Shown here: one piece after another, positions 1 to 64,000 of the stretch | Position numbering within the stretch: the first letter of the stretch is position 1 | How the letters are laid out: each line of letters opens with the position of its first letter | Assembly: GCA_965243805.1 (NCBI GenBank) | Contig: OZ251577.1 | Span: forward strand, 839,344 to 903,343 | Direction: 5' to 3' | From: Longimicrobiales bacterium | Lineage (GTDB): Bacteria > Gemmatimonadota > Gemmatimonadetes > Longimicrobiales > Gaopeijiaceae | Length of the DNA: 64,000 nt | Translations under genes and position numbers: made by a program | Notes under the pieces: model-generated | The model's database searches: none | What the model saw: only the letters and a program-made list of their open reading frames with translations | Told to the model about the DNA's origin: nothing

Positions 1-186
1 GGTCCGTTCAACTTCGAGACCTCCGCGTCTCCCTTCGTCCAGATCGATCCGACGGGGGTGGCGTGCCACCTGATCTCGGGGCTCTGCCAGCAGGCTCTCC
101 GGGACGTGGTGGACCCGACGCTGGTGGTCACCTTGGTGGCGTGCGAGACCAAGGGCGACCCGTCGTGCAGGTGGACGCTGGCGGCC
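1..186 (+). CDS. 3' end of a CDS that starts upstream of the window (C-terminal 61 aa, Cys-containing, ends ...SCRWTLAA, TAG at 184-186)
   Basis: Frame 1 is open from the window edge to TAG at 184-186. It is convergent with the DUF420 gene. No family assignment is possible from 61 aa. Confidence 0.3.
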
Positions 187-617
187 TAGGCGGCCACGTG
201 GTAGAGCATCACGTACACCACCAAGCCCGTCACCGACACGTAGAGCCACATGGGGAAAGTCCAGCGCGCCAGCTTGCGGTGGGCCTTGAACCGGCGACGC
301 CGAACTAGGTAGAGGAGGCGTGCGATCATCGGCAGGACCACGACGGCCAAGGTCATGTGGCTGAACAGGATCGACAGGTAGGCGACGCGAAGCAGGTCGG
401 GGCCTTCGAAGCGGTGAGTGCCCGTCAGCGAAAAGCGTACCACGTAGAGGACCAGGAACAGCCCGGCCGCCGTCACCGCGCCCAGCATGCACTTTCGGTG
501 CGGCTCCAACTCCCGGCGTCGCACGAAGCGGAGCCCGGCCAGCAGGAACACGGCGCTCGACAGGTTGAGCCCTGCGTTCACCGCGGCCAGCCCGTCGGCG
601 AAGGCTTCGACCGTCAT
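186..617 (-). CDS. DUF420-family small membrane protein (about 143 aa). This family is often encoded next to ctaA or cox genes.
   Basis: The ORF 186..968 has its real start at the internal ATG (MTVEAFADGL...). The product is hydrophobic with multiple predicted TM helices, and its start overlaps the ctaA stop by 4 bp. Confidence 0.55.
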   Translation of the reverse strand: MTVEAFADGLAAVNAGLNLSSAVFLLAGLRFVRRRELEPHRKCMLGAVTAAGLFLVLYVVRFSLTGTHRFEGPDLLRVAYLSILFSHMTLAVVVLPMIARLLYLVRRRRFKAHRKLARWTFPMWLYVSVTGLVVYVMLYHVAA

Positions 618-1528
618 GGGGCCTCCTCGGCGTGGATGTTGCGCGGCCGGCGGGCTCGCTCCGCCATGGCGACGGCTAGCGTCAGGAGGATGGCCGCCAG
701 CAGGGTGTGGGCGGAGACCCAGGGCGCACCGAGCCGTTGGAGCACCGAGACGGCCCCCAGGAGCACTTGGGCGACCGCGACCCCCGCCATCGCCACGGCC
801 AGCCGCCGAGCCACCGGCTCCCGAACCCGGGCCAGCACCCGCCAAGCGTACCAGATAACCACCGCGACCACCACCACGGCCAGCACCCGGTGCTGGAAGT
901 GGATCGCCACGAGCGGATGCTCCAGCGGCGGAAGCAACCGACCCAGGCAGAGGGGAACGTCGGGACACGCCACGCCGGCGTCGGTGTGGCGCACCACGGC
1001 GCCGCCCGCCGACTGGAGGAAGACGAGGCCGCTGCCGGCGACTCCCATCCTACGCGCAACCCTCCGCTCGTTCTCCGTGCCCGGCCAGCCGGGACCAGCG
1101 CGCTGCAGCATCGACACGACCAGGATCAGGAAGGCGAAGGCCATGACCAAGTGGGAGGTGGAGATGGCGTCCGGCAGTTGGTAGACGACGGTGGCGCCGC
1201 CCAGCAGCGACTGGACCACGAGCAGCGTTACGCCGATCAGGCCGAGCCGGAAGAGGTCTCGCCGCTCCGGGAGCGTCCGCCGCACCACCACCACTGCACC
1301 CGCGAAGAGCAGGACCAGGACGCCGGCCCAGAGGCGGTGCAGGTGCTCCCAGAAGACGCCGCCGGTCATCTCGGGCATCATCGTGCCGAAGCAGGTGGGC
1401 CAGTCTGGGCAGGCCAAGCTGGAGTTGGTGGCATGCACCACGCTGCCCAGGAGCAACAGAGCCAGCGTCCACAGGAGCACGAAGAAGAGGAAGCGGCGCA
1501 CGAACCGGGCGTGTGGGCGTTCGGTCAC
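614..1528 (-). CDS. ctaA: Heme A synthase (CtaA/COX15 family), about 304 aa
   Basis: This is the C-terminal part of the 614..3493 ORF (VTERPHARF...), with a GTG start and multi-pass TM helices. The paired-Cys motif CPDWPTCFG and conserved His residues are typical of CtaA. The start overlaps the ACAD stop. Confidence 0.7.
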   Translation of the reverse strand: MTERPHARFVRRFLFFVLLWTLALLLLGSVVHATNSSLACPDWPTCFGTMMPEMTGGVFWEHLHRLWAGVLVLLFAGAVVVVRRTLPERRDLFRLGLIGVTLLVVQSLLGGATVVYQLPDAISTSHLVMAFAFLILVVSMLQRAGPGWPGTENERRVARRMGVAGSGLVFLQSAGGAVVRHTDAGVACPDVPLCLGRLLPPLEHPLVAIHFQHRVLAVVVVAVVIWYAWRVLARVREPVARRLAVAMAGVAVAQVLLGAVSVLQRLGAPWVSAHTLLAAILLTLAVAMAERARRPRNIHAEEAP

Positions 1529-3384
1529 TCGCTCGCTCCGACCTCCCCTTCGAGCCAGGCGTAGCGGCCGGCCTGGGCGGCCCGGGCGGTGCGGTAGACC
1601 GCGACGTCGTCGTTGCGGAAGACCTCCCGGAACCGGGCGGCGATCCGCCTCCGGGCCAGCCGGCACGCTTGGTCGGCCAGCTCGGTCGGGGTCGGGTCGT
1701 CGGGCCGCTCCTGGGCCAGCTTGATCGCCCGGACGCAGCACGACGCCATCACGAAGAGGTCGCAGCCGATGTCCACGATCCGCCCCAGGACCGCTTGGCG
1801 CTGCTCCAGCTTGGGGCCGAAGCGGACCATGCAGTGGAAGGTCGTCCTGGCCAGCCGTCTCGAGGCGCGATCGACGTAGCGCATGTGGGCGGCCAGGGGG
1901 CCGAAGTCGCGGTAGCGGGGCCAGCGTCCCCATCCCAGCCAGCGGGACGGGTACCAGACCGCGTAGTGGAGCACCGCGCGGAGCGCCGAAGCCGCCCGCC
2001 TGGCCACGGGCGCCCGAGCGTCGATCATCTCGCCGGCCGCCGCCAAGTGCTGGTCCACCGCCTCCCGTGCGATGAAGAGCCGCATGATCTCGCTGGTTCC
2101 CTCGAAGATCAGGTTGATCCGCGAGTCCCGCAGCGCACGCTCCAGCGGCGCTGGGTCCTCTCCCCGCTGCCGCAGCGAGTCCGCCGTCTCGTACCCCCGG
2201 CCGCCCCGGATCTGCACGGCGTCGTTCACCAGCTCCCACGCCTTCTCGCTGTGCCACAGCTTGGCCGACGCCGCTTCCAGGCGGATGTCCAGCTTCTTCG
2301 CATCCGAGATCGCCGCCGCCAGCACCACCGCCGCCTCCATGGCGTACGTCTCCGCCGCCATCCGCCCCAGCATCTGGGCCACGGCGTCGTGCTTCCCCAC
2401 GGGCCTGCCCCACTGGACCCTCTCCGCCGCCCACCGTCGGCAGGTCCGAAGGTACGACTTGGCCGCCGCTGTGCAGAACGCCGGCAACGCCAGCCGTCCC
2501 GTGTTGAGGGTGATCAGCGCCAGCTTGAGGCCCATCCCTTCGCCCCACAGCAGGTTCTCCCGGGGGACGATCACATCCTTGAAGCGGAGCACGCCGTTCG
2601 AAATCCCGTTCAGTCCCATGAAGCGGCACGGGTGGCCGTTCTCCACGCCGTCCCATGCGGTCTCCACGATGAAGGCGCTGATCGGGCGCTTCCCGCGCAC
2701 TCCCTCGCGGGGCGGCGTCCGCGCCATCACCACCAGCAGGTCCGCTCGGGGGCCGTTGGTCGTCCACAGCTTCTCGCCGTTGAGCACGTAGTGGCTGCCG
2801 TCCTCCGACGGCTGGGCGAAGGTGGACATGTTGGCCGGGTCCGACCCCACCATCGGCTCCGTGAGGGCGAACGCCGACAGCTCGCCCGACGCGGCCCGGG
2901 GCAGGTACTTGCGCTTCTGCTCCTCGGTGCCGAAGAGCACGAGGGGGGTGGGCACACCGATCGACTGGTGGGCCGACAGAAAGGCCGCCGTGGAGCCGCA
3001 CTCCGACGCCACGATCCCCAGCGCGCGGTTGTAGGACATCTGGGAGAGCCCTAGCCCGCCGTACTCCCGGGGGACCTTGATTCCGTACGCCCCGATCTCG
3101 GCCAAACCGTCCAGCACCGAGTCTGGCACCCACTGGTCTCGATCCACGGCGTCGCCGTCCACATGCTCCTCGACGAACGACGACAGCCGCTCCAGGAAGG
3201 GCGCGGCCCGGGCCGCCTCCTCCGGGTCCTGCGCCGGGTGCGGGTGGATCAGGTCGAGCGACAGCCGCCCGCCGAAGAGCTCCTTCATGAAGCTCCGCTT
3301 CCGCCAGCGGTCCTCCCGCGCCCCTTCCGCGACTGCTCGGGACTCGGCTGCGTCGCTGGTCGTGTTGCCAGTAGTCGTGCTCAT
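1525..3384 (-). CDS. Acyl-CoA dehydrogenase, long FadE-like form (619 aa)
   Basis: ACAD N-terminal, middle and C-terminal signatures are present (e.g. ...GIKVPREYGG..., TEPMVGSDPANMST, ...IFEGTSEIMRLFIARE). The ATG start overlaps the patatin stop (ATGA). Confidence 0.8.
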   Translation of the reverse strand: MSTTTGNTTSDAAESRAVAEGAREDRWRKRSFMKELFGGRLSLDLIHPHPAQDPEEAARAAPFLERLSSFVEEHVDGDAVDRDQWVPDSVLDGLAEIGAYGIKVPREYGGLGLSQMSYNRALGIVASECGSTAAFLSAHQSIGVPTPLVLFGTEEQKRKYLPRAASGELSAFALTEPMVGSDPANMSTFAQPSEDGSHYVLNGEKLWTTNGPRADLLVVMARTPPREGVRGKRPISAFIVETAWDGVENGHPCRFMGLNGISNGVLRFKDVIVPRENLLWGEGMGLKLALITLNTGRLALPAFCTAAAKSYLRTCRRWAAERVQWGRPVGKHDAVAQMLGRMAAETYAMEAAVVLAAAISDAKKLDIRLEAASAKLWHSEKAWELVNDAVQIRGGRGYETADSLRQRGEDPAPLERALRDSRINLIFEGTSEIMRLFIAREAVDQHLAAAGEMIDARAPVARRAASALRAVLHYAVWYPSRWLGWGRWPRYRDFGPLAAHMRYVDRASRRLARTTFHCMVRFGPKLEQRQAVLGRIVDIGCDLFVMASCCVRAIKLAQERPDDPTPTELADQACRLARRRIAARFREVFRNDDVAVYRTARAAQAGRYAWLEGEVGASE

Positions 3385-4622
3385 GGGCCTCGCGCTCCTT
3401 CCGCGGCGGCGTCTGGTCCGGCGGCCTGCTGTTCCGCGTCGCCTTCATCGGGCGCAACCAGAGCCTCCAGCTCGTCGCCACGAGCCTCGGCATCGGCTTC
3501 GCCCACGCGGATCAGCTCCTCCAAGTAGTCGGGCTGAAACATGATCATACTAAGGAAATCCGGAGCCTCCGTCTGCCGCGTGCCCAGTCCTCGGGTCAGA
3601 AACCGCAGTCCCTTGGGCAGGTCGGGCTCGTAGCGGTTGGCCAGCCGCCCCAGGTCGACGGAGGGGCGGATCGTGACCAGCTTCACTGGCCTCAGCCCTC
3701 CCCTGCGCTCCGGCGGCAGCTGATCGACCAGCGCGTTGATCCGGTCCAGCAGGTGGCCGTCCTGGTCCAGCACGTCCAGGAACACCGAGTTGAGCAGGAT
3801 GCCGGCGACCTGCGCTGGGGGAGGGTACCCTGTGACGGTGGGCACATCCGCCTCCGACGCCGTGCGCTCCCGACGAGTGCTGACCGCCAAGATCCGGCCC
3901 GCTCCCAGGTGCAGGGCGGGCGACAGCGGGGCCGTGAGACGGATGCCGCCGTCGCCGAACCAGTGGGGACCGATCCCGACGGCAGGAAAGACCAGCGGCA
4001 GCGCCGCCGACGCCATCACGTGGTCGATGGAGAGGGTGGTTGCCCGCGCTCGACGGTTGGGCCGCTGCCACTCCTGGATCTTGTGGCCTTGAGTCCACAT
4101 GACCGACTGGCCGGTGGAGTAGTTGGTGGTGCTCAGCGCAACGGCCTTCAGGCGACCCATACGGAGGTTGTAGTGGATCCCCGTCAGCTCTCCGTCCACC
4201 GCGTGGAGCGCTTCGGTCAGGTACGCCCGGAGCGGCGCCGTGTCCAGCAGGCCCCGTACCCGCGGGCTCGCCTTTCCGCCGCCGGAGATCAGCTGCCAGC
4301 CCCAGCGCGCCACATGACGAGCCAGCGACCACGGGTCGGTGCGGAAGACCTTCTCCGTCGTGAGGTCGGACCAGAGGTGGTGGAGTTCCTCGGCCGCCTG
4401 CTCGAAGGTGCCGTGGTGGGCGGCCAGGTGGGCCGCGTTGATCGCGCCCGCGCTCACTCCGGTGATGATCGGCACGTTCAGCCGCGGGAAGCGGAGCGCC
4501 AAGTGGCGGAGCACGCCCACCTGATACGCGGCCCGCGCCCCGCCGCCGCTCATGACGAACGCCAAGTCGCCGTGGCGCGCACGGGCGTCGTTGTCGGCCG
4601 AATCCACCTGAACCGGAGGCAT
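3381..4622 (-). CDS. Patatin-like phospholipase (413 aa)
   Basis: The GGGxR oxyanion motif (MSGGGARAAYQ), the GxSxG nucleophile (GVSAGA) and the catalytic DGG (FGDGGIR) are all present. The start is set at the internal ATG (MPPVQVDS); the upstream part of the 717-aa ORF is GC-rich read-through. Confidence 0.75.
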   Translation of the reverse strand: MPPVQVDSADNDARARHGDLAFVMSGGGARAAYQVGVLRHLALRFPRLNVPIITGVSAGAINAAHLAAHHGTFEQAAEELHHLWSDLTTEKVFRTDPWSLARHVARWGWQLISGGGKASPRVRGLLDTAPLRAYLTEALHAVDGELTGIHYNLRMGRLKAVALSTTNYSTGQSVMWTQGHKIQEWQRPNRRARATTLSIDHVMASAALPLVFPAVGIGPHWFGDGGIRLTAPLSPALHLGAGRILAVSTRRERTASEADVPTVTGYPPPAQVAGILLNSVFLDVLDQDGHLLDRINALVDQLPPERRGGLRPVKLVTIRPSVDLGRLANRYEPDLPKGLRFLTRGLGTRQTEAPDFLSMIMFQPDYLEELIRVGEADAEARGDELEALVAPDEGDAEQQAAGPDAAAEGARGP

Positions 4623-4892
4623 CCAGAAAGATACGATGGGCGCAACCTGATGGTTCGGGAGTAGCGGGAGGCTCTCACCCAGGACCCGGCGGGAACCATT
4701 CCCGGCCCAGCGTGTACACCCTAGTGGGAGCACCGAGGTCCAAGAGCACGAGATCGCCGGCGACTCCACCGACGACCTCTGTCGATGGGCTGTCAAAAAC
4801 TGACCTACCGTTTCGCAACCCAGAAAGTGTTTAAGAGGAGACGGCAAGCTTCGCATCCAACAAGGAGGGGCCCGAATGATGGAGAGAGCGAA

Positions 4893-5504
4893 ATGACGCC
4901 GCGTGGCCGCACCTCGGCGCGGAGGAAGGCGGTCCCCGACGCGCCCCAGAAGCCCAAGGTCGACGTCGAGCGGTTCCACGCCGGCGACCCAGTCCACATC
5001 AACGAGCTCCTCGCCGCAGCCGAGCCCGACTTGGTCCAGGTGATCCGGCCATGGGCCAAGGGAGACCAAGCCAAAGCTGACGATTTGCTGCAGGAGGCAC
5101 GGGTCCGCATCTACCGCAAGCGAGCCTCCTACTCTGGAGCCGGCTCGTTCTGGGGCTGGGCCGACAAGGTCTGCCTGAACGTCTGCCGCGCCTACGAGCG
5201 CTTGGCCGACCGGCACCCGATGGTGGCGATCGACGACTGTCACGAGATCGCCACCGACGCGCCGGACCCGGCGGAAGAACTGCTTCAACACGCCCGAGCG
5301 GAGGCACTCCACAAGGCGCTCGAAGAACTCGACCCACGGGAACGCGACGCGGCCGTAGCCCGCTACCTGGAAGGGCGGCCCACATGCGAGGTCGCCCGGA
5401 AGTTGGGAGTGACCAACAAGGTGGCCCGCACCCTGCTGGACCGCGCCCTCCGCAGACTCCGCCACTCGGAGGACGTGATGGAAATGATGCTGGACGAGGA
5501 GTAG
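4893..5504 (+). CDS. ECF-type sigma-70 family RNA polymerase sigma factor
   Basis: Region 2 (...LLQEARVRIYRKR...) and a region-4 HTH (...RPTCEVARKLGVTNKVARTLLDRALRRLR) are recognisable. An alternative start exists at 4785. The gene is divergent from the patatin gene. Confidence 0.7.
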   Translation: MTPRGRTSARRKAVPDAPQKPKVDVERFHAGDPVHINELLAAAEPDLVQVIRPWAKGDQAKADDLLQEARVRIYRKRASYSGAGSFWGWADKVCLNVCRAYERLADRHPMVAIDDCHEIATDAPDPAEELLQHARAEALHKALEELDPRERDAAVARYLEGRPTCEVARKLGVTNKVARTLLDRALRRLRHSEDVMEMMLDEE

Positions 5505-5515
5505 AGGCCAGGTCC

Positions 5516-6307
5516 ATGTCTCCCATTCTCGCACTGGAGTTGGACTCGCGACTTCGCAGACGGCTGCGGGTCGCTGTCCACGCCGGCTCCGCCCACGGCT
5601 TGGTGGACCGCGTCCGCTTCGCGACGGGCTGGAAGGACCTGCTGGACTTGGCGCTGCACCATCCCGATTCGCCAGCGTTCGTGGACCCCTCGTATCCGTC
5701 TGACACGGAAGCCGGGGACCCGGTGGCGTCGCTCCACCGGAAGGCTCCGGGTTGCCCGCTGGTCTGTTACGGGAAGACGGCAGCGAAGCGCATCGACTCC
5801 GCCATCGCGAACTCCGGGTTCGTCGCCCGCCTGACTCCTGGCGTCGACGACACCTTCGTGGCCATTGCCTCGACGGTGCTAGAGGTTGCCGATCACAGGT
5901 CGGTGTGCACTCTCGTCGGGGACCTGAGGAAGGTCGCCCGCGCTAGAGCGGCTGAAGGGCTACTCGAGCACATCGTCCGGGACACGGTCTTCCCCTGCTC
6001 GGTAAGCGCGCTCGCCGCCAACCTGGACACGAGCACGGCGATGCTACAGAGGCGGTGCCGTGGGTGGGGCATCCCGAAGCCCAAGAAACTGCTGTCGGTG
6101 GCACGCATCTATCACGTCCACAGGCTAGCCCGGTGGAGCAGCTGCTCCCCGAGGGCGGTCGCGCTTGCCCTGGGCTACTCCGCCTACTCCAACTACGCCC
6201 GGTCCGTCCGACGGGAAATGGAGTGCACGTCGTCAGAGGTCGTGCGGCGCGGCGGCGCACCCTACGTCGCGGAACGGCTGATCGCCGCTGTGAAGGGCGC
6301 CACATGA
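5516..6307 (+). CDS. Putative transcriptional regulator with an AraC-like HTH at the C-terminus (about 263 aa). Its position directly after an ECF sigma gene makes an anti-sigma or partner role possible.
   Basis: The internal ATG (MSPILALELD) starts 12 bp after the sigma-factor stop. The C-terminus (...LGYSAYSNYARSVRREMECTSSEV) resembles an AraC-type HTH. Confidence 0.4.
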   Translation: MSPILALELDSRLRRRLRVAVHAGSAHGLVDRVRFATGWKDLLDLALHHPDSPAFVDPSYPSDTEAGDPVASLHRKAPGCPLVCYGKTAAKRIDSAIANSGFVARLTPGVDDTFVAIASTVLEVADHRSVCTLVGDLRKVARARAAEGLLEHIVRDTVFPCSVSALAANLDTSTAMLQRRCRGWGIPKPKKLLSVARIYHVHRLARWSSCSPRAVALALGYSAYSNYARSVRREMECTSSEVVRRGGAPYVAERLIAAVKGAT

Positions 6308-6325
6308 CAGCCGCCAGACCAACCT

Positions 6326-6366
6326 CGGTTGCGCCATTCGGAGCCCCGGTTGCGCCATTCGGAGCC
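6326..6366. repeat. Tandem direct repeat, 2 copies of cggttgcgccattcggagcc (period 21), in an intergenic or promoter region
   Basis: Read directly from the sequence, upstream of the outer-membrane beta-barrel gene. Confidence 0.8.
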
Positions 6367-6576
6367 GCAGGTGTCGGAGAGGGACTTTGGGGAGGTGCCG
6401 TTTTTGATATGCCACAAGATGAGGTTGGCGGCATCGGTTTAAGCAAACGGCCAGGGCGCGTTCATCGGAGAAGCGCTACCACGACTCTTTGCTGCACCGC
6501 AGGGCCATGTGGCGGTCTTCGCAGATCCATATCCGCGCTTAGAGGTACATCTTCCCAACAACCAGGAGTCCTAGAC

Positions 6577-7239
6577 ATGACGAAATCCCGCTACACTTCG
6601 CTTCTGATCGTGGTCCTGGCAGCACTGGCATCCGCGAGCGAGCCCGAACCGGCGACCGCTCAGGTCGTGCTGGCTGTCCGGGGCGGCGCGTCGATGGCAA
6701 CGCTGGCCTACAAGTCCGCTCCCGGTGTCGACGTCGGCTACCGCCGAGGACTGGCCGTCGGTATGTCGGCAACCTACTACCCGAGAGAGAACATCGGGCT
6801 CAGGCTCGGCGGCGCCTTTGTCGCTAAGGGCGCCGTGGCCAGAATGGGGGAGCTCGAGAACCCCTTGAGCATCAACTATGTCGAGCTGTCCCCGATGTTC
6901 GACATCCGGGCAGTGGTCGGCGGGGGCGACCGGGAGATTTCGTTGCACCTGCTCGCGGGACCGACCGTGTCCCTCAAGCGGGCGTGCGAGAGCGAAATCC
7001 CGGGTGGCGGCACCAGGACGCGTTGCAAGGACCTCGAGCTGGACGTGGAGGCCCTGGATGTAGGCGCGACTGTGGGCGCAGGCTTGCAGTTTCAGCTTTC
7101 CAGAAGCTCCGCGGTGGCATTGTCCGTGGAGGCAATGTACACCCTCGGCTTGAGAGCAGTTCAGGACGCGGGAGGACGAAACCCTGCCAAGAATCGAGGC
7201 TTCGTCGCCCACACCGGCCTGAGCATCCCCGTCGGCTAG
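6577..7239 (+). CDS. Outer-membrane beta-barrel protein (OmpA-like / porin-family beta-barrel), 220 aa
   Basis: There is a signal peptide (MTKSRYTSLLIVVLAALASA) and alternating amphipathic beta-strands with a C-terminal aromatic. A good SD (aggag) lies 8 nt upstream of the ATG. Confidence 0.6.
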   Translation: MTKSRYTSLLIVVLAALASASEPEPATAQVVLAVRGGASMATLAYKSAPGVDVGYRRGLAVGMSATYYPRENIGLRLGGAFVAKGAVARMGELENPLSINYVELSPMFDIRAVVGGGDREISLHLLAGPTVSLKRACESEIPGGGTRTRCKDLELDVEALDVGATVGAGLQFQLSRSSAVALSVEAMYTLGLRAVQDAGGRNPAKNRGFVAHTGLSIPVG

Positions 7240-7267
7240 GCTAGGCTAGGCCGCCATCGAGCCGCTC

Positions 7268-9631
7268 ATGATCTCCTCGCCCACCGCATCAGTGCCGATC
7301 GCGCTCGTTTCGGCAGTCTTGCTGGCTGCCTGCCTGCTTCCATCTGCCGCCAGCGCCCAGCAGGGGTCCGTCGCAGGTCGGGTGCGGGCCGAAGACGGCG
7401 TTCCAGTGGCCGACGCCACGGTTCGCCTTCGCCTAGCGGCCGACTCGAGCGTGCGGCGGCTCACGGGCACGGACCGGCTGGGCTTCTTCGTCTTCCAGCG
7501 GGTAACCCCAGGGGAGTACCTGCTGACCGTTGCCCGGATCGGCTTCGGGCCTCGCACGGAGAGCGTGTCGGTGTCCGCCGCCCGGGACGCCCGCCTGGAC
7601 ATTGTGTTGTCCACGCAGGCCGTGGAGTTGGAGGGATTGGTGGTGGAGACCCGTCGCAGCCGTCGTCGCGAATGGTTCGAGGAGTCCGCTGGGGTGACGG
7701 TGGAGGAGCTGAACCGTGCGGAGATCAAGTCGATTCCGGGGATTGCCGAAGCCGATCCGATGCGGGCCGTGGAAGTATTGCCCGGCGTGGTCACCGTATC
7801 CGACTTCTCGTCGGCCTTCAACGTGCGGGGCGGCTCCGCGGACCAGAACCTCATCCTTCTGGATGGCGTCCCGATCATCAACCCCTTCCACTTGGCGGGC
7901 TTCTTTTCGGTCTTCAATGCCGACATGGTGGAGCGAGCCGAGCTTCGGTCCGGCGGCTTTCCAGCCGAGTACGGCGGGAGAGTGTCGTCGGTCCTTACGA
8001 TCGAGACGGACTTGGGCGACGGCGAGTTCGGAGTCGATTCGGGGTTGAGCCTGCTGGCGACCCGCGTGGCCGCCGGCGACGACTTGCCGGATGGTACCAA
8101 GGCGGCACTCGGCTTCAGCAGCGCTCGCTGGAGAGTCTCGGGTCGTCGGAGCTACTTCGACTTGTTATTGCCCGATCTGCCCTACTACCTGATGGACTTT
8201 CAGGGTGCCTTCGAGGCATGGACTCGAGGTGGACACCGGCTGAAGCTTACCGCGTATTCGGGACGCGACGTGCTGAACCCGCCGGCCAGCGACGACTTTG
8301 CAGGCATGAATTCGCGCTGGGGCAACGACGCCGTCGGCGCGTCGTGGACTCGCCCCATGAGCGGCGGCGGGGCGTTCGATCTGCGCGCCTCGTTCTCGCG
8401 CTTCCACATGGACTTCGACTTCTTTGACCAGTCCGACACTGACATCGCCAACGGCGTCAGCGAGTCCTTGTTCGGGGTCGACTTGGAGCGTCGCCCGACG
8501 CCCCGCATCCGCTGGAAGTCCGGGCTCTCGGCAAAGCGCGCCACATCCGACAACCTTTCGGAGATCGGCGGAGCGGTGCTACAAGATCAGCACTTCGGCG
8601 GCTGGGAGTTGGGAGCTTATACCCAGATGCGCTGGAACCCGAGTTCCCGCTGGTTGATCGAAGGCGGCGTGCGTGTGGACTACTGGGCGCCCAGCGAGTC
8701 CCAGGAGAGGGTCGCCGGCGAGTCCTCGAACATCGTCACGGTGTCGCCACGAGGGGCCGTCAAGCGCTTCGTCGGCAACGGCAACTGGGCCGTCCGCGTG
8801 GCAGGGGGCCGCTTCACCCAGTTTCTGCACTCGCGACGAGACGAACGGCTGCCCTTCGGCATCGACGTCTGGTTGCTGGCCGAGCGTGGCGTTACCCATG
8901 TCGTCTCGGACCAAGTCCAGATGGGAGTCGAAGGCTACTTCGGTCCCGACGAGGAATGGTCCGTGTCGGCAGAGGGCTACTACCGCAGCTTCGACGGCGT
9001 GATTGCGCAGAACAACACCGAGGACCCCGCCGATCCCATGGACGATGTGGTCTCCGGCGACGGATCGTCCTACGGTGCGGACCTGATGGTGCGCAAGTCC
9101 GAAGGAGAGACGACCGGCTGGGTCTCCATCTCTTTTCTGAAGGCGATCCGCCGGTTCCCGGACACGTACTCCAGCTTGACGCCAACGCCGATCGTGGAGC
9201 ATCCGCCAGTGTTCGACCAGCGCGTCGAGGTGGACTTGGTGCTGCGACGGCCGATGGGCTGGGGCTTGGTGGGCGGCCTGCGCTGGAACTTCGGCACTGG
9301 CCTCCCCTACACGCTGCAGCTGGCCTCCTTCCGCCACTTCGACAACCGGGTGGCAGACTTGCTCGTGGAGAAGGGATGTTGCCAGAAAGGCATTCTCCTG
9401 GGACCCCTCAATGGCGAACGCTACCCGGCGCGTCACAGGCTGGACATCAGTCTGCGCAAGCCCATGGACCGAAGCTGGGGACGCGTTGTCCCCTACCTGA
9501 GCGTGATCAATCTCTACAACCGGGACAACATCCTCTTCTATGTCTTCGACTACAGCCAAGCCGAAGTGGGTCGGCGGGGCATCTCCATGATTCCCTTCCT
9601 GCCCACAGCCGGCGTGGAGGTGACGTTTTGA
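7268..9631 (+). CDS. TonB-dependent receptor with an N-terminal carboxypeptidase-regulatory-like domain (787 aa)
   Basis: It has a signal peptide, a CarbopepD_reg-like beta-sandwich (GSVAGRV...TVRL), a plug domain (DGVPIINPF) and a C-terminal barrel ending in ...VEVTF. Confidence 0.8.
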   Translation: MISSPTASVPIALVSAVLLAACLLPSAASAQQGSVAGRVRAEDGVPVADATVRLRLAADSSVRRLTGTDRLGFFVFQRVTPGEYLLTVARIGFGPRTESVSVSAARDARLDIVLSTQAVELEGLVVETRRSRRREWFEESAGVTVEELNRAEIKSIPGIAEADPMRAVEVLPGVVTVSDFSSAFNVRGGSADQNLILLDGVPIINPFHLAGFFSVFNADMVERAELRSGGFPAEYGGRVSSVLTIETDLGDGEFGVDSGLSLLATRVAAGDDLPDGTKAALGFSSARWRVSGRRSYFDLLLPDLPYYLMDFQGAFEAWTRGGHRLKLTAYSGRDVLNPPASDDFAGMNSRWGNDAVGASWTRPMSGGGAFDLRASFSRFHMDFDFFDQSDTDIANGVSESLFGVDLERRPTPRIRWKSGLSAKRATSDNLSEIGGAVLQDQHFGGWELGAYTQMRWNPSSRWLIEGGVRVDYWAPSESQERVAGESSNIVTVSPRGAVKRFVGNGNWAVRVAGGRFTQFLHSRRDERLPFGIDVWLLAERGVTHVVSDQVQMGVEGYFGPDEEWSVSAEGYYRSFDGVIAQNNTEDPADPMDDVVSGDGSSYGADLMVRKSEGETTGWVSISFLKAIRRFPDTYSSLTPTPIVEHPPVFDQRVEVDLVLRRPMGWGLVGGLRWNFGTGLPYTLQLASFRHFDNRVADLLVEKGCCQKGILLGPLNGERYPARHRLDISLRKPMDRSWGRVVPYLSVINLYNRDNILFYVFDYSQAEVGRRGISMIPFLPTAGVEVTF

Positions 9632-10638
9632 AGCTTGCAACCAGACTTCCCGTTGCAGTGGCAAGCGTCGCGGCGCTGATCATGGCGGCGTGCGACCCCA
9701 CGGGCATCGACATTCCGCCGGAGGACATGATCGTGGCCGGGGTGTGGGTGGTCGTCACCGTCGATCCGAGCGATCCGGCGCGCACGGAGCTACTTGCGAT
9801 GGGGTGGCTCCAGTGGGCGCGGACCGGCCACAAGCCGCACGAAGTCCTGGGCGCGTCGGTCCAGGTCGTCGGCGCGTCAGGGCAATCCGTCGAACTCGTC
9901 CAGAGGCCCAGCCAGGAGTCGTGCTTCAAGTTGCGGCCTCTGCCAGCCCACTTGCGTGCACCGGTCTACGGCACGTGCTACCTGGCATCGGTCTCGCCGT
10001 CCCCATTTGCGCCGGGCGAGCGGGTGTCGCTGACCATTGAGTCGCCGGAGGGCGGTACAGCGGAGGGAACGACCTGGCTGCCGGCAGCGTTCGTGCCGGA
10101 AAGCGGCTTGGCGAGCGATCATCGGCACTGCCTCGTGGAGCCCAACCAAAACCATCGCTTTCGCTGGAGCGCCGCCGATGGCGCTTGGGCGTATGTCGGA
10201 GGGGCGCTCGTCAACGGGCTCGACCCTCGGCTCTGGCCCGGGGAGGATTCGCTCTACGCCGGCGAGCCCCTTCACATGTGGGGACTCCCCATCCGCAACA
10301 ACTCGAGCGAAATGGTCTTCCCCCGAGACTTCAGCACTTTGTTTACCGCCAGCGTGGACACGGAGCTGGCAGAAGTGCTCCAGACGGGTCTGCCCAGGGA
10401 CGCGACTGCCGACGTGGCCGTCGTGGGGATCGACCGGAACTGGTTCAACTGGATTCGACTCCCGACGTTCGAGACCCTCTTCATCAACTCGGTGTTCACC
10501 ACCGGGGAGATCCGCATCCCCTCCATCTTCGGGGCCGGGTCGGGGGTGTTCGGGGCCGGCGTCCGCTGGACGGTCGCGGTGGAGTCTCGCGCCGGCGGCA
10601 TGGACGGCGACCCACCGCCGTGCGGGCCCGTCATGTAG
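9628..10638 (+). CDS. Hypothetical lipoprotein (about 336 aa)
   Basis: A TTG start overlaps the TonB-receptor stop (TTGA). The lipoprotein signal is MKLATRLPVAVASVAALIMAAC. The product is conserved-looking but unassignable. Confidence 0.45.
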   Translation: MKLATRLPVAVASVAALIMAACDPTGIDIPPEDMIVAGVWVVVTVDPSDPARTELLAMGWLQWARTGHKPHEVLGASVQVVGASGQSVELVQRPSQESCFKLRPLPAHLRAPVYGTCYLASVSPSPFAPGERVSLTIESPEGGTAEGTTWLPAAFVPESGLASDHRHCLVEPNQNHRFRWSAADGAWAYVGGALVNGLDPRLWPGEDSLYAGEPLHMWGLPIRNNSSEMVFPRDFSTLFTASVDTELAEVLQTGLPRDATADVAVVGIDRNWFNWIRLPTFETLFINSVFTTGEIRIPSIFGAGSGVFGAGVRWTVAVESRAGGMDGDPPPCGPVM

Positions 10639-10650
10639 GAGGCTGGGCGC

Positions 10651-10686
10651 ACGATCACCGTGTTCGTCACACGATCACCGTGTTCG
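10651..10686. repeat. Tandem direct repeat, 2 copies of acgatcaccgtgttcg (period 20), upstream of the cytochrome gene
   Basis: Seen directly in the sequence. Confidence 0.8.
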
Positions 10687-10727
10687 CCATTAGATCGGAG
10701 GCGCCTGTAGCCGTATGTTGTTGATTC

Positions 10728-13148
10728 ATGTCCAAGCTGTTCGCAAACCGTCGCCCCAGTGAACTGATCTGGGCGGTTCTCGTCGTAGGGCTCGTTGCGA
10801 CCGTTTCCGTCGGCATCCAGGCCGCTTCGGTTGCCGCGCTGGAGCCGCGTCCGCCTGCTCCCCAAGCCGCTCAAGCCCTCGCTGGTGCCGACGCCTGTCG
10901 CAGCTGCCACGAGGACCAGTACGTCGCGTGGGCCGCCTCCACCCACGGCACCGCCGGCGGTCCGCCAGGGCCCGAGACGGTGATTGCTCCCTTCGGCGGC
11001 TCCCCCATCCGCTTTGCCGACGCGGTGGTGTCGCCGGTCGTGGACGATGCGGGGCAATACGTCTTCGTCGTGGCGCGCCCAGGTCGCCCGCCGGTCCGAT
11101 ACGTGGTCTCGGGCGTGGTGGGACGAGGCCACATGGTGGGCGGCGGGACCCAGGGCTTCGTTTCGACCTTCCCCGACGGCACCGAGCGCTTCCTTCCCTT
11201 CGATTGGTCCGCCGATGCCGACGCATGGTTCTGCAATACGGCGTTCGTGGGAGGCTTCTGGGTGCCGGGCGCGGATCGGGCGGCGCTGCGGGCCGACGGG
11301 GGATGGCTTCCGGTGACCGAGGAGATGCGGCTGACCGAGTGCGGCGACTGGCCTCCGGTGCGCGTCCTCGGCACGACCCGCCGCTTCGCCAACTGCCAGA
11401 ACTGCCACGGCAGCGCCGTCCAGGTCTCCTACCGCCCCGAGGAGCGTCGCTACGAGACGCGGGTCGCCACCCTGCGGATCGACTGCGAGTCGTGCCACGG
11501 TCCGGCGGCGACCCACATAGAGCGGGCTCGTGCCGGCGCCTTGAGCGCGTCCGCCGACCTGGGCCTTCCCGCCCTGGACACTCTGGGCGTGGACGAGTCT
11601 CTGGCCGTCTGCTTTCAGTGCCACGCCCTGAAGCGAGCGGTGGATGTCGGCGCGTCGGGAGACCGGGTTGCGACGGAGTACAGCCTGGGCCTTCCCCTTG
11701 TGGGCGACTCGCCCTACTTGGCCGACGGACGCATCCGCACCTTCGGCTATCAGCAGACCCACCGCAGCAGCGCCTGCTACCTCTCCGGCACCATGACCTG
11801 CGTGGACTGCCACGACCCTCACACCCAGTCGTACCGGGACCCCTTCGGCACCCCGCTGGCAGGTCGCTGGGACGACGGCCAGTGCACCGCTTGCCACGCC
11901 AGCAAGGCCGCCGACCCAGAGGCCCACACCTTCCACCCGCCCGGCTCCGACGGCGCCCGCTGCGTGTCGTGCCACATGCCCTATGTGCAGCACCCGGACC
12001 TTACGGACGCGATTCCCTACGCCCGCGCCGACCACACGATCCCCGTTCCGCGCCCGGGCTTCGACGAGGCGGCGGGGCTGACTTCGGCGTGCGCGGGGTG
12101 CCATCAGGACCGGTCGGCACCGGCTCTGGCCCAGCAGGCGGCCGAGTGGTGGGGGGAGTTGAAGCCGCACCGCCCCGAGGTGACCGCGCTCTTTGCCGCC
12201 GACCACTCTCTGCGTACATCGGTGCGCCGGGCTGCGGATGCGGCAGCGGATGCGGATGGGGCTGCGGATGCGGATGCGGATGGGGATGGGGCCACGGAGC
12301 GTCCACCGGCACGCCCGGAGCTGGCAGCGCTGCTGGAAGCTGCCGGGCTGGGGGAGCGCTACGGCCTGGCCAAGATCATGGCGGTGGACGCGTGGGTCTT
12401 GGCCGCGACCGCTGCGCCGAACACCCCTGTCCGCGACGCCACGGCCGCTGCCGCGCTGGCCGGCTTGGCCCGCGACCCCGACGTGGACGTGCGCGCCATC
12501 GCCGGCGCCGCCCTCCATGCGGTCTACGACGAAGGGCCGGCGGTCGGTGCCCCAGACGCCCTCCGCGCCCGCTGGGCCGGCGCCCTTTCCCAGTGGGGCG
12601 CCGCCGTGGCCCGGTCCCGGGGACCCGAGGCGGCGCTTCCTTTCCTGCGCAAGGCACGGGCGGTCCGGCCCGCTGACCCCGAGGCGCTGATCGGCCTCGC
12701 CGCCGGACTTTCGGCCCTCGGGGAGCACAGGCAGGCCGTGCAGGCGTACCAGGAAGCGCTGCGCCACGAGCCCGACCACCCCGTCGCCCTGGTGAACCTG
12801 GGGCTGGGGCTCGAGTCCCTGGGCCGCGAAGCCGAGGCCGAAGCCGCTTACCAGCGCGCGGTGCAGGCGCGGCCCCGCGAAGCCCTTCCCCACTTCAACC
12901 TGGGGAACGTGCGCTTCCGCCGAGGCGATCTCCCGGGCGCCGCCGCCGCGTACCGCACCGCGGTCGAGGCCGACCCGGGCTTGGCCCGCGCCCACTTCTA
13001 TCTGGCCGTCGTGCTGATCAACACCGGAAGCCCCGAAGCCGCGCTTCCGGCCTTGTACAACGCCGCCGAGTTCGCCCCGGAGGACGAGGAGATACGCCAG
13101 CTCCTCCGGCAACTGGAAGCCGCACTCCGCGGCCCGTTCTCGCGTTGA
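10728..13148 (+). CDS. Multiheme cytochrome c (8 CxxCH motifs) fused to C-terminal HEAT-like and TPR repeats (806 aa)
   Basis: The eight heme-binding motifs are CRSCH, CQNCH, CESCH, CFQCH, CVDCH, CTACH, CVSCH and CAGCH. There is an N-terminal TM anchor and a low-complexity AADAAADADGAADADADGDG linker encoded by gcggat repeats. TPR repeats lie near the C-terminus. Confidence 0.75.
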   Translation: MSKLFANRRPSELIWAVLVVGLVATVSVGIQAASVAALEPRPPAPQAAQALAGADACRSCHEDQYVAWAASTHGTAGGPPGPETVIAPFGGSPIRFADAVVSPVVDDAGQYVFVVARPGRPPVRYVVSGVVGRGHMVGGGTQGFVSTFPDGTERFLPFDWSADADAWFCNTAFVGGFWVPGADRAALRADGGWLPVTEEMRLTECGDWPPVRVLGTTRRFANCQNCHGSAVQVSYRPEERRYETRVATLRIDCESCHGPAATHIERARAGALSASADLGLPALDTLGVDESLAVCFQCHALKRAVDVGASGDRVATEYSLGLPLVGDSPYLADGRIRTFGYQQTHRSSACYLSGTMTCVDCHDPHTQSYRDPFGTPLAGRWDDGQCTACHASKAADPEAHTFHPPGSDGARCVSCHMPYVQHPDLTDAIPYARADHTIPVPRPGFDEAAGLTSACAGCHQDRSAPALAQQAAEWWGELKPHRPEVTALFAADHSLRTSVRRAADAAADADGAADADADGDGATERPPARPELAALLEAAGLGERYGLAKIMAVDAWVLAATAAPNTPVRDATAAAALAGLARDPDVDVRAIAGAALHAVYDEGPAVGAPDALRARWAGALSQWGAAVARSRGPEAALPFLRKARAVRPADPEALIGLAAGLSALGEHRQAVQAYQEALRHEPDHPVALVNLGLGLESLGREAEAEAAYQRAVQARPREALPHFNLGNVRFRRGDLPGAAAAYRTAVEADPGLARAHFYLAVVLINTGSPEAALPALYNAAEFAPEDEEIRQLLRQLEAALRGPFSR

Positions 13149-13164
13149 CTAGATTTCTCGTGCC

Positions 13165-13632
13165 ATGACTCGCATCCGAACCGCTCTCGCCCTGCTCTTC
13201 TGCGGCGCATGCCACGCCTACGCGCCAGCCTCTCCCGCCGCCGTCAGCCCCGGCGATCAGGTGCGCGCCCTGCTGACCCCCGAGCAGTTCGCCGCATTCG
13301 CGGACGCGCTTCCGACCGACAACCGGCAAGTCGAGGGCACGGTGATCCAAGCCGGCTCCGGGACGCTGCTGCTGGAAGTGCCCGTGTTCACGGAAGTGGA
13401 GGGAATGCGCGTCGAATCCCTCAGTCAGCGCCTTCGGGTGCAGGAAGCGGGGCTCGCCGACTTGGAAGTGCGCACGCTCTCCCGCAGCCGCACTTTCGCC
13501 GTGCTCGGCGCGGTAGTTGCGCTGGCCGGATACGTCGCCTGGGAACAAATCTTCTCCGACACCGATCGCGGCCCGGGACTGCCCGACGGCCCCATCACCG
13601 AACTCCGGCGGATCGTCTTCCGCCTGCCTTAG
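13165..13632 (+). CDS. Hypothetical secreted protein or lipoprotein (155 aa)
   Basis: The product carries a signal peptide ([16 protein letters not shown]). I found no recognisable domain. Confidence 0.4.
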
Positions 13633-14015
13633 CTCCTACCAGGTCGCGGGAAGAACTGGTCGATCAGCACCGCATTCCCGTCCGGGTCCCGGAAGGCTAC
13701 ATGGGCGGGTCCGGTTCCCTCTGGGTCCGTGTCGGTGGTCATCTCGACCCCGGCCTTCACCAGCGACTCGCGGATCTCCCTCACGTCGGTGAACTCGCCC
13801 AAGGTGGACATGTCCTGTCCCAGCCCCGGGTTGAAGGTCAGGATGTTGCCCTCGAAGAGACCTTCAAAGAGCCCGAGGACCGTGGTCCCGTTGACCATGA
13901 TCACGTACTTCTGGTCGTCGCCGCCCGTCTGCTTGAAGCCGAGCTTCTCGTAGAACGCACGCGACGCCGCCAAGTCCTTGACGGCAAGGCTGACCGAGAA
14001 TGCGCCGAGTTCCAT
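13629..14015 (-). CDS. VOC / glyoxalase-bleomycin-resistance family protein (128 aa)
   Basis: The sequence [27 protein letters not shown]... is typical of the glyoxalase-I-like fold. The start is the internal ATG of the 368-aa ORF. Confidence 0.65.
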
Positions 14016-14017
14016 GG

Positions 14018-14515
14018 CTACCCCGGCGACCCCCAGCGGTAGCCGAACTCGGGCAGGGGAATGAACGCCGCCCGGGGCGGTCGCTGGTCGTCGGGGTCGG
14101 GGCGGCGCAGGGCGAGGGCGCGGTTCATGTACAGGGCCACCGAGACGGCGTGCTTCTCGGCGAACGACCACTCGAAGCCCAAGGGGAAGCGGCCGATCAA
14201 CCCGAACCCTCGTCCCGCCTCGGCGCGCGCTGTCATCCCCCACAAGCCCAAGCCCACATAGGGCGCCACAGCGTAGGAACCAACGTACTGCTTGGCGGTG
14301 ACCGACACGCTGGCGTCGCGAAAGCCCCACGTCCCCAGCTGCACCTCGATCCCCTGGTGCGCCCACCGGTACTCGGCGATCAGGGCGACGCTGCTGGCCC
14401 CGCCGGCGGAGATGCCCAAGCGGTACTGGGCGCGGAGGCAGGCGGGACCGACCGCAAGGCACACGGCGACGGCGGCGGGAAGCACGATCGGGGCCGTGCG
14501 ATGGGACCAAGTCAT
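14018..14515 (-). CDS. Hypothetical secreted protein, possibly a small outer-membrane beta-barrel (165 aa)
   Basis: It has a signal peptide and an alternating hydrophobic pattern. Confidence 0.4.
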
Positions 14516-16230
14516 GGCCCTCTAGAGTAGGACCGTTCGAGGATCGCCGCCATGTGGTCGTGCCCGGAGGCGCGGGCGCGTTCCAGGGGCGTAGCGGGCG
14601 GAAGATCCCGAGGCAACGTTGGGTCTGCGCCCTGGGCGAGGAGGAGGGCGGCGGCAGCGCGACGGCCAGCGGCAGCGGCCCAGGCCAGGGGCGTTCCCAG
14701 ATGCTCGTCGTCGAGAACGTCGGGGTCGGCGCCATGGTCCAGCAGGAGCCTCACGGCCTCGGTTTCGCTCCGTCCCGCGTAGTGGTGGAGGGCGGTCTGG
14801 CCGAGCCAGCCGGGCCGATTGGGGTCGAAGCCCGCGGCCAGGAGGCGTCGGATCAGGTCAAGGTCCGAGATGGCCCGGTCGGGGTCGCCCATGCGCAGCG
14901 TGGCGCCGTTCAGCCGGCGGGCCGCCTCTGGGTCGGCCTCCAGGAGCAGGTCGGCCAAGGCAAGGTCGTTGCGCGCCAAGACTTCCTCGGCGAACCAGGG
15001 GACGTGAACGCTGGACGCGCGGGCCTCCAGAGCGGCGGCGAGCTCGCCGTTGGTCATGCGCCAGGGCGGCGTCTCGGCACCGTGGGCCAGCAGCAGTACC
15101 TCGATGCGGCGCGCCTCGTCGCCCTGGCAAGACCGAACGATCCCCAAGCAGCTGTCCGACGAGTCCGGCGCCGAGTTCGGGTCCGCGCCATAGCTCAGAA
15201 GGACTTCCGTCACTGCTACGTGGCCCCGAGCGCAGGCGTGCCAGAGAGCGTGTCCCCGGGGCGCCAGCTCTTCCGGCTGATTGGGGTCGGCCCCGTGCCG
15301 GAGAAGCAGCGCCACCACATCCTCGTGGCCGGCCCGAGCCGCATAGCTCAGGGGCGACCGGCGGCCCGAGTCCAGCGAGCAGCCCGCGCCCAGCGAGCGA
15401 GTCGAATCCAGAGAGTGAACCGCGCCCATCGAGCGAGTCGCGCCGAGGGAGCGAGCCGCGCCGGGAGCATCCGCGAGCAGCGTGCGCGCCAGCCCCAAGT
15501 CTCCCGTGGCACAGGCTACCGAGAGGTCGGCCCGGGCGCCTGCGTCGGCGAGGGCTTGCAGAACCGCATTGTCGTCGGCGTGATCGACTCCCTTCAGCTC
15601 CCGCCAGACTCGGTACTCGTAGTCGCCGTTGAACAGGACGTGGGAGGGGGTCTGGCCGTCGCTTCGTCGATGGTCCGGGTCGGCGCCAAGCGCGCACAGA
15701 GGCGCAACCAGCTCCGGCTGACGGGTCATGACGGCCCAGTGGACGGCGTTCCTGCCCATGATGTCGGCCGCTCGGGCGAGGCCGGGCGTGCGGGCCAGCA
15801 CGGCGTCCACCTGCTGCCGCTCGCGGGACGCCATCGCTCGCCTCAGCACATCGAAGTCCGGAGCGTAGCCGAAACGTCGCCCGGCGGTATCTACCAGCAC
15901 TGCGCGCACCTCGTTGAAGCCGTAGCGAGTCGCCCGTCGCAGCAGCTTGCTCCACCCCGAGTCCATGAAGCGCGTGCGTCCAGGCTCGGCTCCCGCCTCT
16001 AGCAGCATTCGCACAACTGCCGGCTGGTTGGCGTACACAGCAAGGTGAATGGGCTGCGTGTACCAGTACTGGGCGTGCACGAGGTTCGGGTCCTCTGTCG
16101 TCAGCTCCCGCACTCGAGCTTCGTCGCCGTCCCGGCAGGCCTCGAAGAGACCCCAAGCCTGGGCGCCGTCCACAGGGTCCACGTCGTAGACGTAGCTCCC
16201 CTTCCTCCCCGGCGAACTCCCCTCCATCCC
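14512..16230 (-). CDS. Ankyrin-repeat protein (about 572 aa)
   Basis: There are multiple ANK repeats (...TPLHVLF..., GADPNQ..., GADPDVLDD...[10 protein letters not shown]...). An internal tandem 27-bp repeat encodes ARSLGATRS / MGAVHSLDS / TRSLGAGCS. The start is set at an internal ATG (MEGSSPG). Confidence 0.7.
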
Positions 16231-16285
16231 CAGCGGACGGGCACGGCGACGGCGGGGACACGCACGGTGACGGCGCGCCATCCCG

Positions 16286-17500
16286 CTACATCGGTGTCGC
16301 GGGCGGCCCGAACCGGTGCATCACGACCCACTGAATGCCCAGGTCGTCCTCCTGCTGGCCCAGCACGTAGTCGGCACCGGCTTCCAGAACCGAGTAGCCC
16401 TTCATCGTCGGCATGTGGCACAGGAACTCGCCCGTGGGCGCGAAGACCATGGCGCCGGGCCGCACCTCCACGCCGGGACGACGGTAGCGAAAGACCCACA
16501 GGTGGCCCGCGCCGCCGACCAGCACACCGCTGAACGCCGGCAAGACCTCCGCCACAGGCCGATCGCGACTCATCAACGCGGCGTCGTACGGGCTCGGCTC
16601 GCCTCCCCGACGCGCCAGCAGCTCGTCCCGGTAGGCGGCCACGTCGGCACCCGTCACCGCTCGGTCGTCGTCTTCCCAGCGGACGATCCTGATCAGCCGG
16701 TACTGGGAATCGAGGATGCGCACTTCGGGCTTGTCGGTGGTGCCCATGGCGATGTAGTCGCCGAAGGCGGCGACCGACGCCCATGGATCGAACAGCGGGT
16801 CGAGCCGGAAGTTTGGCGGGCCCTCCGACAGCTGGCCCCACCGACGGTGCGGAAGGCGAGCCAGTACTCCCGAGAGCTTGCCGTCAGGGTGGTGAACCTC
16901 CACGACCAGGGTATCGGGCGTGCGGAAGCTCCTCCCTCGGTCGTGGGTCCTCCGAGCAGTCACCAGCGCCCCGGTCGCCAGCACTCCGCCGCCCTGGGAA
17001 GGGTTCAGATAGAGCGGATCAACTTGGACGGCGCGGCTCCACTCTCCGTCGGAGGTGAAGACGTGGTAGCGCCAGGGCCGATAGTCGCCCACCCACAAGG
17101 TGTCGCCGGGCAAGGTCCACAGGAACCACGGGTTGCTGAACTCGCCCGGACCCTCGCCGAAGCGGCCGAACGACCGGATGTGCTCGCCAGCGGCGTCGAA
17201 GAGGCGGACTTCGCCCGCGGTTTCGTCCACGACGGCCACCGAGCCGTCGGAGAGCCGCGTCGCGCCGGCCAAGTGGGCGAACATGTGGGCGGGATCGTCC
17301 TCCCGGTCGCCCACGACCAGCAGCGGCTCCGCACCGACGGAGCAGACGGCGTCGGATCGGTAGGGGTCGCTGACGACGATCTGCAAGCCGGCGCTGTCCA
17401 CCGCAATCGTCGGGGCGGCTGGAGCCGACGCCTCGCACGCCACCGAAGCGACGAGGGCGAACGCGAGCAGCGCGACGGAGGGCGCAGACCTGTTCGCCAA
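16286..17500 (-). CDS. Hypothetical lipoprotein, probably beta-propeller-like (about 404 aa)
   Basis: A TTG start gives the lipoprotein signal MANRSAPSVALLAFALVASVAC. The rest is rich in W/Y/G repeat-like segments. The start region lies inside a 19-bp tandem duplication. Confidence 0.45.
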   Translation of the reverse strand: MANRSAPSVALLAFALVASVACEASAPAAPTIAVDSAGLQIVVSDPYRSDAVCSVGAEPLLVVGDREDDPAHMFAHLAGATRLSDGSVAVVDETAGEVRLFDAAGEHIRSFGRFGEGPGEFSNPWFLWTLPGDTLWVGDYRPWRYHVFTSDGEWSRAVQVDPLYLNPSQGGGVLATGALVTARRTHDRGRSFRTPDTLVVEVHHPDGKLSGVLARLPHRRWGQLSEGPPNFRLDPLFDPWASVAAFGDYIAMGTTDKPEVRILDSQYRLIRIVRWEDDDRAVTGADVAAYRDELLARRGGEPSPYDAALMSRDRPVAEVLPAFSGVLVGGAGHLWVFRYRRPGVEVRPGAMVFAPTGEFLCHMPTMKGYSVLEAGADYVLGQQEDDLGIQWVVMHRFGPPATPM

Positions 17501-17526
17501 GGGACTAGCTGTTCGCCAAGCGACTA
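17489..17526. repeat. Tandem direct repeat, 2 copies of ctgttcgccaag(g/c)gactag (period 19), spanning the TonB-receptor stop codon and the start of the downstream lipoprotein gene
   Basis: Seen directly in the sequence. Confidence 0.8.
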
Positions 17527-19704
17527 GAACCTCGACGTGAGCGTCACCCGGAAGCTTCGGGTGGGCCCGGGGTTGCGTTCCTGCACGTCCACGTACTCGG
17601 CCTGAAGGATGTTCCCCACCTTGGCCTGCACCTCCACGTCCCGCACCACCGCCTCCATGCGCAGGTCCAGCACCGTGATCGACCCCCGGTCGTCTAGTGG
17701 GAACGCCAGGACCTCCTCGGCTCGGCTGCGGTGGCGCATGTCCAGCGCGACTCGATCCCGCCACGCGGACAAAGTGGACGTGACGTTGTGACGCGACCGG
17801 TACGGCAGGGGACGGCTGGTCCGCTCGTCTTCCGAGTCGAGCAGCAGGTAGTTGGCGTGCAGGTTGAGGTTGTCGGGCCAGAGGCCCACCCGCACCCCGG
17901 CATCGAGCCCCCGCACTCGGGCGGCGGCCACGTTTCGGAACTGGAAGGTGAATACGTCCCCCGGCGCCGGCGACACTTCAATCAAGTCTTCGTACTCGCT
18001 CCAGAAGAGGCCCGCGTCCACCCATACCCTGTCCCAGGGGGTGGCGGTGGCCCCCACTTCGCCGGCCCACGCCGACTCTCCGCGCAGCTGCAGGTTCGGC
18101 ACCACTCGAAATCCGAATACGGTGGTGGACGAGAACTGCTCCGAGATGCTGGGCACCCGATACCCCCGACTCAGGGAGGCCCGGAGGCTGACTTGGTCCC
18201 CAGGCTGGTAGACCAAGCCCAGCTTGGGGTTGACCGCCAGCTCCCGCTCCACGACCGACGCTTGGTGATGGTCCACTCGCACTCCGGCCGTTCCCCGCAA
18301 CCGGTCGGAGACCGCGACCTCGTCTTGGGCGAACACGGCCAAGCTGGTCACCGTCGGGTCGGGGCTCAGGAAGTTGGAGGAGACGAGGGTGTAGGCGGCC
18401 TCGGCCCCGGCGGTCACGGCGTGGGCGCCGTCGGAATGCACGGTGGCCTGGACATCGGCGCCCCAGCGGGTGGACCGGTTGAAGTCGTCGTTGTCGTGGA
18501 AGAAGTTGCGCTGCCGGCTGTGATAGAGCTGTGGACGTGCCTGGAGCCGGATCCTGGAGTTGGCCACAGGCACCGCGGTCACGCCGACGACCAAGTTGGT
18601 CTCGCGCTTCCAGTCTCCCAGCTGGGTCGGGTCCACCTCCAGGGGACGGGCGGCGGAGCGCCACGTGAAGAACTCCTCGGCTTCCTCCCGCTTCCAATTG
18701 GCGAAGACCTCCCAAGGGTTGGCGGACTCGGGACCGAAGACGGCCTTCGCTCGAAAGCGCCATCGGTCCACGCCGCCGTTCTGGCGGAAGCCGTCGGAGC
18801 CCTCCCGTCCTCCGAAGAGCGTCAGGTCGGCACCGCCGATTCGCCGGGTGTGCTGGAGCTGCAACCCTTCCATGCTCAGCACGTCCTCGGTGAAGTCCAT
18901 ACTTCCGGGCGTGTCGAAGACGCCGTAGTAGCCCCGAACCACCGTCCGCCGTCCGGCTGGCGGGCGACGGGTCACGACGTTGACGACGCCGCCGAGGGCG
19001 TTGGTGCCCCACAAGGTCGAGTGGGGTCCCTTCACGACCTCAATGCGCTCCACATCCAGCAGCGGCATGGCGCCGAAGTCGACCGACGAGCCGGTGCCGG
19101 TCAGGAAGCGGTGGCCGTCCAGCAGCATCAGCACCCGGCTGCCCACGCCGCGGGCGATCCCCTGGGCGCCCCGGATGTCGATCTGTCCCGCCACGAAGGT
19201 CACGCCCTGCGCGAAGGGGAGAGCCTCCGCCAAGTTCGTCACGTTCCGCCGTCGCAGGTCCTCTCCGCTGACCACCGCCACGCTGGTGGGCGCCTCTCCC
19301 GGCCGAGCGGCTCCCCGGCTTGCGGCGACGGTCAGGCCGGGCACCTCGATCAGGACCCGGGCCAGCTCGATCCGCAGAAGCGCGGCGGCACCCGGGCTCG
19401 CGCCGCTGGCGGCCTGGCCGGCCCCCGGCTCCACAGTGTGCTCCGCCGTTTGGAAGCCGGCGGCCGCCACGACGACGGTGTACGGACCTCGCCGGGGAGG
19501 CACCACCGCGAAGCCACCGTCGGCTCCGGTGCGGACGCGAAGCGGAGTGCCGCGAATCAACACCTCCGCGCCCGCCACCGGTTCCCCCGTCGCTTCCGCG
19601 ACCACCACGCCTCGGAGGGAGGCGTCCTCTTGGGCGGCTGTCGGGAGCGGTGACAGAACCGCCGCCAGCAGGGCAAGGCCCATCGCCAGCAACGCGGGCT
19701 TCAC
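17524..19704 (-). CDS. TonB-dependent receptor with an N-terminal carboxypeptidase-regulatory-like domain (about 726 aa)
   Basis: It has a signal peptide (VKPALLAMGLALLAAVL...AAQ, GTG start), a CarbopepD_reg domain (LRGVVVAEATGEPVAGAEV), a plug (DGHRF) and a barrel ending in ...TLTSRF. Confidence 0.75.
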   Translation of the reverse strand: MKPALLAMGLALLAAVLSPLPTAAQEDASLRGVVVAEATGEPVAGAEVLIRGTPLRVRTGADGGFAVVPPRRGPYTVVVAAAGFQTAEHTVEPGAGQAASGASPGAAALLRIELARVLIEVPGLTVAASRGAARPGEAPTSVAVVSGEDLRRRNVTNLAEALPFAQGVTFVAGQIDIRGAQGIARGVGSRVLMLLDGHRFLTGTGSSVDFGAMPLLDVERIEVVKGPHSTLWGTNALGGVVNVVTRRPPAGRRTVVRGYYGVFDTPGSMDFTEDVLSMEGLQLQHTRRIGGADLTLFGGREGSDGFRQNGGVDRWRFRAKAVFGPESANPWEVFANWKREEAEEFFTWRSAARPLEVDPTQLGDWKRETNLVVGVTAVPVANSRIRLQARPQLYHSRQRNFFHDNDDFNRSTRWGADVQATVHSDGAHAVTAGAEAAYTLVSSNFLSPDPTVTSLAVFAQDEVAVSDRLRGTAGVRVDHHQASVVERELAVNPKLGLVYQPGDQVSLRASLSRGYRVPSISEQFSSTTVFGFRVVPNLQLRGESAWAGEVGATATPWDRVWVDAGLFWSEYEDLIEVSPAPGDVFTFQFRNVAAARVRGLDAGVRVGLWPDNLNLHANYLLLDSEDERTSRPLPYRSRHNVTSTLSAWRDRVALDMRHRSRAEEVLAFPLDDRGSITVLDLRMEAVVRDVEVQAKVGNILQAEYVDVQERNPGPTRSFRVTLTSRF

Positions 19705-19733
19705 TGCCAAGCTCGCCGACGGCGCACTGGCCC

Positions 19734-20186
19734 CTACTGTCGGCGCCACACGGATTGGGAAACACTCAGGGCGGGCTGTGCCACGGTTACGGTGAGGACG
19801 GCCCCTTCCAGCGTGACCGTTCCGGTGCCCTGTTGCAGGGCGCCGCGTTGCTCCCAGCTCCCGTCGCTCCGGATCGTGTAGGTGCCCTGGTCAGCCACGG
19901 GCTGGGTGCCGCCTTGGCCGTCGGGCACCGTCACCTGCAGGCTGAAGGTGCCTGTCGCCTCCTGGCCCGTCGCCGGGGACTGAGCGAGCGTCAGGGTGCC
20001 GGACACGGCCGGGGCGGTCAGGGTGGCACCTCCGGTGAGGGCCGCCGAGGAGAAGGATTCCAGCGAATAGGTGCCCGAGATGTCGATCGGCCCCTCGTCG
20101 GCGGGATCCGCTGGGTCGTCGTCGCCGCACGCCAAAGCCAGTGCGCCGACGAGGACCGCGCAGAGGCGGAAGTAATGTCTGGTCAT
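19734..20186 (-). CDS. Hypothetical lipoprotein (150 aa), upstream of and co-oriented with the TonB-dependent receptor
   Basis: The lipoprotein signal peptide is MTRHYFRLCAVLVGALALAC. Confidence 0.5.
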   Translation of the reverse strand: MTRHYFRLCAVLVGALALACGDDDPADPADEGPIDISGTYSLESFSSAALTGGATLTAPAVSGTLTLAQSPATGQEATGTFSLQVTVPDGQGGTQPVADQGTYTIRSDGSWEQRGALQQGTGTVTLEGAVLTVTVAQPALSVSQSVWRRQ

Positions 20187-20305
20187 TGTGTCCTCTTGAT
20201 ACAGGGTACGACGAACGGCGAACGCCGCTAACGAGCTGCGAAACGAGCACCGCCACCAACTCCCAAAGATACTTCCACCGTTCCTGTTGGGCTACCTTCT
20301 CCGCC

Positions 20306-20854
20306 ATGGACGCCAATGCCCCACTCGGAACCACCGCGCTGCTGGAGCGTCTGGACCAGCTGGGCGTGTCCCATCGGACTATTGACCACCCTGCGGTCTT
20401 CACCGTAGAGGAAGCCGCCCGCCTGCGGGGCCGGATCCCCGGAGCCCACTCCAAGAACCTCTTCGTGCGAGACAAGAAGGAGCGCCACTGGCTGGTCTCG
20501 TGCCTGGCCCGTCGGAAGGTGGACCTGAAGTGGCTGGCCGCGGGTCTCGGGACGAAGCGTCTCACGTTCTGCAGCAGGCGGCGGCTGGAGGGCTACTTGG
20601 GCATCCAGCCGGGGGCCGTGTCGCCGTTCGCGGTGATCAACGATATGGGCGGAGTGGTGCGGGTCGCGTTGGACGCCGAGCTGCTGGAGGCCGACCCCCT
20701 CAACTTTCACCCGCTGGACAACGCCAAGACCACAGCCGTGTCGCGGGCCGGGCTCATGCGGTTCCTAAAGGCGGAGAACCACGAGCCCCTGATCCTCCGC
20801 TTCCCCAGCCGGACGCAGGTCAGCGAAACGCGGGAACCACCTGCTCCAAGATGA
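20306..20854 (+). CDS. YbaK/ProX-family aminoacyl-tRNA editing deacylase (182 aa)
   Basis: The sequence MDANAPLG...HRTIDHPAVFTVEEA...GAHSKNLFVRDKK...GAVSPF matches the YbaK/ProX deacylase family. Confidence 0.7.
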   Translation: MDANAPLGTTALLERLDQLGVSHRTIDHPAVFTVEEAARLRGRIPGAHSKNLFVRDKKERHWLVSCLARRKVDLKWLAAGLGTKRLTFCSRRRLEGYLGIQPGAVSPFAVINDMGGVVRVALDAELLEADPLNFHPLDNAKTTAVSRAGLMRFLKAENHEPLILRFPSRTQVSETREPPAPR

Positions 20855-21974
20855 TCCTCAGCGTCTCTTGTTCGTAGTACCAGGCTTCGTCTCCGACCCC
20901 GTGCCAGTTGTTGGTGGCCGCAACCACCAAGTTGAGCCCCGGGACCACCACCAAGTACTGGCCGCCGTGCCCAGCGGCGAAGTAGAAGGACGCCCGAGAG
21001 CCCGGTCCCACCCACCAGAGGAAGCCGTAGGCCACATGCTCCAGTCCCCCCATGCGAAGCCGGTTGCCCGTGCCTGCAGTCGTGGAGAGGGCCACCCACC
21101 ATTCGGGCACGACTTGGCGGGCGCCGCTGGCCCCGCGCTGGAGAAAGAGCTGGCCGAAGCGGACCAAGTCCCTCGGGCGAAGGCGCAACCCCGACCCCGC
21201 GTTGTAGGAGGCAGGCCCCAGCGCCTCCCAGCGGCTCTCCGACACGCCGATGGGACCCAGCACCGCCTGCTGGGCCAAGTCGGGCAAGGGAGCCCCCATG
21301 GCCTCCTCCAGCACGATCCCCAGCAGATGGACAGCGGCCGAGTTGTAGTTGAACCGAGTTCCCGGCGGGTCCGCCAGCGGGGATTCCAGCAGGTACCGGA
21401 GGCGGTCCGGGGCCTCGATCCACTCCCTGTAGGAGCCGCCCGCCGCCGTCTCGTCCCAGGAGAACCCACTCGTCATCGTCAGCAGGTGGCGGACGGTGAT
21501 GCCGCCCTTCTCCGGCCCCAGATCGCCGGCCGAGAGGTCCAGGTAGCTCGACACGGGATCGTCCAGGCTTCCCAGGTCCCCCCGGCGAAGCGCGACTCCC
21601 GTCAGGGCGGACACCACGCTCTTGGCGACGGAGCGCACATCGTGGAGGCCGTCGGGGCGGCTCGTGCCGAAGTACTCCTCCAAGGCGAGGCGGCCGTCCT
21701 TCGCCACAAGCAGGCTCGTCATTCGGGGATTGGCCCAAGCTCGTCTCACAGCGTCTTCGACCATCTCCGGCGACCCGCCAGCTTCCTCCACGTCGGCGAC
21801 GACCCAGGGCGCGCTCAGCTCCACGCGAACCGGTTCGGGAACTCCCGGATCGAAGGGTCCGTCGCAACCGGCAGCCGCCAGTGGAACCACGACAGCCAGG
21901 GCGAGCGGGAGCCGAGTCCGAACGGTCCAACCTCCCCTTCCGTCGCTCCCGTTTCTTGGATGCTCTGGGGCCAA
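20820..21974 (-). CDS. Serine hydrolase of the beta-lactamase / PBP4* family, probable lipoprotein. The start codon is uncertain.
   Basis: The C-terminal 300 aa match class-C beta-lactamase-like hydrolases (...VRSVAKS..., FNYNSAAVHLLG...). The upstream in-frame segment ...RTRLPLALAVVVPLAAAGC looks like a lipobox, but I could not see a clean ATG or GTG start. A TTG at about 21974 is one option. Confidence 0.55.
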   Translation of the reverse strand: MAPEHPRNGSDGRGGWTVRTRLPLALAVVVPLAAAGCDGPFDPGVPEPVRVELSAPWVVADVEEAGGSPEMVEDAVRRAWANPRMTSLLVAKDGRLALEEYFGTSRPDGLHDVRSVAKSVVSALTGVALRRGDLGSLDDPVSSYLDLSAGDLGPEKGGITVRHLLTMTSGFSWDETAAGGSYREWIEAPDRLRYLLESPLADPPGTRFNYNSAAVHLLGIVLEEAMGAPLPDLAQQAVLGPIGVSESRWEALGPASYNAGSGLRLRPRDLVRFGQLFLQRGASGARQVVPEWWVALSTTAGTGNRLRMGGLEHVAYGFLWWVGPGSRASFYFAAGHGGQYLVVVPGLNLVVAATNNWHGVGDEAWYYEQETLRIILEQVVPAFR

Positions 21975-22039
21975 GTCGAGATTCTCCTTGACGAACGCCC
22001 TATGGCGTGGCACACTGGATCGTGTAATGTTACCTTCGG

Positions 22040-22147
22040 GAAAGAGGCCGACAAGAGGCCGACAAGAGGCCGACAAGAGGCCGACAAGAGGCCGACAAGA
22101 GGCCGACAAGAGGCCGACAAGAGGCCGACAAGAGGCCGATCCGAAAG
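22040..22147. repeat. Perfect tandem repeat, 11-bp unit (agaggccgaca) in about 9.7 copies, in the divergent intergenic region between the serine-hydrolase gene and the lipoprotein operon
   Basis: Contiguous identical units are read directly from the sequence. There are no spacers, so this is not a CRISPR array. Confidence 0.9.
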
Positions 22148-22187
22148 TCGGGCGGCGACAATCGGGCACTCGAACCAGGTGCGACAG

Positions 22188-22823
22188 ATGGACCGAGCCG
22201 GCTTGAGGCTGGCGGTGATGGCAGTCCTCACAGCGTGCACGGCTAGCCCAGACGGGGCGGCGCAGGTCGCCGATCCGGAAGAGCAGATGGCGCAGGCCCT
22301 TCTGGCCGCCCCCGCCGACAAGGCCGAGGGTGCCCGGTTGCTCGGCTGGACTACCGGCGGCGAGCTGGTGGAGTTGCGGCCCGGAACCACCGACATCACC
22401 TGTCACGCCTCCAACCCGGCCAACGAACGGTTCTCCACCTCCTGCTACCACAGTTCGCTGGAGCCCTACTTCGCACGGGGTCGGGAGCTGGATCGCGAGG
22501 GGGCGGCCTACGCCGACCGCTACCGCCTGCGGTTCGAGGAGATGGAGTCGGGGCAGCTCGCCATGCCGGCGTCGTTCGCAGTCCAGTACGTCTTCGACGG
22601 CACCTGGAACGCCGACACGAGGACGGGCGACGGCCAAGTCCGCTGGGTAATCTACGTCCCGGGTGCGACTGCCGAATCGACCGGGCTGTCGTCCGAGCCC
22701 CAGGAGAACGCTCCGTGGATCATGATGGAGGGCACCCCCGGCGCCCATGTCATGCCGCCCAGGGGGCGTGATCCCGGCCAGGGAGAGGATCCCGGCCAGG
22801 GAGAGGAGGGCGCTTCGAGATGA
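22188..22823 (+). CDS. Hypothetical lipoprotein (211 aa) with a C-terminal DPGQGE x2 repeat
   Basis: The lipoprotein signal is MDRAGLRLAVMAVLTAC. The 3' end contains an 18-bp tandem duplication. The stop overlaps the sugar-transferase start (ATGA). Confidence 0.5.
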   Translation: MDRAGLRLAVMAVLTACTASPDGAAQVADPEEQMAQALLAAPADKAEGARLLGWTTGGELVELRPGTTDITCHASNPANERFSTSCYHSSLEPYFARGRELDREGAAYADRYRLRFEEMESGQLAMPASFAVQYVFDGTWNADTRTGDGQVRWVIYVPGATAESTGLSSEPQENAPWIMMEGTPGAHVMPPRGRDPGQGEDPGQGEEGASR

Positions 22824-24298
22824 CGCGTCCCCAGGTCGTCCCCGACACCGCTCAATCAACCGACGCGGCTCGCGACAACATCTTCCATCCGCGACGGTCG
22901 TGGACCGAACGACCGAGCCTCAGGGGCACGCTGGGCCCAATCGGCAGGATCCGGCTCGCCGTCGCCACCCTGGCATTGGGCGACATCGCCGTCGGCGCAC
23001 TCGGCTTGGTCGTAGTGGCTTCGCTCCCCATCGTCGCGACGGACGGACTGGTCGTGGGGTTTACCGCGTTTTCGGTCTGCATGGTGCTAGGCCTGTACTT
23101 GGCGGGCGCATACAGCTCCGACGGCATAAGGGACGCCAAGAGCCTGACGATGAGCGTCTCCGCCGGACTGGGCCTCTCCGTACTCTTCGTCGCGGTGGTC
23201 GAGTTCGTCTGGCCGTCGTCCCTCTTGGGCAGGGAGGCGATCGCCTGGCTCTTCCTGGTCGTCGCGCCTCTGTTGTTCGCCTGGCGGTTTGCCGGGGTCG
23301 GTCGCACCCGAGTGCGCTTTGCGCCGAGCGCGGTGGCGATCGTCGGGAACGGAAGCGGCGCATACCGCTTGGGCAGTGTCCTGGCCGACTCGCCGTCCTT
23401 CTACTTGGCGACCACACTGGATCCGCTGTCCGCCAAGGCCATGCAGGTCGTGGAGCATGGCGGTCCGCCCGCCGCCGCCCCGGTCGCCGACATTCCGTTG
23501 ATCATGGCCCGCGCCGGAGTGAAGTTGATCGCCGTAGCCGACTCGGCCCCCGAGTACCAAGCCGCCCTTGTGCGGCAGCTGCGGCAGTGCAGAAGCACGG
23601 GCGTGGACGTTCAGGATGTGGCCACTTGCATCGAGATGCTCTCCCAGAAGGTTCCGGTTCGCGACCTGCAGAAGTGGCGCAAGCCCTCGATCAGCTTTCC
23701 GGGCTGGGAGCGAGCGTTCGACGACAAGCTGAAGCGCATCGGGGACGTGGGCCTGTCGCTGATCGCTATGGTCCTGGCGGCCCCGCTGATGCTCTTGGCC
23801 GCAGTGGCCGTACGGTGGAGCGACGGCGGCCCGGCGATGTACAAGCAGATTCGGGTAGGCAATCACGGCCGAAGGTACACGCTGTACAAGTTTCGCTCCA
23901 TGGAAGTGGACGCGGAGCGCAACGGAGCCGTCTGGGCGACGAAGGACGATCCCCGGGTGACGAAGGTGGGCCGGTTTCTGCGGAAGTTCCACTTGGACGA
24001 GCTGCCCCAGCTCTGGAACGTCTTCCGGGGCGACATGAGCTTGGTGGGACCGCGACCCGAGCGTCCCGAGTTCGTCGGCTGGCTGCGATTGTCGATTCCG
24101 CACTACGACGCCCGACACACCATCAGGCCGGGGATCACGGGCTGGGCCCAGATCCGCTACCCGTACGGCGCATCTGCCGCCGACGCCGAGTCGAAGCTGG
24201 AGTACGACCTCTACTACGTTCGCCACAGGAACATCCTCTGGGACCTTTACATCCTCTTCCAGACTGTGATGGTCGTGTTCCGGGGAAGGACCAGCTAG
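22820..24298 (+). CDS. Polyprenyl-phosphate sugar phosphotransferase (bacterial sugar transferase, WbaP/EpsB family), 492 aa
   Basis: It has N-terminal TM helices and the C-terminal catalytic domain motifs ...SLVGPRPERPEF... and GITGWAQI. Confidence 0.8.
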   Translation: MTRPQVVPDTAQSTDAARDNIFHPRRSWTERPSLRGTLGPIGRIRLAVATLALGDIAVGALGLVVVASLPIVATDGLVVGFTAFSVCMVLGLYLAGAYSSDGIRDAKSLTMSVSAGLGLSVLFVAVVEFVWPSSLLGREAIAWLFLVVAPLLFAWRFAGVGRTRVRFAPSAVAIVGNGSGAYRLGSVLADSPSFYLATTLDPLSAKAMQVVEHGGPPAAAPVADIPLIMARAGVKLIAVADSAPEYQAALVRQLRQCRSTGVDVQDVATCIEMLSQKVPVRDLQKWRKPSISFPGWERAFDDKLKRIGDVGLSLIAMVLAAPLMLLAAVAVRWSDGGPAMYKQIRVGNHGRRYTLYKFRSMEVDAERNGAVWATKDDPRVTKVGRFLRKFHLDELPQLWNVFRGDMSLVGPRPERPEFVGWLRLSIPHYDARHTIRPGITGWAQIRYPYGASAADAESKLEYDLYYVRHRNILWDLYILFQTVMVVFRGRTS

Positions 24299-24335
24299 CA
24301 GAGGCTCCCCGCAGGGAGCGCGAGGCGAACAGCAC

Positions 24336-25778
24336 GTGATCGGCGCCGTCGCCCTGCCGACCCTCGTCGTCGGCGTCATCGTTGTGCAGGTCGTCTTCGT
24401 GGTGTTCGTGCTGTTGCGGCCCCGAGTGCGCCAGCCTTCTTCACCTGCGTGGATCCTGGTCATTCTCGTGCTGCCGGTATTGGGCGTGGCACTCTACTTG
24501 GTCGTCGGCGAAGTCCGGGCTGGAAGCAAACGCAAGCAGCGGCACAGGACGATTCACGCCAGCATCGGAGCCGTTCTTCGCAAGGCCTGGGCAGTGGACC
24601 CGGAGCCCGCCGACGTGGAGGGGAGCATCCAGTCGGTTGCCAGACTGGCCCGGTTGGTGGGGGACACGCAGCCCCGTGGGGGGAACCGTCTGACGCTGCT
24701 GGCCGGCGCCGAAGAGTTCGTGGGCAGCTTGGTGCGAGATGTTGGCTCGGCGCGGGAGCATGTGCACCTCCTCTTCTACATCTACCTGGACGATGAGATG
24801 GGGCGCGCCGTGGGCGCTGCCCTGACCGCTGCCGCCGCCAAGGGCGTGGACTGCCGACTGCTGGTGGACAACGTGGGCTCCGCCGAGTTCCTCAAGTCCA
24901 AGTTGTGCAAAGAGCTGCGAGCGGGCGGCGTTCGCGTGGCGGCGGCGTTGCCTACGCGCATCACCCAAATCGCGTCGATCCGCTTCGACATGCGCAACCA
25001 CCGGAAGATCGCCGTCGTGGACGGCAAGGCGGGCTACACCGGAAGCCACAACTTGGCAGCGGAGGCGTTCCATCCCAAGCCCCGCTTCGCGCCGTGGATC
25101 GACGCCACCCTGCGGATCGAGGGGCCAGTCGTGCGCGACCTTCAGGCCCTCTTCGTGGAGGACTGGTACATGGACACGGGCGAGAGCTTGGAGGGGCTGA
25201 TCGCGATCTCGCCCCGCACCCACGCCCCAGGGACCGTGGTCCAGGTGGTGGGCAGCGGCGTCAACTCCCAGAACCAGGCGCTGGTGCGAGTCATCCAGTC
25301 GGCGGTCCACATGGCTCGGGAGGAGCTGGTCCTCACCACGCCCTACTTCGTGCCCGACGAAGGCACGGCCGCGGCCCTGACCACCGCCGCGATGCGGGGC
25401 GTGCGCACCGTGATCGTGGTCCCGGCACGGAACGACTCGCCGCTGATCGCCCTGGCCAGCCGCAGCTTCTACCAGCCCCTGCTGGACGCCGGCGTCGAGG
25501 TCCACGAGTTCACCAAGGGACTCCTCCACGCCAAGACGATGACCGTGGACCGAGAGTTCGCCATGGTGAGCACGGCCAACCTGGACCGCCGGAGCTTCGA
25601 CATCAACTTCGAGGTCTCCACTCTGGTGTACGACAGCGCCTTCGCGTCGGGCTTGCGCCAGCTGCAGACTGGGTACCTGGAGGAGTGCCGCGTCGTGGAC
25701 GCAGCGGCTTGGGCCTCGCGGAGTTGGCCGCGCCGCTTGGCTGAGAACGCGGCAGGGCTGGTAAGCCCGCTGCTGTGA
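24336..25778 (+). CDS. cls: Cardiolipin synthase (phospholipase D superfamily, two HKD motifs), 480 aa
   Basis: There are N-terminal TM helices. The two HKD motifs are HRKIAVVDGKAGYTGSHNL and HAKTMTVDREFAMVSTANLD. Confidence 0.8.
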   Translation: MIGAVALPTLVVGVIVVQVVFVVFVLLRPRVRQPSSPAWILVILVLPVLGVALYLVVGEVRAGSKRKQRHRTIHASIGAVLRKAWAVDPEPADVEGSIQSVARLARLVGDTQPRGGNRLTLLAGAEEFVGSLVRDVGSAREHVHLLFYIYLDDEMGRAVGAALTAAAAKGVDCRLLVDNVGSAEFLKSKLCKELRAGGVRVAAALPTRITQIASIRFDMRNHRKIAVVDGKAGYTGSHNLAAEAFHPKPRFAPWIDATLRIEGPVVRDLQALFVEDWYMDTGESLEGLIAISPRTHAPGTVVQVVGSGVNSQNQALVRVIQSAVHMAREELVLTTPYFVPDEGTAAALTTAAMRGVRTVIVVPARNDSPLIALASRSFYQPLLDAGVEVHEFTKGLLHAKTMTVDREFAMVSTANLDRRSFDINFEVSTLVYDSAFASGLRQLQTGYLEECRVVDAAAWASRSWPRRLAENAAGLVSPLL

Positions 25779-26854
25779 GCCTGCCGGACGAGGACGCTCC
25801 GTCCCGGGTGGCGGCGGAGTGGGCCCGTGGCCGGCCAGCACCGGCTGCGGCGGGGCGAGGTGTTGCCGCGGCGGGACGAGGGGCTGCCGCGGGGCGATGC
25901 ACTGCGCTTGTGGTGGGCGACCCCTCCGCCGAGCTGGCCCGTGCGCTGGAGGAGTCAGGAGTCGCGACAACCCGGTGGCGGCGGACGCTCTCGCCTGGGC
26001 AGTTGTGCACGCCGTGGCCTCCCGCTGGCCGGTTCCGGGAGGCTTGGGTGCGGATGCCGCGGGCGGGAGCGGAAGCGGCCATGCTCCTGCACGCGGCCGC
26101 TGCGCGAGTGGGCGACGGGGAGCCGGTCTTCCTCTTCGGCGCCGGCCGCGACGGCATCCGCGCCGCCGCCAAGCGCTTCCCGCCCGGAACGGCCCCGCCC
26201 CGCACCCTTCTCGTCAAGCGGCGATGCCGAGTGCTGTGCGCGGTCCGCCTCGCTCCGCCGCCCCGCCCAGACTGCTTGGCGGTGTGGGAGGTCTCCGGCG
26301 CCGTGGACTGGGGCGCGGGCAGGCGCGAGTGGACGTTCTACCCGGGAGTCTTCGCGTGCGGGCGGCTGGACTCGGCGACGGCCCTCCTCGCCCACGCGCT
26401 CGCAACCGGTCCCGCGCTGCCGAACGACTGCCGCATCCTGGACTTCGGGGCCGGCACCGGCGTTCTGGCCGCGGCGGCGATAGAAAAGGCGGGTCCCGGC
26501 GCGACGGCCCACCTGCTGGACCCGGACGCGATCTCGCTGGCGGCTGCGGCCCGCAACGTCCCCTCGGCAACACGGGTGCTGGGGAGCGGCGCCGATGCCG
26601 TGGATCGCCCTTTCGACCTCATCGTCTCCAACCCGCCGATCCACGAGGGCCGCCGTGAGAGCCTCCGCACCGTCGCTGAACTCGCGGCGGGCGCCCCGCG
26701 CTTGCTGTCACCGGGTGGGCGCCTTCTCCTGGTGGCCCTGCGGAAGCTGCCCGTCGGCGACGTGCTGCGCCGGCGCTTCAAGCGGGCCAAGACGGTGGCG
26801 GACGAAGGCGCGTTCCGGGTGTGGGAGGCGGCGGAAGGACGCGGTCAGCCGTAG
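25775..26854 (+). CDS. Class I SAM-dependent methyltransferase, RsmC/RlmG-like (rRNA m2G methyltransferase family), 359 aa
   Basis: The SAM-binding motif is ILDFGAGTGVLA and the catalytic motif is DLIVSNPPIHEG (NPPxH). The ATG overlaps the cls stop. Confidence 0.6.
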   Translation: MSLPDEDAPSRVAAEWARGRPAPAAAGRGVAAAGRGAAAGRCTALVVGDPSAELARALEESGVATTRWRRTLSPGQLCTPWPPAGRFREAWVRMPRAGAEAAMLLHAAAARVGDGEPVFLFGAGRDGIRAAAKRFPPGTAPPRTLLVKRRCRVLCAVRLAPPPRPDCLAVWEVSGAVDWGAGRREWTFYPGVFACGRLDSATALLAHALATGPALPNDCRILDFGAGTGVLAAAAIEKAGPGATAHLLDPDAISLAAAARNVPSATRVLGSGADAVDRPFDLIVSNPPIHEGRRESLRTVAELAAGAPRLLSPGGRLLLVALRKLPVGDVLRRRFKRAKTVADEGAFRVWEAAEGRGQP

Positions 26855-27636
26855 CGGCCCGCAATGTAGTCCGCCGTCTCCTTTCGGGCCGGAAGTCGGA
26901 AGACCTGCTCCGTCGCTCCGTGCTCCACGATCCGGCCCATCAGCATGAAGACGCACTCCTGGGAGACGCGGCGCGCCTGGGCCATGTTGTGAGTGACGAT
27001 CAGGATCGTGTAGTCTCCCGCCAACTCCTGAATCATCTCCTCCACGGCCTCCGTGCCTGCCGGATCGAGGGCGGAGCAGGGCTCGTCCATCAAGAGGACC
27101 TGCGGCTTCACGGGCAGGAGCCGGGCAATGCACAGCTTCTGCTGCTCTTCCAGCGAGAGGGCGGTCGCGGGCCGATCCAGCTGGTCCTTCACCGAATCCC
27201 ACAGCAGGACGCGACGCAACGCCGACTCCATCGCCTCTTCGTGCTCGCCTGCCGACGCCTTGCGCAACCGCGCCTCGTGGAGCCGGAAGCCGAAGAGCAC
27301 GTTCTCCCGGATGGAGATCGGCAACGGGTTGGGGCGCTGGAAGACCATCCCCACCTGCTTGCGCACCTGCACGATCTCCACGTCGTCGCCGAAGACGTCC
27401 TGCTGATGGACCCGCACACTGCCCGTGGTGCGCACGTAGTGCAGTCGCTCGTTGATGCGGTTGCAGGTGCGCAGAAGGGTCGTCTTGCCGCAACCGGAAG
27501 GTCCGATCATGGAGGTGACGATCCCCCGTCGCACGTCCAGGTCCACGTCGTGCAGGGCCTGGAAGTCGCCATACCACAGGTTCAGTCCACGAACCTCCAC
27601 CGCGAACTCGGACTGGCCCACGTTCGCGTCAGCCAA
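26845..27636 (-). CDS. pstB: Phosphate ABC transporter ATP-binding protein PstB (263 aa)
   Basis: Walker A (GPSGCGKTT), the signature LSLEEQQKL and Walker B (LLMDEP) are present. The C-terminal ...ADYIAGRYG is typical of PstB. Confidence 0.85.
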   Translation of the reverse strand: MADANVGQSEFAVEVRGLNLWYGDFQALHDVDLDVRRGIVTSMIGPSGCGKTTLLRTCNRINERLHYVRTTGSVRVHQQDVFGDDVEIVQVRKQVGMVFQRPNPLPISIRENVLFGFRLHEARLRKASAGEHEEAMESALRRVLLWDSVKDQLDRPATALSLEEQQKLCIARLLPVKPQVLLMDEPCSALDPAGTEAVEEMIQELAGDYTILIVTHNMAQARRVSQECVFMLMGRIVEHGATEQVFRLPARKETADYIAGRYG

Positions 27637-28456
27637 AGCGTCCCTCGATGTATCCTGTGGTGCGTTCGTCGCGGACCCGTCCCGCGAAGAGGTCCTCGGT
27701 CTTGCCCGTCTCCACTACCTCTCCCGTGAGAAAGAAGGCGGTTCGGTCGGCCAGGCGCCGGGCCTGCTGCACCAAGTTGGTCACCAGGACGATCGTGATC
27801 TCGGCGCGCAGCTCCTTCAGCACATCCTCGATGCGCATTGTGGTGACGGGGTCCACGGCAATGGAGAACTCGTCCAGCAGGAGAAGCTCCGGCTCCTGGG
27901 AGAGCGCGCGGGCGATCGTCAGCCGCTGCTGCTGGCCTCCCGAGAGAAGGCTGCCCAGCGACGCCAACCGGTCCTTCACTTCGTCCCAGAGGGCGGCCCG
28001 GGTCAGGCAGCGTTCCACCACCTCGTCCAGCTCGGCCTTCCGGCGCACGCCCCTCAGGCGCGGGGCGAAGGCCACGTTCTCGTAGATGCTCAGGGGCAAG
28101 CCGACGGGCAACGGAAAGACGACGCCGATGCGGCGACGGAGGGCGTAGAGGTTGCGTGCCTCGGCCACGTCCCGGCCGTTGATCTTGACGACGCCCTTCA
28201 CATCCATCGCCGGGTCGAATGCGTCCATGCGGTTCAGCACTCGCAGGAAGGACGTCTTGCCGCTGTTGGCGGGACCGATGATGCCGAAGATCTCGTTTCG
28301 GTACACCTCCAAGCTGGCGTCCCGGAGGGCGAGCTTGCCCCCGTAGGAGATCGTCAGGTCGCGCACCTCCACCACCGGCGGCTTGTCGTAGCGAGGACCC
28401 GTGTCGTAGCGGGGACCCGTGGCGGGTTCGGGGCCGCCCGCGGGGGAGGGACCCAT
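27629..28456 (-). CDS. pstB: Second PstB-like phosphate ABC transporter ATPase (275 aa)
   Basis: Walker A (GPANSGKTS), LSGGQQQRL and LLLLDEF are present. The C-terminal ...TGYIEGRFG is PstB-like. The start is set at the internal ATG, directly downstream of pstA. Confidence 0.8.
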   Translation of the reverse strand: MGPSPAGGPEPATGPRYDTGPRYDKPPVVEVRDLTISYGGKLALRDASLEVYRNEIFGIIGPANSGKTSFLRVLNRMDAFDPAMDVKGVVKINGRDVAEARNLYALRRRIGVVFPLPVGLPLSIYENVAFAPRLRGVRRKAELDEVVERCLTRAALWDEVKDRLASLGSLLSGGQQQRLTIARALSQEPELLLLDEFSIAVDPVTTMRIEDVLKELRAEITIVLVTNLVQQARRLADRTAFFLTGEVVETGKTEDLFAGRVRDERTTGYIEGRFG

Positions 28457-28458
28457 CG

Positions 28459-29325
28459 CTACCACTTCTTGAGCCCGCGCAAGTACACCCGAAACGCGAT
28501 GGAGACGGCGTTCATGAGCAGGACGATGGAGACCAGCACCAGCGCCACCCCGTAGGGGACGTTTTCGGCCACGCCCGACGTCTGGGTGGTGATCACGTAG
28601 AGGTGGAGCGACATGGCCATCGTCTCGTCCAGGACGCCGGAGGGGTAGTACAGAAGGAACGCCGCGGCGCCGGTGAACATGATCGGGGCCGTCTCGCCTG
28701 CGGTCCGGGACACTTCGAGGATGACGCCGGTCAGAATGCCGCTGATGGAGTTGGGCAACACGACCTTGCGGATCGTCTGCCAGCGGGTGGCGCCCATGTT
28801 CCAGCACGCTTCTCGAAACGCCCGGGGGACGGCTTGGAGGGACTCGCGGGTGGCCACGATCACCACGGGCAGGGTCATCACGGCCAGCGTCAGGCTCGCC
28901 GCCAGGATGCTGGTCCCCATGCCGAAAAAGAGCACGAAAGCGCCGACGCCGAAAAGGGCGTGAACGATCGACGGCACCCCGGCCAAGTTGACGATCGCCA
29001 GGTTGATGAGCCGAGTGAGGAGGTTGTCGGGGGCGTACTCGCTCAGGTAGAGCGCTGCCGCGACGCCGACGGGCACCGACGCCAGCAGCGCCACCACCAC
29101 CAGCCACACGGTGCCGACCAACGGGAAGGCGATCCCGCCCCCGCCGTCGCTGGAGGGCGGAGTGGTGAGGAACTCCCACGACAGCGCTGGGCCGCCCTTG
29201 ACGATCAGCGTGCCCAGGACGAGGAGCACGGGGATCACCAGGGTGACCGTCATGAAGAAGAAGACGGCCTTGGCCAGCGCTTCGGTGCGGTGGCTTCGCT
29301 CGCTCAGAGGAGTCGCGGCGAACAC
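28459..29325 (-). CDS. pstA: Phosphate ABC transporter permease PstA (288 aa)
   Basis: This is a six-TM permease with the EAA-like loop (...EACWNMGATRWQTIRKVVLP...). Confidence 0.85.
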   Translation of the reverse strand: MFAATPLSERSHRTEALAKAVFFFMTVTLVIPVLLVLGTLIVKGGPALSWEFLTTPPSSDGGGGIAFPLVGTVWLVVVALLASVPVGVAAALYLSEYAPDNLLTRLINLAIVNLAGVPSIVHALFGVGAFVLFFGMGTSILAASLTLAVMTLPVVIVATRESLQAVPRAFREACWNMGATRWQTIRKVVLPNSISGILTGVILEVSRTAGETAPIMFTGAAAFLLYYPSGVLDETMAMSLHLYVITTQTSGVAENVPYGVALVLVSIVLLMNAVSIAFRVYLRGLKKW

Positions 29326-29329
29326 GGCG

Positions 29330-30244
29330 CTACTTCCTGCGGATGCCTCGCACCGCCACGTCGGCGGTCAGGTTGACGACGAACGTCACGGCGAAGAGGA
29401 GGATGCCCAGGGTGAAGAGGGAGCCGTAGTGCTCCGAGCCGTAGGCGGTGTCGCCCAGCTCGGCGGCGATGGTGGCGGTCAGGGCGCGGACCGAGTCGAA
29501 GGGGCTCGTCGGCAGGTTGATGGCGTGGCCCGACGCCATCAGCACGGCCATCGTCTCGCCGAAGCCGCGGCCGACGCCCAGCAGCACGGCGGCCAGGAGC
29601 CCGTTGCGGCTGGCCGGGATCACGACCTTCCAGATCACCTCCCAGCGGGTGGCGCCCAGAGCCTCCGCCGCCTCTCGGTAGGTGTCGGGCACGGCCTTCA
29701 GGGCGTCCTCCGCGATCGTGGCCATGATCGGAGCGGCCATCAGTCCCAAGATGATCCCGGCGTTGAGGACGCCCAGCCCCAGGGGCACTCCGAAGAGGCC
29801 CTCGATCAGCGGCTTCATGATCGTGATGCCCACGAACCCCCAGACGACCGATGGGATCGCCGCCAGGAGCTCCACGATCACTTTCAGGGTCTCGCGGGTC
29901 TTGCCCGTGGCAAACTCGCCGATGTAGACGGCGGCACCCAGGGAGAGGGGCACCGACACGAGCATCGCCAGACCCGTTACGCTGGCGGTGCCTACGATCA
30001 GCGCGAGCGCACCGTACGTGGGGTTGCTGGAGGTGGGGCGCCAAGCGATGGAGGCAAAGAACTCGCCCACGCTCAGGGAGCCGAAGACGAAGTCCAGTCC
30101 TTCTTTGGCGACGAAGACGAAGATTCCGGCCACGAAGACGATCGCCGAGACGCCCCCGGCGAAGATGAGCAGTTGGGCGGCCCGATCCGAGTACCACGCA
30201 AAGTCCCGGCGGTCCATGGCGTCCAGGGACGCCGGTTGCTTCAT
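29330..30244 (-). CDS. pstC: Phosphate ABC transporter permease PstC (about 304 aa)
   Basis: This is a permease with ...EAAEALGATRWEVIWKVVIP.... The start is set at the internal ATG (MKQPASL), overlapping the pstS stop. Confidence 0.85.
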   Translation of the reverse strand: MKQPASLDAMDRRDFAWYSDRAAQLLIFAGGVSAIVFVAGIFVFVAKEGLDFVFGSLSVGEFFASIAWRPTSSNPTYGALALIVGTASVTGLAMLVSVPLSLGAAVYIGEFATGKTRETLKVIVELLAAIPSVVWGFVGITIMKPLIEGLFGVPLGLGVLNAGIILGLMAAPIMATIAEDALKAVPDTYREAAEALGATRWEVIWKVVIPASRNGLLAAVLLGVGRGFGETMAVLMASGHAINLPTSPFDSVRALTATIAAELGDTAYGSEHYGSLFTLGILLFAVTFVVNLTADVAVRGIRRK

Positions 30245-31128
30245 CCGCAGGCCACATCCCGAACCGGGGCGTACCCCCGGGCTCGGATCACGCACTGTCC
30301 CTCGTCCGACAGGATCCAGTCCATGTACCCCTTCACGGCCCCTCGGGGCTGGCCTGCCGTGTACATGAACAGGGGACGGGCGACGGCGTAGCTGCCGTCC
30401 TCCGCCGCGCTCACCGTCGGCGCCACGCACGTCTTGCCTTCGGCCTTGGCCAGGCAGGGCATGCGCACGTGTTCCGTGGCGTACGCCAAGCCGCTGTAGC
30501 CGATGGCGCAGGGGGTGTTCTCCACCAAGTCCACCACGTCCTTAGAGCCGTGCATGTCGCGGGAGCCGAGCTTGAAGTCCCCCTCTCCCAGCACGGCTTC
30601 GCGGAAGTACACGTAGGTGCCCGAGTTGTTTTGGCGGCTGACCCGCACGATCTCGTCGGAGCTGCAACCCGGAACCGCGACGCCCAGGTCGGACCAGCGC
30701 TCCGCCGTGCCGCCTTCGCCGTAGACCGACCGGATCTGGGCCAGGGTCAGCTCCTGGATCGGGTTGTCCTCGTGGAGGTAGACGGCCAGCGCGTCGTGAC
30801 CGACCACGAACTCGACGGCCTCCACGCCGTTCTTCCGCGCCGCGTCCCGCTCCGAGTCCCGCATCCGGCGAGACGAGTTGGCGATGTCCACGGTGCCGTT
30901 GATCATGGCGGAGATGCCCGTGCCCGATCCGCCGCCCGTGACCGACACAGCCACGTCGGGGGCGACCGACTTGTACGTCTCCGCCCACGCCTGGGCCACG
31001 TTCAGCAGGGTGTCGGAGCCCTTGTTCTGAATGACCGCGCGCTGCGGACGATCGGAGCCGACGCAGGCCAGGATCGCCACGGCGGCTATGGGAGCGATGC
31101 GCTTCATTAGGGGAGCGATGCGCTTCAT
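30241..31128 (-). CDS. pstS: Phosphate-binding lipoprotein PstS (about 295 aa; alternative start 21 nt downstream)
   Basis: The lipobox is AILAC and the phosphate-binding motifs are ...TGGGSGTG... and ...SRR.... The start region is tandemly duplicated (MKRIAPL MKRIAPI). Confidence 0.8.
   Translation of the reverse strand: MKRIAPLMKRIAPIAAVAILACVGSDRPQRAVIQNKGSDTLLNVAQAWAETYKSVAPDVAVSVTGGGSGTGISAMINGTVDIANSSRRMRDSERDAARKNGVEAVEFVVGHDALAVYLHEDNPIQELTLAQIRSVYGEGGTAERWSDLGVAVPGCSSDEIVRVSRQNNSGTYVYFREAVLGEGDFKLGSRDMHGSKDVVDLVENTPCAIGYSGLAYATEHVRMPCLAKAEGKTCVAPTVSAAEDGSYAVARPLFMYTAGQPRGAVKGYMDWILSDEGQCVIRARGYAPVRDVACG
31090..31128. repeat. Tandem duplication, 2 copies of gggagcgatgcgcttcat (period 21), spanning the pstS start codon and creating two in-frame ATGs
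   Basis: Seen directly in the sequence. Confidence 0.8.
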
Positions 31129-31255
31129 CTTGTGGTCTCGGGGAAGTCGGGAGCGTGCGGGATGGATGGAACTGCCGGGAAGGCTATCCGCCGCGTGTCA
31201 CGGTGCGGTAACCGAAAGGCAACGATGCCGTTCGTGCCGCCGACGCCGAGCCGAT

Positions 31256-31320
31256 CCGCGAACGCCAAACCCGCGAACGCCAAACCATTCTCGCCGACGC
31301 CAACCCTTCTTCGCCGACGC
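31256..31320. promoter_or_regulatory. Direct-repeat cluster upstream of pstS (2 copies of ccgcgaacgccaaac, then tcgccgacgc repeated at 20-bp spacing). It may be a Pho-box-like regulatory array.
   Basis: The repeats are read from the sequence. The Pho-regulon interpretation is inference. Confidence 0.35.
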
Positions 31321-31321
31321 G

Positions 31322-32680
31322 CTACGCCGGAAGCAGCTTCTCGCGGTCTTCAGGGAGTTGGCCCTCGATCGCCTCCCCTGCGGCCGCTGGCCGGCCTTCG
31401 CCGTCGTCGGTCGGCCCGGCCCCAACGGCCCGTCTCAGGACCTCCTCGATGTCCAGTCCCAGCACCGACGCCAACCCCTGCATCGTGCCGTAGGCACCGC
31501 GGACGCGCTGGTTGAGGGCGTTGGACACGCCGTCGCCCTGGCCGCCGTCCATGACCACCACCCGGTCGATGTCCACGCCCTTGACCGCGTCTACCGCCGT
31601 ATCGAGCAGCTCGGGCAGCTTCTCGGCTAAGAAGATCGCGAAGGCGGCGTCGCCTCCGGCCCGCACTTCCCCGTAGAGCCGTCGCAGCACCTCCACCTGG
31701 GCCTTGCCGCGCTCCAGGATCGGCGCCGCCTCGGCTTCGGCGCGCGCGAAGGCGGCCTCCTTTTCGGCCTTGGCCGGCTCCACCACGTCGGCCCGCAGCC
31801 GCTGCTCCTCGCGCTCGACCCTCTTCTCCTCCAGGACCTTCTCGGCCTCCACTTCGGCCTCCATGGCACGCACTCGGGCGATCTTCTCGGCGGTCACGCC
31901 CTCCTGGTCCAGCTCGGCTTGGCGCACCCGCAGCGCGTTGCGCGCCTCCGAAACCTTGATCGACGCGCCCGCCTCCCGCACCTCGGCCCGCTGACGGGCT
32001 TCGGCTTGGGCTTCCCGGGTGTCGGCCTCGGCCTGCGCTTCGGCGATCTCGGCGTGGCGGATCGCTTCGGCCGACTTCTTGCGCCCGATCGCCTCCAGGT
32101 AGCCCCGCTCGTCGCTCACGTTCTGGATCTTCAGCACGTCCAGGTGGAAACCCAGCGAGGCCAAGTCTTCTCCCGCGTCCTCCGAGAGCGCCTTGGCGAA
32201 GCCCAGCCGGTCCTCGTTGACGGCTTCCGGCGTCATGGTGGCCAGAACGCCCCGCAAGTTCCCCGTCAGCGTGTCCTGGGCCAGGAGACGGACCTCCTCC
32301 TCCGACTTCCCCAGCAGGCGCTCGACGGCGTTGTTGAAGACCCATTCGGGCTCGGAGGCGACCTTCACGTTGGCGATCGCCTCCACGTTCAGGGGGATGT
32401 TCCCCTTGGAGAAGGCGTTCTTGACCAGCACTTCGATGGGGATCGTCTCCAGGTTGACGTGCTGGACCGTCTCGATGATCGGGACGCGGAGCGTTCGCCC
32501 TCCGCTGATGGAGCGGTAGCCGACGGCTTGGCCGTCCTTGAGCTTGCGCTTTCGGCCTGTGAGGACGGCTGCTCGGTTCGGCGGCACGATGACGATCAGC
32601 GTCTTGATGGTGGTGATCAGCACGACGACCACGAAGAGGACGATGGCGGCGACGACGGCCGCGGGAATCAACGATTCCAT
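31322..32680 (-). CDS. SPFH / band-7 flotillin-family protein (YqiK-like), 452 aa
   Basis: There is an N-terminal TM helix, an SPFH domain, and a long Glu/Ala-rich coiled coil (EAQAEADTREAQAEARQRAEVREA...). Confidence 0.75.
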   Translation of the reverse strand: MESLIPAAVVAAIVLFVVVVLITTIKTLIVIVPPNRAAVLTGRKRKLKDGQAVGYRSISGGRTLRVPIIETVQHVNLETIPIEVLVKNAFSKGNIPLNVEAIANVKVASEPEWVFNNAVERLLGKSEEEVRLLAQDTLTGNLRGVLATMTPEAVNEDRLGFAKALSEDAGEDLASLGFHLDVLKIQNVSDERGYLEAIGRKKSAEAIRHAEIAEAQAEADTREAQAEARQRAEVREAGASIKVSEARNALRVRQAELDQEGVTAEKIARVRAMEAEVEAEKVLEEKRVEREEQRLRADVVEPAKAEKEAAFARAEAEAAPILERGKAQVEVLRRLYGEVRAGGDAAFAIFLAEKLPELLDTAVDAVKGVDIDRVVVMDGGQGDGVSNALNQRVRGAYGTMQGLASVLGLDIEEVLRRAVGAGPTDDGEGRPAAAGEAIEGQLPEDREKLLPA

Positions 32681-32732
32681 TTCTTGGCGGACCTCTCTCT
32701 TGTTTGGGGACTGGCTCGGTTGGGGTTGAGGT

Positions 32733-33302
32733 TCAGTCTTCCAGCAGCTTCACATCCACGGGCGCGACGGCAGCCACGCCGCCGTTCATCTCCACGACGA
32801 CGACCTGCCGCCCCTCCGCCAGCGGCTCGGAGCCTGCGTACGCATCATTTACGCGGGCGCGTATGCGAAACCTTCTGTCGCCGCGCTCCACCCGCACGAA
32901 TCCGGGGCTACCCGGCCCCACTTCCAGGGTGACCTTCCCCGTGAGCCCCACGAGCGACTCGCCCCCGGCGATGACGCCCGCCTCCGAGCGTCGCAGGTAG
33001 CCGAACGCCGCGCTGACGATGGCGGCCGCCGCCAAGCCCGTCGCACCGGCGGCCAGAGCGGTCGTGCCGGTCCTGCTCCCGTCCCAGAGGAGATGGAGAG
33101 CGGTGCCTGCGGCCCCGAAGCCGAAGACGGCGTAGACCGCGGTGCGCAGCGAAAGGATCGCCGAAGCGTCGCCGCCGAAGGAGCCGCCGTCCGCGTCGAC
33201 CTCGGCGGAGACGTCCACGTCGCCGTCCAGGAAGTCGCCGAAGAGGGAGAGGCCCAGAAGGACGCCTCCCACGGCGAGAGATGCGAGATAGGCGGTCAGC
33301 AC
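32733..33302 (-). CDS. NfeD-like membrane protein (YqiJ-like partner of flotillin), 189 aa
   Basis: A GTG start gives TM helices plus a C-terminal OB-fold-like beta domain (...GKVTLEVGPGSPGFVRVERGDRRFRIRAR...). It sits immediately upstream of the flotillin gene. Confidence 0.55.
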   Translation of the reverse strand: MLTAYLASLAVGGVLLGLSLFGDFLDGDVDVSAEVDADGGSFGGDASAILSLRTAVYAVFGFGAAGTALHLLWDGSRTGTTALAAGATGLAAAAIVSAAFGYLRRSEAGVIAGGESLVGLTGKVTLEVGPGSPGFVRVERGDRRFRIRARVNDAYAGSEPLAEGRQVVVVEMNGGVAAVAPVDVKLLED

Positions 33303-33429
33303 CTGCGCCTCGTCGTTTGGTTTTCGGACCCCGTGCCAAGCCGGCACCGGGAACGTACGTTCGCCTCTACGTCGGCAACAGGAAGCACCTTCAGAGAGTT
33401 CGCCGGCTCCTTCCCCCCAAGAAGGTCTC

Positions 33430-33463
33430 CCTTCCCTAGGAGGTCCGCCTTCCCCAGGAGGTC
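33430..33463. repeat. Tandem duplication, 2 copies of ccttccc(t/c)aggaggtc (period 18), duplicating the Shine-Dalgarno of the PQQ-dehydrogenase gene
   Basis: Seen directly in the sequence. Confidence 0.8.
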
Positions 33464-33464
33464 T

Positions 33465-35456
33465 GTGTTGACTGGCCGAACCAACCGCCCGTTCCACACC
33501 GTTGCGCTGGCGTCGGTGTTCGTCGCCGCTTGCCTGCCGCCCTCCGCCGCCGCCTCGGCCCAGCGGGGCACCGAGGCCGGAGAGTGGCGGCACTACGGGG
33601 GCGGACCGGGGAACACGCGCTACTCGCCGCTGGACCAGATCGACCGCACCAACGCCGGCTCGATGGAGGTGGCGTGGCGCTGGCAGGCGGCCAACTTCGG
33701 TCCGGCGCCCGAGTTCAACTACCGGACGACCCCCATCATGGTGGACGGGGTGCTCTACGCCACGGCGGGCTACCGGCGGACGGTGGCCGCGATCGACGCT
33801 GGCACCGGCGAGACCCTTTGGACCTACCGGCTGGACGAGGGAGACCGATCGGCGCCTCGACGCAACTCGGGCCGTGGGGTGGCGTACTGGGAGCCGCCGG
33901 AGGGCGCGGGCGGCCCTCGCATCTTCTTCGTAACGCCGGGGTTCCGACTGGTGGCACTGGACGCGGGAAGCGGGAGACCAGTGCAGGAGTTCGGCGACGG
34001 CGGGATCGTGGAGTTGCGGCGGGAGCTGGGACGGGAGGTCGATCTGGAAGGCGCGCCGATCGGCTCCAGCTCGCCGCCGGTGGTGGTGGAGAACGTGGTG
34101 GTGGTCGGGTCCGCGCTGCCGTCGGGGGGCGCGCCGCCCTCGCCCGAGATGCCCCCGGGTCACGTCCGAGGGTACGACGCCCTCACCGGCGAGCGCCTGT
34201 GGACCTTCCACACCATCCCCCAGCCCGGCGAGTTCGGGCACGAGACGTGGGAGGACGGCTCCTGGGAGTACACGGGCAACGCCGCCGTTTGGACGGCGAT
34301 CAGCGCGGACCCGGACCTGGGGCTGGTCTACCTGCCGGTGGAAGCCGGCACCGGCGACTACTACGGCGGCCATCGCCTCGGCGACAACCTCTTCTCCCAG
34401 AGCCTGGTGGCCGTGCACGCGACGACCGGCGAGCGCGCTTGGCACTTCCAGACCGTGCACCACGGGATATGGGACTACGACCCGCCAGCGGCGCCGGTGC
34501 TGGCCGACTTGGTTGTGGACGGGCGACCTGTCCCCGCGGTGGCCCAGATCACCAAGCAGACGTTCACCTTCGTGCTGGATCGGCGGACCGGCGAGCCGGT
34601 GTGGCCCGTCGAGGAGCGTCCCGTCCCCCAGACCGACGTGCCGGGCGAACGCACATCGCCCACCCAGCCCTTCCCCACCAAGCCCCCGCCCTTCGACCGG
34701 CAAGGCGTGGACCCGGCCGATCTGATCGACTTCACGCCCGAGCTGCGGGCCGAAGCGGAAGCGATCTTGGCGCAGCTGCGGTGGGGTCCGCTGTACACGC
34801 CCCCGTCGGTGGCGGTGGAGGGGGGCACGCAAGGCACACTCATGGTGCCCGGCTCTCTGGGCGGCGCCAACTGGCCCGGCGCGGCGTGGGACCCCGAGTC
34901 CGGTCGGCTCTTCGTGCAGTCTGCCACCCACCCCAGCGTGATCGCCCTGGAGCAGGACCCGGAACGGTCCTCCATGAACTTCGTGCGCGGCGGGGGACTG
35001 CGGCTTCGGCGCGGGGGCGGTCCCCAGGGGTTGCCGCTCTTCAAGCCGCCGTGGGGACGGATTACGGCGCTCGACCTGAACGCCGGCGAGATCGCGTGGC
35101 AGGTCCCCAACGGCGACGCGCCCGACTACGTGAAGGAGCACCCGGCCTTGGAGGGGGTGGAGGTGGGAAGGACCGGAAGGCAGGATCGGGGCGGCCTTCT
35201 GGTCACCCGGACGCTGCTCTTCGCGGGCGAGGGCGGCGGGATGTACGCGGCCCAGGGGTCGGGCGGCAGGATGTTGCGGGCTCACGACAAGTCCACCGGC
35301 GCGATCGTGGCGGAGATCGAGCTGCCCGCCAACCAGACGGGCCTGCCCATGACCTACATGCACGAAGGGCGGCAGTTCGTGGTGGTGGCGGTGGGCGCGC
35401 GCCGGCACCCAGGGGAGCTGGTTGCGCTGGCGCTGCCGGAGGGAGGCGGGCGTTGA
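33465..35456 (+). CDS. PQQ-dependent quinoprotein dehydrogenase (sugar/alcohol dehydrogenase family), secreted, 663 aa
   Basis: A GTG start follows AGGAGG. There is a signal peptide and eight-bladed propeller W-motifs (...RLWTFHT..., ...AWHFQTVHHGIWDYD...), characteristic of PQQ dehydrogenases. Confidence 0.75.
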   Translation: MLTGRTNRPFHTVALASVFVAACLPPSAAASAQRGTEAGEWRHYGGGPGNTRYSPLDQIDRTNAGSMEVAWRWQAANFGPAPEFNYRTTPIMVDGVLYATAGYRRTVAAIDAGTGETLWTYRLDEGDRSAPRRNSGRGVAYWEPPEGAGGPRIFFVTPGFRLVALDAGSGRPVQEFGDGGIVELRRELGREVDLEGAPIGSSSPPVVVENVVVVGSALPSGGAPPSPEMPPGHVRGYDALTGERLWTFHTIPQPGEFGHETWEDGSWEYTGNAAVWTAISADPDLGLVYLPVEAGTGDYYGGHRLGDNLFSQSLVAVHATTGERAWHFQTVHHGIWDYDPPAAPVLADLVVDGRPVPAVAQITKQTFTFVLDRRTGEPVWPVEERPVPQTDVPGERTSPTQPFPTKPPPFDRQGVDPADLIDFTPELRAEAEAILAQLRWGPLYTPPSVAVEGGTQGTLMVPGSLGGANWPGAAWDPESGRLFVQSATHPSVIALEQDPERSSMNFVRGGGLRLRRGGGPQGLPLFKPPWGRITALDLNAGEIAWQVPNGDAPDYVKEHPALEGVEVGRTGRQDRGGLLVTRTLLFAGEGGGMYAAQGSGGRMLRAHDKSTGAIVAEIELPANQTGLPMTYMHEGRQFVVVAVGARRHPGELVALALPEGGGR

Positions 35457-35644
35457 ACCCCATGGGCTGGTGCACCAAGCTGAGGGCTTGTTGCTGGCCG
35501 ATCTGCCTAGCTGTTCTTGGGTTTGCGTCGGGTGCGTGTGCGCCGGACGGCCAGCGGTGGACCTGGGTCAAGGACACGGCCTTCCAGATCACGTAGGGGG
35601 CCTTGCCCCCGCGCCCCCTGACGGCCACATTCCCTCGCACAACT

Positions 35645-35818
35645 GAAACGGCCGGAGGGGCTCACGGAAGCCGGTGCGAACCCGGCGCGGCCCCGCCACT
35701 GTGACGAGGTCCGGGACGAGCTTCCCGGAACGTCCGCTCCACCATGCCACTGGAACCCTGTCGGGCCGGGTTCTGGGAAGGCGAGTGGGACGGCCTCGCT
35801 AGCCAGGAGACGTGCTCC
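35645..35818 (+). promoter_or_regulatory. Cobalamin (AdoCbl) riboswitch in the 5' leader of the TonB-dependent receptor gene
   Basis: The leader contains GGAAGCCGGTGCGAACCCGGCGCGGCCCCGCCACTGTGACG, which matches the conserved core and B12 box (GCCACTG). The downstream AGCCAGGAGACGTGC matches the 3' conserved element. Confidence 0.65.
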
Positions 35819-35926
35819 TTCGGCACCCACGTCAACGCCTCCGCGGGGAGGCGAGGGTGCTCGTGAACCAGCGCAACGCGGTGCTGGCATGTCCCTCTTC
35901 TTCCGCACGGGGGAAAGGAGAGAGGC

Positions 35927-37972
35927 ATGATGAAGTTCTGCGTCACGCGAGTCCCTTCCCCGGCGGCCCTTCTGGTCGCCCTTCCGCTCGTTCTCGTTCC
36001 GCCGGCCGTCTCCCAAGAGCAGCCTGTGCCGCTTGAGGGGCTGGTGGTCACCGCTTCGAGGGGGCCGGCGCCGGCGTGGACTGTCGCGTCCCACACCACC
36101 GTGCTGGAAGGCGAGGCGCTGGAGCGGGCGGGCATCGAGTACGTGGCCGACGCGCTCCGGCAGCTTCCCGGCGTAGCGGTGGTGCGCAACGGATCGTTCG
36201 GGGCGACCACCTCCGTCTTCCTGCGGGGCGGCGAATCGGACTACGTGCAGGTTCTGGTGGACGGCGTGCCCGCCAACGAGCCGGGAGGCCGCTTCGACTT
36301 CGGGTCGATCAGCACCGACAACGTGGAGCGGATCGAGGTGGTGCGGGGACCGGCGTCCGCGCTGTACGGCTCCGACGCCGTGAGCGGAGTCGTCCACATC
36401 CTGACCCGACGGGGCCAGGGGCAGCCGGCCGCCCACCTTTCCTGGCGAGCCGGGAGCTTCGGCACGCGACAGTGGGAAGGGGCGGTCTCCGGCGGCTCCA
36501 GACTCCTCTCCTACGCCTTTTCGCTGGGACGCAACGACTCCGACGGTATTCTGGAGTTCAACAACGGCCATCGGGCGACCACAGCTAGTGGGCGCGTCCA
36601 TGTCCAGCCGGATTTACGCACCGACGCGGCACTCTCGGTCCGCTACGAGGACCGGCGCTTCCACTTCCCCACCGACGGCTCCGGCGCTCTGGTGGACCGG
36701 AACGCCTTCACCTTCGGTGACGCGCTGGCGGTGGCGGTCGACGCCGGGCGGCGCTGGACGGACGCTTTCGAGACGCGAGTGGCCGTGACCGTACACGAAT
36801 CCGACGGAGGAACCGACGACGGACCCGACGGACCCGCGGACACGCTGGGGTTCTTCGGCTTCCAGAGCCTGGGCGACGTTCGCCGGGCGACCGCAGACGC
36901 CCGCGCCACATGGCGGTTCGAGGGCGAGTCCACGCTGGCTGTGGGAGTGGAGGTGGAGCGCCAGTCGATCCGGGATTTCAGCAAGTCGCTGTCCCAGTTC
37001 GGGAGCAGCCCCAGCCGGTCGGAGAACGAGCGGTCGAACCGAGCGGCCTATGCCCAGGTCTTGGCCGTGCTGGGCGGACCTTCTGGCGGCAGTGCGGCCG
37101 GGGAGTTGGCGCTGAACGGGGGCGGGGAGCTGGCGCTGAACGGGGGCGTGCGGCTGGAGGACAACGAGCGCTTCGGGACGGCGGCAACGTGGCGGGGCGG
37201 TGCGGCTTGGCGGACCCCCCTGCGAGGGACTCGGCTGCGGGTCTCGGTTGGCACCGGGATCAAGGAGCCCACCTTCTTCGAGTCCTTTGCCTCGGGTTTC
37301 GCAAGGGGTAATCCAGAGTTGGAGCCGGAGCGCTCGACGGGCTTCGAGGCCGGTGTGGATCAGGATATGGCAGGCGGGGCGGTCCGGCTCTCGCTGACCG
37401 GGTACTCCCAGAGCTACCGCAACCTGATCCAGTACACCTTCTCGCCGCCGGTGGCAGGCGGTCCCAACTACCACAACGTGGCCAAGGCGCGGAGCCGCGG
37501 CGTGGAGGCCGAGGCGACGGCTGCGGCGGGCCCGGTGCGGCTGTCGGCCTCGTACGCGTGGGTGGACACGGAGGTGCAGGACGCCGGCTTCGACGAGGGA
37601 CCAGGGGCGTCGTTCGTGGAGGGACAGCCGCTGCTTCGGCGCCCGAAGCACACTGTGACGGCCAGTGCTTTCGTCCCGGTCGGCGAGCGCGTCGGCTTGG
37701 ACTTGGCGGCTCGGCGAGTCGGCGAGCGGGAGGACCGGGACTTCGGGACGTGGCCCGCGACCCCGGTGGTGCTGGCCCCCTACACCGTGGTGGACGCGGC
37801 GGTCCATGCTCGGCTGTTCGGGGGCGACGGCCGGCCCGCGCTGGACCTGATCGTCCGCGCCGAGAACGTGCTGGGCGCCGACTACCAGGAGGTGCACGGC
37901 TTCGCTGCACCCGGGCGCGGCGTGTACGTCGGCGGGAAGGTGTCGGTGGGCGGCAGCGGCGGCGAGCGGTAG
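35927..37972 (+). CDS. btuB: TonB-dependent outer-membrane receptor, BtuB-like (cobalamin/corrinoid uptake inferred from the riboswitch), 681 aa
   Basis: It has a signal peptide, a TonB box region, a plug (...RIEVVRGPASALYGSDAVSGVVHILTRRG) and a barrel. A strong SD (ggaaaggagagagg) precedes the ATG. Confidence 0.75.
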   Translation: MMKFCVTRVPSPAALLVALPLVLVPPAVSQEQPVPLEGLVVTASRGPAPAWTVASHTTVLEGEALERAGIEYVADALRQLPGVAVVRNGSFGATTSVFLRGGESDYVQVLVDGVPANEPGGRFDFGSISTDNVERIEVVRGPASALYGSDAVSGVVHILTRRGQGQPAAHLSWRAGSFGTRQWEGAVSGGSRLLSYAFSLGRNDSDGILEFNNGHRATTASGRVHVQPDLRTDAALSVRYEDRRFHFPTDGSGALVDRNAFTFGDALAVAVDAGRRWTDAFETRVAVTVHESDGGTDDGPDGPADTLGFFGFQSLGDVRRATADARATWRFEGESTLAVGVEVERQSIRDFSKSLSQFGSSPSRSENERSNRAAYAQVLAVLGGPSGGSAAGELALNGGGELALNGGVRLEDNERFGTAATWRGGAAWRTPLRGTRLRVSVGTGIKEPTFFESFASGFARGNPELEPERSTGFEAGVDQDMAGGAVRLSLTGYSQSYRNLIQYTFSPPVAGGPNYHNVAKARSRGVEAEATAAAGPVRLSASYAWVDTEVQDAGFDEGPGASFVEGQPLLRRPKHTVTASAFVPVGERVGLDLAARRVGEREDRDFGTWPATPVVLAPYTVVDAAVHARLFGGDGRPALDLIVRAENVLGADYQEVHGFAAPGRGVYVGGKVSVGGSGGER

Positions 37973-38029
37973 GCTCGGTCCGGGCGGGGTCGACGAGCCC
38001 GGTCGGGCGGATGGTGAGCCCGGCCGGGC

Positions 38030-39568
38030 TCAGCCCACCCACCCCATCAGCACGGCCAAGCTCACCGCGCTCAGCCCCGTGAAGACCGCGATGCTGATCA
38101 CGGTGAACACGCGGGCGAACGGCGACGGGTAGAAGGCGCGGTCGCTCTTGGGGATCGCCTTCAGGCAGTAGTGGAAGTTGAGGCAGAAGATCACCGGCGC
38201 CACGAAGGTGGCCAGCGCGGACGCCAGCAGCACCAGGAAGACGGGCCGGGGCACGGCGGCGACGAACACGACGGCGGCGACCAGCGAGTACAGCATCGTC
38301 ATCCGGTAGATGTTGTACTCCGAGTACCACCTGCCGCGGTGCTCGGCGCCGATCCGATCCCTCGAAGTGCCTCGCAGCGCCGCAGTCGGGCGAAAGAGGT
38401 TGCGGGCGCAAGCGCCCACGATTCGCGGCCAACCGTCGAAGTAGTTGAAGGCCGTGGAGAAGGTGGCGGCGAAGGCGCCCGTCATGAACACGATCATCAT
38501 CCACGGTCCCACGCTCTCGGTGAAGATGCCGGCGATCTCCCCCATCACGCCCCGTCCCTCGACAGCGCTGGGGTACAGCCACACGGCGGCCAGCAACAGG
38601 AACACGCTGGCGATCACGAACGACACCACATGGCCGATCCGGAAGTCCCAGAGGCCGATCCGGAAGCAGCGCCGGCTGTACTCCGCCGCTCTGTCCGGCA
38701 GTTGGGACGTGTCCACCACCAAGTCCTCAATGCGCGGCGCGAAGGGGTCGAAGGGGGCCGCAAGTCCCGCGCCCTCCAGCCGCCTGCGTATCTTGCTCAT
38801 CCCCGCTCGCTTTGCCCGGCCCCACTCCGACGCCTGCAACGACACGTCCAGTCCGGTGGGGAGCAAGCCGAGCAAGGCGGCGATCACGAGCCACGATCCT
38901 TCGGGGGCACCGAAGACCACGAACCCGGTGAGCTCGCCCAGCGGCGCGGGCCGCACAAGGTAGACAGCCACCGCCGACACGAAGAGAAGCCCGCCCGCCA
39001 CCTTGGCGCCCGTCTCCAGCGCGGCGTACTGGCCGCGGAGCAAGATCATCACCGAACCGACGCCGATCAGCGCCGCCCATCCGGCCAGTGGGACTGGCAG
39101 ACCCAGGGTGGCGGAAAGCAGGTAGTAAAGCACCGCGGCCGCAGCCACCAAGCGTCCCGCCTGCCCAACGGCGCACTGGATCAACGTCGTGACCAGCACG
39201 TACCAGACCGGAAGCTTCTTCCACGCCGTGGCGTAGGCGGCCATCAGACTCTTGCCGGTGGCGTTGGTGAACCGGAACGCCAGCTCGAAGCCGTAGTACT
39301 TGAAGATGTACGCCACGGGAATGCACCACAGGAGCGCATAGCCGAACCGTCCGCCCGCGGCCGGCGCCGTGACCAGGTGGCTGGTGCCGATCCCGGTCAT
39401 CATCAGGATCATCCCGGGGCCGAAGTGGCGGAGCAGGCTGCGTGGCCTCATGTCGGGGACCACCAGGTCGTCGAAGTCGGGCCGGGGGCCGTCCAGATGC
39501 GACGCCGGCCGCGCTTCTTCCGTCGAGTCCGTTGGCACCATCTCTTGTTCTCCCCGGGGGTCAAGCAA
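38030..39568 (-). CDS. Polytopic membrane transporter (about 12 TM helices; possibly NRAMP/MntH-like family). The assignment is weak.
   Basis: The product is a 512-aa hydrophobic protein. I could not see the canonical DPGN motif, so the family call is tentative. Confidence 0.4.
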   Translation of the reverse strand: MLDPRGEQEMVPTDSTEEARPASHLDGPRPDFDDLVVPDMRPRSLLRHFGPGMILMMTGIGTSHLVTAPAAGGRFGYALLWCIPVAYIFKYYGFELAFRFTNATGKSLMAAYATAWKKLPVWYVLVTTLIQCAVGQAGRLVAAAAVLYYLLSATLGLPVPLAGWAALIGVGSVMILLRGQYAALETGAKVAGGLLFVSAVAVYLVRPAPLGELTGFVVFGAPEGSWLVIAALLGLLPTGLDVSLQASEWGRAKRAGMSKIRRRLEGAGLAAPFDPFAPRIEDLVVDTSQLPDRAAEYSRRCFRIGLWDFRIGHVVSFVIASVFLLLAAVWLYPSAVEGRGVMGEIAGIFTESVGPWMMIVFMTGAFAATFSTAFNYFDGWPRIVGACARNLFRPTAALRGTSRDRIGAEHRGRWYSEYNIYRMTMLYSLVAAVVFVAAVPRPVFLVLLASALATFVAPVIFCLNFHYCLKAIPKSDRAFYPSPFARVFTVISIAVFTGLSAVSLAVLMGWVG

Positions 39569-39641
39569 TCAAAAGACGAGCCAGGAGGCCAAGCGTCAAC
39601 ATCGCCCCGCTGGCTTGGGACCGAGGCGGGCACTACTTTCT

Positions 39642-39679
39642 CCGGGTCACGCCCCAGTGTCCCCGGGTCACGCCCCAGC
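39642..39679. repeat. Tandem direct repeat, 2 copies of ccgggtcacgccccag (period 22), in the divergent promoter region between the transporter and peptidase genes
   Basis: Seen directly in the sequence. Confidence 0.8.
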
Positions 39680-39705
39680 GCATTCCCACAAGAAGAGACT
39701 CCGTC

Positions 39706-41781
39706 ATGACGACGCTCCCGACGCCCCAGCGCTCCTTTTTTGGCTTTCCTCGCACGGCAGTCTGCGCCGGGCTCCTCGCCTTTGCGCTCGCTGGGATGAA
39801 CGACCAGGGGCTGGCGCAGCAACCCGAGAGCGACGCGCCCGACAACGACCGCTGGACCCCGGCGCTCAGCATGCACTACTCCCAACTCTCGGGCCTAGCG
39901 ATCTCCAGCGACGGCGCCGACGTGGCGTACGTGGTCCGCGAGCCTCTCATGGAGGGGGAGAAGTCCGAGTACCTGACCCACGTGTGGCTGGCGTCCAGCG
40001 ACGGAACTCGAGACCGCCAGTTCACGCGGGGCGCCAAATCGGCCTCCAATCCGTCGTTCTCGCCAGACGGCCGGTGGCTGGCCTTCACCACATCGCGCTC
40101 CGGCAAGAATCAGATATGGGTGATCGCCCTGGCAGGCGGCGAGGCCCGGCAGCTCACCGACGCCAAGGCCGGCGTGGGCGCGTACAGTTGGTCGCCAGAC
40201 GGAACCGCCATCGCCTTTGTGATGCGGGACCCGCCCACCGAGGAAGAGGAGAAGGCCGAGAAGGAGAAGCGGGACGTGGTCCTGGTGGATCAGAACTTCA
40301 AGTACGGCCACCTGTACACCGTGCCCTTCGACCCCGCCTCCACCGAGCCAGCCGAGGCCGTCCGCGTCACCGAGGGCGACTTCCACATCACCGGCTTCGA
40401 CTGGAGTCCCGACGGAAGGCGCCTGGTATTCGCTCACCAAGCCGACCCCCGCATCAACACGGGACGGCTTTCCGGCGACATCTCCATCGTCGGCGCTACC
40501 GGGGGCGACATCCGGCCGCTGGTAACCGGACCCGGAGTAGAGTCAGGTCCTCACTGGTCCCCCGACGGTGCCTTGATCGCCTATGCGTCCACCGGAGACC
40601 AGCCCGAGCCGATCGGCTTGGAGGATCTGTACGTGGTGGACCCAGAGAGCGGCGAGTCGCGGCGGCTAGCCGACACGCCGAACCGAAGCGCGTTCATCTT
40701 GGGATGGTCCGCCGATTCGAGGGAAGTCTTCCTGAACGAGGTGCTGCGCACGACCCGTCATGTCGTCACCGTGCCCGTCGGCGGAGGCGACGTGCGACAG
40801 GTCACCCAAGGCGAAGGCGTGGTAGGCTCCGTGGCGTTGGCGCCCGAAGCGGGACGCTTGGCACTGACGTGGGAGACGACCGACGAGCCCGTGGAAGTGC
40901 ACGTGTCGTCGCTGGCCGACTTTGCCCCGTCCCAGTTGAGCAGCGTGAACCAGGACGCGCCCCGCCCGCCGATGGGCCGCACCGAGCTACTGTCGTGGAG
41001 CGCGCCCGACGGCACCCCGGTGGAGGGACTGCTCACCTACCCCGTCGACTGGGAAGCCGGGACCCGGGTGCCCCTGATCCTCAACGTGCACGGCGGTCCG
41101 GCCGGCGTCTTCAGCCAGTCCTTCACTGGCTCGCCCAGCATCTACATGATCCAGTACTTCGCCCAGGAGGGCTTCGCCGTCTTGCGGCCCAACCCTCGCG
41201 GAAGCACTGGCTACGGCAAGGAGTTCCGCTACGCCAACTTCATGGACTGGGGCTACGGCGACCTGTCGGACCTGCTGGCGGGCGTGGACCACGTGATCGA
41301 GATGGGCGTTGCTCATGCCGACAGCCTGCTGCTGATGGGATGGAGCTACGGCGGCTACATGACGTCGTTCGCGGTGACCCAGACCGACCGCTTCCGCGCC
41401 GCGTCGATGGGCGCCGGTCTGCCGAACCTGATCAGCATGGTAAGCACGACCGACATCGGCGACTACTTGGCGGGCCACATGGGCGGCGAGTACTTCGACG
41501 ACTACGAGACCTACGAGAAGCACTCTGCCGTGTACCACATCAAGAACGTGACGACGCCCACCCAGGTGATCCACGGCGCTCAGGACCTGCGCGTCCCCTT
41601 CACCCAGGGCCAAGAGTTCTACAACTCGTTGACGCGCCTGGGCGTCGAAACCGAGATGATCGTCTATCCGCGCACGCCCCACGGTCCACGGGAACCCAAG
41701 TTCCTCATGGACGTGTCGGAGCGGATCATGACGTGGTTCGAGAAGCACCTGCGGAAGGAACCGCCCAGGGCGGACGGGTGA
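39706..41781 (+). CDS. S9-family serine peptidase (prolyl oligopeptidase / acylaminoacyl-peptidase-like) with an N-terminal beta-propeller, 691 aa
   Basis: It has a signal peptide, WD40-like/TolB-like repeats (SFSPDGRWLAF, SWSPDGTAIAF), the catalytic nucleophile GWSYGG, and Asp/His downstream. Confidence 0.8.
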   Translation: MTTLPTPQRSFFGFPRTAVCAGLLAFALAGMNDQGLAQQPESDAPDNDRWTPALSMHYSQLSGLAISSDGADVAYVVREPLMEGEKSEYLTHVWLASSDGTRDRQFTRGAKSASNPSFSPDGRWLAFTTSRSGKNQIWVIALAGGEARQLTDAKAGVGAYSWSPDGTAIAFVMRDPPTEEEEKAEKEKRDVVLVDQNFKYGHLYTVPFDPASTEPAEAVRVTEGDFHITGFDWSPDGRRLVFAHQADPRINTGRLSGDISIVGATGGDIRPLVTGPGVESGPHWSPDGALIAYASTGDQPEPIGLEDLYVVDPESGESRRLADTPNRSAFILGWSADSREVFLNEVLRTTRHVVTVPVGGGDVRQVTQGEGVVGSVALAPEAGRLALTWETTDEPVEVHVSSLADFAPSQLSSVNQDAPRPPMGRTELLSWSAPDGTPVEGLLTYPVDWEAGTRVPLILNVHGGPAGVFSQSFTGSPSIYMIQYFAQEGFAVLRPNPRGSTGYGKEFRYANFMDWGYGDLSDLLAGVDHVIEMGVAHADSLLLMGWSYGGYMTSFAVTQTDRFRAASMGAGLPNLISMVSTTDIGDYLAGHMGGEYFDDYETYEKHSAVYHIKNVTTPTQVIHGAQDLRVPFTQGQEFYNSLTRLGVETEMIVYPRTPHGPREPKFLMDVSERIMTWFEKHLRKEPPRADG

Positions 41782-41785
41782 CGTC

Positions 41786-43276
41786 ATGGCTGGATCGACA
41801 CGCAAGGGCAAGGGGGAGGGCAAGAGCGTCGCGGGCATCGAAGTCGCCAACTTCGGTCCAATTGTCGAGGCCGACGTGGACCTTCGGCCTCTCACGGTGT
41901 TCGTGGGTCCAAGCAACACGGGCAAGTCCTATTTGGCGATGTTGATCTACGCGCTCCACCGATTCGCAAGCGATCCGCTGTTCCATGGCTTCAGGCCCGC
42001 TCATCGCATGAAACTACTGCGGGACATTCCCGTGGAAGGTTTGGGTTCTGTACTGCGGGGCTGGCTGGAGGATGTATCTTTGGACGGTCGCCCCATGGTT
42101 GGACGCTTGCCAACGAGAGTATCGGCAGTTGTGCGCAGAGTACTCGCCGAGCCCGAACAGCTGGCGAACGCTCTGGGCGAGGGGATAGCGTCAAGTCTTG
42201 GATTTACCGATCTCGGCCACCTCGTCCGGCACGACGCGCAGGACTCGGCCACCGTGGCTTGGCGTGCCGGTGCCGCTGGCGGGCCTATGTCGAGATACAG
42301 CTACACGATCAAACGCCACGGCAAACCAACGCTTACCGGAGAAGTGCCCGCTACACTTGATCTACGAATCCCGTCGCCTCGCATCGGCAGATCGCTGTGG
42401 CTGCTGCGTCGGCATGCCGGTGCGGAGGAGTTGAGCGAATCCGATGTCCGTCGGATACTGGCCGACGTCGCCGATTTGGCCTTCTGTTCCACGGTTGGTC
42501 AGTTCAATCGGAGAGCACACTACTTACCGGCTGATCGCACGGGAATCATGCACGCTCACAGCATGGTGGTTCGCTCGCTGATTGGGCAGGCCTCACATGC
42601 CGGGATTCGCCGCCAAGTCGAAGTGCCTTTGTTGTCGGGCGTCTTGGCCGACTTCCTCGAGAACTTGATTGATCTGCCCAGCTCCAGATCGCAGTACGGA
42701 GAGCTCGTTGGAGTGATGGAATCCGATCTCTTGAGGGGATCGGTCGAAAGTAGGAAGTCCGACACTGGCTATCCTTTGTTCTCTTATCAGCCCAATGGCT
42801 GGGCGAACGGCCTCCCGCTGATGAATGCGTCGTCGATGGTGTCGGAACTTGCTCCGGTGGCACTGTACCTCCGCCACGTGGTCAAGCCGGGGGAGTTATT
42901 GATCATCGAGGAACCCGAGTCTCACTTGCATCCAGCCATGCAGGTTCGCCTTGCTCAATTCTTGGCCAGGGTTGCAAAACGCGGGCTACGGCTTCTGGTG
43001 ACGACACATAGCGAGATCTTCTTGGAGGCACTCAGCAACGTGATTGTCCTGGATGGCATCCCGGAGGCAGAACGAATCGGAATCTCAGGAAGCGATTCTA
43101 CCATACCGCAAGACGATGTGGGCGTTTGGCTGTTTGGTCGCGACGACGCTCGCGGATCGCACGTAAGAGAGATCGGACTGGATGTCGAGTCTGGAACGTT
43201 TCCCACGCAGTTCGAGCTAGTGAGCGAAGCCCTGTACTACGACTGGGCCAGAACCCTTGACCGGAGCAATGGATGA
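41786..43276 (+). CDS. OLD/AbiEii-like ABC-type ATPase (AAA_15/AAA_21 family), 496 aa, in a low-GC islet
   Basis: Walker A (FVGPSNTGKSYL), Walker B plus D-loop (LLIIEEPESHLHP) and H-loop (LLVTTHSEIF) are present. GC is about 10-12% below the flanks. The ATG lies only 4 nt after the peptidase stop. Confidence 0.7.
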   Translation: MAGSTRKGKGEGKSVAGIEVANFGPIVEADVDLRPLTVFVGPSNTGKSYLAMLIYALHRFASDPLFHGFRPAHRMKLLRDIPVEGLGSVLRGWLEDVSLDGRPMVGRLPTRVSAVVRRVLAEPEQLANALGEGIASSLGFTDLGHLVRHDAQDSATVAWRAGAAGGPMSRYSYTIKRHGKPTLTGEVPATLDLRIPSPRIGRSLWLLRRHAGAEELSESDVRRILADVADLAFCSTVGQFNRRAHYLPADRTGIMHAHSMVVRSLIGQASHAGIRRQVEVPLLSGVLADFLENLIDLPSSRSQYGELVGVMESDLLRGSVESRKSDTGYPLFSYQPNGWANGLPLMNASSMVSELAPVALYLRHVVKPGELLIIEEPESHLHPAMQVRLAQFLARVAKRGLRLLVTTHSEIFLEALSNVIVLDGIPEAERIGISGSDSTIPQDDVGVWLFGRDDARGSHVREIGLDVESGTFPTQFELVSEALYYDWARTLDRSNG

Positions 43277-43282
43277 ACGAAC

Positions 43283-43831
43283 ATGACTTCAGTTAGAAAT
43301 GCCATTTTGGCAAAGATTGAATCCCGTTGGCAGACGACCGAATCCCGTTGGCGGACCACAACATGCCAAAGCAATAACTGCTCGGTTGACATGGACAATG
43401 CCCCGGAACCGTTTGACATGATCAACCTCGATCGGATTGCGACAAGGGATCTGGAAGCCATGAGCGTCGATCGAAAGCGTTGCGACTACCTGTACTTGGG
43501 CACGGCGGACAACGGTGGTCACGTGGTGATCGCTCCTATTGAACTGAAGGGGGGCACCAACTTTCGGTCAGCCACTGTCGTACAGCAGTTGCAGACGGGA
43601 GCCGAGATAGCGGATGCCATCGTTCCGGCCGATGTGTCCTTCTCGTTTGTTCCCGTACTGGCTTCCCATAAGCCTCGGCGGCGTCATGTATGGCGGGGAC
43701 TGCGGACGCCAGTCATCTTCCGCAACAAGAGCCGTGCCATAACGACAATACAATGCGGCGAGCGGCTCACGACTGCGTTGGAGGCGGCCAGGACCAGGCG
43801 GGCCCCGGCCCCCGCGGTCGTCAGCTCGTAG
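43283..43831 (+). CDS. Hypothetical protein (182 aa), partner of the ATPase. No recognisable domain.
   Basis: It starts 7 nt after the ATPase stop and has the same low GC. It contains a tandem 21-bp duplication (ESRWQTT ESRWRTT). Confidence 0.4.
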   Translation: MTSVRNAILAKIESRWQTTESRWRTTTCQSNNCSVDMDNAPEPFDMINLDRIATRDLEAMSVDRKRCDYLYLGTADNGGHVVIAPIELKGGTNFRSATVVQQLQTGAEIADAIVPADVSFSFVPVLASHKPRRRHVWRGLRTPVIFRNKSRAITTIQCGERLTTALEAARTRRAPAPAVVSS

Positions 43832-43859
43832 CGGGCCAGCACGCGAGGGAACGCGCCGT

Positions 43860-45572
43860 TTAGCCCCCGTCCAGGACCTCATCCCGCACGCCTGTCATCT
43901 CCCAGCGGACCAGGGCGACGGGGATCACGCCGGAAGCGTAGAACGTGTCGAAGAAGCGTCGGAGTGTGAATGCGTCGCCCTCCTGAATCGCCCATTCGGC
44001 CATGAGCTGCTCGATCTCGATCTTGCCGGTTAGGTAGCTGGTGCCGTAACCGGGTTGTTGCAGGTAGAGGTGCTGTTCGTTGCGCACCAGCGCAGCGTCG
44101 GGGAGCCAGCCTCGGGGCGTCCAGCGAGTGGAGTGGGCGACGGCCTCTTCCATGTCGAAGACGTTGCCGTGCAGGTACAGCCCGCTCAACGCCCGAGCCG
44201 CGCGCTGGGCCAGCATGATCCACACCAACTCCCGCGACCGCGGCTTTCCGGCAAAGAGCCCGGCGTGCATCATCATCTCTTCCATCCCGGTGGCCAGCCC
44301 TTCGGAGCGCGCGTCCCAGATGTTGTAAAGCGACGGCACACGGCGCACGGCACTGGCATGGGGCACCTCGGCCAACGTGGCCAGTTCGATCCAGTGGTGC
44401 AGGTGGGTTCGCATCACCACCGGGTCCCGGTAGTTGACCTCGCTGAAGAAGTTGCGGATCTCGCCTGGGGCGGCGGGCGTGAAGACGCCGTTCTTGGCCC
44501 GCAGCGCCGGCGCCATGTATGCCTCGACAGTCTGGACTTGATGCTCCTCCAGGAAGCGCATGTACTCGTCCACAGCCTCGTTCAGCCGTTGGTCGTATTC
44601 CTCGGCGGTGGCGATTCGCTCCAGCAGCGGCAAGTCTCGGTTCCGGTGTTCCTCGAGCCGAAGCGAGGAATGGGCGCGGGCCAGCTCGCGTCGCATGAGA
44701 GTGACCTGCTCCTCCCAAGAGAACGGGACCAGGTGCACGTTCCGCATGTACCACGTGTAGTTGTCCCGTCCCACTCCCGACGGGCCCGTCTTGGAGTCCG
44801 CCAGCGCCTCGATCCAGTCGTGGAACTCCACCGTCGCTGTTCGGGCGGAAGCGATCGCCGCGTCCAGGGCGTCGCTGGTTCCCGCCACTTGCTCGGCCAG
44901 CGCGTCCAAGTCCGCGGCTTGGCGACGGAACGAACGCAGCCCGGCAACCCAGAGGTCGTGAGCGTCGCCGACAAGGTTCGCACGGGCTTGCTCCAACAGC
45001 ACTGGGACGGCACCAAGGCGGCCGGCCAGCTCGGCGGCGGCTTTGTCGGAGAGGGGATAGTCGTACTGCCAGAGGTCAATCCAGCCGTGTATGACGGGAC
45101 CTTCGTGGGCGGGCACGTCGCTCTCGGCGGCGAAGACCGTCACGTAGAACGCCGGGTTGCGCTCCCAGGGCCGCCGGATCCGGTGGTCGAAGTCGAGGCC
45201 GTTGATCTCCGCCCGCACCAAGTGCCAGTCGATCTGTCGAGCCACGGGCCAGCCGCTGGGGTTCAGCGCGTCCAGGCGCGCCCGCCAAGCTGGCAGGGCG
45301 TCGTACTGGGCGGCCATGGCGTCCGCAGAATAGTCGGGCACACCGCCGACGAACTCGGGGGACTCGAAGTCGCGCCACTCTGCGAAGAAGGCGGCCAAGC
45401 CGTCGGGGTCCGCGTCGGCGAGGGCTGGGTCCGCGTCGGCAAGGGCCTCGGACGTGGTGGCTACATCGGCGACGGCGGAGTCCACCGTGTCGCTGGGACC
45501 GCAAGCGGCCAGAAGCACGAGAACGAGGCCGAGGCAGCCACGAGATTCGGCTTTGGGTAGGGTCGAGATCAT
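43860..45572 (-). CDS. DUF885-like lipoprotein (570 aa)
   Basis: The lipobox is LVLLAAC. The length and motif distribution resemble the DUF885 family. The call is tentative. Confidence 0.45.
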   Translation of the reverse strand: MISTLPKAESRGCLGLVLVLLAACGPSDTVDSAVADVATTSEALADADPALADADPDGLAAFFAEWRDFESPEFVGGVPDYSADAMAAQYDALPAWRARLDALNPSGWPVARQIDWHLVRAEINGLDFDHRIRRPWERNPAFYVTVFAAESDVPAHEGPVIHGWIDLWQYDYPLSDKAAAELAGRLGAVPVLLEQARANLVGDAHDLWVAGLRSFRRQAADLDALAEQVAGTSDALDAAIASARTATVEFHDWIEALADSKTGPSGVGRDNYTWYMRNVHLVPFSWEEQVTLMRRELARAHSSLRLEEHRNRDLPLLERIATAEEYDQRLNEAVDEYMRFLEEHQVQTVEAYMAPALRAKNGVFTPAAPGEIRNFFSEVNYRDPVVMRTHLHHWIELATLAEVPHASAVRRVPSLYNIWDARSEGLATGMEEMMMHAGLFAGKPRSRELVWIMLAQRAARALSGLYLHGNVFDMEEAVAHSTRWTPRGWLPDAALVRNEQHLYLQQPGYGTSYLTGKIEIEQLMAEWAIQEGDAFTLRRFFDTFYASGVIPVALVRWEMTGVRDEVLDGG

Positions 45573-45624
45573 GGATTCTTCCTCTCTGGGCGGCAGTTGC
45601 CGGATCTGTTGTACCGACGCATGA

Positions 45625-48600
45625 CTACATCCCGTGACTTGCGGCAGCGGGCGACTGCCGTGGGGCTGGAGGACCTCCTGGCGCCAAGCTGGCGACGGCG
45701 GGGACGCGCGGCAAGGTGGGAGCCGATCCCTCCGCAGCCGGTCCGTCCGCAGCCGATTCCTGCGCCTCGATCCCCAGCCAACAGATCAGTTCCACTTCGG
45801 CGGGCTCGATGACCGGCAGCACCGGAGGGGGTCGCAGGGGCTCGAGACCCGTATCCAAAACTTGGTCGATCAGATGTCGCGACAGAGCGGCTCCGCGACG
45901 CTGTTTGGGCGAGTTGGCGTCGGCCGAGGCGTCGAACCACTGCCGCAGCATCATCTCCTCGCGACGGGGCCAGGGAGACTCCAGCACCTCGAGGGCGCGT
46001 CGAACGCGGTCTTCGGAGACGCCGGGCGGCGGATTGTTTCGAATGAAGGCGGCCACGCGCCGGTTCAGCGGTCGCAATCTGGGCTGGAGGTTGGCAGGGT
46101 CGGTCTCGTGCATCCAGTGTTCCCAGATGTCTTGGCGAGCGACGGTCCAAAAGTCGTAGGCGCGCTCCTGTACGACCGCAGGGAACCAAGTCGGCGTGTC
46201 CTCTTCACACTCGATCAGGCGCAAGCAGGCCCCTACCTCGGACTGGACGGCCGCTGAACGGTCGGGCATCCAGTCGGCGTCCGCGGGGACAAAGCGCAGG
46301 TACGTTCGTTCGAGCTTGGTACCGTGCCCGACGACTGCGCAGAAAAAGAATCCTCGGCGCGCGCCCCGCTTCACCATCCCCGAGCCGGTCTTCCACGGCA
46401 TCTCCACGATGCGGTCACGTTCGGCTTGGAGCGCCTTGCGCAACGTCTGACGGTACTCCTCGCCAGTCTGGGCGGCTCCGGCTGTGCCTCCGCGCTCGAA
46501 GAAGGCGGCGTCCTCGTGCAGCAGCTTCTCGATCTCCTCCCGGGTCTCGGTGAAGACCTGGCTGCCGTGCGCCGCCCCTTCGATGGGAGCCGCCACGCCT
46601 ACGCTCGCCGCCGCCATCGCCAGCTTTGCGAGAATGCGCTGCTCCAGGTTGAGCAATCGGTCGAGTCTGTCCACGGGGAAGATCGTCCGAAGGAAAACGC
46701 GATGGTGCGGGCTGCCGATTCGGTCGATGCGGCCGTGGCGCTGGACAAGACGCATCGGGTTCCACGGCATGTCGAAGTTGACGATGTGGCGACATTGCTG
46801 AAGGTTGACGCCCTCCGCGAGCACATCGGTGGAGACCAGGAGGTCGAAACGGTCCGCCGCCTGCCCTGCCGTTGCGCCCATGGAGACGGGGGCAAAGCCC
46901 TGGACGGCCTTCAGGCGGGACTCGGTGCTGGTGCGGCCGGAGCCGGTCGCCGTGGCGACGCGCCCTCGGTACGGCTCAAGGCCCGGGTGCTGTTGCACGG
47001 CGTCGGCCAGGTAGTCGCGTATCCACTCCACCGTGTCGGCGTAAGACGAGAAGACCAGCACCTTTCGTTTCTGGCGTTCGTCGTGGGAGTGGGCGGCCTC
47101 ACGCTCCGCCTGTTCGGCGACCTGGGCCAGGGCGTCCGCCAGCGCCCCCAGCTTGGGGTCTCGGTCGGGAGTGATCTTGGCCGCGTCTTCGGCCAGCTCT
47201 CGGAGAAGATGGCGGTCCCGTTCCACGTGCTGCCGCAGCCGTGGTACATCGTACAGGTTTGCATCCGAGTAGAGCCGCTCGTCGGGGTCGTCGCCCGCAC
47301 TTGCCAGCATCTCTTCCATTCCGGCCTCGTCGTCCGCCGAGAGCTCGCTGAGGAAGGCGGTGGTCACCACATATCCGGCATCCAGAGCGTCCAGAAACAC
47401 GTCGTGCATGGCGGCCATGCGCTCGGTGGTTTTCCTGAACGCGTGCGCCGAGGACTCGAAGCGCTTCAGCAGGCCCGACCGCAACAGCCCCACCACGGCG
47501 CGTCCACGGGCGCGCTCCTCTGGATCGTCGACGCGAAGCAAGTAGGCGGCGGGTGTGTAGCGCGAAAACGTAATAGCATCATCGCTATCGGGGTCCAGCG
47601 CCGCCTCCAGCCGGTCGAAGAAGCCGGGCAAGCGTTGATCCAGCGCGTAGCGGACCGTCACTGCATGGGGCACGGGAAACTCGATGCGGCGAGGCTGGCC
47701 GTCGGGTCCCGGTATCGTGTCGCCGGCGTAGTGCTTGCGCACGAACTGGCGGGTGCGCTTGACCGTGGTGGCGTCGATGATCGGGTAAAGGAGGTCCGGG
47801 CTCAAGTTCGACGGGTCTTCGCGCATGGCGGCTTCGAAGCGGCCTCGGATCGAGAGGATTCCCTGGTCCGCCAGATGCGCGTCTTGGCGCAGGAAAAAGC
47901 GGATCAGGTGGTACAGGTCCCAAAGCGAGTTGTTGACCGGCGTGGCCGTGAGGAGCAGCAGGTCGCGGCGCCGGCCAAAGAGGAGGCGTCTCATCGTAGC
48001 CGCTCGCGTCGGCGCGCCCGGGTTTCGGTAGTTGTGGGCCTCGTCCACGATGACCAGCTGGTACTCGTCCAGCCCTCGCTGCAAGTGCTCTTTGCCGGGC
48101 CGGTCGGCGTCCGGCGGCAGCAGCTGCACATCGTTGGCCAGCTGCTCGTAGGACAGCGACTCTGCGAATATCTCGTACTCGACGAGGAACTTCTTCCAGG
48201 TCGTGTCGCGCAACGCGGCAGGGCAGATCAGCAGGACACGTTGCCGCCGGTCGCGATACAACTGCAGGATCTCGCCCGCGATGAACGTCTTGCCCAACCC
48301 TACTTCGTCGGCGACGATGGCACCGCCCGTCGCCTTGATCAGCCGCAGCGCTCGAGCCACGCCGTGCTTTTGGAAGCTGGTCAGCGGCAGGTTCTTGTCG
48401 TCCTCGGCGTCCTGGTCCACCTCGTCGCCGTACAGCTGCCAGAGGACGCGAAGAAACACCTCCCATGGCCTGCGCGGCAGCAGCAGCTCCTCAAAGATGT
48501 CGACCAGGTCGTAGGGTACGGCTTCGTCCCAGAGGTGGTCGAACCACCGCCTTGCGTGCTCCACGGTGGAGGTGTCGTCGCGGCCGAGACTGAGTTCGAG

Positions 48601-49170
48601 GTTCGTGGTCAGGCCAGCGGCGGTGAGGTTGGAGGAGCCAGCAAGCACGCCTTCGGTGGCCTCGCCGGTCAGGACGTACGCCTTTGCGTGAAGGAACGCT
48701 TTCTCGTACCGACGAACCTCAATGTTCCCCGACCGCAACGCCTTGACCAGCATGGCCAAGTTAGATCGCCCGGCGTACGTAAACGGCAGGCGGTCGCGCT
48801 CTCGCCGAAGCTCTGTCGTCATGTGGGACAGGCACTCGCCGACGCAGCGCCGGTCGAAGTCGTCCTTCGGCTCGCCCAGCCGCCTTTGGCAAGGCGACAG
48901 GCCTTGGGCTGCCAAGTCGGCACCCAGAAGAAGGCGAACCATGGGGACTGTGGCCAGCCCGTCCGCGATCTGCGCGAACCCCGCCGGGCTGAAGTAGGCG
49001 GTGGCGATCCGCGCCTCGCTGGGCGGGCTTGTGGAAGGTTCGTCCGTGGATGCCGAGCCCGCCACGTTCAGCAACGAGCCAAGCGCCTGCGCGAGGGTGT
49101 TGCCGTGCCGGTTGTCTACAAAGCTCGGGAATGGTGGCGGGCCGACTGGTAGCCCATCAGTGCAATCCAT
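45625..49170 (-). CDS. Fusion of a phospholipase-D-like (HKD) nuclease domain and an SNF2-family helicase (about 1181 aa; start could instead be 49230)
   Basis: The N-terminal HKD motif is FLHAKAYVLTG...GSSNLTAAGL. The SNF2 motifs are I (IVADEVGLGKTF), II (VIVDEAHNYRN), III (LLLTATPVNN) and IV-VI (...LLVSTDVLAEGVNLQ...QRHGRIDRIG). The start overlaps the ImmA-like gene. Confidence 0.75.
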   Translation of the reverse strand: MDCTDGLPVGPPPFPSFVDNRHGNTLAQALGSLLNVAGSASTDEPSTSPPSEARIATAYFSPAGFAQIADGLATVPMVRLLLGADLAAQGLSPCQRRLGEPKDDFDRRCVGECLSHMTTELRRERDRLPFTYAGRSNLAMLVKALRSGNIEVRRYEKAFLHAKAYVLTGEATEGVLAGSSNLTAAGLTTNLELSLGRDDTSTVEHARRWFDHLWDEAVPYDLVDIFEELLLPRRPWEVFLRVLWQLYGDEVDQDAEDDKNLPLTSFQKHGVARALRLIKATGGAIVADEVGLGKTFIAGEILQLYRDRRQRVLLICPAALRDTTWKKFLVEYEIFAESLSYEQLANDVQLLPPDADRPGKEHLQRGLDEYQLVIVDEAHNYRNPGAPTRAATMRRLLFGRRRDLLLLTATPVNNSLWDLYHLIRFFLRQDAHLADQGILSIRGRFEAAMREDPSNLSPDLLYPIIDATTVKRTRQFVRKHYAGDTIPGPDGQPRRIEFPVPHAVTVRYALDQRLPGFFDRLEAALDPDSDDAITFSRYTPAAYLLRVDDPEERARGRAVVGLLRSGLLKRFESSAHAFRKTTERMAAMHDVFLDALDAGYVVTTAFLSELSADDEAGMEEMLASAGDDPDERLYSDANLYDVPRLRQHVERDRHLLRELAEDAAKITPDRDPKLGALADALAQVAEQAEREAAHSHDERQKRKVLVFSSYADTVEWIRDYLADAVQQHPGLEPYRGRVATATGSGRTSTESRLKAVQGFAPVSMGATAGQAADRFDLLVSTDVLAEGVNLQQCRHIVNFDMPWNPMRLVQRHGRIDRIGSPHHRVFLRTIFPVDRLDRLLNLEQRILAKLAMAAASVGVAAPIEGAAHGSQVFTETREEIEKLLHEDAAFFERGGTAGAAQTGEEYRQTLRKALQAERDRIVEMPWKTGSGMVKRGARRGFFFCAVVGHGTKLERTYLRFVPADADWMPDRSAAVQSEVGACLRLIECEEDTPTWFPAVVQERAYDFWTVARQDIWEHWMHETDPANLQPRLRPLNRRVAAFIRNNPPPGVSEDRVRRALEVLESPWPRREEMMLRQWFDASADANSPKQRRGAALSRHLIDQVLDTGLEPLRPPPVLPVIEPAEVELICWLGIEAQESAADGPAAEGSAPTLPRVPAVASLAPGGPPAPRQSPAAASHGM

Positions 49171-50335
49171 GGTACGTCTTGATCTTGTCGAATGTCGCCT
49201 TCTTCTTGATGGCCAGTAGATGGTACGCATCCATCGGCAGGGTCTGTAGCGACAGCGTGTGTGCGATCAAGTTACGCGAAAACCGTTCTCCGGTTCGAAC
49301 CATCTGCGTGCGCAAGAAGTTGCCTCCTGAACTCGGACGGGTGGATGCCATACGCTTTCGTTCGTTGTCGTAAGCGTCTTTGAATCTCTGGTGCGACAAG
49401 TATCCGGCGTCGCGAAGCCGTCGAAGAACGACCAGCGAGCTGACCTTGAAGTGGGTCGCCAGGCGTTGCAGAGTGCGCCTCAGCTTTTCGCCGTCGCGGT
49501 ACTGACTGCGCAAAGCGTCCAAGGGAACCAGCAGTTCGGCCGCCACTTGATTGCACCACTGCTCGGTCCGATGGCCCTCCAAGGACGCGAGTGTGGTGTT
49601 CGACAGTCCCGAGTTTCCCAGCCAAATGTGGGCCAACTCGTGTGCCAGAGTGAACATCTGGGCCGCCTTTGCGTCGGCGCCGTTCACGAAGACGAGGGGT
49701 GCTAGATCATCCGAGAGGGCGAATCCTCGGAATTCGTCGGGATCCAGCACGCGGGATGTGTTGTTTCCCACCACGCCGCTGATCATGACCAGCACGCCCT
49801 TGGCGTCGGCGCGGTCCGCAAAGCGACGAACAGCCAACGTCCAGTTAGGGACGTCGCTCCGGTCCCGGACCCGAAAATCCAAGGTGGATGACATGTTCCG
49901 GGCCACCTGGGCCGGATCGTCGCCCAGGCTGGCCGAGCCCACGAATTCAACGGGATCGTGTTCCTCCTCCACGGCATACTCGTGGTACCAGTCCTGACGC
50001 CGCTGGCACAGGTAGACGGTGTCCACTAGGTGTGCACTCGGCCTGCGGGGCTGCTTGCCAGTCGTGGTGCGGAAGTCGGCTATGCCCAGATCGTCGGTCA
50101 GGGGTCCGCCCGAGAAGAGCGCTCCGAACGGCGTGTAGGTCGCCTTAGCGAAGAGCTGGAGCTGCCGATAGGTAGGCTTGGTCGTGCCAGCCTCCCATTC
50201 GCGGTACTTGGGGAAGCGTCGCTCGAGCGTCTCCACATCTTTCCCCGAGCGTTCCTGCGCCCACCGGAGCGTCGCAGGATTCACAGACACCCGGTAGGGG
50301 CCACGCTGAGGTTGTGGGCTGGATGGAGTCGTCAT
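49157..50335 (-). CDS. Fused XRE-family HTH plus ImmA/IrrE-type zinc metallopeptidase regulator (392 aa)
   Basis: The N-terminal HTH_XRE is ...LRWAQERSGKDVETLERRF.... The HEXXH zinc motif is HELAHIWLGN, in a DUF955/ImmA-like context. Confidence 0.7.
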   Translation of the reverse strand: MTTPSSPQPQRGPYRVSVNPATLRWAQERSGKDVETLERRFPKYREWEAGTTKPTYRQLQLFAKATYTPFGALFSGGPLTDDLGIADFRTTTGKQPRRPSAHLVDTVYLCQRRQDWYHEYAVEEEHDPVEFVGSASLGDDPAQVARNMSSTLDFRVRDRSDVPNWTLAVRRFADRADAKGVLVMISGVVGNNTSRVLDPDEFRGFALSDDLAPLVFVNGADAKAAQMFTLAHELAHIWLGNSGLSNTTLASLEGHRTEQWCNQVAAELLVPLDALRSQYRDGEKLRRTLQRLATHFKVSSLVVLRRLRDAGYLSHQRFKDAYDNERKRMASTRPSSGGNFLRTQMVRTGERFSRNLIAHTLSLQTLPMDAYHLLAIKKKATFDKIKTYHGLH

Positions 50336-50372
50336 GCGGGAACACTCCCGGACGGATCGGCTGGGTCGACCT

Positions 50373-51140
50373 TCAAGGTAACCGATTGGGGGAACTGCGG
50401 AAGTGCTTCAGGACGGCATCCATTTGACTGTGGTAGTCCCAGCCCTCGTTGAAGGTCTCGAAGATGTGGACCAGTTGGCGTTCGGCAAGACCGTAGCAGT
50501 GCGCGACAAGGGCGTCGAGTTGGTGGATCAGGTCCTCTTTCTCGTCGTCGGCGAGCGGCCCCCACTCCACGCCGACGGCCTCCGCCCATTCGGCGAAGCG
50601 CTCGTCCGGGCACGCGAGACGACCCGCTATCTCCACGATGCGTTTCCACAGGGGGTCGTGGCGGCTGAGGCGGGGGATGGGGAAGGGATTGATGACGAAG
50701 TATGTGACATGTGTTTCGACAAATCGGCGAGCATACCAGTCCAAGGGAATCGAGCACAGGACGCCCAACAGGAAGGCTTGATCCTTCTCGTCGCCACGAG
50801 GCCAGAGGAAGTAGGGCGCATTGTGCACGACGAACACCCTTGGCGGCAAGAGGCAGGCGATGATGGTTCGCTTGTCCGTTGCACGTGCCACGTCGCGAAA
50901 CGCGATCCGAGGCTTGAAGCATGGTAACGTAGATTGGTCCTGAAGGATGCCTATCGGGAACTCTTTGTGTGCGCTGTCGCGCCGGCTCCTCGCCGCCCTA
51001 ATCCGCTTGCTCTGCAGCCAGTCGAGTACCGGGCTTGGGTTGGCCCAGGCGTAGGGCGGACCCTTGTTGGGATCCCATAGATCGAACGACGCGCCCTTGT
51101 ACACGGGCCAGTAACCGTCTTCGCGCTCGAAGCTCATCAT
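50373..51140 (-). CDS. Hypothetical protein (255 aa) between the methyltransferase and the ImmA-like regulator, in lower-GC DNA. It may become a C-terminal extension of the methyltransferase if the C26 tract changes length.
   Basis: Its ATG overlaps the methyltransferase stop (ATGATGA). Its reading frame is open upstream all the way to the poly-C tract. Confidence 0.45.
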   Translation of the reverse strand: MMSFEREDGYWPVYKGASFDLWDPNKGPPYAWANPSPVLDWLQSKRIRAARSRRDSAHKEFPIGILQDQSTLPCFKPRIAFRDVARATDKRTIIACLLPPRVFVVHNAPYFLWPRGDEKDQAFLLGVLCSIPLDWYARRFVETHVTYFVINPFPIPRLSRHDPLWKRIVEIAGRLACPDERFAEWAEAVGVEWGPLADDEKEDLIHQLDALVAHCYGLAERQLVHIFETFNEGWDYHSQMDAVLKHFRSSPNRLP

Positions 51141-54100
51141 TGGCTTCTGCGCCGTCGCGTGGAGGTCTGTGATCGGCCTTGCACGCCAGCCGACGGCTTG
51201 TCGAACACCATGAAGTGCTTCTGTGCTGTGGCGTCCATCTCGCGGTCTGGGCGTGCACGCCAGTTGCCTCCTCCCCCCCCCCCCCCCCCCCCCCCCCCAT
51301 TTATAATTGTGTCCTCAAATGTGTCAAGACGAGGTGCTTTGGACAGCTGGGCGAACACATCTACCGATTCGTCGCCGGGCAACAAGGGGAGCGACGCCGA
51401 GTCGTTCCACTGTTCAATGTCTTGCCGATAGAACACCAAGGGCTCATTGACCACGCCAGCGCGGAAGGCGGAATGGTCTGGATAGGGGCCGCGCATTCGC
51501 AACTGAGATCCTAATTCGTCTCCTCGGCGGGCTATCGCCACAAGCACAATCGTGTACTGAGGGGTGACACTCTCGAACACCCATCCCGCCCGATTTTTCA
51601 GAGCAACCGCATCCATACTGCTCGCCTCGCCAAACACCGCCTTCCGAAACTCCTGCGATCCTTTGGCCTGCAACGCACTCCTGGGCAGTACGACGCCAAT
51701 CCGTCCGCCCTGCTTTGCGGCCAGCCGCCAGAAGCGCCAGCAGAACGCCTTGTACACATCGGCGTCGCCGGTTCCCATGCCGGGGAAATCCCCTCCCAGC
51801 AACGCTCGTCGCACGTCGTCGTTTTCCCGCACCTCTTCTCGCAAGGCCACAACCAAGTCGGGGCGCTCCTGACGGAACCGCGCCTTCTCGGCCTCCTGGT
51901 GGCGCTGGGACATGCCGCGCAAACCGGGAAAGTGCCGCGCCCAGAAGCCGTGTTCCTCCACCTTGGGCTTCTTCCACGGCGGGTTGCCCAGGATCACGTC
52001 GAAGCCGGAGCGTTCGCGCAAAAAGACCTCCGGGAATGCTACCGGGAAGTGCAGCACGGCAAGGCCGGACAGCTCTTGCGCCGCCACAGCGTCGGGCATC
52101 TCCCCCTCTGCCAAGCCATCGCTGCGGGAATCCCAGTCCTGGAACTGGAAATCCTTGACCAATGTCCTGTCCGAGATCGGCCGGGCGGTGATCAGGTCGC
52201 ACAGCGCCTTGGTGGCCGCAACCGCTTCTTCCGCCTCCTGTTGGGCCTGCCGTGCTTGGCGCACCTCGGCCACCGTGGCGTCGTTCAAGTTGGCCAGCCG
52301 ACGCAGCGGCTTGGCGGCCTTGCCCAGCAGGGATTCGGCGTCGCATCGGAACAGCGGCGTATTGACGGCTTCAAGCTTGGCCTTGATGTCGTCAATAGTT
52401 CCGATGCCGACCAGCGAGTTCCCGCGAACCAAGTTGTGGTCCAGAAATGAAAGCGGGAGACCAGGCACGAACGTGTGAATCCACACGGCCAAACGAGCCA
52501 GCTGGACCGAAATGTCGTTCAGGTCCACGCCGTAGATGCACCGTCGCGCGATCATCCGACGCAGCAGTTGACCGTCCTCAATGGAAAATGCGCTAGCCGC
52601 GTCGCCGCCCAAATGGGTTCGCGCGGCTCGACGAAGCTCGGCCAGCTTGTTGCGCACGCGCGGCAAGTCGCGACCGACCAGAAAGTCGGCCATTCCCTTC
52701 TCGATTCGGTCGATGGCACCGACCAGGAAGTGGCCCGAGCCCATGGCGATGTCAGCCACCCGGAAGTCGAAGAACCTCTCGGCGGCGGTGGCGTCGTCCA
52801 TGGAGTCCAAGCGCTCGAAATGGTCTTTCAGCGCGGGTTCAAGCGCCTTGTCCAGCAGGTGCCCCACGGCGAACGGCTTGGTGTAGTAGCTGCCCGTGAA
52901 CTTGCGAACTCCAGAGCGGTTGTGCAGGTAGGTCTCCCCTTCGGAGACGACGACTCGCGCCTTCGGCTTGGCTGGCACGTAGGTTCCCTTGCTGTCCACG
53001 GCCAAGTCCGTGTTCGCCACGGCAAGTTCGGACTCAAGCAGGCCCTCGTAGATCGTGCCGAACTCTCTCACACGCAGCGACCGGAAGTCCACGGGTCCCG
53101 GTCCGCCTTCGGGCGTCTCAATGACCAAGAGATGACGCAGGGCGACCTCAAAGACTTCGTTGGGCAACGAGACGCGGGCCAACTCAGCGCCGGTCTCCGA
53201 CACCTTCGGGTCGTTGCTGAACAATCCGCCGTCGTACTCGGGCACGCCCCACTCCGAGTTGCCGACCGCCACTGCCTCGCACAAGCGGGCCACCTCCTGC
53301 CAGTGGGCGTCGCCTGGGGCCACGGGCGTGTTCTCGGTCGCCTGTTTGACCAGCTCCTGCGCCTTCTGCTTGAGCGAACGGCGACGGTAGGCGTCGTTGG
53401 TGCGGTAGGGCAACAGGTCGCAGTCCTCAGCGTACGCTATGAAGAGGAGGCGGAACAGCACCGTCATGGCCATGTCGTAGGTGCGAGCCAACTCCGGCGC
53501 GGTCAGCGACTCGATGCCTCTTGCGTCGGCGATGCCCTGTGCGAGCCTTGGGACGACTTGGTCGTAGATGCGCTCGCGGAGACGTTCGGCCAAGTTGCCG
53601 GCAAAACGACGGGAATCATCCAGGATTTTGTCCAGGCTGCCCTCCGGCGCCAGCGCTTCGGCGGAGAAGATCAGCCACAGGTACGCCAAGTCGGGATCGG
53701 TCAGCAGCGGAGTTTGGCACTCCACGTAGGTCTCGGTGCGGCCGCGCCTGCCGACGCCCCGGTCGGTGGCGGTCGAGTAGAGGCGCAACCGGTTGCCTTG
53801 GACCATCAACACCCAGGACAGGTTTTCGTCGTCGGCCTTCTTGAGCGCGTAGGTGACCGGCGACAGGCTGTTGAAGCGAGGGTTGCCGGCTTCCGCCGAC
53901 TCGTGGTCGTGCAGCAGGACGGCGAGGGCGGTGCGTCGCTGGCCGCCATCCCCGCTCAGGAGAAGGCGGGTCAGATTGTCCAGCGGGGCAACGCGAAAGC
54001 CCAGGGCACCCAGCATCTCGATTGCGCGGGTGCCGATTGCCTTCTGGGCCTTGCGACCGGCGGCGATCCAGTCGGGTCGCTGCCGAACCGCCGTCACGAG

Positions 54101-54646
54101 GTTATGGATGGCCAGCAGCCCCTCGTTGCGGATGCCCGGCAGATCGGTCTCCAGCGACGGCAGGGCTTGGGAGAGAAACTGAAGCGCCGAGTGGCGGTCC
54201 GGCTGCACCAAGGCTTCCCGGCAGATTCGTTCGACCCGCTCGGTGTCCAGGCCAGTCCAGACTGCGGGCTTCTCTCCTGTGGGACCGCAGAGCGCCGCGC
54301 CTTCGGGGTGAAGCACGGCCAGGAGCACCGGGGCCGCACGACCGGCTCGACGGTCCTGGTGAGCGGCGGCCATGGCGAGCCGGGACGGAGTGCGGTCGGC
54401 ACGGGCAACCACAACCTCCAGGCCATGGTCGCCTTCGCCTACGAAGAGGCCGGCGGGCTGGAAGCCGAACCGCGGGCTGGGCGACCAGGGGCGGGGAACT
54501 AGTTCGGGAAGGAAGTCCAAGGATCGTCGGGCAAGCGGCCCGCCCGATCTGGCGAGTCCGGCTTGTGGGCGAAAAAACGGGGGGGGGGGGGGGGGAGCAT
54601 AGAGCGACGCTCGAACAGGCGCAAATGCAGGGGCTGTCAGGCACAC
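51137..54646 (-). CDS. Large N6-adenine DNA methyltransferase of the PglX / DrmMI / Eco57I-like (type IIG-related) family, 1169 aa, with homopolymer tracts near both ends
   Basis: The SAM motif I is DIAMGSGHFLVGA and catalytic motif IV is VILGNPPWKKPK. A G17 run at codons 18-23 gives a Pro run, and a C26 run near the 3' end gives a Gly12 run. Confidence 0.75.
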   Translation of the reverse strand: MCLTAPAFAPVRASLYAPPPPPPFFRPQAGLARSGGPLARRSLDFLPELVPRPWSPSPRFGFQPAGLFVGEGDHGLEVVVARADRTPSRLAMAAAHQDRRAGRAAPVLLAVLHPEGAALCGPTGEKPAVWTGLDTERVERICREALVQPDRHSALQFLSQALPSLETDLPGIRNEGLLAIHNLVTAVRQRPDWIAAGRKAQKAIGTRAIEMLGALGFRVAPLDNLTRLLLSGDGGQRRTALAVLLHDHESAEAGNPRFNSLSPVTYALKKADDENLSWVLMVQGNRLRLYSTATDRGVGRRGRTETYVECQTPLLTDPDLAYLWLIFSAEALAPEGSLDKILDDSRRFAGNLAERLRERIYDQVVPRLAQGIADARGIESLTAPELARTYDMAMTVLFRLLFIAYAEDCDLLPYRTNDAYRRRSLKQKAQELVKQATENTPVAPGDAHWQEVARLCEAVAVGNSEWGVPEYDGGLFSNDPKVSETGAELARVSLPNEVFEVALRHLLVIETPEGGPGPVDFRSLRVREFGTIYEGLLESELAVANTDLAVDSKGTYVPAKPKARVVVSEGETYLHNRSGVRKFTGSYYTKPFAVGHLLDKALEPALKDHFERLDSMDDATAAERFFDFRVADIAMGSGHFLVGAIDRIEKGMADFLVGRDLPRVRNKLAELRRAARTHLGGDAASAFSIEDGQLLRRMIARRCIYGVDLNDISVQLARLAVWIHTFVPGLPLSFLDHNLVRGNSLVGIGTIDDIKAKLEAVNTPLFRCDAESLLGKAAKPLRRLANLNDATVAEVRQARQAQQEAEEAVAATKALCDLITARPISDRTLVKDFQFQDWDSRSDGLAEGEMPDAVAAQELSGLAVLHFPVAFPEVFLRERSGFDVILGNPPWKKPKVEEHGFWARHFPGLRGMSQRHQEAEKARFRQERPDLVVALREEVRENDDVRRALLGGDFPGMGTGDADVYKAFCWRFWRLAAKQGGRIGVVLPRSALQAKGSQEFRKAVFGEASSMDAVALKNRAGWVFESVTPQYTIVLVAIARRGDELGSQLRMRGPYPDHSAFRAGVVNEPLVFYRQDIEQWNDSASLPLLPGDESVDVFAQLSKAPRLDTFEDTIINGGGGGGGGGGGNWRARPDREMDATAQKHFMVFDKPSAGVQGRSQTSTRRRRSQ
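51273..51298. repeat. Homopolymeric tract of about 26 C (plus strand) inside the 3' end of the methyltransferase gene
   Basis: Read directly from the sequence. It is a simple-sequence contingency-locus candidate. Confidence 0.9.
54579..54595. repeat. Homopolymeric tract of about 17 G (plus strand; a C-run on the coding strand) 50 nt into the methyltransferase ORF
   Basis: Read directly from the sequence, preceded by an A6 run. Confidence 0.9.
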
Positions 54647-54784
54647 CGCTAGGGACTGTGCTGCCGCTCCAGCTCGGAGAGTCCGACAGCAGTTACGCCC
54701 TGGCCCAGCGACAGTCGCCCCACGCCCGAATGCACGCCGTATCCGTGGCCAGCCCTCTGCCGGCGAGCAGGCTCCTCGGGCGAG

Positions 54785-55489
54785 TCACCGGACGCCGATC
54801 ATTTGCCGCTTGGGCGTGACGATCGCGAGCTTCGGACTCACCCGCGTGCCGCTGTGGTGCTTGCGGTGCGCCGCCTCAAAGACGAGCTCCCGGCCACCTT
54901 CTAGCTTCGCGCGCAACTGCGGGCGCGTGCGGGCTTTGTTCCACAATGGACACGTGGCCTTGCCCAGTCGCCCGAGCTCTGTGCCTTCGACCCGGAAGCC
55001 GGTGTGCTGGTCATAGCGCACCACGAGAAAGCAGAATTTTCTCGCGCCCAACTGCGCGCCGAGCCGATCCAGCCACTGATCGTATTCGCTCACGACAGCG
55101 GCTACGGCCTGCTGCGGCTTGTCTCCGCGCCGGATCTCGTCCAGGTGCGAAGGGAAGCGCAGCGGGTAGCGTTGCGTAGCCCGGTTCCCCTTGTACATCC
55201 TGATCTTCACGCCGATGTCGCCGATCAGGAAGTTCACGTGGGTGCGCCACAGCGACACGAACCGGATCTCCGGCGATGCCGCCACGATCCAGTCCACGAG
55301 ATGCCGTTTCGTCAGATCGCCCTTGTGGTTGCTTGCGGCCAGGATGTGCTCCGAAGACTCGGAAAGCGCATCCTGTACGACCTGCACCACATCGGCGACG
55401 CCGCGCTCGGGCTGCGGGATGTCCGCCCCGAAGTATCTCGCGAGCTCCTCGCGACATATCTGTCGGATGCGGGCTTCGGTGATGTTCAT
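54785..55489 (-). CDS. Hypothetical protein (about 234 aa) immediately upstream of the methyltransferase operon. Function unknown.
   Basis: The start is set at an internal ATG (MNITEARIRQICREEL). I found no recognisable motifs. GC is lower than the background. Confidence 0.35.
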   Translation of the reverse strand: MNITEARIRQICREELARYFGADIPQPERGVADVVQVVQDALSESSEHILAASNHKGDLTKRHLVDWIVAASPEIRFVSLWRTHVNFLIGDIGVKIRMYKGNRATQRYPLRFPSHLDEIRRGDKPQQAVAAVVSEYDQWLDRLGAQLGARKFCFLVVRYDQHTGFRVEGTELGRLGKATCPLWNKARTRPQLRAKLEGGRELVFEAAHRKHHSGTRVSPKLAIVTPKRQMIGVR

Positions 55490-55972
55490 GCAGACCTCCT
55501 CCCTGTGGGGTTTGGTGCCGCTCTGCCCCACTGAGCGCGCACGTACAGTGTCGAACCTTGTCAATAGTCGGAGCCTCAAGCTTGAGCAAGTTCGACCCGT
55601 CCGACCCGCCGGGGGAAGATATCAACTCAACTTCCCCGACAGGTCAGCCAGCGGCGAGCGTGGGTTCGATGGCGCGGCAAACGTAGCTGGACATGGCAGA
55701 AGTAAGTAAGTGAACAAGAGAGAGGTGTGTGCAGATTGGCATTCAGAATGCAAATGTACCGCCACTGCCTAGCCACTTCAGAAGCTCTCGACGCCCCACT
55801 GGGTCCAGCCACTTCGCGGGCACTCGAAGCCACCAGGGTAGGACAGCGACTCCCGCACTGACTTGACATACCGTCAACCTTACGTGCCAATTAGCCTAGC
55901 CTAGCCCCGACAACCTCAGCCCGGCCGCAACAACGGCCGGCAGGAACGACTACCCCCGTTGCACCAGCAGCT

Positions 55973-57616
55973 ATGACGATCCATCAGCTCCTCGGCACCG
56001 GCACCGACCGCGCCCTTTCGGCACCCGGCCGACGCGACTGCACCTACGACGCTCTCCGCACTCACGTGGAGCGCACGGTGGCAGCGCTGAACGCACGGGG
56101 AGTAGGGCGAGGAGATCGGGTGGCGATCGTCCTTCCCAACGGGCCGGAGATGGCCAGCGCCTTTGTGGCAATCGGGTCCGGGGCGGTGACCGCGCCTCTC
56201 AACCCCCGCTACACGGAACGCGAGTTCGCCTTCTACCTGTCGGACCTGGGAGCACGGGCGCTGGTGGTGGCAGAGGGCGACCCTTTGCCCGCACGGCACG
56301 CCGCCGACCGTTTGGAGGTGCCCGTGCTGGAGGTGCGCTTCGACCCCGACGGGCCTGCCGGCACCTTCGACTTCGCCACCCCGCCCGACGACGGACAACG
56401 CCCGCCCGCCCGTCCAGGCATGGCTTCGCCCGACGACACGGCGCTCGTGCTCCACACCTCGGGCACCACTTCGCGGCCGAAGATCGTCCCCCTCCTCCAC
56501 CGGAACGTGTGCGCCACGGCCCACAACATTCGGGAGACCCTTGCGCTGTCGTCGGAGGACGGCTGCCTCAACGTCATGCCGCTCTTCCACATCCACGGCC
56601 TCATGGCGTGCGTACTGGCAACGCTGGGCGCAGGCGGGAGCGTGTACTGCACCCCCGGCTTCAACGCGCTGAAGTTCTTCGGCTGGCTGGACGACTGCGT
56701 CCCGACGTGGTATTCCGCGGTCCCGACGATGCACCAAGCGATCCTGGCCCGGGCCGTGCGCAACGCCGAGACCGTCGAGCGGGCCAAGCTGCGGTTCATT
56801 CGCTCGTCGTCGGCGTCCCTGCCCGCACGGGTAATGGCGGAGCTGGAGGAGACGTTCGGCGCGCCCGTCGTGGAGGCGTACGCCATGACCGAAGCCGCTC
56901 ATCAGATGACGTGCAACCCCTTGCCTCCAGCGCGCCGCAAGCCGGGAACGGTCGGCCCGGCGGCGGGTCCCCAAGTCTCGGTCATGGACCAGGACGGCAC
57001 CCACCTCAAGCCCGGCGAGGAGGGCGAGATCGTCATTCGGGGACCCAACGTCACCCCAGGCTACGAGAACAACCCGGCTGCCAATGCGGCGGCGTTCACC
57101 CACGGCTGGTTCCGCACCGGCGACCAGGGCTTCCGAGACGGGGACGGCTACTTCACGATCACGGGCCGTCTCAAGGAGATCATCAACCGAGGCGGCGAGA
57201 AGGTCTCTCCCCGGGAAGTGGACGAAGCACTGATGGACCATCCGGCCGTGCAGCAGGTGGTCACCTTCGCGATGCCCCACCCGAAGCTGGGCGAGGAAGT
57301 GGCCGCCGCCGTGGTGCTGCGGGACGAAGCCGGCTCGCAGACCGACGACGCTGGCTCGCAAAGCGACGAAGCCGGCTCGCAGACCGACGCCCAAGTCGCC
57401 GCCGACATCCGGAGCTTCGCTGCCTCTCGCTTGGCGGGCTTCAAGGTGCCGCGCACGGTGGTGGTCCTGGACGAAATCCCCAAGGGGCCCACTGGCAAGC
57501 TGCGGCGGATCGGACTGGCAGAGCAGCTGGGGCTTGGAGGCGCGGAAGCGGGTGCGGAAGCGGGTGCGGGAGCGCGTGCCGCCGAAGGGCGTGGCGTGGC
57601 AACCCGATCCCCGTGA
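55973..57616 (+). CDS. AMP-dependent acyl-CoA synthetase / ligase (547 aa) with an internal EAGSQTD-like tandem repeat
   Basis: The AMP-binding motif is LHTSGTTSRPK, and ...GWFRTGDQG... and ...PKGPTGKLRR are also present. A 21-bp unit repeated three times sits in a surface-loop region. Confidence 0.8.
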   Translation: MTIHQLLGTGTDRALSAPGRRDCTYDALRTHVERTVAALNARGVGRGDRVAIVLPNGPEMASAFVAIGSGAVTAPLNPRYTEREFAFYLSDLGARALVVAEGDPLPARHAADRLEVPVLEVRFDPDGPAGTFDFATPPDDGQRPPARPGMASPDDTALVLHTSGTTSRPKIVPLLHRNVCATAHNIRETLALSSEDGCLNVMPLFHIHGLMACVLATLGAGGSVYCTPGFNALKFFGWLDDCVPTWYSAVPTMHQAILARAVRNAETVERAKLRFIRSSSASLPARVMAELEETFGAPVVEAYAMTEAAHQMTCNPLPPARRKPGTVGPAAGPQVSVMDQDGTHLKPGEEGEIVIRGPNVTPGYENNPAANAAAFTHGWFRTGDQGFRDGDGYFTITGRLKEIINRGGEKVSPREVDEALMDHPAVQQVVTFAMPHPKLGEEVAAAVVLRDEAGSQTDDAGSQSDEAGSQTDAQVAADIRSFAASRLAGFKVPRTVVVLDEIPKGPTGKLRRIGLAEQLGLGGAEAGAEAGAGARAAEGRGVATRSP

Positions 57617-58584
57617 AGGTCGCCATCTACGGCGCCGGAGCGACAGGCGGCTATTTGGGACTTCACTTGGCGCGCTCGGGGGTGGACACGACTCTGATCG
57701 CCCGAGGTCCTCACTTGGCCGCCATGCAGCGCAACGGGGTCACTGTTCTGGCCGACGGCGACGCCCTGAACGCACGGCCCCTCTGCACCGACGACCCAGC
57801 GGAAGCCGGCCCGCAGGACTATGTGATCGTCGCACTCAAAGCCCACTCGGTACCGACGGTCGTGGAAGCGATGCAACCCCTTCTGGGACCCGACACGGCG
57901 GTCGTCACCGCCCAGAACGGCGTGCCCTGGTGGTACTTCCACAAAGCCGGCGGCCCGCTGGAGGGGCATCGGCTGGAGAGCGTGGACCCTGGCGGGCGAC
58001 AGTGGGACGGGATCGGACCCCAGCGCGCAATCGGCTGCGTCGTCTACGCCGCAACCGAGATATCGGAGCCGGGCGTGATCCGCCACAACTACGGCAACCG
58101 CTTCACTCTAGGCGAGCCGTCCGGCGAAAAGACCCCCCGGGTGAAGGCGCTGAGCCGCGCCCTGATCGCCGCCGGGTTGCGCGCGCCCGTGCGCTCGATC
58201 CGGGACGAGATCTGGGTGAAGCTCTGGGGCAACGTCTCCTTCAACCCCATCAGCGCGCTGACGCTGGCCACTCTGGACCGGATCGCCGGCGAGCCCGACA
58301 CCCGCGCCGTCGCCAAGGCGATGATGACGGAGGCCAAGGAGGTCGGCGAGGCACTGGGCATCCGCTTCCGAATCGACTTGGAGAGACGCCTGGACGGCAC
58401 AGCGTCCGTCGGCGCACACCGCACGTCGATGTTGCAGGACCTTCAGGCGGGCCGCACGATGGAGATCGACGCCATCGTCGCGTCCGTCCAGGAGATGGGA
58501 CGCTTGGTGGGCGTGGCGACACCGACGATCGACGTGGTGCTGGCCCTGGTGCGGCAACGGGCGGCGGTGGCTGGGCTGTACTAG
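57613..58584 (+). CDS. panE: 2-dehydropantoate 2-reductase (ketopantoate reductase, PanE/ApbA family), 323 aa
   Basis: A GTG start overlaps the ligase stop (GTGA). The Rossmann motif is IYGAGATGGYLG and the C-terminal ApbA domain is present. Confidence 0.7.
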   Translation: MKVAIYGAGATGGYLGLHLARSGVDTTLIARGPHLAAMQRNGVTVLADGDALNARPLCTDDPAEAGPQDYVIVALKAHSVPTVVEAMQPLLGPDTAVVTAQNGVPWWYFHKAGGPLEGHRLESVDPGGRQWDGIGPQRAIGCVVYAATEISEPGVIRHNYGNRFTLGEPSGEKTPRVKALSRALIAAGLRAPVRSIRDEIWVKLWGNVSFNPISALTLATLDRIAGEPDTRAVAKAMMTEAKEVGEALGIRFRIDLERRLDGTASVGAHRTSMLQDLQAGRTMEIDAIVASVQEMGRLVGVATPTIDVVLALVRQRAAVAGLY

Positions 58585-58699
58585 CCGGACGGTCTGCACC
58601 GCTACCAACAGGGCCGGGCTACGGGCTTGCCCGCCATGGTACCTTATCCCCGTCCCATCGCTCCACAGCCGTCCTCCGTCCCGCGGCCATGGTGGACCC

Positions 58700-61645
58700 A
58701 TGCCAGCCAACAGCGAAGCCACGATCAACGTCCATTTGGGCGATGTGCTGCGGACCAAGCACCCGGCTTGGCGCGAAGGGATCGGCACGGAGCAGTCGCA
58801 GGTCTTTCGCAAGGCGGCTCGCCGTCCCGACATCGTGGTGCGCCACCCAGGGCGGCAGGTCGTGGTCGTGGAGACCGAGTTCGCTCCGGGCCGCCAAGTC
58901 GAAGCCGACGCACGTGCTCGCTTGGGCGAGGTTGTCGAAGCCACCGACGGCGAGGTGGAGCAGGCCGTTGCCGTCCTCTTGCCGGAGGACCTGAAGGAAG
59001 GGCAGGACGGATTGGCAGAACGGGTCGCCGGAGCGCGGTTTCGGTACGCGGTGTTCTCGGATGCGCCCGGGACGCCGGAACGGTGGCCCGAGTCGGGGTG
59101 GCTGTCCGGCGGCGTGGACAACTTGGCGACCTGCATCGAGCACGCCTCCCTCTCGGCGAAGAAGATCGCCGAGGGCGCGCAGAAGCTGGAAGAGGGCGTC
59201 AAGCAAGCGGCAGCCCTGCTCGAGGAGCTAGCAGCATGGCGCAAGACCGACACGCTCGACTTGATCGCCGCCACGCTCCATCAGGAGAAGAGCACGCAGA
59301 CAACCCGCATGGCGATGGCGATCGTCGCCAACGCGCTGACGTTCCACAGCAACATTGCGGGCGCCCACGGCATTCCGGGCCTGGACCGGCTTCGCTACGA
59401 AGGTCGCTCCGAACTGGACCAAGCCCAGCTGCTCGAGTGCTGGCGCTTCGTGCTGCGGGAGATCAACTACTGGCCGATCTTCAAGATCGCCATCGACCTG
59501 CTCTCGCCGATCCCGGTCTACATGGCAGGCAAGGTACTGCCTCGACTGGAGAAGGCGGCGAACCATTTGGCGACCACCGGCGTTGCCAGCACCCACGATC
59601 TCTCGGGCCAGATGTTTCAGCGTCTGATCGTGGACCGCAAGTTCCTCGCCACCTTCTACACCTTGCCGGCCTCGGCAACGCTGCTGGCGGAGCTCGCGGC
59701 GTTTAGGCTGGCCGTGGACTGGAACGACGCGGGAGCCGTGTCGCGTCTACGAATCGCCGACTTGGCGTGCGGCACCGGCATGTTGCTTCAAGCGGCCTAC
59801 CAAGCCGTGCGGATGCGGCACCGCCACTGCGGACGGGACGACGCGGACCTTCACCCCGCAATGATGGAGAAGGTCCTTTTCGCCGCCGACATCATGCCCG
59901 CAGCCACTCACCTCACGGCCTCAACCCTGTCCGGCGCGCACCCCACCGTCACGTTCGCCGGCACCCGAATCGTGACGATGCCCTACGGCGAGCAGCCCGA
60001 GGAGACGGGCCGTCCGCTCTCGATCGGCTCGCTGGACCTGTTGGCCGGCGGGACGGCGCGGTCCGTACTGGGCACCGGCCCCAGCGGCGCGCAGATCGAC
60101 GTCTTCGGCACTGGCCGCAAGCAGGTTCGGGGCACCGGCGATGCCGTTGAAGCCGCCGACCCGCATTCGGTGGAGTTCGCTCACGGGAGCGGCGACCTGC
60201 TGATCATGAACCCGCCCTTCACCCGGCCCACCAACCACGAGTCCGCCACGGTCCCGGTGCCCTCGTTCGCAGGGTTCGACACCTCCCAGGCCGAACAACG
60301 GGCGATGTCGGGCGAGCTGGCGAAGCTTCGCAAGGGGTTGGACTCGCCGGCGGGCGCGGGGAACGCCGGGCTGGCGTCGTACTTCGTGGACCTGGCCCAT
60401 GTGAAGACGAAGCCCGGCGGCGTGATCGCGCTGGTGCTGCCCGCATCGTTCGTGCAGGGCGGATCGTGGGCGGCGGCACGGACGCTGGTGGAGCACCATT
60501 ACGAGGACCTGGTGGTGGTGACGATCGCAGCCAGCGGCAACACGGACCGCGCGTTCTCTGCCGACACGGGGATGGCCGAGACGCTGGTGGTGGGGACCAA
60601 GAAGCGCGACCTGGACTCGCCGTGCGGTGACGTCTTGTTCGTGAACCTTCTGCGCCGGCCCCGCAGCTTGGCCGAAGCCGCAGCTGTGGCAGCCACAGTC
60701 CGCGACCTGCCCGCCGACCGTCCGAGCGGACGCTTCTTCCTGGGCGAACTTGCCGAGGTGGGAACCTTCGTCCGGGCACCGTTGGTCGAGGGGGGCTGCG
60801 CAGGGTTGCGCGAGCCCGCGCTGGCCGACGCCATGCTGACATTGCAACAGGGCGTGCTCACGCTTCCGCGCTCCAACGACCGCCAGGCGATTCCCGTGAC
60901 CCGGCTGGACGAACTGGGCAGTCGAGGCAGGCTAGACCGCGACATCTCGGGTAAGCACCCCGACGGCACGCCCCGAGGACCCTTCGACATCGTCGTCGCG
61001 CGCACCATGCCGCTGTACCCGGTTCTGTGGTCGCACGACGCGAAACAGGAGCGCAGCCTAGTGGTCGCCCCGCGCCAGGAGGGCTTGATTCGAGAGGGCC
61101 TGAGGGAACAAGCGGTGAACCTCTGGCAAGCCACGGCAACCCGGCTGCACTTCAGTCGCGACTTCCGCCTCAACTCCCAGAGCTTGGCGGCGTGCTTGAC
61201 GCCGGCCAAGTGCATCGGCGGAACCGCCTGGCCCAACTTCGTCGCGGCGAAGGAGGAGTGGGAGAAGCCGCTGACGCTCTGGGCCAACAGCACCCTGGGG
61301 CTGATTTGCTTCTGGTGGGTCGGCACGCGCCAGCAACAAGGGCGGGCCCGACTCACGATCAGCCGCCTGCCCGATCTGCCGGTACTCGATCCCCGGCACC
61401 TGTCGGAGGCGCAGGTCAGCATCGCTGTTCGGACCTTCGACGAGTTCAGCGACCGGGAGCTGCTACCCGCCAACGAGGCGTACCGGGACGAAGTCCGTCA
61501 CGAACTGGACCGGGCTCTGCTGGTGGACGTGCTGGGGTTGCCCCCCGCGTTTCTTGGTCCCCTAGCCGCCCTGCGCGATGCATGGTGCGCCGAGCCCACG
61601 GTGCATGGGGGCAAGACGACCCGGCCAGGCCGAAAGCCGACCTAA
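58700..61645 (+). CDS. Gamma-class N6-adenine methyltransferase-domain protein with an N-terminal restriction-endonuclease-like region (MmeI-like type IIG / PglX-related), 981 aa; paralogue 1
   Basis: Motif I is RIADLACGTGMLL and motif IV is LLIMNPPFTRP. The N-terminal ...RRPDIVVRHPGRQVVVVETEF... resembles a PD-(D/E)xK-like core. Confidence 0.6.
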   Translation: MPANSEATINVHLGDVLRTKHPAWREGIGTEQSQVFRKAARRPDIVVRHPGRQVVVVETEFAPGRQVEADARARLGEVVEATDGEVEQAVAVLLPEDLKEGQDGLAERVAGARFRYAVFSDAPGTPERWPESGWLSGGVDNLATCIEHASLSAKKIAEGAQKLEEGVKQAAALLEELAAWRKTDTLDLIAATLHQEKSTQTTRMAMAIVANALTFHSNIAGAHGIPGLDRLRYEGRSELDQAQLLECWRFVLREINYWPIFKIAIDLLSPIPVYMAGKVLPRLEKAANHLATTGVASTHDLSGQMFQRLIVDRKFLATFYTLPASATLLAELAAFRLAVDWNDAGAVSRLRIADLACGTGMLLQAAYQAVRMRHRHCGRDDADLHPAMMEKVLFAADIMPAATHLTASTLSGAHPTVTFAGTRIVTMPYGEQPEETGRPLSIGSLDLLAGGTARSVLGTGPSGAQIDVFGTGRKQVRGTGDAVEAADPHSVEFAHGSGDLLIMNPPFTRPTNHESATVPVPSFAGFDTSQAEQRAMSGELAKLRKGLDSPAGAGNAGLASYFVDLAHVKTKPGGVIALVLPASFVQGGSWAAARTLVEHHYEDLVVVTIAASGNTDRAFSADTGMAETLVVGTKKRDLDSPCGDVLFVNLLRRPRSLAEAAAVAATVRDLPADRPSGRFFLGELAEVGTFVRAPLVEGGCAGLREPALADAMLTLQQGVLTLPRSNDRQAIPVTRLDELGSRGRLDRDISGKHPDGTPRGPFDIVVARTMPLYPVLWSHDAKQERSLVVAPRQEGLIREGLREQAVNLWQATATRLHFSRDFRLNSQSLAACLTPAKCIGGTAWPNFVAAKEEWEKPLTLWANSTLGLICFWWVGTRQQQGRARLTISRLPDLPVLDPRHLSEAQVSIAVRTFDEFSDRELLPANEAYRDEVRHELDRALLVDVLGLPPAFLGPLAALRDAWCAEPTVHGGKTTRPGRKPT

Positions 61646-61693
61646 GCCGCGAGCCAGCCCAAGCCAGAGAGCCAGCCAACCCAACAGTGACGT

Positions 61694-61717
61694 GACAAAT
61701 TCCGGGTAGAATTTGTC
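61694..61717. promoter_or_regulatory. Perfect AT-rich palindrome gacaaattc-N6-gaatttgtc, 25 nt upstream of the second paralogue. It is a candidate operator.
   Basis: Read directly from the sequence. It stands out in a 70%-GC background. Confidence 0.5.
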
Positions 61718-61741
61718 CGAGAATCTGTCGAACGGGGCCCC

Positions 61742-64000
61742 ATGCCAGCCAACAGCGAAGCCAGGGTCAACGTCCAGTTGGGCGAACTCTTGCGCACCAA
61801 GCATCCGGGCTGGCGCGACGGAATCGGTACGGAGCAGTCCCAGGTCTTCCGCGAGGCGGCGCGCCGGCCCGACATCGTGGTGCGGCATCCCGGCGGCCAA
61901 GTCGTGGTCGTGGAGACCGAGTTCGCTCCCGGTCCCGGCGTCGAGTCGGACGCCTGTGCTCGTCTGGGCGCCGTCGTCAAGGAGACGAACGGGGAAGTGG
62001 AGCAGACCGTCGCCGTCCTGCTGCCGGAGGAGTTGAAGCACGACCAGCGCCGCTTGGCCGAGCGCGTCGCCGGAGCGCAGTACCGGTACGCCGTCTTCTC
62101 GGGCGCACCGGAGGCGCCGGAGCGCTGGCCCGAGTCGGGCTGGCTGTCCGGCGGCGTGGACGACTTGGCGACCTGCATCGAGCACGCCTCTCTCTCGGAG
62201 AAGAAGGTCGCCGAGGGGGCCCGCGTCCTCGAAGAGGGCGTCAGCCAAGCGGCGGCCCGGCTGAGGGAGCAGGTGGCTTGGCGCAAGACGGACACGCTGG
62301 ATCGCATCGCAGCCACGCTGCATCAGGAGGAGAGCGAGCAGACCACCCGCATGGCGATGGCCGTCGTCGCCAACGCGCTGACCTTCCACAACAACATCGC
62401 CGGCGTCCACGGCGTCCCCGGTCTCGACGAACTGCGCGACCATCGTGGGCTGAGCAAGACCAAGCTGCTGGACTGCTGGCGCTTCGTGCTCCGCGAGATC
62501 AACTACTGGCCGATCTTCAAGATCGCGTCGGACCTGCTGCTGCCGATCCCGGTGTACATGGCGTGCCACGTCATGGACCGGCTCGAGAGCGTCGCGGTTC
62601 GCCTGGCAACCAGCGGCGTCGCGGGAACGCACGATCTCCTGGGCCAGATGTTCCAGCGCTTGATCGTGGACCGGAAGTTCCTCGCCACCTTCTACACGTT
62701 GCCGGCCTCCGCGACGCTGCTGGCCGAGCTTGCGGTGCCGCGCTTGAAGGTGGAGTGGGGCGACGCCGAGGCCGTGAGCCGCTTGCGGATCGCCGATTTG
62801 GCCTGCGGGACCGGGATGCTCCTGCAAGCGGCCTATCAGTCGGTGCGAATGCGGCACCGGCACCAGGGGAAGGACGACGCCGCCCTGCACTCGGCGATGA
62901 TGGAGCGGGCCCTCTTCGCCGCCGACATCATGCCCGCGGCGACTCACCTCACCGCGTCGGCACTCTCGGGCGCGCACCCCAGCGTCACCTTCGCGGGCAC
63001 CCGCATCGCAACGATGCCCTACGGCGAACAGCCGTCGGAGACCGGCTGGCCGCTCTCAATTGGGTCGCTGGACTTGCTGGCCGGCGACACGGCGCGGTCC
63101 GTGCTCGGCACTGGTCCCGGTATGCAGATCGACGCCTTCGGCACCGGCCGTGCGCAGGTTCGAGGTAAGGAAGAGGCGGGCGCAGGGGCAGAGGACGCGG
63201 ACCCCCACTCCGTGGAACTCGCCCACGAGAGCGGCGACCTGCTGATCATGAACCCGCCCTTCACCCGGCCCACGAACCACGAGTCCGCCACGGTCCCGGT
63301 GCCCTCGTTCGCAGGTTTCGACACGTCGCAGGCCGAACAGAAGGCCATGTCGAGCAAGCTGGCCAAGCTGCGCAAGGGGCTGGACTCGCCGGCAGGCGCG
63401 GGCAACGCCGGGCTGGCGTCGTACTTCGTGGACTTGGCCCATGTGAAGACGAAGCCCGGCGGCGTGATCGCGCTGGTGCTGCCCGCATCGTTCGTGCAGG
63501 GCGGATCGTGGACGGCGGCGCGAGCACTGCTGGAGCGCCGCTACGAGGACCTGGTGGTGGTGTCGATCGCGGCCAGTGGCAGCACGGACCGGGCGTTCTC
63601 GGCCGACACTGGGATGGCCGAGGTGCTGGTGGTCGGCACCCGGAAGCGCAACCCGGACTCGCCCTCGGGAGACACGCTCTTCGTCAACCTTCTGCACCGG
63701 CCCCGCAGCTTGGCGGAGGGCGGAGCAGTAGCCAGTGCAGTATGCGATCTGCCGACCGATCGGCGGAGTGGCCGCTTTCGCCTGGGCGACCTAGCTGAGG
63801 TCGGGACCTTCATCCGCGCGCCCCTGGCCGAAGGAGGCTGCGCAGGGTTGCGCGAGCCGGCACTGGCCGACGCCATGCTGACGCTGCAGAAGGGCGTGCT
63901 GACGCTTCCGCGGACTGCGGATCGTCCCGCGGTCCCCGTGACTCGGCTAGGTGAACTGGGTCGCCGAGGCAGACTGCACCGCGACATCTCGGGCAAGCAT
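61742..64000 (+). CDS. Paralogue 2 of the 981-aa methyltransferase / restriction-like protein (about 85% identical to paralogue 1). It is truncated by the window end.
   Basis: It shows the same motifs (DLACGTGMLL, LLIMNPPF) and is collinear with the upstream copy. Confidence 0.6.
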   Translation, partial: MPANSEARVNVQLGELLRTKHPGWRDGIGTEQSQVFREAARRPDIVVRHPGGQVVVVETEFAPGPGVESDACARLGAVVKETNGEVEQTVAVLLPEELKHDQRRLAERVAGAQYRYAVFSGAPEAPERWPESGWLSGGVDDLATCIEHASLSEKKVAEGARVLEEGVSQAAARLREQVAWRKTDTLDRIAATLHQEESEQTTRMAMAVVANALTFHNNIAGVHGVPGLDELRDHRGLSKTKLLDCWRFVLREINYWPIFKIASDLLLPIPVYMACHVMDRLESVAVRLATSGVAGTHDLLGQMFQRLIVDRKFLATFYTLPASATLLAELAVPRLKVEWGDAEAVSRLRIADLACGTGMLLQAAYQSVRMRHRHQGKDDAALHSAMMERALFAADIMPAATHLTASALSGAHPSVTFAGTRIATMPYGEQPSETGWPLSIGSLDLLAGDTARSVLGTGPGMQIDAFGTGRAQVRGKEEAGAGAEDADPHSVELAHESGDLLIMNPPFTRPTNHESATVPVPSFAGFDTSQAEQKAMSSKLAKLRKGLDSPAGAGNAGLASYFVDLAHVKTKPGGVIALVLPASFVQGGSWTAARALLERRYEDLVVVSIAASGSTDRAFSADTGMAEVLVVGTRKRNPDSPSGDTLFVNLLHRPRSLAEGGAVASAVCDLPTDRRSGRFRLGDLAEVGTFIRAPLAEGGCAGLREPALADAMLTLQKGVLTLPRTADRPAVPVTRLGELGRRGRLHRDISGKH

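Follow-up and report, generated by a model that had tools for sequence, protein, structure and literature searches.

The locus described here occupies part of a 64-kb stretch of DNA (hereafter the window) and comprises four open reading frames (ORFs) on the minus strand, at 45625-49230, 49157-50335, 50373-51140 and 51137-54646, which a preliminary description had rightly recorded as tightly packed. Across 49-53 kb the GC content is 0.61-0.63, compared with approximately 0.66-0.70 in the flanks; the local drop reported before exists but amounts to 4-8 points and not to 8-12. Homologues of PglZ, BrxC and DrmA/B were found neither among the operon ORFs and the immediate neighbors scanned nor among the Pfam-annotated neighbors at 13 related loci, in agreement with the earlier statement that these genes are missing. 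The view that the locus falls outside canonical BREX and DISARM is likewise supported, and it represents a DNA-modification-based defence-type operon.

The ORF at 51137..54646 (minus strand) encodes 1169 aa, counted as the maximal ORF with an uncertain true start, and consists, in this order, of a ~560-aa N-terminal region that matches no family, a gamma-class N6-adenine methyltransferase core, a middle region, a poly-Gly stretch and a short segment designated copy 1. The assignment of this protein to the gamma class, already made in the preliminary description, holds, both the DIAMGSGHFL and GNPPW motifs and a Pfam Eco57I match (1.8e-12) having been found. The PADLOC model REase_MTase_IIG (PDLC03620) matches the ORF with 775 bits over model positions 30-1096 of 1378, a partial match to DrmMI is also obtained (PADLOC, 5e-67), and 1266 homologues were collected at E<=1e-20. 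The predicted structure of the fragment is poor (pLDDT 57), and the Foldseek matches that might point to a nuclease domain within the methyltransferase itself, which are Hjc-like, are weak (E 0.06). The adjacent 255-aa ORF (50373..51140, minus strand), previously listed as an unknown protein, is, on the evidence of sequence and a structural model, the target-recognition domain (TRD) of the same methyltransferase, severed by a frameshift just past a run of 26 G residues. This identification follows from the observation that the split ORFs cover a single PADLOC model end to end, the 255-aa ORF continuing PDLC03620 at positions 1132-1370 (2.3e-63), and from the AlphaFold model of the ORF (pLDDT 92, pTM 0.90), which adopts a TRD fold and matches in Foldseek chains of M.BseCI, CamA, MmeI and BrxX/PglX (E 5e-5 to 5e-3; match probability 1.0, or 0.99 for one PglX chain) in what we take to be the C-terminal DNA-recognition regions of these enzymes. 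Stand-alone ORFs of ~255 aa form more than 80 clusters elsewhere. The two ORFs overlap by an ATGA (51137..51140, minus strand), with the stop TGA of the N-fragment (51139-51137) lying over the ATG of the TRD ORF (51140-51138) and a second TGA following immediately, an arrangement that suggests termination-reinitiation coupling.

The methyltransferase gene contains two homopolymers, neither of which appears in the preliminary description: a G26 run on the coding strand (51273..51298, minus strand), read as poly-Gly at the methyltransferase-TRD junction, and, near the 5' end, a C17 run, also on the coding strand (54579..54595, minus strand). They are the sole G/C runs of at least 7 in the window, and the chance expectation for G12 matches is 0.13. 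Orthologous tracts of G9-G32 occupy the G26 position in 12 related loci, and all G/C runs of at least 9 across 222 kb of tract loci lie at the methyltransferase-TRD junction or the 5' end of the gene. The C17 run is located 59 nt upstream of the codons for the conserved N-terminal FLPEL (F codon 54514-54512), and in the window the ATG directly before it (54600-54598) and the gene are in different frames. At two closely related loci, L081, which is syntenic and 96% identical, and L092, which is 98.07% identical over 4.8 kb, the 5' site reads C17+C23 and C9-TCA-C6, respectively, and at both loci the upstream ATG and the gene share one frame. Besides this different 5' C tract, L092 has G24 where the window has G26+AGGAGG, and is in a fused state; tract length is polymorphic between near-identical sequences.

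After the G run the first element of the TRD is encoded twice, 74 nt apart and in two different frames. Copy 1 (type D, WRARPDREMDATAQKHFMVFD; 51200..51262, minus strand) shares the reading frame of the upstream methyltransferase in the window (state A). Copy 2 (type H, WRARPITDLHATAQKPMMSFE; 51126..51188, minus strand), 74 nt downstream, is in the TRD frame and is incorporated into the protein only at tract lengths that bring the upstream gene into this frame (state B, fused); in the TRD model it corresponds to residues 3-23, the block-mean pLDDT rising from 68 (residues 1-10) to 94 (11-20) and 97 (21-30). The relative frame offset of the two copies is identical throughout the 13 tract loci. 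Assemblies of these loci most often show state A (8), followed by B (4) and C (1), in which neither copy is in frame, and the states are similarly spread among protein clusters; because long homopolymers are error-prone in assemblies, individual state calls may be off by one base.

Downstream of the methyltransferase the operon encodes a fusion of an HKD (PLD-family) nuclease and an SNF2 helicase (45625..49170, minus strand; Pfam PLDc_2, SNF2-rel_dom and Helicase_C). Its start is probably the ATG at 49170 (MDCTDGLPVG..., 1181 aa) rather than 49230, the maximal ORF start, which gives 1201 aa. In the 1201-aa numbering, HxK...GSSN is found at residue 181, GLGKT at 311 and DEAH at 396. The fusion noted in the preliminary description is real and the helicase motifs GLGKT and DEAH are intact, but the HKD motif, present in a single copy per protein, is not the perfect one described, having Thr at the canonical Asp position. 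The ~350 C-terminal residues match no family. PADLOC assigns the protein to 'HKD+Snf2' (PDLC01075, 2e-52) and to DrmD (3e-41), the NCBIfam DrmD score being 171 bits against a cut-off of 610, and a weak match was obtained to chain 7clg_A, named 'Putative helicase' by its depositors, which we take to be SauUSI.

Between the TRD ORF and the HKD-SNF2 gene lies a gene for a 392-aa M78 (ImmA/IrrE-type) metallopeptidase (49157..50335, minus strand; Pfam Peptidase_M78 1.1e-15, HELAH). The peptidase part of the HTH_XRE-ImmA/IrrE fusion proposed earlier is thus retained, but an XRE-type HTH was not detected by Pfam at E<=1 in the first 110 residues. The gene is present in 5 of 80 genome loci and in 9 of the 12 tract-bearing loci, where a DUF4411 gene always comes next; it is optional accessory cargo, normally paired with DUF4411, and at other loci its slot is taken by SIR2+HerA, GmrSD or AAA_15/21 genes. 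L081 retains a 498-nt DUF4411 gene that, judged by sequence comparison, is cleanly deleted in the window, with the junction at 49148..49149 (minus strand). The M78 protein matches, over its M78 domain, the PADLOC models CapP (2e-14) and RmrA (3e-11), the latter being the M78 peptidase of RosmerTA, and in the relatives the gene precedes a small putative toxin gene (DUF4411), so that the cassette resembles RosmerTA and CapP-type regulators; in contrast to these, the window has lost the partner gene, the HTH is undetected, and DUF4411, described as PIN-like (PMC5499597), matches no PADLOC model.

In species-representative genomes, 587 relatives were collected, from many bacterial phyla and archaea, and an HKD-SNF2 homologue is encoded downstream on the same strand at 60 of 64 related loci, in 39 of them no more than 600 nt away. 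Whether the gene set recurs elsewhere had been raised in the preliminary description; the methyltransferase and HKD-SNF2 genes are indeed linked, but the M78 gene accompanies them in a minority. The conserved unit consists of two genes, for a type IIG-like N6-adenine methyltransferase (~1345 aa) and the HKD-SNF2 protein, and belongs to neither BREX nor DISARM. The literature searched yielded no two-gene system, named or experimentally tested, in which this methyltransferase family is combined with HKD-SNF2.

We propose that this unit is probably a repeat-switched restriction-modification (R-M)-like pair, in which tract length yields a split, fused or off methylase and not mere on/off switching. 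The type IIG-like methyltransferase would read a DNA motif through its C-terminal TRD and methylate host DNA. The second protein, combining an ATP-dependent SNF2 translocase with a single-HKD nuclease that lacks the canonical Asp, is by inference the predicted restriction arm acting on unmethylated DNA, as the conserved linkage and the analogy with type I/III Res subunits and class 1 DISARM DrmD/DrmC suggest. Since in the window and its clade the presumably hypermutable G tract at the methyltransferase-TRD junction precedes two copies of the first TRD element that have diverged and are spaced 3n+2 nt apart, tract length would pick one of three states. In state A, that of the window, the upstream gene would read copy 1 (D) and stop at the TGA over the TRD-ORF ATG, giving two polypeptides, copy 1 probably providing in trans the strand missing from the 255-aa TRD fragment; in state B it would read copy 2 (H) to give a single fused protein of ~1400 aa; and state C would be off. 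If translation truly begins at the ATG preceding the C17 tract, this tract may add a second layer of translational on/off control, independent of the first. Slippage would be expected to occur at high frequency, and states A and B would both be active and functionally different, most likely in target specificity or in the coupling of methylation and restriction.

One alternative is ordinary on/off phase variation, in which only the fused state B would work, the window would carry an OFF allele, and copy 1 and the 255-aa ORF would be by-products. It fits the location of the G tract between methyltransferase and TRD, as in cj0031, and the observation that tract-free relatives are always fused (~1345 aa), but we consider it unlikely. 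The pN/pS of copy 1 is 0.19 in its own frame (frame A) only, versus 1.5-1.9 in the other two, and that of copy 2, measured over the 15 codons that precede the internal ATG, is 0.175 in its own frame versus 1.7-2.4 in the other frames. In these values non-independent pairs from 13 loci are pooled; purifying selection acts on both copies, each in its own frame. The copy 1 protein is WRARPDREMDAT in 12 of 13 loci and WRVRPDREMDAT in the remaining one, despite many synonymous changes, and the supposed OFF allele, state A, is the one that prevails in assemblies. A three-copy version, found at 4 Acidimicrobiia loci, also argues against by-products: here types Q, H and D follow one another in three successive frames, preceded by (TC)n, G12 or C23, and every copy has a pN/pS of 0.17-0.32 in its own frame (non-independent pairs from 4 loci pooled). 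None of these loci shows the fused state; the TRD is encoded in every case by an ORF of its own, which implies that the split form must be functional at these loci, and all copies and the TRD ORF are intact.

The same loci bear on a second alternative, a frameshift buffer, in which the repeat would encode a flexible linker whose DNA inevitably slips, the duplicates would keep the enzyme working in any frame and all states would be functionally equivalent. In the three-copy version each frame gives an in-frame segment, hence there is no off state, and the TRD is not more variable than the catalytic domain (69% vs 69% mean pairwise identity), both as a buffer would predict. However, the two-copy version retains an off frame, and the copies have not been homogenised: types D (DRE[ML]DAT), H (ELHAT) and Q (QGD[LM]NAT) stay distinct across lineages and also occur singly in tract-free relatives. 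Furthermore, ~70 of the 120 best clusters have no repeat, which is therefore not structurally required, and we regard the buffer as quite unlikely.

Inherited tract-length states, as we propose, would also differ from transcriptional or ribosomal slippage on the G run, which would produce all products in each cell as non-inherited, dnaX-like isoforms. Runs of 9-32 G are long enough, in principle, for polymerase slippage. Leaky, frame-dependent expression from repeats of a mod gene has also been reported (bioRxiv 10.64898/2026.04.01.715767). Yet DNA tract lengths vary among close relatives, covering all three frames, and an Rfam search for a frameshift element found none; this explanation appears very unlikely, although the mechanisms are not mutually exclusive. 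Hardly tenable is the preliminary reading of a novel four-component BREX/DISARM-like system with the unknown ORF and an XRE-ImmA protein as integral parts: the ORFs are co-oriented and tightly packed, and the methyltransferase and SNF2 proteins partially match DrmMI and DrmD, but the 255-aa ORF is, by sequence and model, the methyltransferase's own TRD, the M78 gene is a minority accessory insert missing from most loci whose cassette with DUF4411 shares its slot with other defence cargo, the core has two genes, and both core proteins already match the PADLOC models REase_MTase_IIG and HKD+Snf2.

Several known systems share parts of this organization. DrmA and DrmB (DUF1998) form the defining core of DISARM. 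Class 1 DISARM (DrmMI, DrmD, DrmA, DrmB, DrmC) has in common with the present pair a DrmMI-like catalytic region and the accessory activities that the partner combines, an SNF2 helicase (DrmD-like) and a PLD nuclease (DrmC-like), but here DrmA and DrmB are missing, PLD and SNF2 are fused, and the DrmD score is below cut-off. The type III (Mod/Res) and type ISP systems follow the same logic, with a methyltransferase and TRD component and an SF2 ATPase and nuclease component, and among type III systems, mod genes subject to phase variation are common. In contrast, the present methyltransferase is gamma-class and Eco57I-like and has an extensive N-terminal region, and its partner has an SNF2-type motor and an HKD nuclease instead of a PD-(D/E)xK one; membership in type III or ISP is not claimed. 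SauUSI shares the PLD and helicase architecture, but is a single-protein, modification-dependent enzyme, whereas here two genes are involved. The identical fusion of HKD domains to SWI2/SNF2 ATPases has long been noted in bacterial R-M systems, in reports that are observational (PMC3417536, citing Iyer et al. 2006).

Poly-G tracts inside large Eco57I/PglX-like adenine methyltransferase genes, as here, are found in Campylobacter jejuni, where cj0031/32 is split by a G9 tract (PMC4889913), and in Streptomyces coelicolor, where a G tract causes phase variation of pglX, as mentioned in PMC4365076 (citing Sumby & Smith 2003). In both, a length change splits or restores the frame, and they are described as binary switches, with no duplicated out-of-frame segments; Pgl in addition requires PglW, PglY and PglZ, all absent here. 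While phase-variable type IIG enzymes are already known, the multi-frame segment cassette, which together with the repeat tract had gone unseen in the preliminary description, appears to be undescribed. A further likeness in tract usage is offered by Helicobacter pylori JHP1272 (Hpy99XIV) and HP1353-HP1354 (HpyAXVI), type IIG enzymes that also have two homopolymer tracts, the first acting as an on/off switch and the second altering specificity, since it determines whether an extra C-terminal piece resembling part of the TRD is added, and the methylated motif changes with it (Krebes et al. 2014; PMC3936762). The present system differs in that the tract separates the catalytic part from the entire TRD instead of preceding a small appended domain. 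Behind it come two or three paralogous copies of the first TRD element, each in a different frame, one of the predicted states consists of two polypeptides, and the partner, HKD-SNF2, is a separate protein.

The four minus-strand ORFs listed in the preliminary description are present at 45625-54646, and the first of them, an 1169-aa N-fragment, is a gamma-class adenine methyltransferase as stated there, with a Pfam Eco57I match and the motifs DIAMGSGHFL and NPPW. The adjacent 255-aa ORF, which had been left as an unknown protein, belongs with it. Positions 30-1096 of the PADLOC model PDLC03620 (REase_MTase_IIG) align with the 1169-aa ORF (775 bits) and positions 1132-1370 with the 255-aa ORF (2.3e-63), the split ORFs jointly spanning positions 30-1370 of 1378; in PADLOC, the methyltransferase scores 2.6e-233 with REase_MTase_IIG versus 3e-5 with PglX. 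A structural model of the target-recognition domain (TRD; 273 residues, encoded by 50373-51194) has a pLDDT of 92 and a pTM of 0.90, with block-mean pLDDT of 68, 94 and 97 for residues 1-10, 11-20 and 21-30. Foldseek matches this model to chains of M.BseCI, CamA, MmeI and BrxX/PglX with probability 1.0 (0.99 for one PglX chain), E 5e-5 to 5e-3 and TM of about 0.5, and the matched regions of these chains are taken to be their C-terminal DNA-recognition domains. On the profile match and the modelled fold, the 255-aa ORF is the TRD of the methyltransferase, split off from it; homologues of the enzyme are mostly single chains of ~1345 aa with the TRD included, and relatives that lack a repeat tract are single chains. 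By HMM the methyltransferase is placed in the type IIG-like family, and a gamma-class core with a C-terminal TRD was found in it. Its residues 36-582 match no Pfam family (E<=1), a PDB sequence search with the methyltransferase gave no matches, and no D...(D/E)xK triad was seen among the invariant columns of the N-terminal region. Modelling of the N-fragment gave low confidence on the whole (pLDDT 57), with residues 45-165 as a confident part; the N-terminal region could not be classified from this model, and Foldseek returned nothing beyond weak Hjc-type resolvase matches (E 0.06).

The split falls directly after a G26 run on the coding strand (51273-51298, minus strand), which is read as poly-Gly, and a C17 run, also on the coding strand (54579-54595, minus strand), lies at the 5' end of the methyltransferase gene. 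These two homopolymers, which had been missed in the preliminary description, are the sole G/C runs of at least 7 in the 64-kb window (the chance expectation for G12 matches is 0.13) and represent the hypermutable simple-sequence repeats that mark phase-variable loci. Behind the G tract lie two copies of the first TRD element, with a spacing of 74 nt. Copy 1 (type D; 51262-51200, minus strand) reads WRARPDREMDATAQKHFMVFD, and copy 2 (type H; 51188-51126, minus strand), which is in the TRD frame, reads WRARPITDLHATAQKPMMSFE. In the window, the upstream gene is in the frame of copy 1 and ends at a TGA overlapping the ATG of the TRD (ATGA, 51140-51137), a split arrangement denoted state A. The same layout was found in 12 related loci (L016 and L081-L091; 60-93% protein identity, independent assemblies), with tracts from G9 to G32, copies spaced by 74 or 77 nt and a relative frame offset of the copies that is constant across loci. 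Counting the window, state A is seen in eight of the 13 loci and state B, in which the upstream gene is in the frame of copy 2 and encodes a fused protein of about 1370-1415 aa, in four; the remaining locus is in state C, with neither copy in frame. All three state classes also occur among the best 120 protein clusters, in which the Gly run forms the very end of some eight proteins, consistent with breaks in the assemblies at this point. An assembly artefact as the origin of the poly-G is rejected: 13 independent assemblies have the tract at orthologous codons, coding sequence runs on at both sides of it, and the frame logic is conserved. In 222 kb of tract loci there are 15 G/C runs of at least 9, 12 at the junction and three at the 5' end of the methyltransferase gene. 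When JGI metagenomes were scanned for the DNA pattern of tract plus copy 1, a single further locus, L084, was obtained, and a promoter/terminator scan and Rfam found nothing within 45-56 kb.

The substitution patterns indicate that both copies are maintained as coding sequence. For copy 1, pN/pS is 0.19 in its own frame and 1.5-1.9 in the other two (13 loci), and for the 15 codons of copy 2 located 5' of the internal ATG, the values are 0.175 and 1.7-2.4, respectively. Although synonymous changes are numerous, the stretch WRARPDREMDAT of copy 1 is the same in all but one of the 13 loci, the exception reading WRVRPDREMDAT. Copies 1 and 2 are thus under purifying selection, each in its own frame only, and from this, together with the invariance of copy 1, it follows that both reading frames are used.

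The tracts also differ in length between close relatives. An ENA metagenome scaffold (L092) from the same project as L081, the syntenic locus, shares 98.07% identity with the window over 4.8 kb; its tract is G24, followed immediately by CAACTGG, in place of the G26 and AGGAGG of the window. As a result, L092 encodes a fused 1406-aa protein (P0244); a further protein, P0248, is also fused. At the 5' end of the gene, the L092 tract, C9-TCA-C6, puts an upstream ATG in frame, and in the window, with C17, that ATG (54600-54598) is out of frame. Repeat-length polymorphism that shifts the frame is thus observed among close relatives, in assemblies whose homopolymers may err by a base, and the difference between L092 and the window is what a contingency locus should look like.

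A version with three segment copies occupies the same junction in four Acidimicrobiia loci, L036 and L037 (Ca. Poriferisocius), L049 (Ca. Aldehydirespirator) and L079 (Ca. Poriferisodalis). The copies, of types Q (WRFRPVQGDLNAT), H (..AELHAT) and D (..REFDAT), lie in three successive frames with a stop after each, and the repeat ahead of them is (TC)n in L036 and L037, G12 in L049 and C23 in L079. In these four loci pN/pS is 0.17-0.32 in the own frame of each copy and 0.8-2.9 in the others. In none of the four is the TRD fused, being always an ORF of its own, and any frame yields an in-frame segment; hence, the split enzyme must work there, and simple on/off switching is excluded as the role of the repeat in these loci. 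Types D, H and Q each occur singly in tract-less members of the family. Two tandem TRD ORFs are present in L036 (13676-15217) and L049 (13766-15335), with extra G12-G15 tracts in and after them (at 14287 in L036 and at 14379 and 15355 in L049), and L049 carries a (TC)33 repeat further upstream within the methyltransferase gene, a layout that suggests several stacked repeat switches with alternative TRD modules.

A scan of species-representative genomes identified 587 relatives, which span Proteobacteria, Planctomycetota, Acidobacteriota, Gemmatimonadota, Chloroflexota, Actinomycetota (including cultured Nocardioides, Microbacterium, Nonomuraea, Nocardiopsis and Mycobacterium) and archaea. Among the 64 loci with at least 6 kb of downstream sequence, a homologue of HKD-SNF2, the PLD-family nuclease fused to an SNF2 helicase, is encoded downstream on the same strand in 60, at a distance of at most 600 nt in 39. 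From this gene linkage, the core of the operon is two genes, methyltransferase and HKD-SNF2, forming a widespread restriction-modification-like module; of the four-gene block described before, co-occurrence holds for this pair but not for the gene of the ImmA/IrrE-type peptidase (M78), which is found in 5 of 80 genome loci. The HKD-SNF2 protein (1201-aa ORF, minus strand) matches PLDc_2, SNF2-rel_dom and Helicase_C, with GLGKT and DEAH intact, and the fusion and helicase motifs are as reported; the HKD motif is less than the perfect one claimed, reading HxK...GSSN with Thr at the canonical Asp position, a residue that varies across the family. The motif occurs once per protein, and a chain with a single HKD would need to dimerise, as Nuc and BfiI do. 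Nothing useful was obtained for the C-terminus from Pfam at E<=1. In the tract-bearing locus L086 (13885-18600), the HKD-SNF2 gene is broken by a DDE_Tnp_1 transposase gene (15930-17090), and the methyltransferase and TRD ORFs are intact despite this interruption, which looks like a natural inactivation of the putative restriction arm.

The remaining protein of the operon (392 aa, minus strand) matches Pfam Peptidase_M78 and contains HELAH, in agreement with the ImmA part of the proposed HTH_XRE-ImmA fusion; the XRE-type HTH part was not recovered by Pfam (E<=1). It also matches the PADLOC models RmrA (3e-11, on the M78 domain) and CapP. DUF4411, the usual partner gene, follows M78 in those genome loci whose flank was scanned, the pair being usual in the tract-bearing clade; DUF4411 has no match among PADLOC models. 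L081 and the window share their gene order and flanks of 96% identity, but exactly the 498-nt DUF4411 gene is missing from the window (junction 49148/49149), the SNF2 gene keeping an in-frame ATG at 49170 despite the deletion. A RosmerTA-like cassette, in which an M78/HTH antitoxin adjoins a toxin, is not present as such in the window, where DUF4411 is deleted and no HTH is found. Given its minority presence, the alternative cargo of the slot and the loss of DUF4411 in the window, M78 is most plausibly what remains of a toxin-antitoxin-like or RosmerTA-like cassette that was embedded here. The slot, between the TRD end and the SNF2 start, is variously occupied (L008, L054, L080, L005 and L012), its cargo including SIR2 with HerA (L008), GmrSD (L054), an AAA_15/21 ATPase (L080) and M78 with DUF4411, and it behaves as an embedding hotspot for defence genes.

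The operon is located in a variable island of ~41.8-55.9 kb between conserved flanks. The GC dip noted for the region is present, although it amounts to 4-8 points and not to 8-12. An AAA_15/AAA_21 ATPase gene (41786-43276, plus strand; PADLOC PD-T4-4_A 8e-31, PDC-M47A 3e-26) is followed by a 182-aa ORF (43283-43831, plus strand; weak PDC-M47B match, E 0.008), and the two look like a second, separate candidate defence pair. No part of the window has a lower GC content than the stretch that holds this pair (0.59); L081 lacks the 182-aa ORF, and its ATPase region is only 87% identical, compared with 96-97% for the flanks. The DUF885 gene directly downstream of the HKD-SNF2 gene (570 aa; 43860-45572, minus strand) is kept in L081 but not in other loci, and so is probably unrelated to the methyltransferase/HKD-SNF2 system. 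Directly upstream of the methyltransferase, a 234-aa ORF (54785-55489, minus strand) is an ORFan, which gave nothing useful from Pfam at E<=1 and matches itself alone among 5.8 billion protein clusters; at its position L081 and L092 have an AAA_14/DUF4143 gene (PADLOC PDC-S01, 9e-116 in L081), so the site directly upstream of the operon is also variable. A 492-aa ORF (55916-57394, minus strand) without a family match is probably spurious, the real gene, as judged from synteny with L081, being the plus-strand AMP-binding enzyme (547 aa; 55973-57616), with an ApbA-like gene after it. Two tandem paralogous plus-strand genes of about 980-1010 aa (58700-61645 and 61736-64000) share ~80% DNA identity, and their L081 counterparts have no Pfam matches.

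The junction anatomy, the two-gene linkage, the selection on both frames, the tract polymorphism and the TRD fold are established here. In the mechanism that we propose, the methyltransferase with its TRD would methylate a specific motif, and HKD-SNF2 would be an ATP-driven restriction arm, by analogy with type I/III Res subunits and DrmD/DrmC. Frequent changes of tract length would arise by slipped-strand mispairing. In state A, the TRD would be made by termination-reinitiation at ATGA and would then bind the N-fragment, copy 1 probably providing in trans the N-terminal strand missing from the 255-aa fragment. States A and B, and likewise the Q, H and D states of the three-copy loci, would differ in function. 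A difference in target specificity or in the coupling between methylation and restriction is the favoured reading, since the segment types are distinct and conserved, since the residue beside the invariant AT.QK, a putative DNA contact, is D, H or N depending on the type, and since variability in the remaining TRD does not exceed that of the catalytic domain (mean pairwise identity 69% for both). It is quite possible, if somewhat short of probable, that the repeat with its two or three out-of-frame paralogous copies is a previously undescribed selector, in which slippage picks the segment (D, H or Q) and whether the TRD is fused or separate, with one locus thereby switching specificity or restriction/modification balance. 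Were this the case, a single locus would pass between two or three heritable, reversible states of DNA target specificity or restriction/modification balance, without recombinases or extra TRD genes.

An annotation pattern that is common in metagenomes, a methyltransferase cut short with a 255-aa hypothetical protein behind it (>80 clusters), represents one enzyme in one state of a putative switch; annotators and defence finders would otherwise call the split form a pseudogene or an added component. The analysis also defines a widespread module of two genes, a type IIG-like methyltransferase and HKD-SNF2, which is unnamed as far as found and whose inter-gene slot gathers other defence cargo. 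If the cassette does select functional variants, it would be a compact, recombinase-free means of diversifying epigenetic or restriction specificity in environmental bacteria, far from the host-adapted pathogens where phasevarions are known, and a clear natural case of selection keeping overlapping alternative frames behind a mutable repeat.

With respect to known systems, the preliminary description is partly confirmed in its observations and partly supported in its interpretation. The Pfam and PADLOC scans and the related loci agree with the stated lack of PglZ, BrxC and DrmA/B, and the core proteins do match known PADLOC models (REase_MTase_IIG and 'HKD+Snf2'). The module looks like the minimal relative of the class 1 DISARM accessory part; membership in DISARM is rejected given the lack of DrmA/DrmB and a DrmD score under the cut-off (NCBIfam, 171 bits versus 610). 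Neither DUF1998 nor a separate DrmA gene is found in the window operon or related loci, and the DrmA and DrmD matches are partial, covering the helicase core of the SNF2 protein only. BREX is likewise rejected: no PglZ was found in the nine ORFs (Pfam, PADLOC) or among the Pfam-annotated neighbours of 13 related loci, PADLOC gave no BrxC match, and the NCBIfam PglX models score 17-21 bits, far under their cut-offs of 400-900. Hma (HmaA-HmaB-HmaC) combines an SNF2 helicase bearing a C-terminal PD-(D/E)xK nuclease with a methylase and an ATPase (PMC11232893), whereas the nuclease in the window is an N-terminal HKD; this assignment is rejected, the HmaA match being to the helicase core alone (7e-28) and the third, ATPase gene being absent. 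The BREX-related 'BR' systems are rejected because they are centred on DUF499 and employ TUDOR-SNF2 helicases (PMC12839542).

Fusions of HKD to SWI2/SNF2 in restriction-modification contexts have been noted before (PMC3417536), and an 'HKD+Snf2' model exists in PADLOC; a named or tested system of a methyltransferase with HKD-SNF2 was not found in the literature searched, which is no proof of absence. Phase-variable methyltransferases of this kind are known, among them pglX (PMC4365076) and cj0031/32 (PMC4889913), and in H. pylori type IIG enzymes, one homopolymer acts as an on/off switch and a second alters specificity (PMC3936762). No description of out-of-frame paralogous segment copies behind a repeat was found in the literature searched, and these copies, with two or three of the frames productive, are the new element. 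The anatomy is well supported and unusual, and its functional meaning is inferred; the locus belongs to a widespread, uncharacterised two-gene restriction-modification-like module and carries a new variant of repeat-driven phase variation.

What the first reader, a model, noticed from the sequence alone, without database searches (positions are those of the whole stretch)
51137..54646. Two very long homopolymer tracts (G17 and C26) inside the methyltransferase gene: candidate phase-variation switches
A 17-nt C-run on the coding strand sits 50 nt into the ORF (codons 18-23, a Pro run). A 26-nt G-run on the coding strand sits 40 codons before the stop (a Gly12 run). In a 70%-GC genome short runs are common, but 17 and 26 are far beyond chance and are prone to slipped-strand mispairing. 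The well-known precedent is the G-tract in Streptomyces pglX, which toggles the Pgl phage-defence system. The downstream frame containing the 255-aa ORF is open all the way back to the C26 tract. A change of -1 or +2 nt would therefore fuse the methyltransferase to that ORF, and a +/-1 change in the 5' tract would switch the whole gene on or off. The tract lengths could also be assembly artefacts.
Basis: partly seen in the sequence, partly recalled or inferred. Interest (0 to 1): 0.8.

Follow-up and report, generated by a model that had tools for sequence, protein, structure and literature searches.

The report
Three-state homopolymer switch in a methyltransferase
A 26-base run of G at the joint between the catalytic and DNA-recognition halves of a defence methyltransferase gene acts as a slippage-prone switch, conserved across several bacterial phyla, that appears to make the enzyme as one chain, as two coupled chains, or truncated; the second run (17 C) lies upstream of the gene, not inside it.

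Summary
Both tracts are real. They are C26 at 51273-51298 and G17 at 54579-54595 on the + strand, and they are the only homopolymers longer than 6 nt in 64 kb.

The gene, on the minus strand, is a type IIG/IIL-like N6-adenine methyltransferase. It heads a conserved operon with an M78 peptidase and an HKD-SNF2 nuclease-helicase. It is not Pgl/BREX.

The 1169-aa ORF and the downstream 255-aa ORF are two pieces of one family protein, split at the G26 tract.

- **Conservation:** The tract sits at the same linker in homologues from Longimicrobiales, Alpha- and Gammaproteobacteria and Binatia.
- **Length variation:** Lengths range from 8 to 30 nt, and one locus has poly-C instead of poly-G. All three reading frames occur, even among proteins that are identical over the 300 residues before the junction.
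- **Duplicated motif:** Every tract-bearing locus examined (24 in all) carries a duplicated 21-codon junction motif. Copy 1 is in the split frame and copy 2 is in the fused frame, and each evolves as coding sequence in its own frame. The split-frame stop overlaps the start of the second ORF as ATGA.
- **Reading:** I read this as a three-state switch (split and coupled, fused, truncated) rather than simple ON/OFF.
- **5' tract:** C17 lies 58 nt upstream of the conserved TTG start, so it cannot frameshift the gene.

This is a new variant of a known kind.

The parts
54579..54595 (-). 5' homopolymer tract, C17 on the coding strand. It lies 58 nt upstream of the probable TTG start, in the leader or promoter region.
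   Evidence: Equivalent tracts occur only in close relatives: L001 has C17-TCTT-C23 and L022 has C21 with different flanks.
54518..54520 (-). Probable start codon TTG (M-D-F-L-P-E-L-V-P-R-P-W-S-P...).
   Evidence: A TTG two codons before the conserved FLxEL motif is present in WIN, L001, L002, L011 and L022. It is the only in-frame start in L011. Family N-termini read 'M x(2-6) FLxDL'.
51137..54520 (-). N-fragment CDS in the present frame (state A). It is 1127 aa from the TTG; the maximal ORF 51137-54646 is 1169 aa. It contains the N-terminal region, the gamma-class N6A methyltransferase domain (motif I DIAMGSGHF at 52727-52753; motif IV GNPPW at 51974-51988), the Gly linker and copy 1 of the junction motif.
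   Evidence: PADLOC PDLC03620 REase_MTase_IIG, profile positions 30-1096 of 1378, E 2.6e-233. Pfam Eco57I. Coordinates.
51273..51298 (-). 3' homopolymer tract, G26 on the coding strand, in the flexible linker between the catalytic domain and the TaqI-like target-recognition domain. This is the switch itself.
   Evidence: It sits at the same position in 24 related loci with lengths of 8-30 nt, and as poly-C in L022. The corresponding linker has low model confidence (pLDDT 58-71) in the homologue P0148.
51263..51272 (-). Variable purine-rich spacer AGGAGGCAAC between the tract and copy 1.
   Evidence: The spacer differs in every relative, from 0 to 22 nt. Its resemblance to a Shine-Dalgarno sequence is not conserved.
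51200..51262 (-). Copy 1 of the junction motif (WRARPDREMDATAQKHFMVFD), read in frame A (the present frame).
   Evidence: It is intact in frame A in 10 of 10 loci retrieved independently of this motif. Third-codon-position diversity is 0.34 against 0.13 and 0.09 (permutation p = 0.0005).
51126..51188 (-). Copy 2 of the junction motif (WRARPITDLHATAQKPMMSFE), read in frame B. It joins the upstream ORF only at G27, G24 or G30.
   Evidence: The offset from copy 1 is 98 or 101 nt (2 mod 3) in the 21 loci measured. Third-position diversity is 0.43 against 0.19 and 0.15 (p = 0.0002).
51137..51140 (-). ATGA overlap. The stop (TGA) of the N-fragment in frame A overlaps the ATG of the 255-aa ORF.
   Evidence: The same TGA-over-ATG arrangement can be read from the copy-2 sequences of the 19 loci printed.
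50373..51140 (-). C-fragment ORF (255 aa), which is most of the target-recognition and C-terminal domain of the same enzyme.
   Evidence: PADLOC PDLC03620 positions 1132-1370 of 1378, E 2.3e-63. Hundreds of stand-alone homologues of 251-260 aa exist. Fold matches: MmeI and BrxX for the fragment alone; M.BseCI, CamA, PglX, MmeI and M.TaqI for the 434-aa homologue that spans the junction.
49157..50335 (-). M78 (ImmA/IrrE-like) peptidase gene, the second gene of the conserved operon.
   Evidence: Pfam PF06114. It holds the same position in 8 related operons.
45625..49230 (-). HKD (PLD-type) nuclease fused to an SNF2 helicase, the last gene of the operon. The real start is probably at 49170 or later. 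The DUF4411 gene found between M78 and the helicase in relatives is missing here.
   Evidence: Pfam PLDc_2, SNF2-rel_dom and Helicase_C. PADLOC 'HKD+Snf2' and DrmD.

Best explanation
The G26 tract is a hypermutable homopolymer in the flexible linker between the catalytic domain and the TaqI-like target-recognition domain (TRD) of a type IIG/IIL-like N6-adenine methyltransferase. This enzyme is the specificity and modification component of a four-gene defence operon with an M78 peptidase, DUF4411 (lost in this window) and an HKD-SNF2 nuclease-helicase.

Gain or loss of G by slipped-strand mispairing moves the ribosome among three frames.

- **State A (G26, as assembled).** The N-fragment ends with copy 1 of a 21-residue junction motif and stops at a TGA that overlaps the ATG of the 255-aa TRD fragment. 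The two pieces are made as separate, translationally coupled polypeptides. Copy 1 probably docks onto the TRD fragment.
- **State B (G27 or G24).** Copy 1 is read out of frame as a linker, and copy 2 joins everything into one polypeptide. That chain is about 1382 aa from the TTG, or 1424 aa from the maximal ORF.
- **State C (G25 or G28).** The N-fragment gets a nonsense tail that runs past the TRD start. In proteobacterial versions it stops immediately instead. This state is presumably OFF.

The C17 tract is a second, lineage-specific hypermutable tract in the 5' leader or promoter, 58 nt upstream of the TTG start. It can only act on the amount of expression, not on the reading frame.

**Shown:** the tracts, the three frames, conservation of the tract and both motif copies, length and state polymorphism among relatives, and the domain assignment.

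**Inferred:** the slippage itself, translational coupling, assembly and activity of the split form, and the effect of the 5' tract.
For: - **One gene in two pieces:** The two ORFs match consecutive parts of one profile. G24, G27 and G30 give 1423-1425 aa.
- **Length classes in the family:** Family lengths are bimodal, about 1345 aa for tract-less members and 1070-1150 aa for tract-bearing ones. Junction sequences fall into three classes.
- **Tract position and state:** The tract is at the same position in Longimicrobiales, Alpha- and Gammaproteobacteria and Binatia MAGs, with lengths of 8-30 nt. The 17 species-representative genomes split 6:5:6 among states A, B and C.
- **Variation among close relatives:** The closest relative, L001 (93% protein identity), has G15 where the window has G26.
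- **Variation among near-identical sequences:** Clusters at 90% identity contain all three states. P0054 (A) and P0308 (C), and P0097 (A) and P0267 (B), are identical over the 300 residues upstream of the junction.
- **Selection on both copies:** Each copy shows coding-type substitution in its own frame. Copy 1 is intact in frame A even in loci currently in state B or C.
- **Coupling signal:** The ATGA stop-start overlap is present in the window and in the copy-2 sequences of the 19 loci printed.
- **Nucleotide run, not Gly codons:** L022 has poly-C at the junction, so it is the run that is kept.
- **Recurrent tracts:** Other homologues evolved extra tracts elsewhere in the gene.
- **Structure:** The linker has low model confidence. 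The motif is modelled confidently with the TRD (pLDDT 87-96). The first 30 residues of the C-fragment are poorly modelled when the motif is absent. Fold matches are M.BseCI, CamA, PglX, MmeI and M.TaqI.
- **5' tract:**
- **Precedents:** Cj0031 has a polyG between the Eco57I domain and the TRD (PMC4889913). In NgoAV a polyG toggles two active forms (PMC9577141). EcoKI M and S work both coupled and fused (PMC3510504).
Against: - No read-level data exist. Homopolymer lengths in assemblies are error-prone, especially in long-read assemblies, and some of the apparent state diversity could be noise.
- No experiment shows that the split form assembles or methylates.
- The substitution tests use few, phylogenetically related sequences.
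- One locus (L024) has a stop in frame B and one (L011) has a stop in copy 1, so not every locus keeps all states.
- No convincing promoter or Shine-Dalgarno signal was found for the C-fragment or around the 5' tract.
- The N-terminal nuclease domain expected of a type IIG enzyme was not identified.
Confidence: 0.7

Rival explanations
1. Classical two-state phase variation. Only the fused frame (G27 or G24) gives an active enzyme. The present G26 frame and the third frame are both OFF. The duplicated motif is a relic of the duplication or insertion that created the tract.
For: This is how Cj0031 is described, with G9 ON and G10 OFF. Tract-less family members are single chains of about 1345 aa. 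Copy 2 is under coding selection in the fused frame.
Against: Copy 1 is conserved as protein in frame A across phyla, with third-position-biased substitution (p = 0.0005). It is intact in 10 of 10 independently retrieved loci, whereas a relic read only out of frame should decay. The frame-A stop overlaps the C-fragment ATG in the window and in the 19 loci printed. Hundreds of stand-alone 255-aa ORFs exist.
Confidence: 0.17
2. Recoding at the RNA or ribosome level. The long G run makes RNA polymerase or the ribosome slip, so every DNA length yields a mixture of split, fused and truncated products. The DNA length is then nearly neutral.
For: States are about equally frequent among genomes, 6:5:6, as expected if DNA length is not under selection. 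Tracts are far longer (up to 30 nt) than needed for DNA slippage. Both frames are kept coding.
Against: In the papers retrieved here, bacterial transcriptional slippage is described for A/T runs (PMC1088944; PMC6260861). Nothing retrieved addressed G/C runs. L022 uses poly-C on the coding strand, and tracts as short as 8-10 nt occur. DNA lengths demonstrably differ between near-identical sequences, so DNA-level switching happens in any case. This rival could act in addition to DNA slippage rather than instead of it.
Confidence: 0.1
3. Artefact or decay. The tracts are assembly errors, or the gene is a pseudogene broken by a frameshift.
For: The window also lost DUF4411.
Against: The tract occurs at the same codon position in at least 24 independently assembled loci from different phyla and projects. 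Both flanking ORFs are intact and highly similar to family members. The sequence features around the tract (two motif copies, ATGA overlap, TAG/TAA in frame C) do not depend on tract length.
Confidence: 0.03

Closest known systems
Campylobacter jejuni Cj0031/Cj0032 phase-variable type IIG restriction-modification enzyme (PMC4889913)
   Same: It is an Eco57I-family N6A methyltransferase with an intragenic polyG about 70-80% into the gene, between the methyltransferase domain and the TaqI-like TRD. Tract changes split the gene into two annotated ORFs. The tract is present in only a subset of alleles.
   Different: The Campylobacter tract is G9/G10 and is described as ON/OFF. Here tracts are 8-30 nt, in a high-GC uncultured lineage, conserved across phyla, and accompanied by a junction motif duplicated in two frames plus an ATGA stop-start overlap. 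The gene also sits in a different operon (M78, DUF4411, HKD-SNF2). The two are not orthologous beyond the shared domain family.
Neisseria gonorrhoeae NgoAV type I system, polyG in hsdS1 (PMC9577141)
   Same: A polyG tract toggles between a truncated specificity product and a fused one, and both are active. It is therefore a switch between two functional forms rather than ON/OFF.
   Different: NgoAV is a type I system. The switch lies inside the S subunit and changes specificity through half-S dimerisation. There is no duplicated dual-frame motif, and the tract is 6-9 G.
Streptomyces coelicolor pglX G-tract (Pgl / BREX type 2) (PMC4365076, citing Sumby and Smith 2003)
   Same: It is a high-GC organism with a G tract in a defence methyltransferase of the same broad PglX/type IIL structural class, and high-frequency switching was measured.
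   Different: This locus has no PglZ, PglW, PglY or BrxC. PglX profile hits are marginal (E 3e-5). The pglX tract is an ON/OFF frameshift.
EcoKI hsdM-hsdS overlap and engineered M-S fusion (PMC3510504)
   Same: The methyltransferase and specificity modules are made from overlapping, translationally coupled ORFs. Removing the frameshift gives a functional fusion. This shows that both architectures can work.
   Different: In EcoKI the frameshift is fixed, and the fusion was made in the laboratory. Here a hypermutable tract would toggle between the two architectures naturally.
BREX-related 'type-2 BR' systems (PMC12839542) and class 1 DISARM
   Same: They combine an N6A methyltransferase with an N-terminal HKD nuclease-Swi2/Snf2 helicase effector. 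PADLOC DrmMI and DrmD profiles hit the two proteins.
   Different: No DUF499 ATPase, DUF3780, DrmA or DrmB (DUF1998) was found in or next to the conserved four-gene operon.

Membership tests
Type IIG/IIL restriction-modification enzyme (Eco57I/MmeI-like) | Gamma-class N6-adenine methyltransferase domain with motif I and motif IV (NPPW) | tested here: met
   Pfam Eco57I, E 1.8e-12. DIAMGSGHF is at residue 632 and GNPPW at residue 887. PADLOC REase_MTase_IIG, E 2.6e-233.
Type IIG/IIL restriction-modification enzyme (Eco57I/MmeI-like) | C-terminal TaqI-like target-recognition domain in the same polypeptide | tested here: inconclusive
   The domain is present by fold. The homologue P0148 matches M.BseCI, CamA, PglX, MmeI and M.TaqI at E 1e-9 to 1e-6. 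In this window it is on a separate ORF in the assembled frame and joins only at G27 or G24.
Type IIG/IIL restriction-modification enzyme (Eco57I/MmeI-like) | N-terminal endonuclease domain in the same polypeptide | not tested
   No Pfam domain was found in the first ~560 residues, and no solved relative was found by sequence. A separate HKD nuclease-helicase is encoded in the operon, so cleavage may reside there.
Simple-sequence-repeat contingency (phase-variable) locus | Hypermutable repeat placed so that length changes alter the product | tested here: met
   The three frames give products of 1169, 1424 and 1215 aa.
Simple-sequence-repeat contingency (phase-variable) locus | Repeat length polymorphic among closely related sequences | tested here: met
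   G26 against G15 in the 93%-identical L001. All three states occur within 90% clusters, and in pairs with identical upstream sequence.
Simple-sequence-repeat contingency (phase-variable) locus | Reversible high-frequency switching within a clonal population | not testable with these tools
   Needs reads or cultures. The window's own protein is not in the contig collection.
Pgl / BREX (PglX) | Co-occurrence with PglZ and BrxC/PglY (and PglW for type 2) | tested here: not met
   Neighbour lists of 8 related operons and the window show only M78, DUF4411 and HKD-SNF2. The best PglX profile hit is E 3e-5.
DISARM class 1 | DrmA helicase and DrmB (DUF1998) with DrmMI, DrmD and DrmC | tested here: not met
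   DrmMI and DrmD profiles hit, but no DUF1998 or DrmA gene occurs in any of the operons.
BREX-related type-2 BR system (PMC12839542) | DUF499 ATPase and DUF3780 together with the N6-MTase and HKD-Swi2/Snf2 helicase | tested here: not met
   The MTase and HKD-SNF2 are present. DUF499 and DUF3780 are absent from the operons and flanks.

The most novel reading that the evidence does not exclude
The tract plus the junction motif duplicated in two frames is a conserved, evolved three-state device. One nucleotide of slippage converts a single-chain methyltransferase-TRD enzyme into a two-subunit enzyme, whose subunits are translationally coupled and held together by the duplicated docking motif. 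A further nucleotide switches it off. Both productive architectures are kept by selection across at least four bacterial phylum- or class-level lineages. This implies that the split and fused forms differ in some useful way, such as activity level, partner exchange, restriction versus modification balance, or resistance to phage inhibitors.
Probability: 0.45. Interest if true: 0.8.

Novelty: new variant of a known kind. Interest (0 to 1): 0.62.

Why it matters
Phase-variable restriction-modification genes are known almost only from host-adapted pathogens such as Campylobacter, Helicobacter, Neisseria and Haemophilus, where tracts run 6 to 10 nt (Cj0031 G9/G10, NgoAV 6-9 G) and the logic is ON/OFF.

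Here the same principle appears in high-GC, uncultured environmental lineages: Longimicrobiales, several proteobacterial orders and Binatia. Tracts reach 30 nt at one conserved linker position.

An added sequence device, the dual-frame duplicated motif with an ATGA overlap, makes two of the three frames look productive. If confirmed, this would be a natural switch between a fused and a split enzyme. It would be a compact model for gene fission and fusion, and for how defence systems tune themselves.

It also has a practical consequence. Hundreds of database entries for this family are annotated as truncated or separate 'hypothetical proteins' because of the tract.

Tried and rejected
- **Inverted-repeat or RNA-pairing idea.** C26 and G17 on the + strand could be arms for inversion, or could form a C17:G26 mRNA duplex. 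Rejected: L002, L003 and most homologues have no 5' tract, and L022 has poly-C at both sites.
- **G-quadruplex as the conserved function.** Rejected for the same reason, since L022 has poly-C on the coding strand.
- **Internal promoter.** By eye, TTGACA-N16-TATAAA abuts G26 and TTGCGC-N17-TATGCT abuts C17. The scan found no site that passes its rule. TTGACA comes from conserved R-L-D-T codons, and the AT-rich stretch is a linker rich in N, E, K and T that varies among homologues. I kept this only as a note.
- **AGGAGG after the tract as a Shine-Dalgarno sequence.** The spacer is different in every relative.
- **5' tract as a coding Pro run.** Rejected on start-codon evidence. The ATG just before the tract is in frame in L001 but out of frame in the window. 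The frame upstream of the tract differs between the two.
- **RNA element in the leader.** No Rfam family matched, and the fold z-score is -0.17.
- **Metagenome pattern scan.** It returned only one locus.
- **Exact look-up of the window's C-fragment.** It found nothing, so no same-strain comparison was possible.
- **Sequence search of solved structures.** The search with a full-length homologue found nothing.
Full report
**Observation**

The window carries C26 at 51273-51298 and G17 at 54579-54595 on the + strand. No other homopolymer in the 64 kb (67.7% GC) is longer than 6 nt. A 12-mer G/C search hits only these two places. Both tracts lie in or next to a long minus-strand ORF (51137-54646, 1169 aa). 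On the coding strand they read C17 near the 5' end and G26 near the 3' end. Minor corrections: the Gly run is 11 residues, and the tract ends about 44 codons before the stop.

**What the gene is**

The ORF has a Pfam Eco57I methylase domain, with motif I (DIAMGSGHF) and motif IV (GNPPW). It matches the PADLOC profile REase_MTase_IIG PDLC03620 over profile positions 30-1096 of 1378 (E 2.6e-233).

The 255-aa ORF immediately downstream (50373-51140) matches the same profile at positions 1132-1370 (E 2.3e-63). The two ORFs are therefore two pieces of one family protein, broken at the G26 tract. Rebuilding the sequence with different tract lengths shows that G24, G27 or G30 give one ORF of 1423-1425 aa. 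G26 gives 1169 aa and G25 gives 1215 aa.

Downstream lie an M78 peptidase and an HKD(PLD)-SNF2 helicase. Eight related loci have the operon methyltransferase, M78, DUF4411, HKD-SNF2 with otherwise unrelated flanks. No PglZ, BrxC, DUF499, DUF3780 or DUF1998 gene is present. The system is therefore neither Pgl/BREX, nor DISARM, nor a 'BR' system as defined in PMC12839542. It is an RM-like system with a type IIG/IIL-like methyltransferase.

**The 3' tract in relatives**

A protein search found 1266 homologues with a bimodal length distribution. About 60% of the classified top hits are tract-less single chains of about 1345 aa. Their junction reads '...APRLDLNVEGQ-WRARPD(R/A)EL(D/H)AT.QK.LMDL...WPVYKG'.

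The rest carry a Gly run at exactly this linker and fall into three classes:

- **State A:** the sequence continues 'WRARPDREMDAT.QK.FM.F...' and stops about 20 codons later. The window is in this state.
- **State B:** the protein is fused, with a linker such as 'ARPSRSRDGRH...' followed by a second 'WRARPD.ELHAT.QK.LMTF...WPVYKG'.
- **State C:** the protein is truncated.

DNA for 24 distinct related loci was fetched in several ways: by protein look-up, by a pattern scan of species-representative genomes and by a metagenome scan. These show the tract at the same place in MAGs labelled Longimicrobiales, Alphaproteobacteria, Thalassobaculaceae, Paracoccaceae, Arenicellales, Pseudomonadales and Binatia. 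Lengths are 8-30 nt. The closest relative (L001, 93% protein identity) has G15 where the window has G26. In L022 the tract is C14 on the coding strand, so it is the nucleotide run that is conserved, not the glycines.

Among the 17 representative genomes the three states occur 6:5:6. Within 90%-identity protein clusters all three states co-occur. The P0105 cluster, for example, has members of 1071/1072/1073 aa, 1115/1116 aa and 1371 aa. Pairs with identical 300-residue upstream sequence differ in state: P0054 (A) against P0308 (C), and P0097 (A) against P0267 (B). This is what a rapidly slipping tract predicts. The caveat is that homopolymer lengths in assemblies are error-prone.

All homopolymers of 9 nt or more in about 0.27 Mb of these loci lie in or just upstream of this gene. 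Two homologues have evolved additional tracts elsewhere in the gene: L015 has C13 before motif IV, and L020 has G14 after motif I, out of frame. The family looks like a recurrent target for contingency switches.

**The duplicated junction motif**

Directly after the tract every tract-bearing locus examined has two diverged copies of a 21-codon segment.

- In the window, copy 1 (51200-51262) encodes WRARPDREMDATAQKHFMVFD in the present frame (frame A).
- Copy 2 (51126-51188) encodes WRARPITDLHATAQKPMMSFE in the frame of the 255-aa ORF (frame B).
- The copy-1 to copy-2 offset is 98 or 101 nt, always 2 mod 3, in the 21 loci measured.

In ten loci retrieved without using copy 1 as bait, copy 1 is intact in frame A in all ten, including loci currently in state B or C. 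Its nucleotide diversity is concentrated at third positions of frame A: 0.34 against 0.13 and 0.09, permutation p = 0.0005. Mean amino-acid identity is 0.85 in frame A against 0.60 in the other two frames. Copy 2 shows the same pattern in frame B: 0.43 against 0.19 and 0.15, p = 0.0002 (the larger, partly biased set is). Both copies therefore evolve as coding sequence, each in its own frame.

In frame A the ORF ends at a TGA that overlaps the ATG of the conserved Met ('ATGA'; 51137-51140 in the window). This overlap is seen in the window and in the copy-2 sequences of the 19 loci printed. It is the classical arrangement for translational coupling, as in EcoKI hsdM/hsdS (PMC3510504). In proteobacterial versions frame C hits TAG or TAA immediately after the tract. 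Stand-alone C-fragment ORFs of 251-260 aa are very common in the database.

**Where the tract sits in the protein**

An AlphaFold model was built for a 434-aa tract-less homologue spanning the junction (P0148). Its fold matches M.BseCI, CamA, PglX/BrxX, MmeI and M.TaqI (E 1e-9 to 1e-6). This stretch is therefore the end of the catalytic domain plus a TaqI-like TRD and C-terminal helices.

The stretch corresponding to the tract insertion has low confidence (pLDDT 58-71). The junction motif and the following residues are modelled confidently (87-96). In a model of the window's C-fragment alone, the first 30 residues are poorly defined (pLDDT 45-61).

I infer that the tract lies in a flexible interdomain linker. 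I also infer that the motif packs against the start of the TRD fragment. In state A, copy 1 on the N-fragment could then dock onto the separately made TRD. This step is inference from model confidence, not from inspected contacts.

**Mechanism proposed**

Slipped-strand mispairing at the tract cycles the gene among three states: (A) split, coupled two-chain enzyme; (B) fused single chain; (C) truncated, probably OFF. The window as assembled (G26) is in state A.

A simple ON/OFF model in which only B is active does not explain the frame-A conservation of copy 1 or the ATGA overlap. I give it about 0.17. RNA-level or ribosomal slippage on such long runs could add to, or blur, the DNA states. The papers I retrieved describe bacterial transcriptional slippage only for A/T runs, and DNA lengths clearly differ among near-identical sequences. 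I give it about 0.1 as the main mechanism. Artefact or pseudogene is unlikely, at about 0.03.

A rough neighbour-joining tree shows tract-bearing and tract-less genes interleaved. P0292 shows a clean loss of tract plus copy 1 within a 95%-identical cluster. The device is therefore repeatedly lost, probably by recombination between the two copies, or is exchanged with the TRD module. The window and L001 are 95.6% identical over the first 3 kb of the gene but only 87% identical from just before the tract through M78.

**The 5' tract**

Family N-termini read 'M x(2-6) FLxDLxxRPW'. In the window that motif is preceded by a TTG at 54520. The same TTG is present in L001, L002, L011 and L022.

- In L011 a stop codon lies 11 codons upstream, and TTG is the only in-frame start.
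- In L022 there is no in-frame start upstream of its C21 tract.
- The frame upstream of the tract differs between the window and L001.

The C17 tract is therefore most likely non-coding, 58 nt upstream of the start. A 5' poly-C is found only in the closest lineage: the window (C17), L001 (C17-TCTT-C23) and L022 (C21, with different flanking sequence). It is absent from L002, L003 and L011 and from the proteobacterial loci whose 5' region was in range.

Its variable length and independent flanks suggest a second, recently evolved hypermutable tract acting on transcription or translation initiation. I could not identify a convincing promoter or RNA element. Its effect remains an inference by analogy with promoter-located tracts in other phase-variable genes, which I cite from my own knowledge rather than from anything tested here.

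**Comparison with known systems**

- **Cj0031/32 of C. jejuni** is the closest. It is a type IIG gene with G9 at nt 2573 of 3732, between the Eco57I and TaqI_C domains. It switches ON/OFF, and the tract is absent from many alleles (PMC4889913).
- **NgoAV** shows that a polyG can toggle two active forms (PMC9577141).
- **EcoKI** shows that methyltransferase and specificity modules work both as coupled separate chains and as a fusion (PMC3510504).
- **The pglX G tract** is a looser analogy (PMC4365076).

What appears new is the combination of very long tracts conserved at one linker across phyla of uncultured bacteria, and a junction motif duplicated in two frames with an ATGA overlap. I found no description of this in the literature searches.

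**Verdict**

This is a new variant of a known kind.

The main uncertainties are three: there are no read-level data, there is no evidence that the split form is active, and the role of the 5' tract is unknown.

Noticed in passing
window ~49148 (junction between the M78 gene, 49157-50335, and the helicase ORF, 45625-49230): The DUF4411 (PIN-like) gene found between M78 and the HKD-SNF2 helicase in all 8 related operons is cleanly missing here. The gap is ~498 nt relative to L001 13458-13955.
   Followed up: partly
window 49148-51609 compared with L001: Identity to the closest relative is mosaic. It is 95.6% over the first 3 kb of the methyltransferase gene. There is no blastn match for ~165 nt (about 51446-51609). 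It is 87% from there through the tract, C-fragment and M78, and 96% over the helicase. This suggests recombination or exchange of the TRD module.
   Followed up: partly
window 54785-55579 (-): The gene just upstream of the methyltransferase is a 264-aa ORF with no Pfam or PADLOC match. In L001 the same slot holds an AAA_14/DUF4143 ATPase, while the flanks beyond are 97% identical.
   Followed up: partly
L015 (gene-orientation 4475-4487) and L020 (gene-orientation 778-791): Two homologues carry additional long tracts at other places in the same gene. L015 has C13 just before the LHFPVVFPEVF...GNPPW region, in frame. L020 has G14 about 45 codons after motif I, out of frame.
   Followed up: partly
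L022 9028-9041 and 5712-5732: In this Longimicrobiales-type relative the junction tract is poly-C (C14) on the coding strand instead of poly-G. A C21 tract lies 76 nt upstream of the TTG start, with flanks unrelated to those in the window.
   Followed up: yes
L011 (copy 1) and L024 (end of copy 1, frame B): L011 has only G8 and an in-frame TAG inside copy 1. L024 has a TGA in the fused frame. These look like switches that are decaying or locked.
   Followed up: no
window 51299-51330 and 54596-54630 (minus strand): Both tracts are directly preceded by sequences that look promoter-like by eye: TTGACA-N16-TATAAA before G26 and TTGCGC-N17-TATGCT before C17. Neither passes the scan's rule. The first is largely explained by conserved R-L-D-T codons plus an AT-rich linker (35.7% GC).
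   Followed up: partly
window 58700-61645 (+): This 981-aa ORF has a weak type II methyltransferase profile hit (PDLC03338, E 1e-9). A 981-aa gene in the corresponding position and orientation is also present in L001. It may be another defence-related gene.
   Followed up: no
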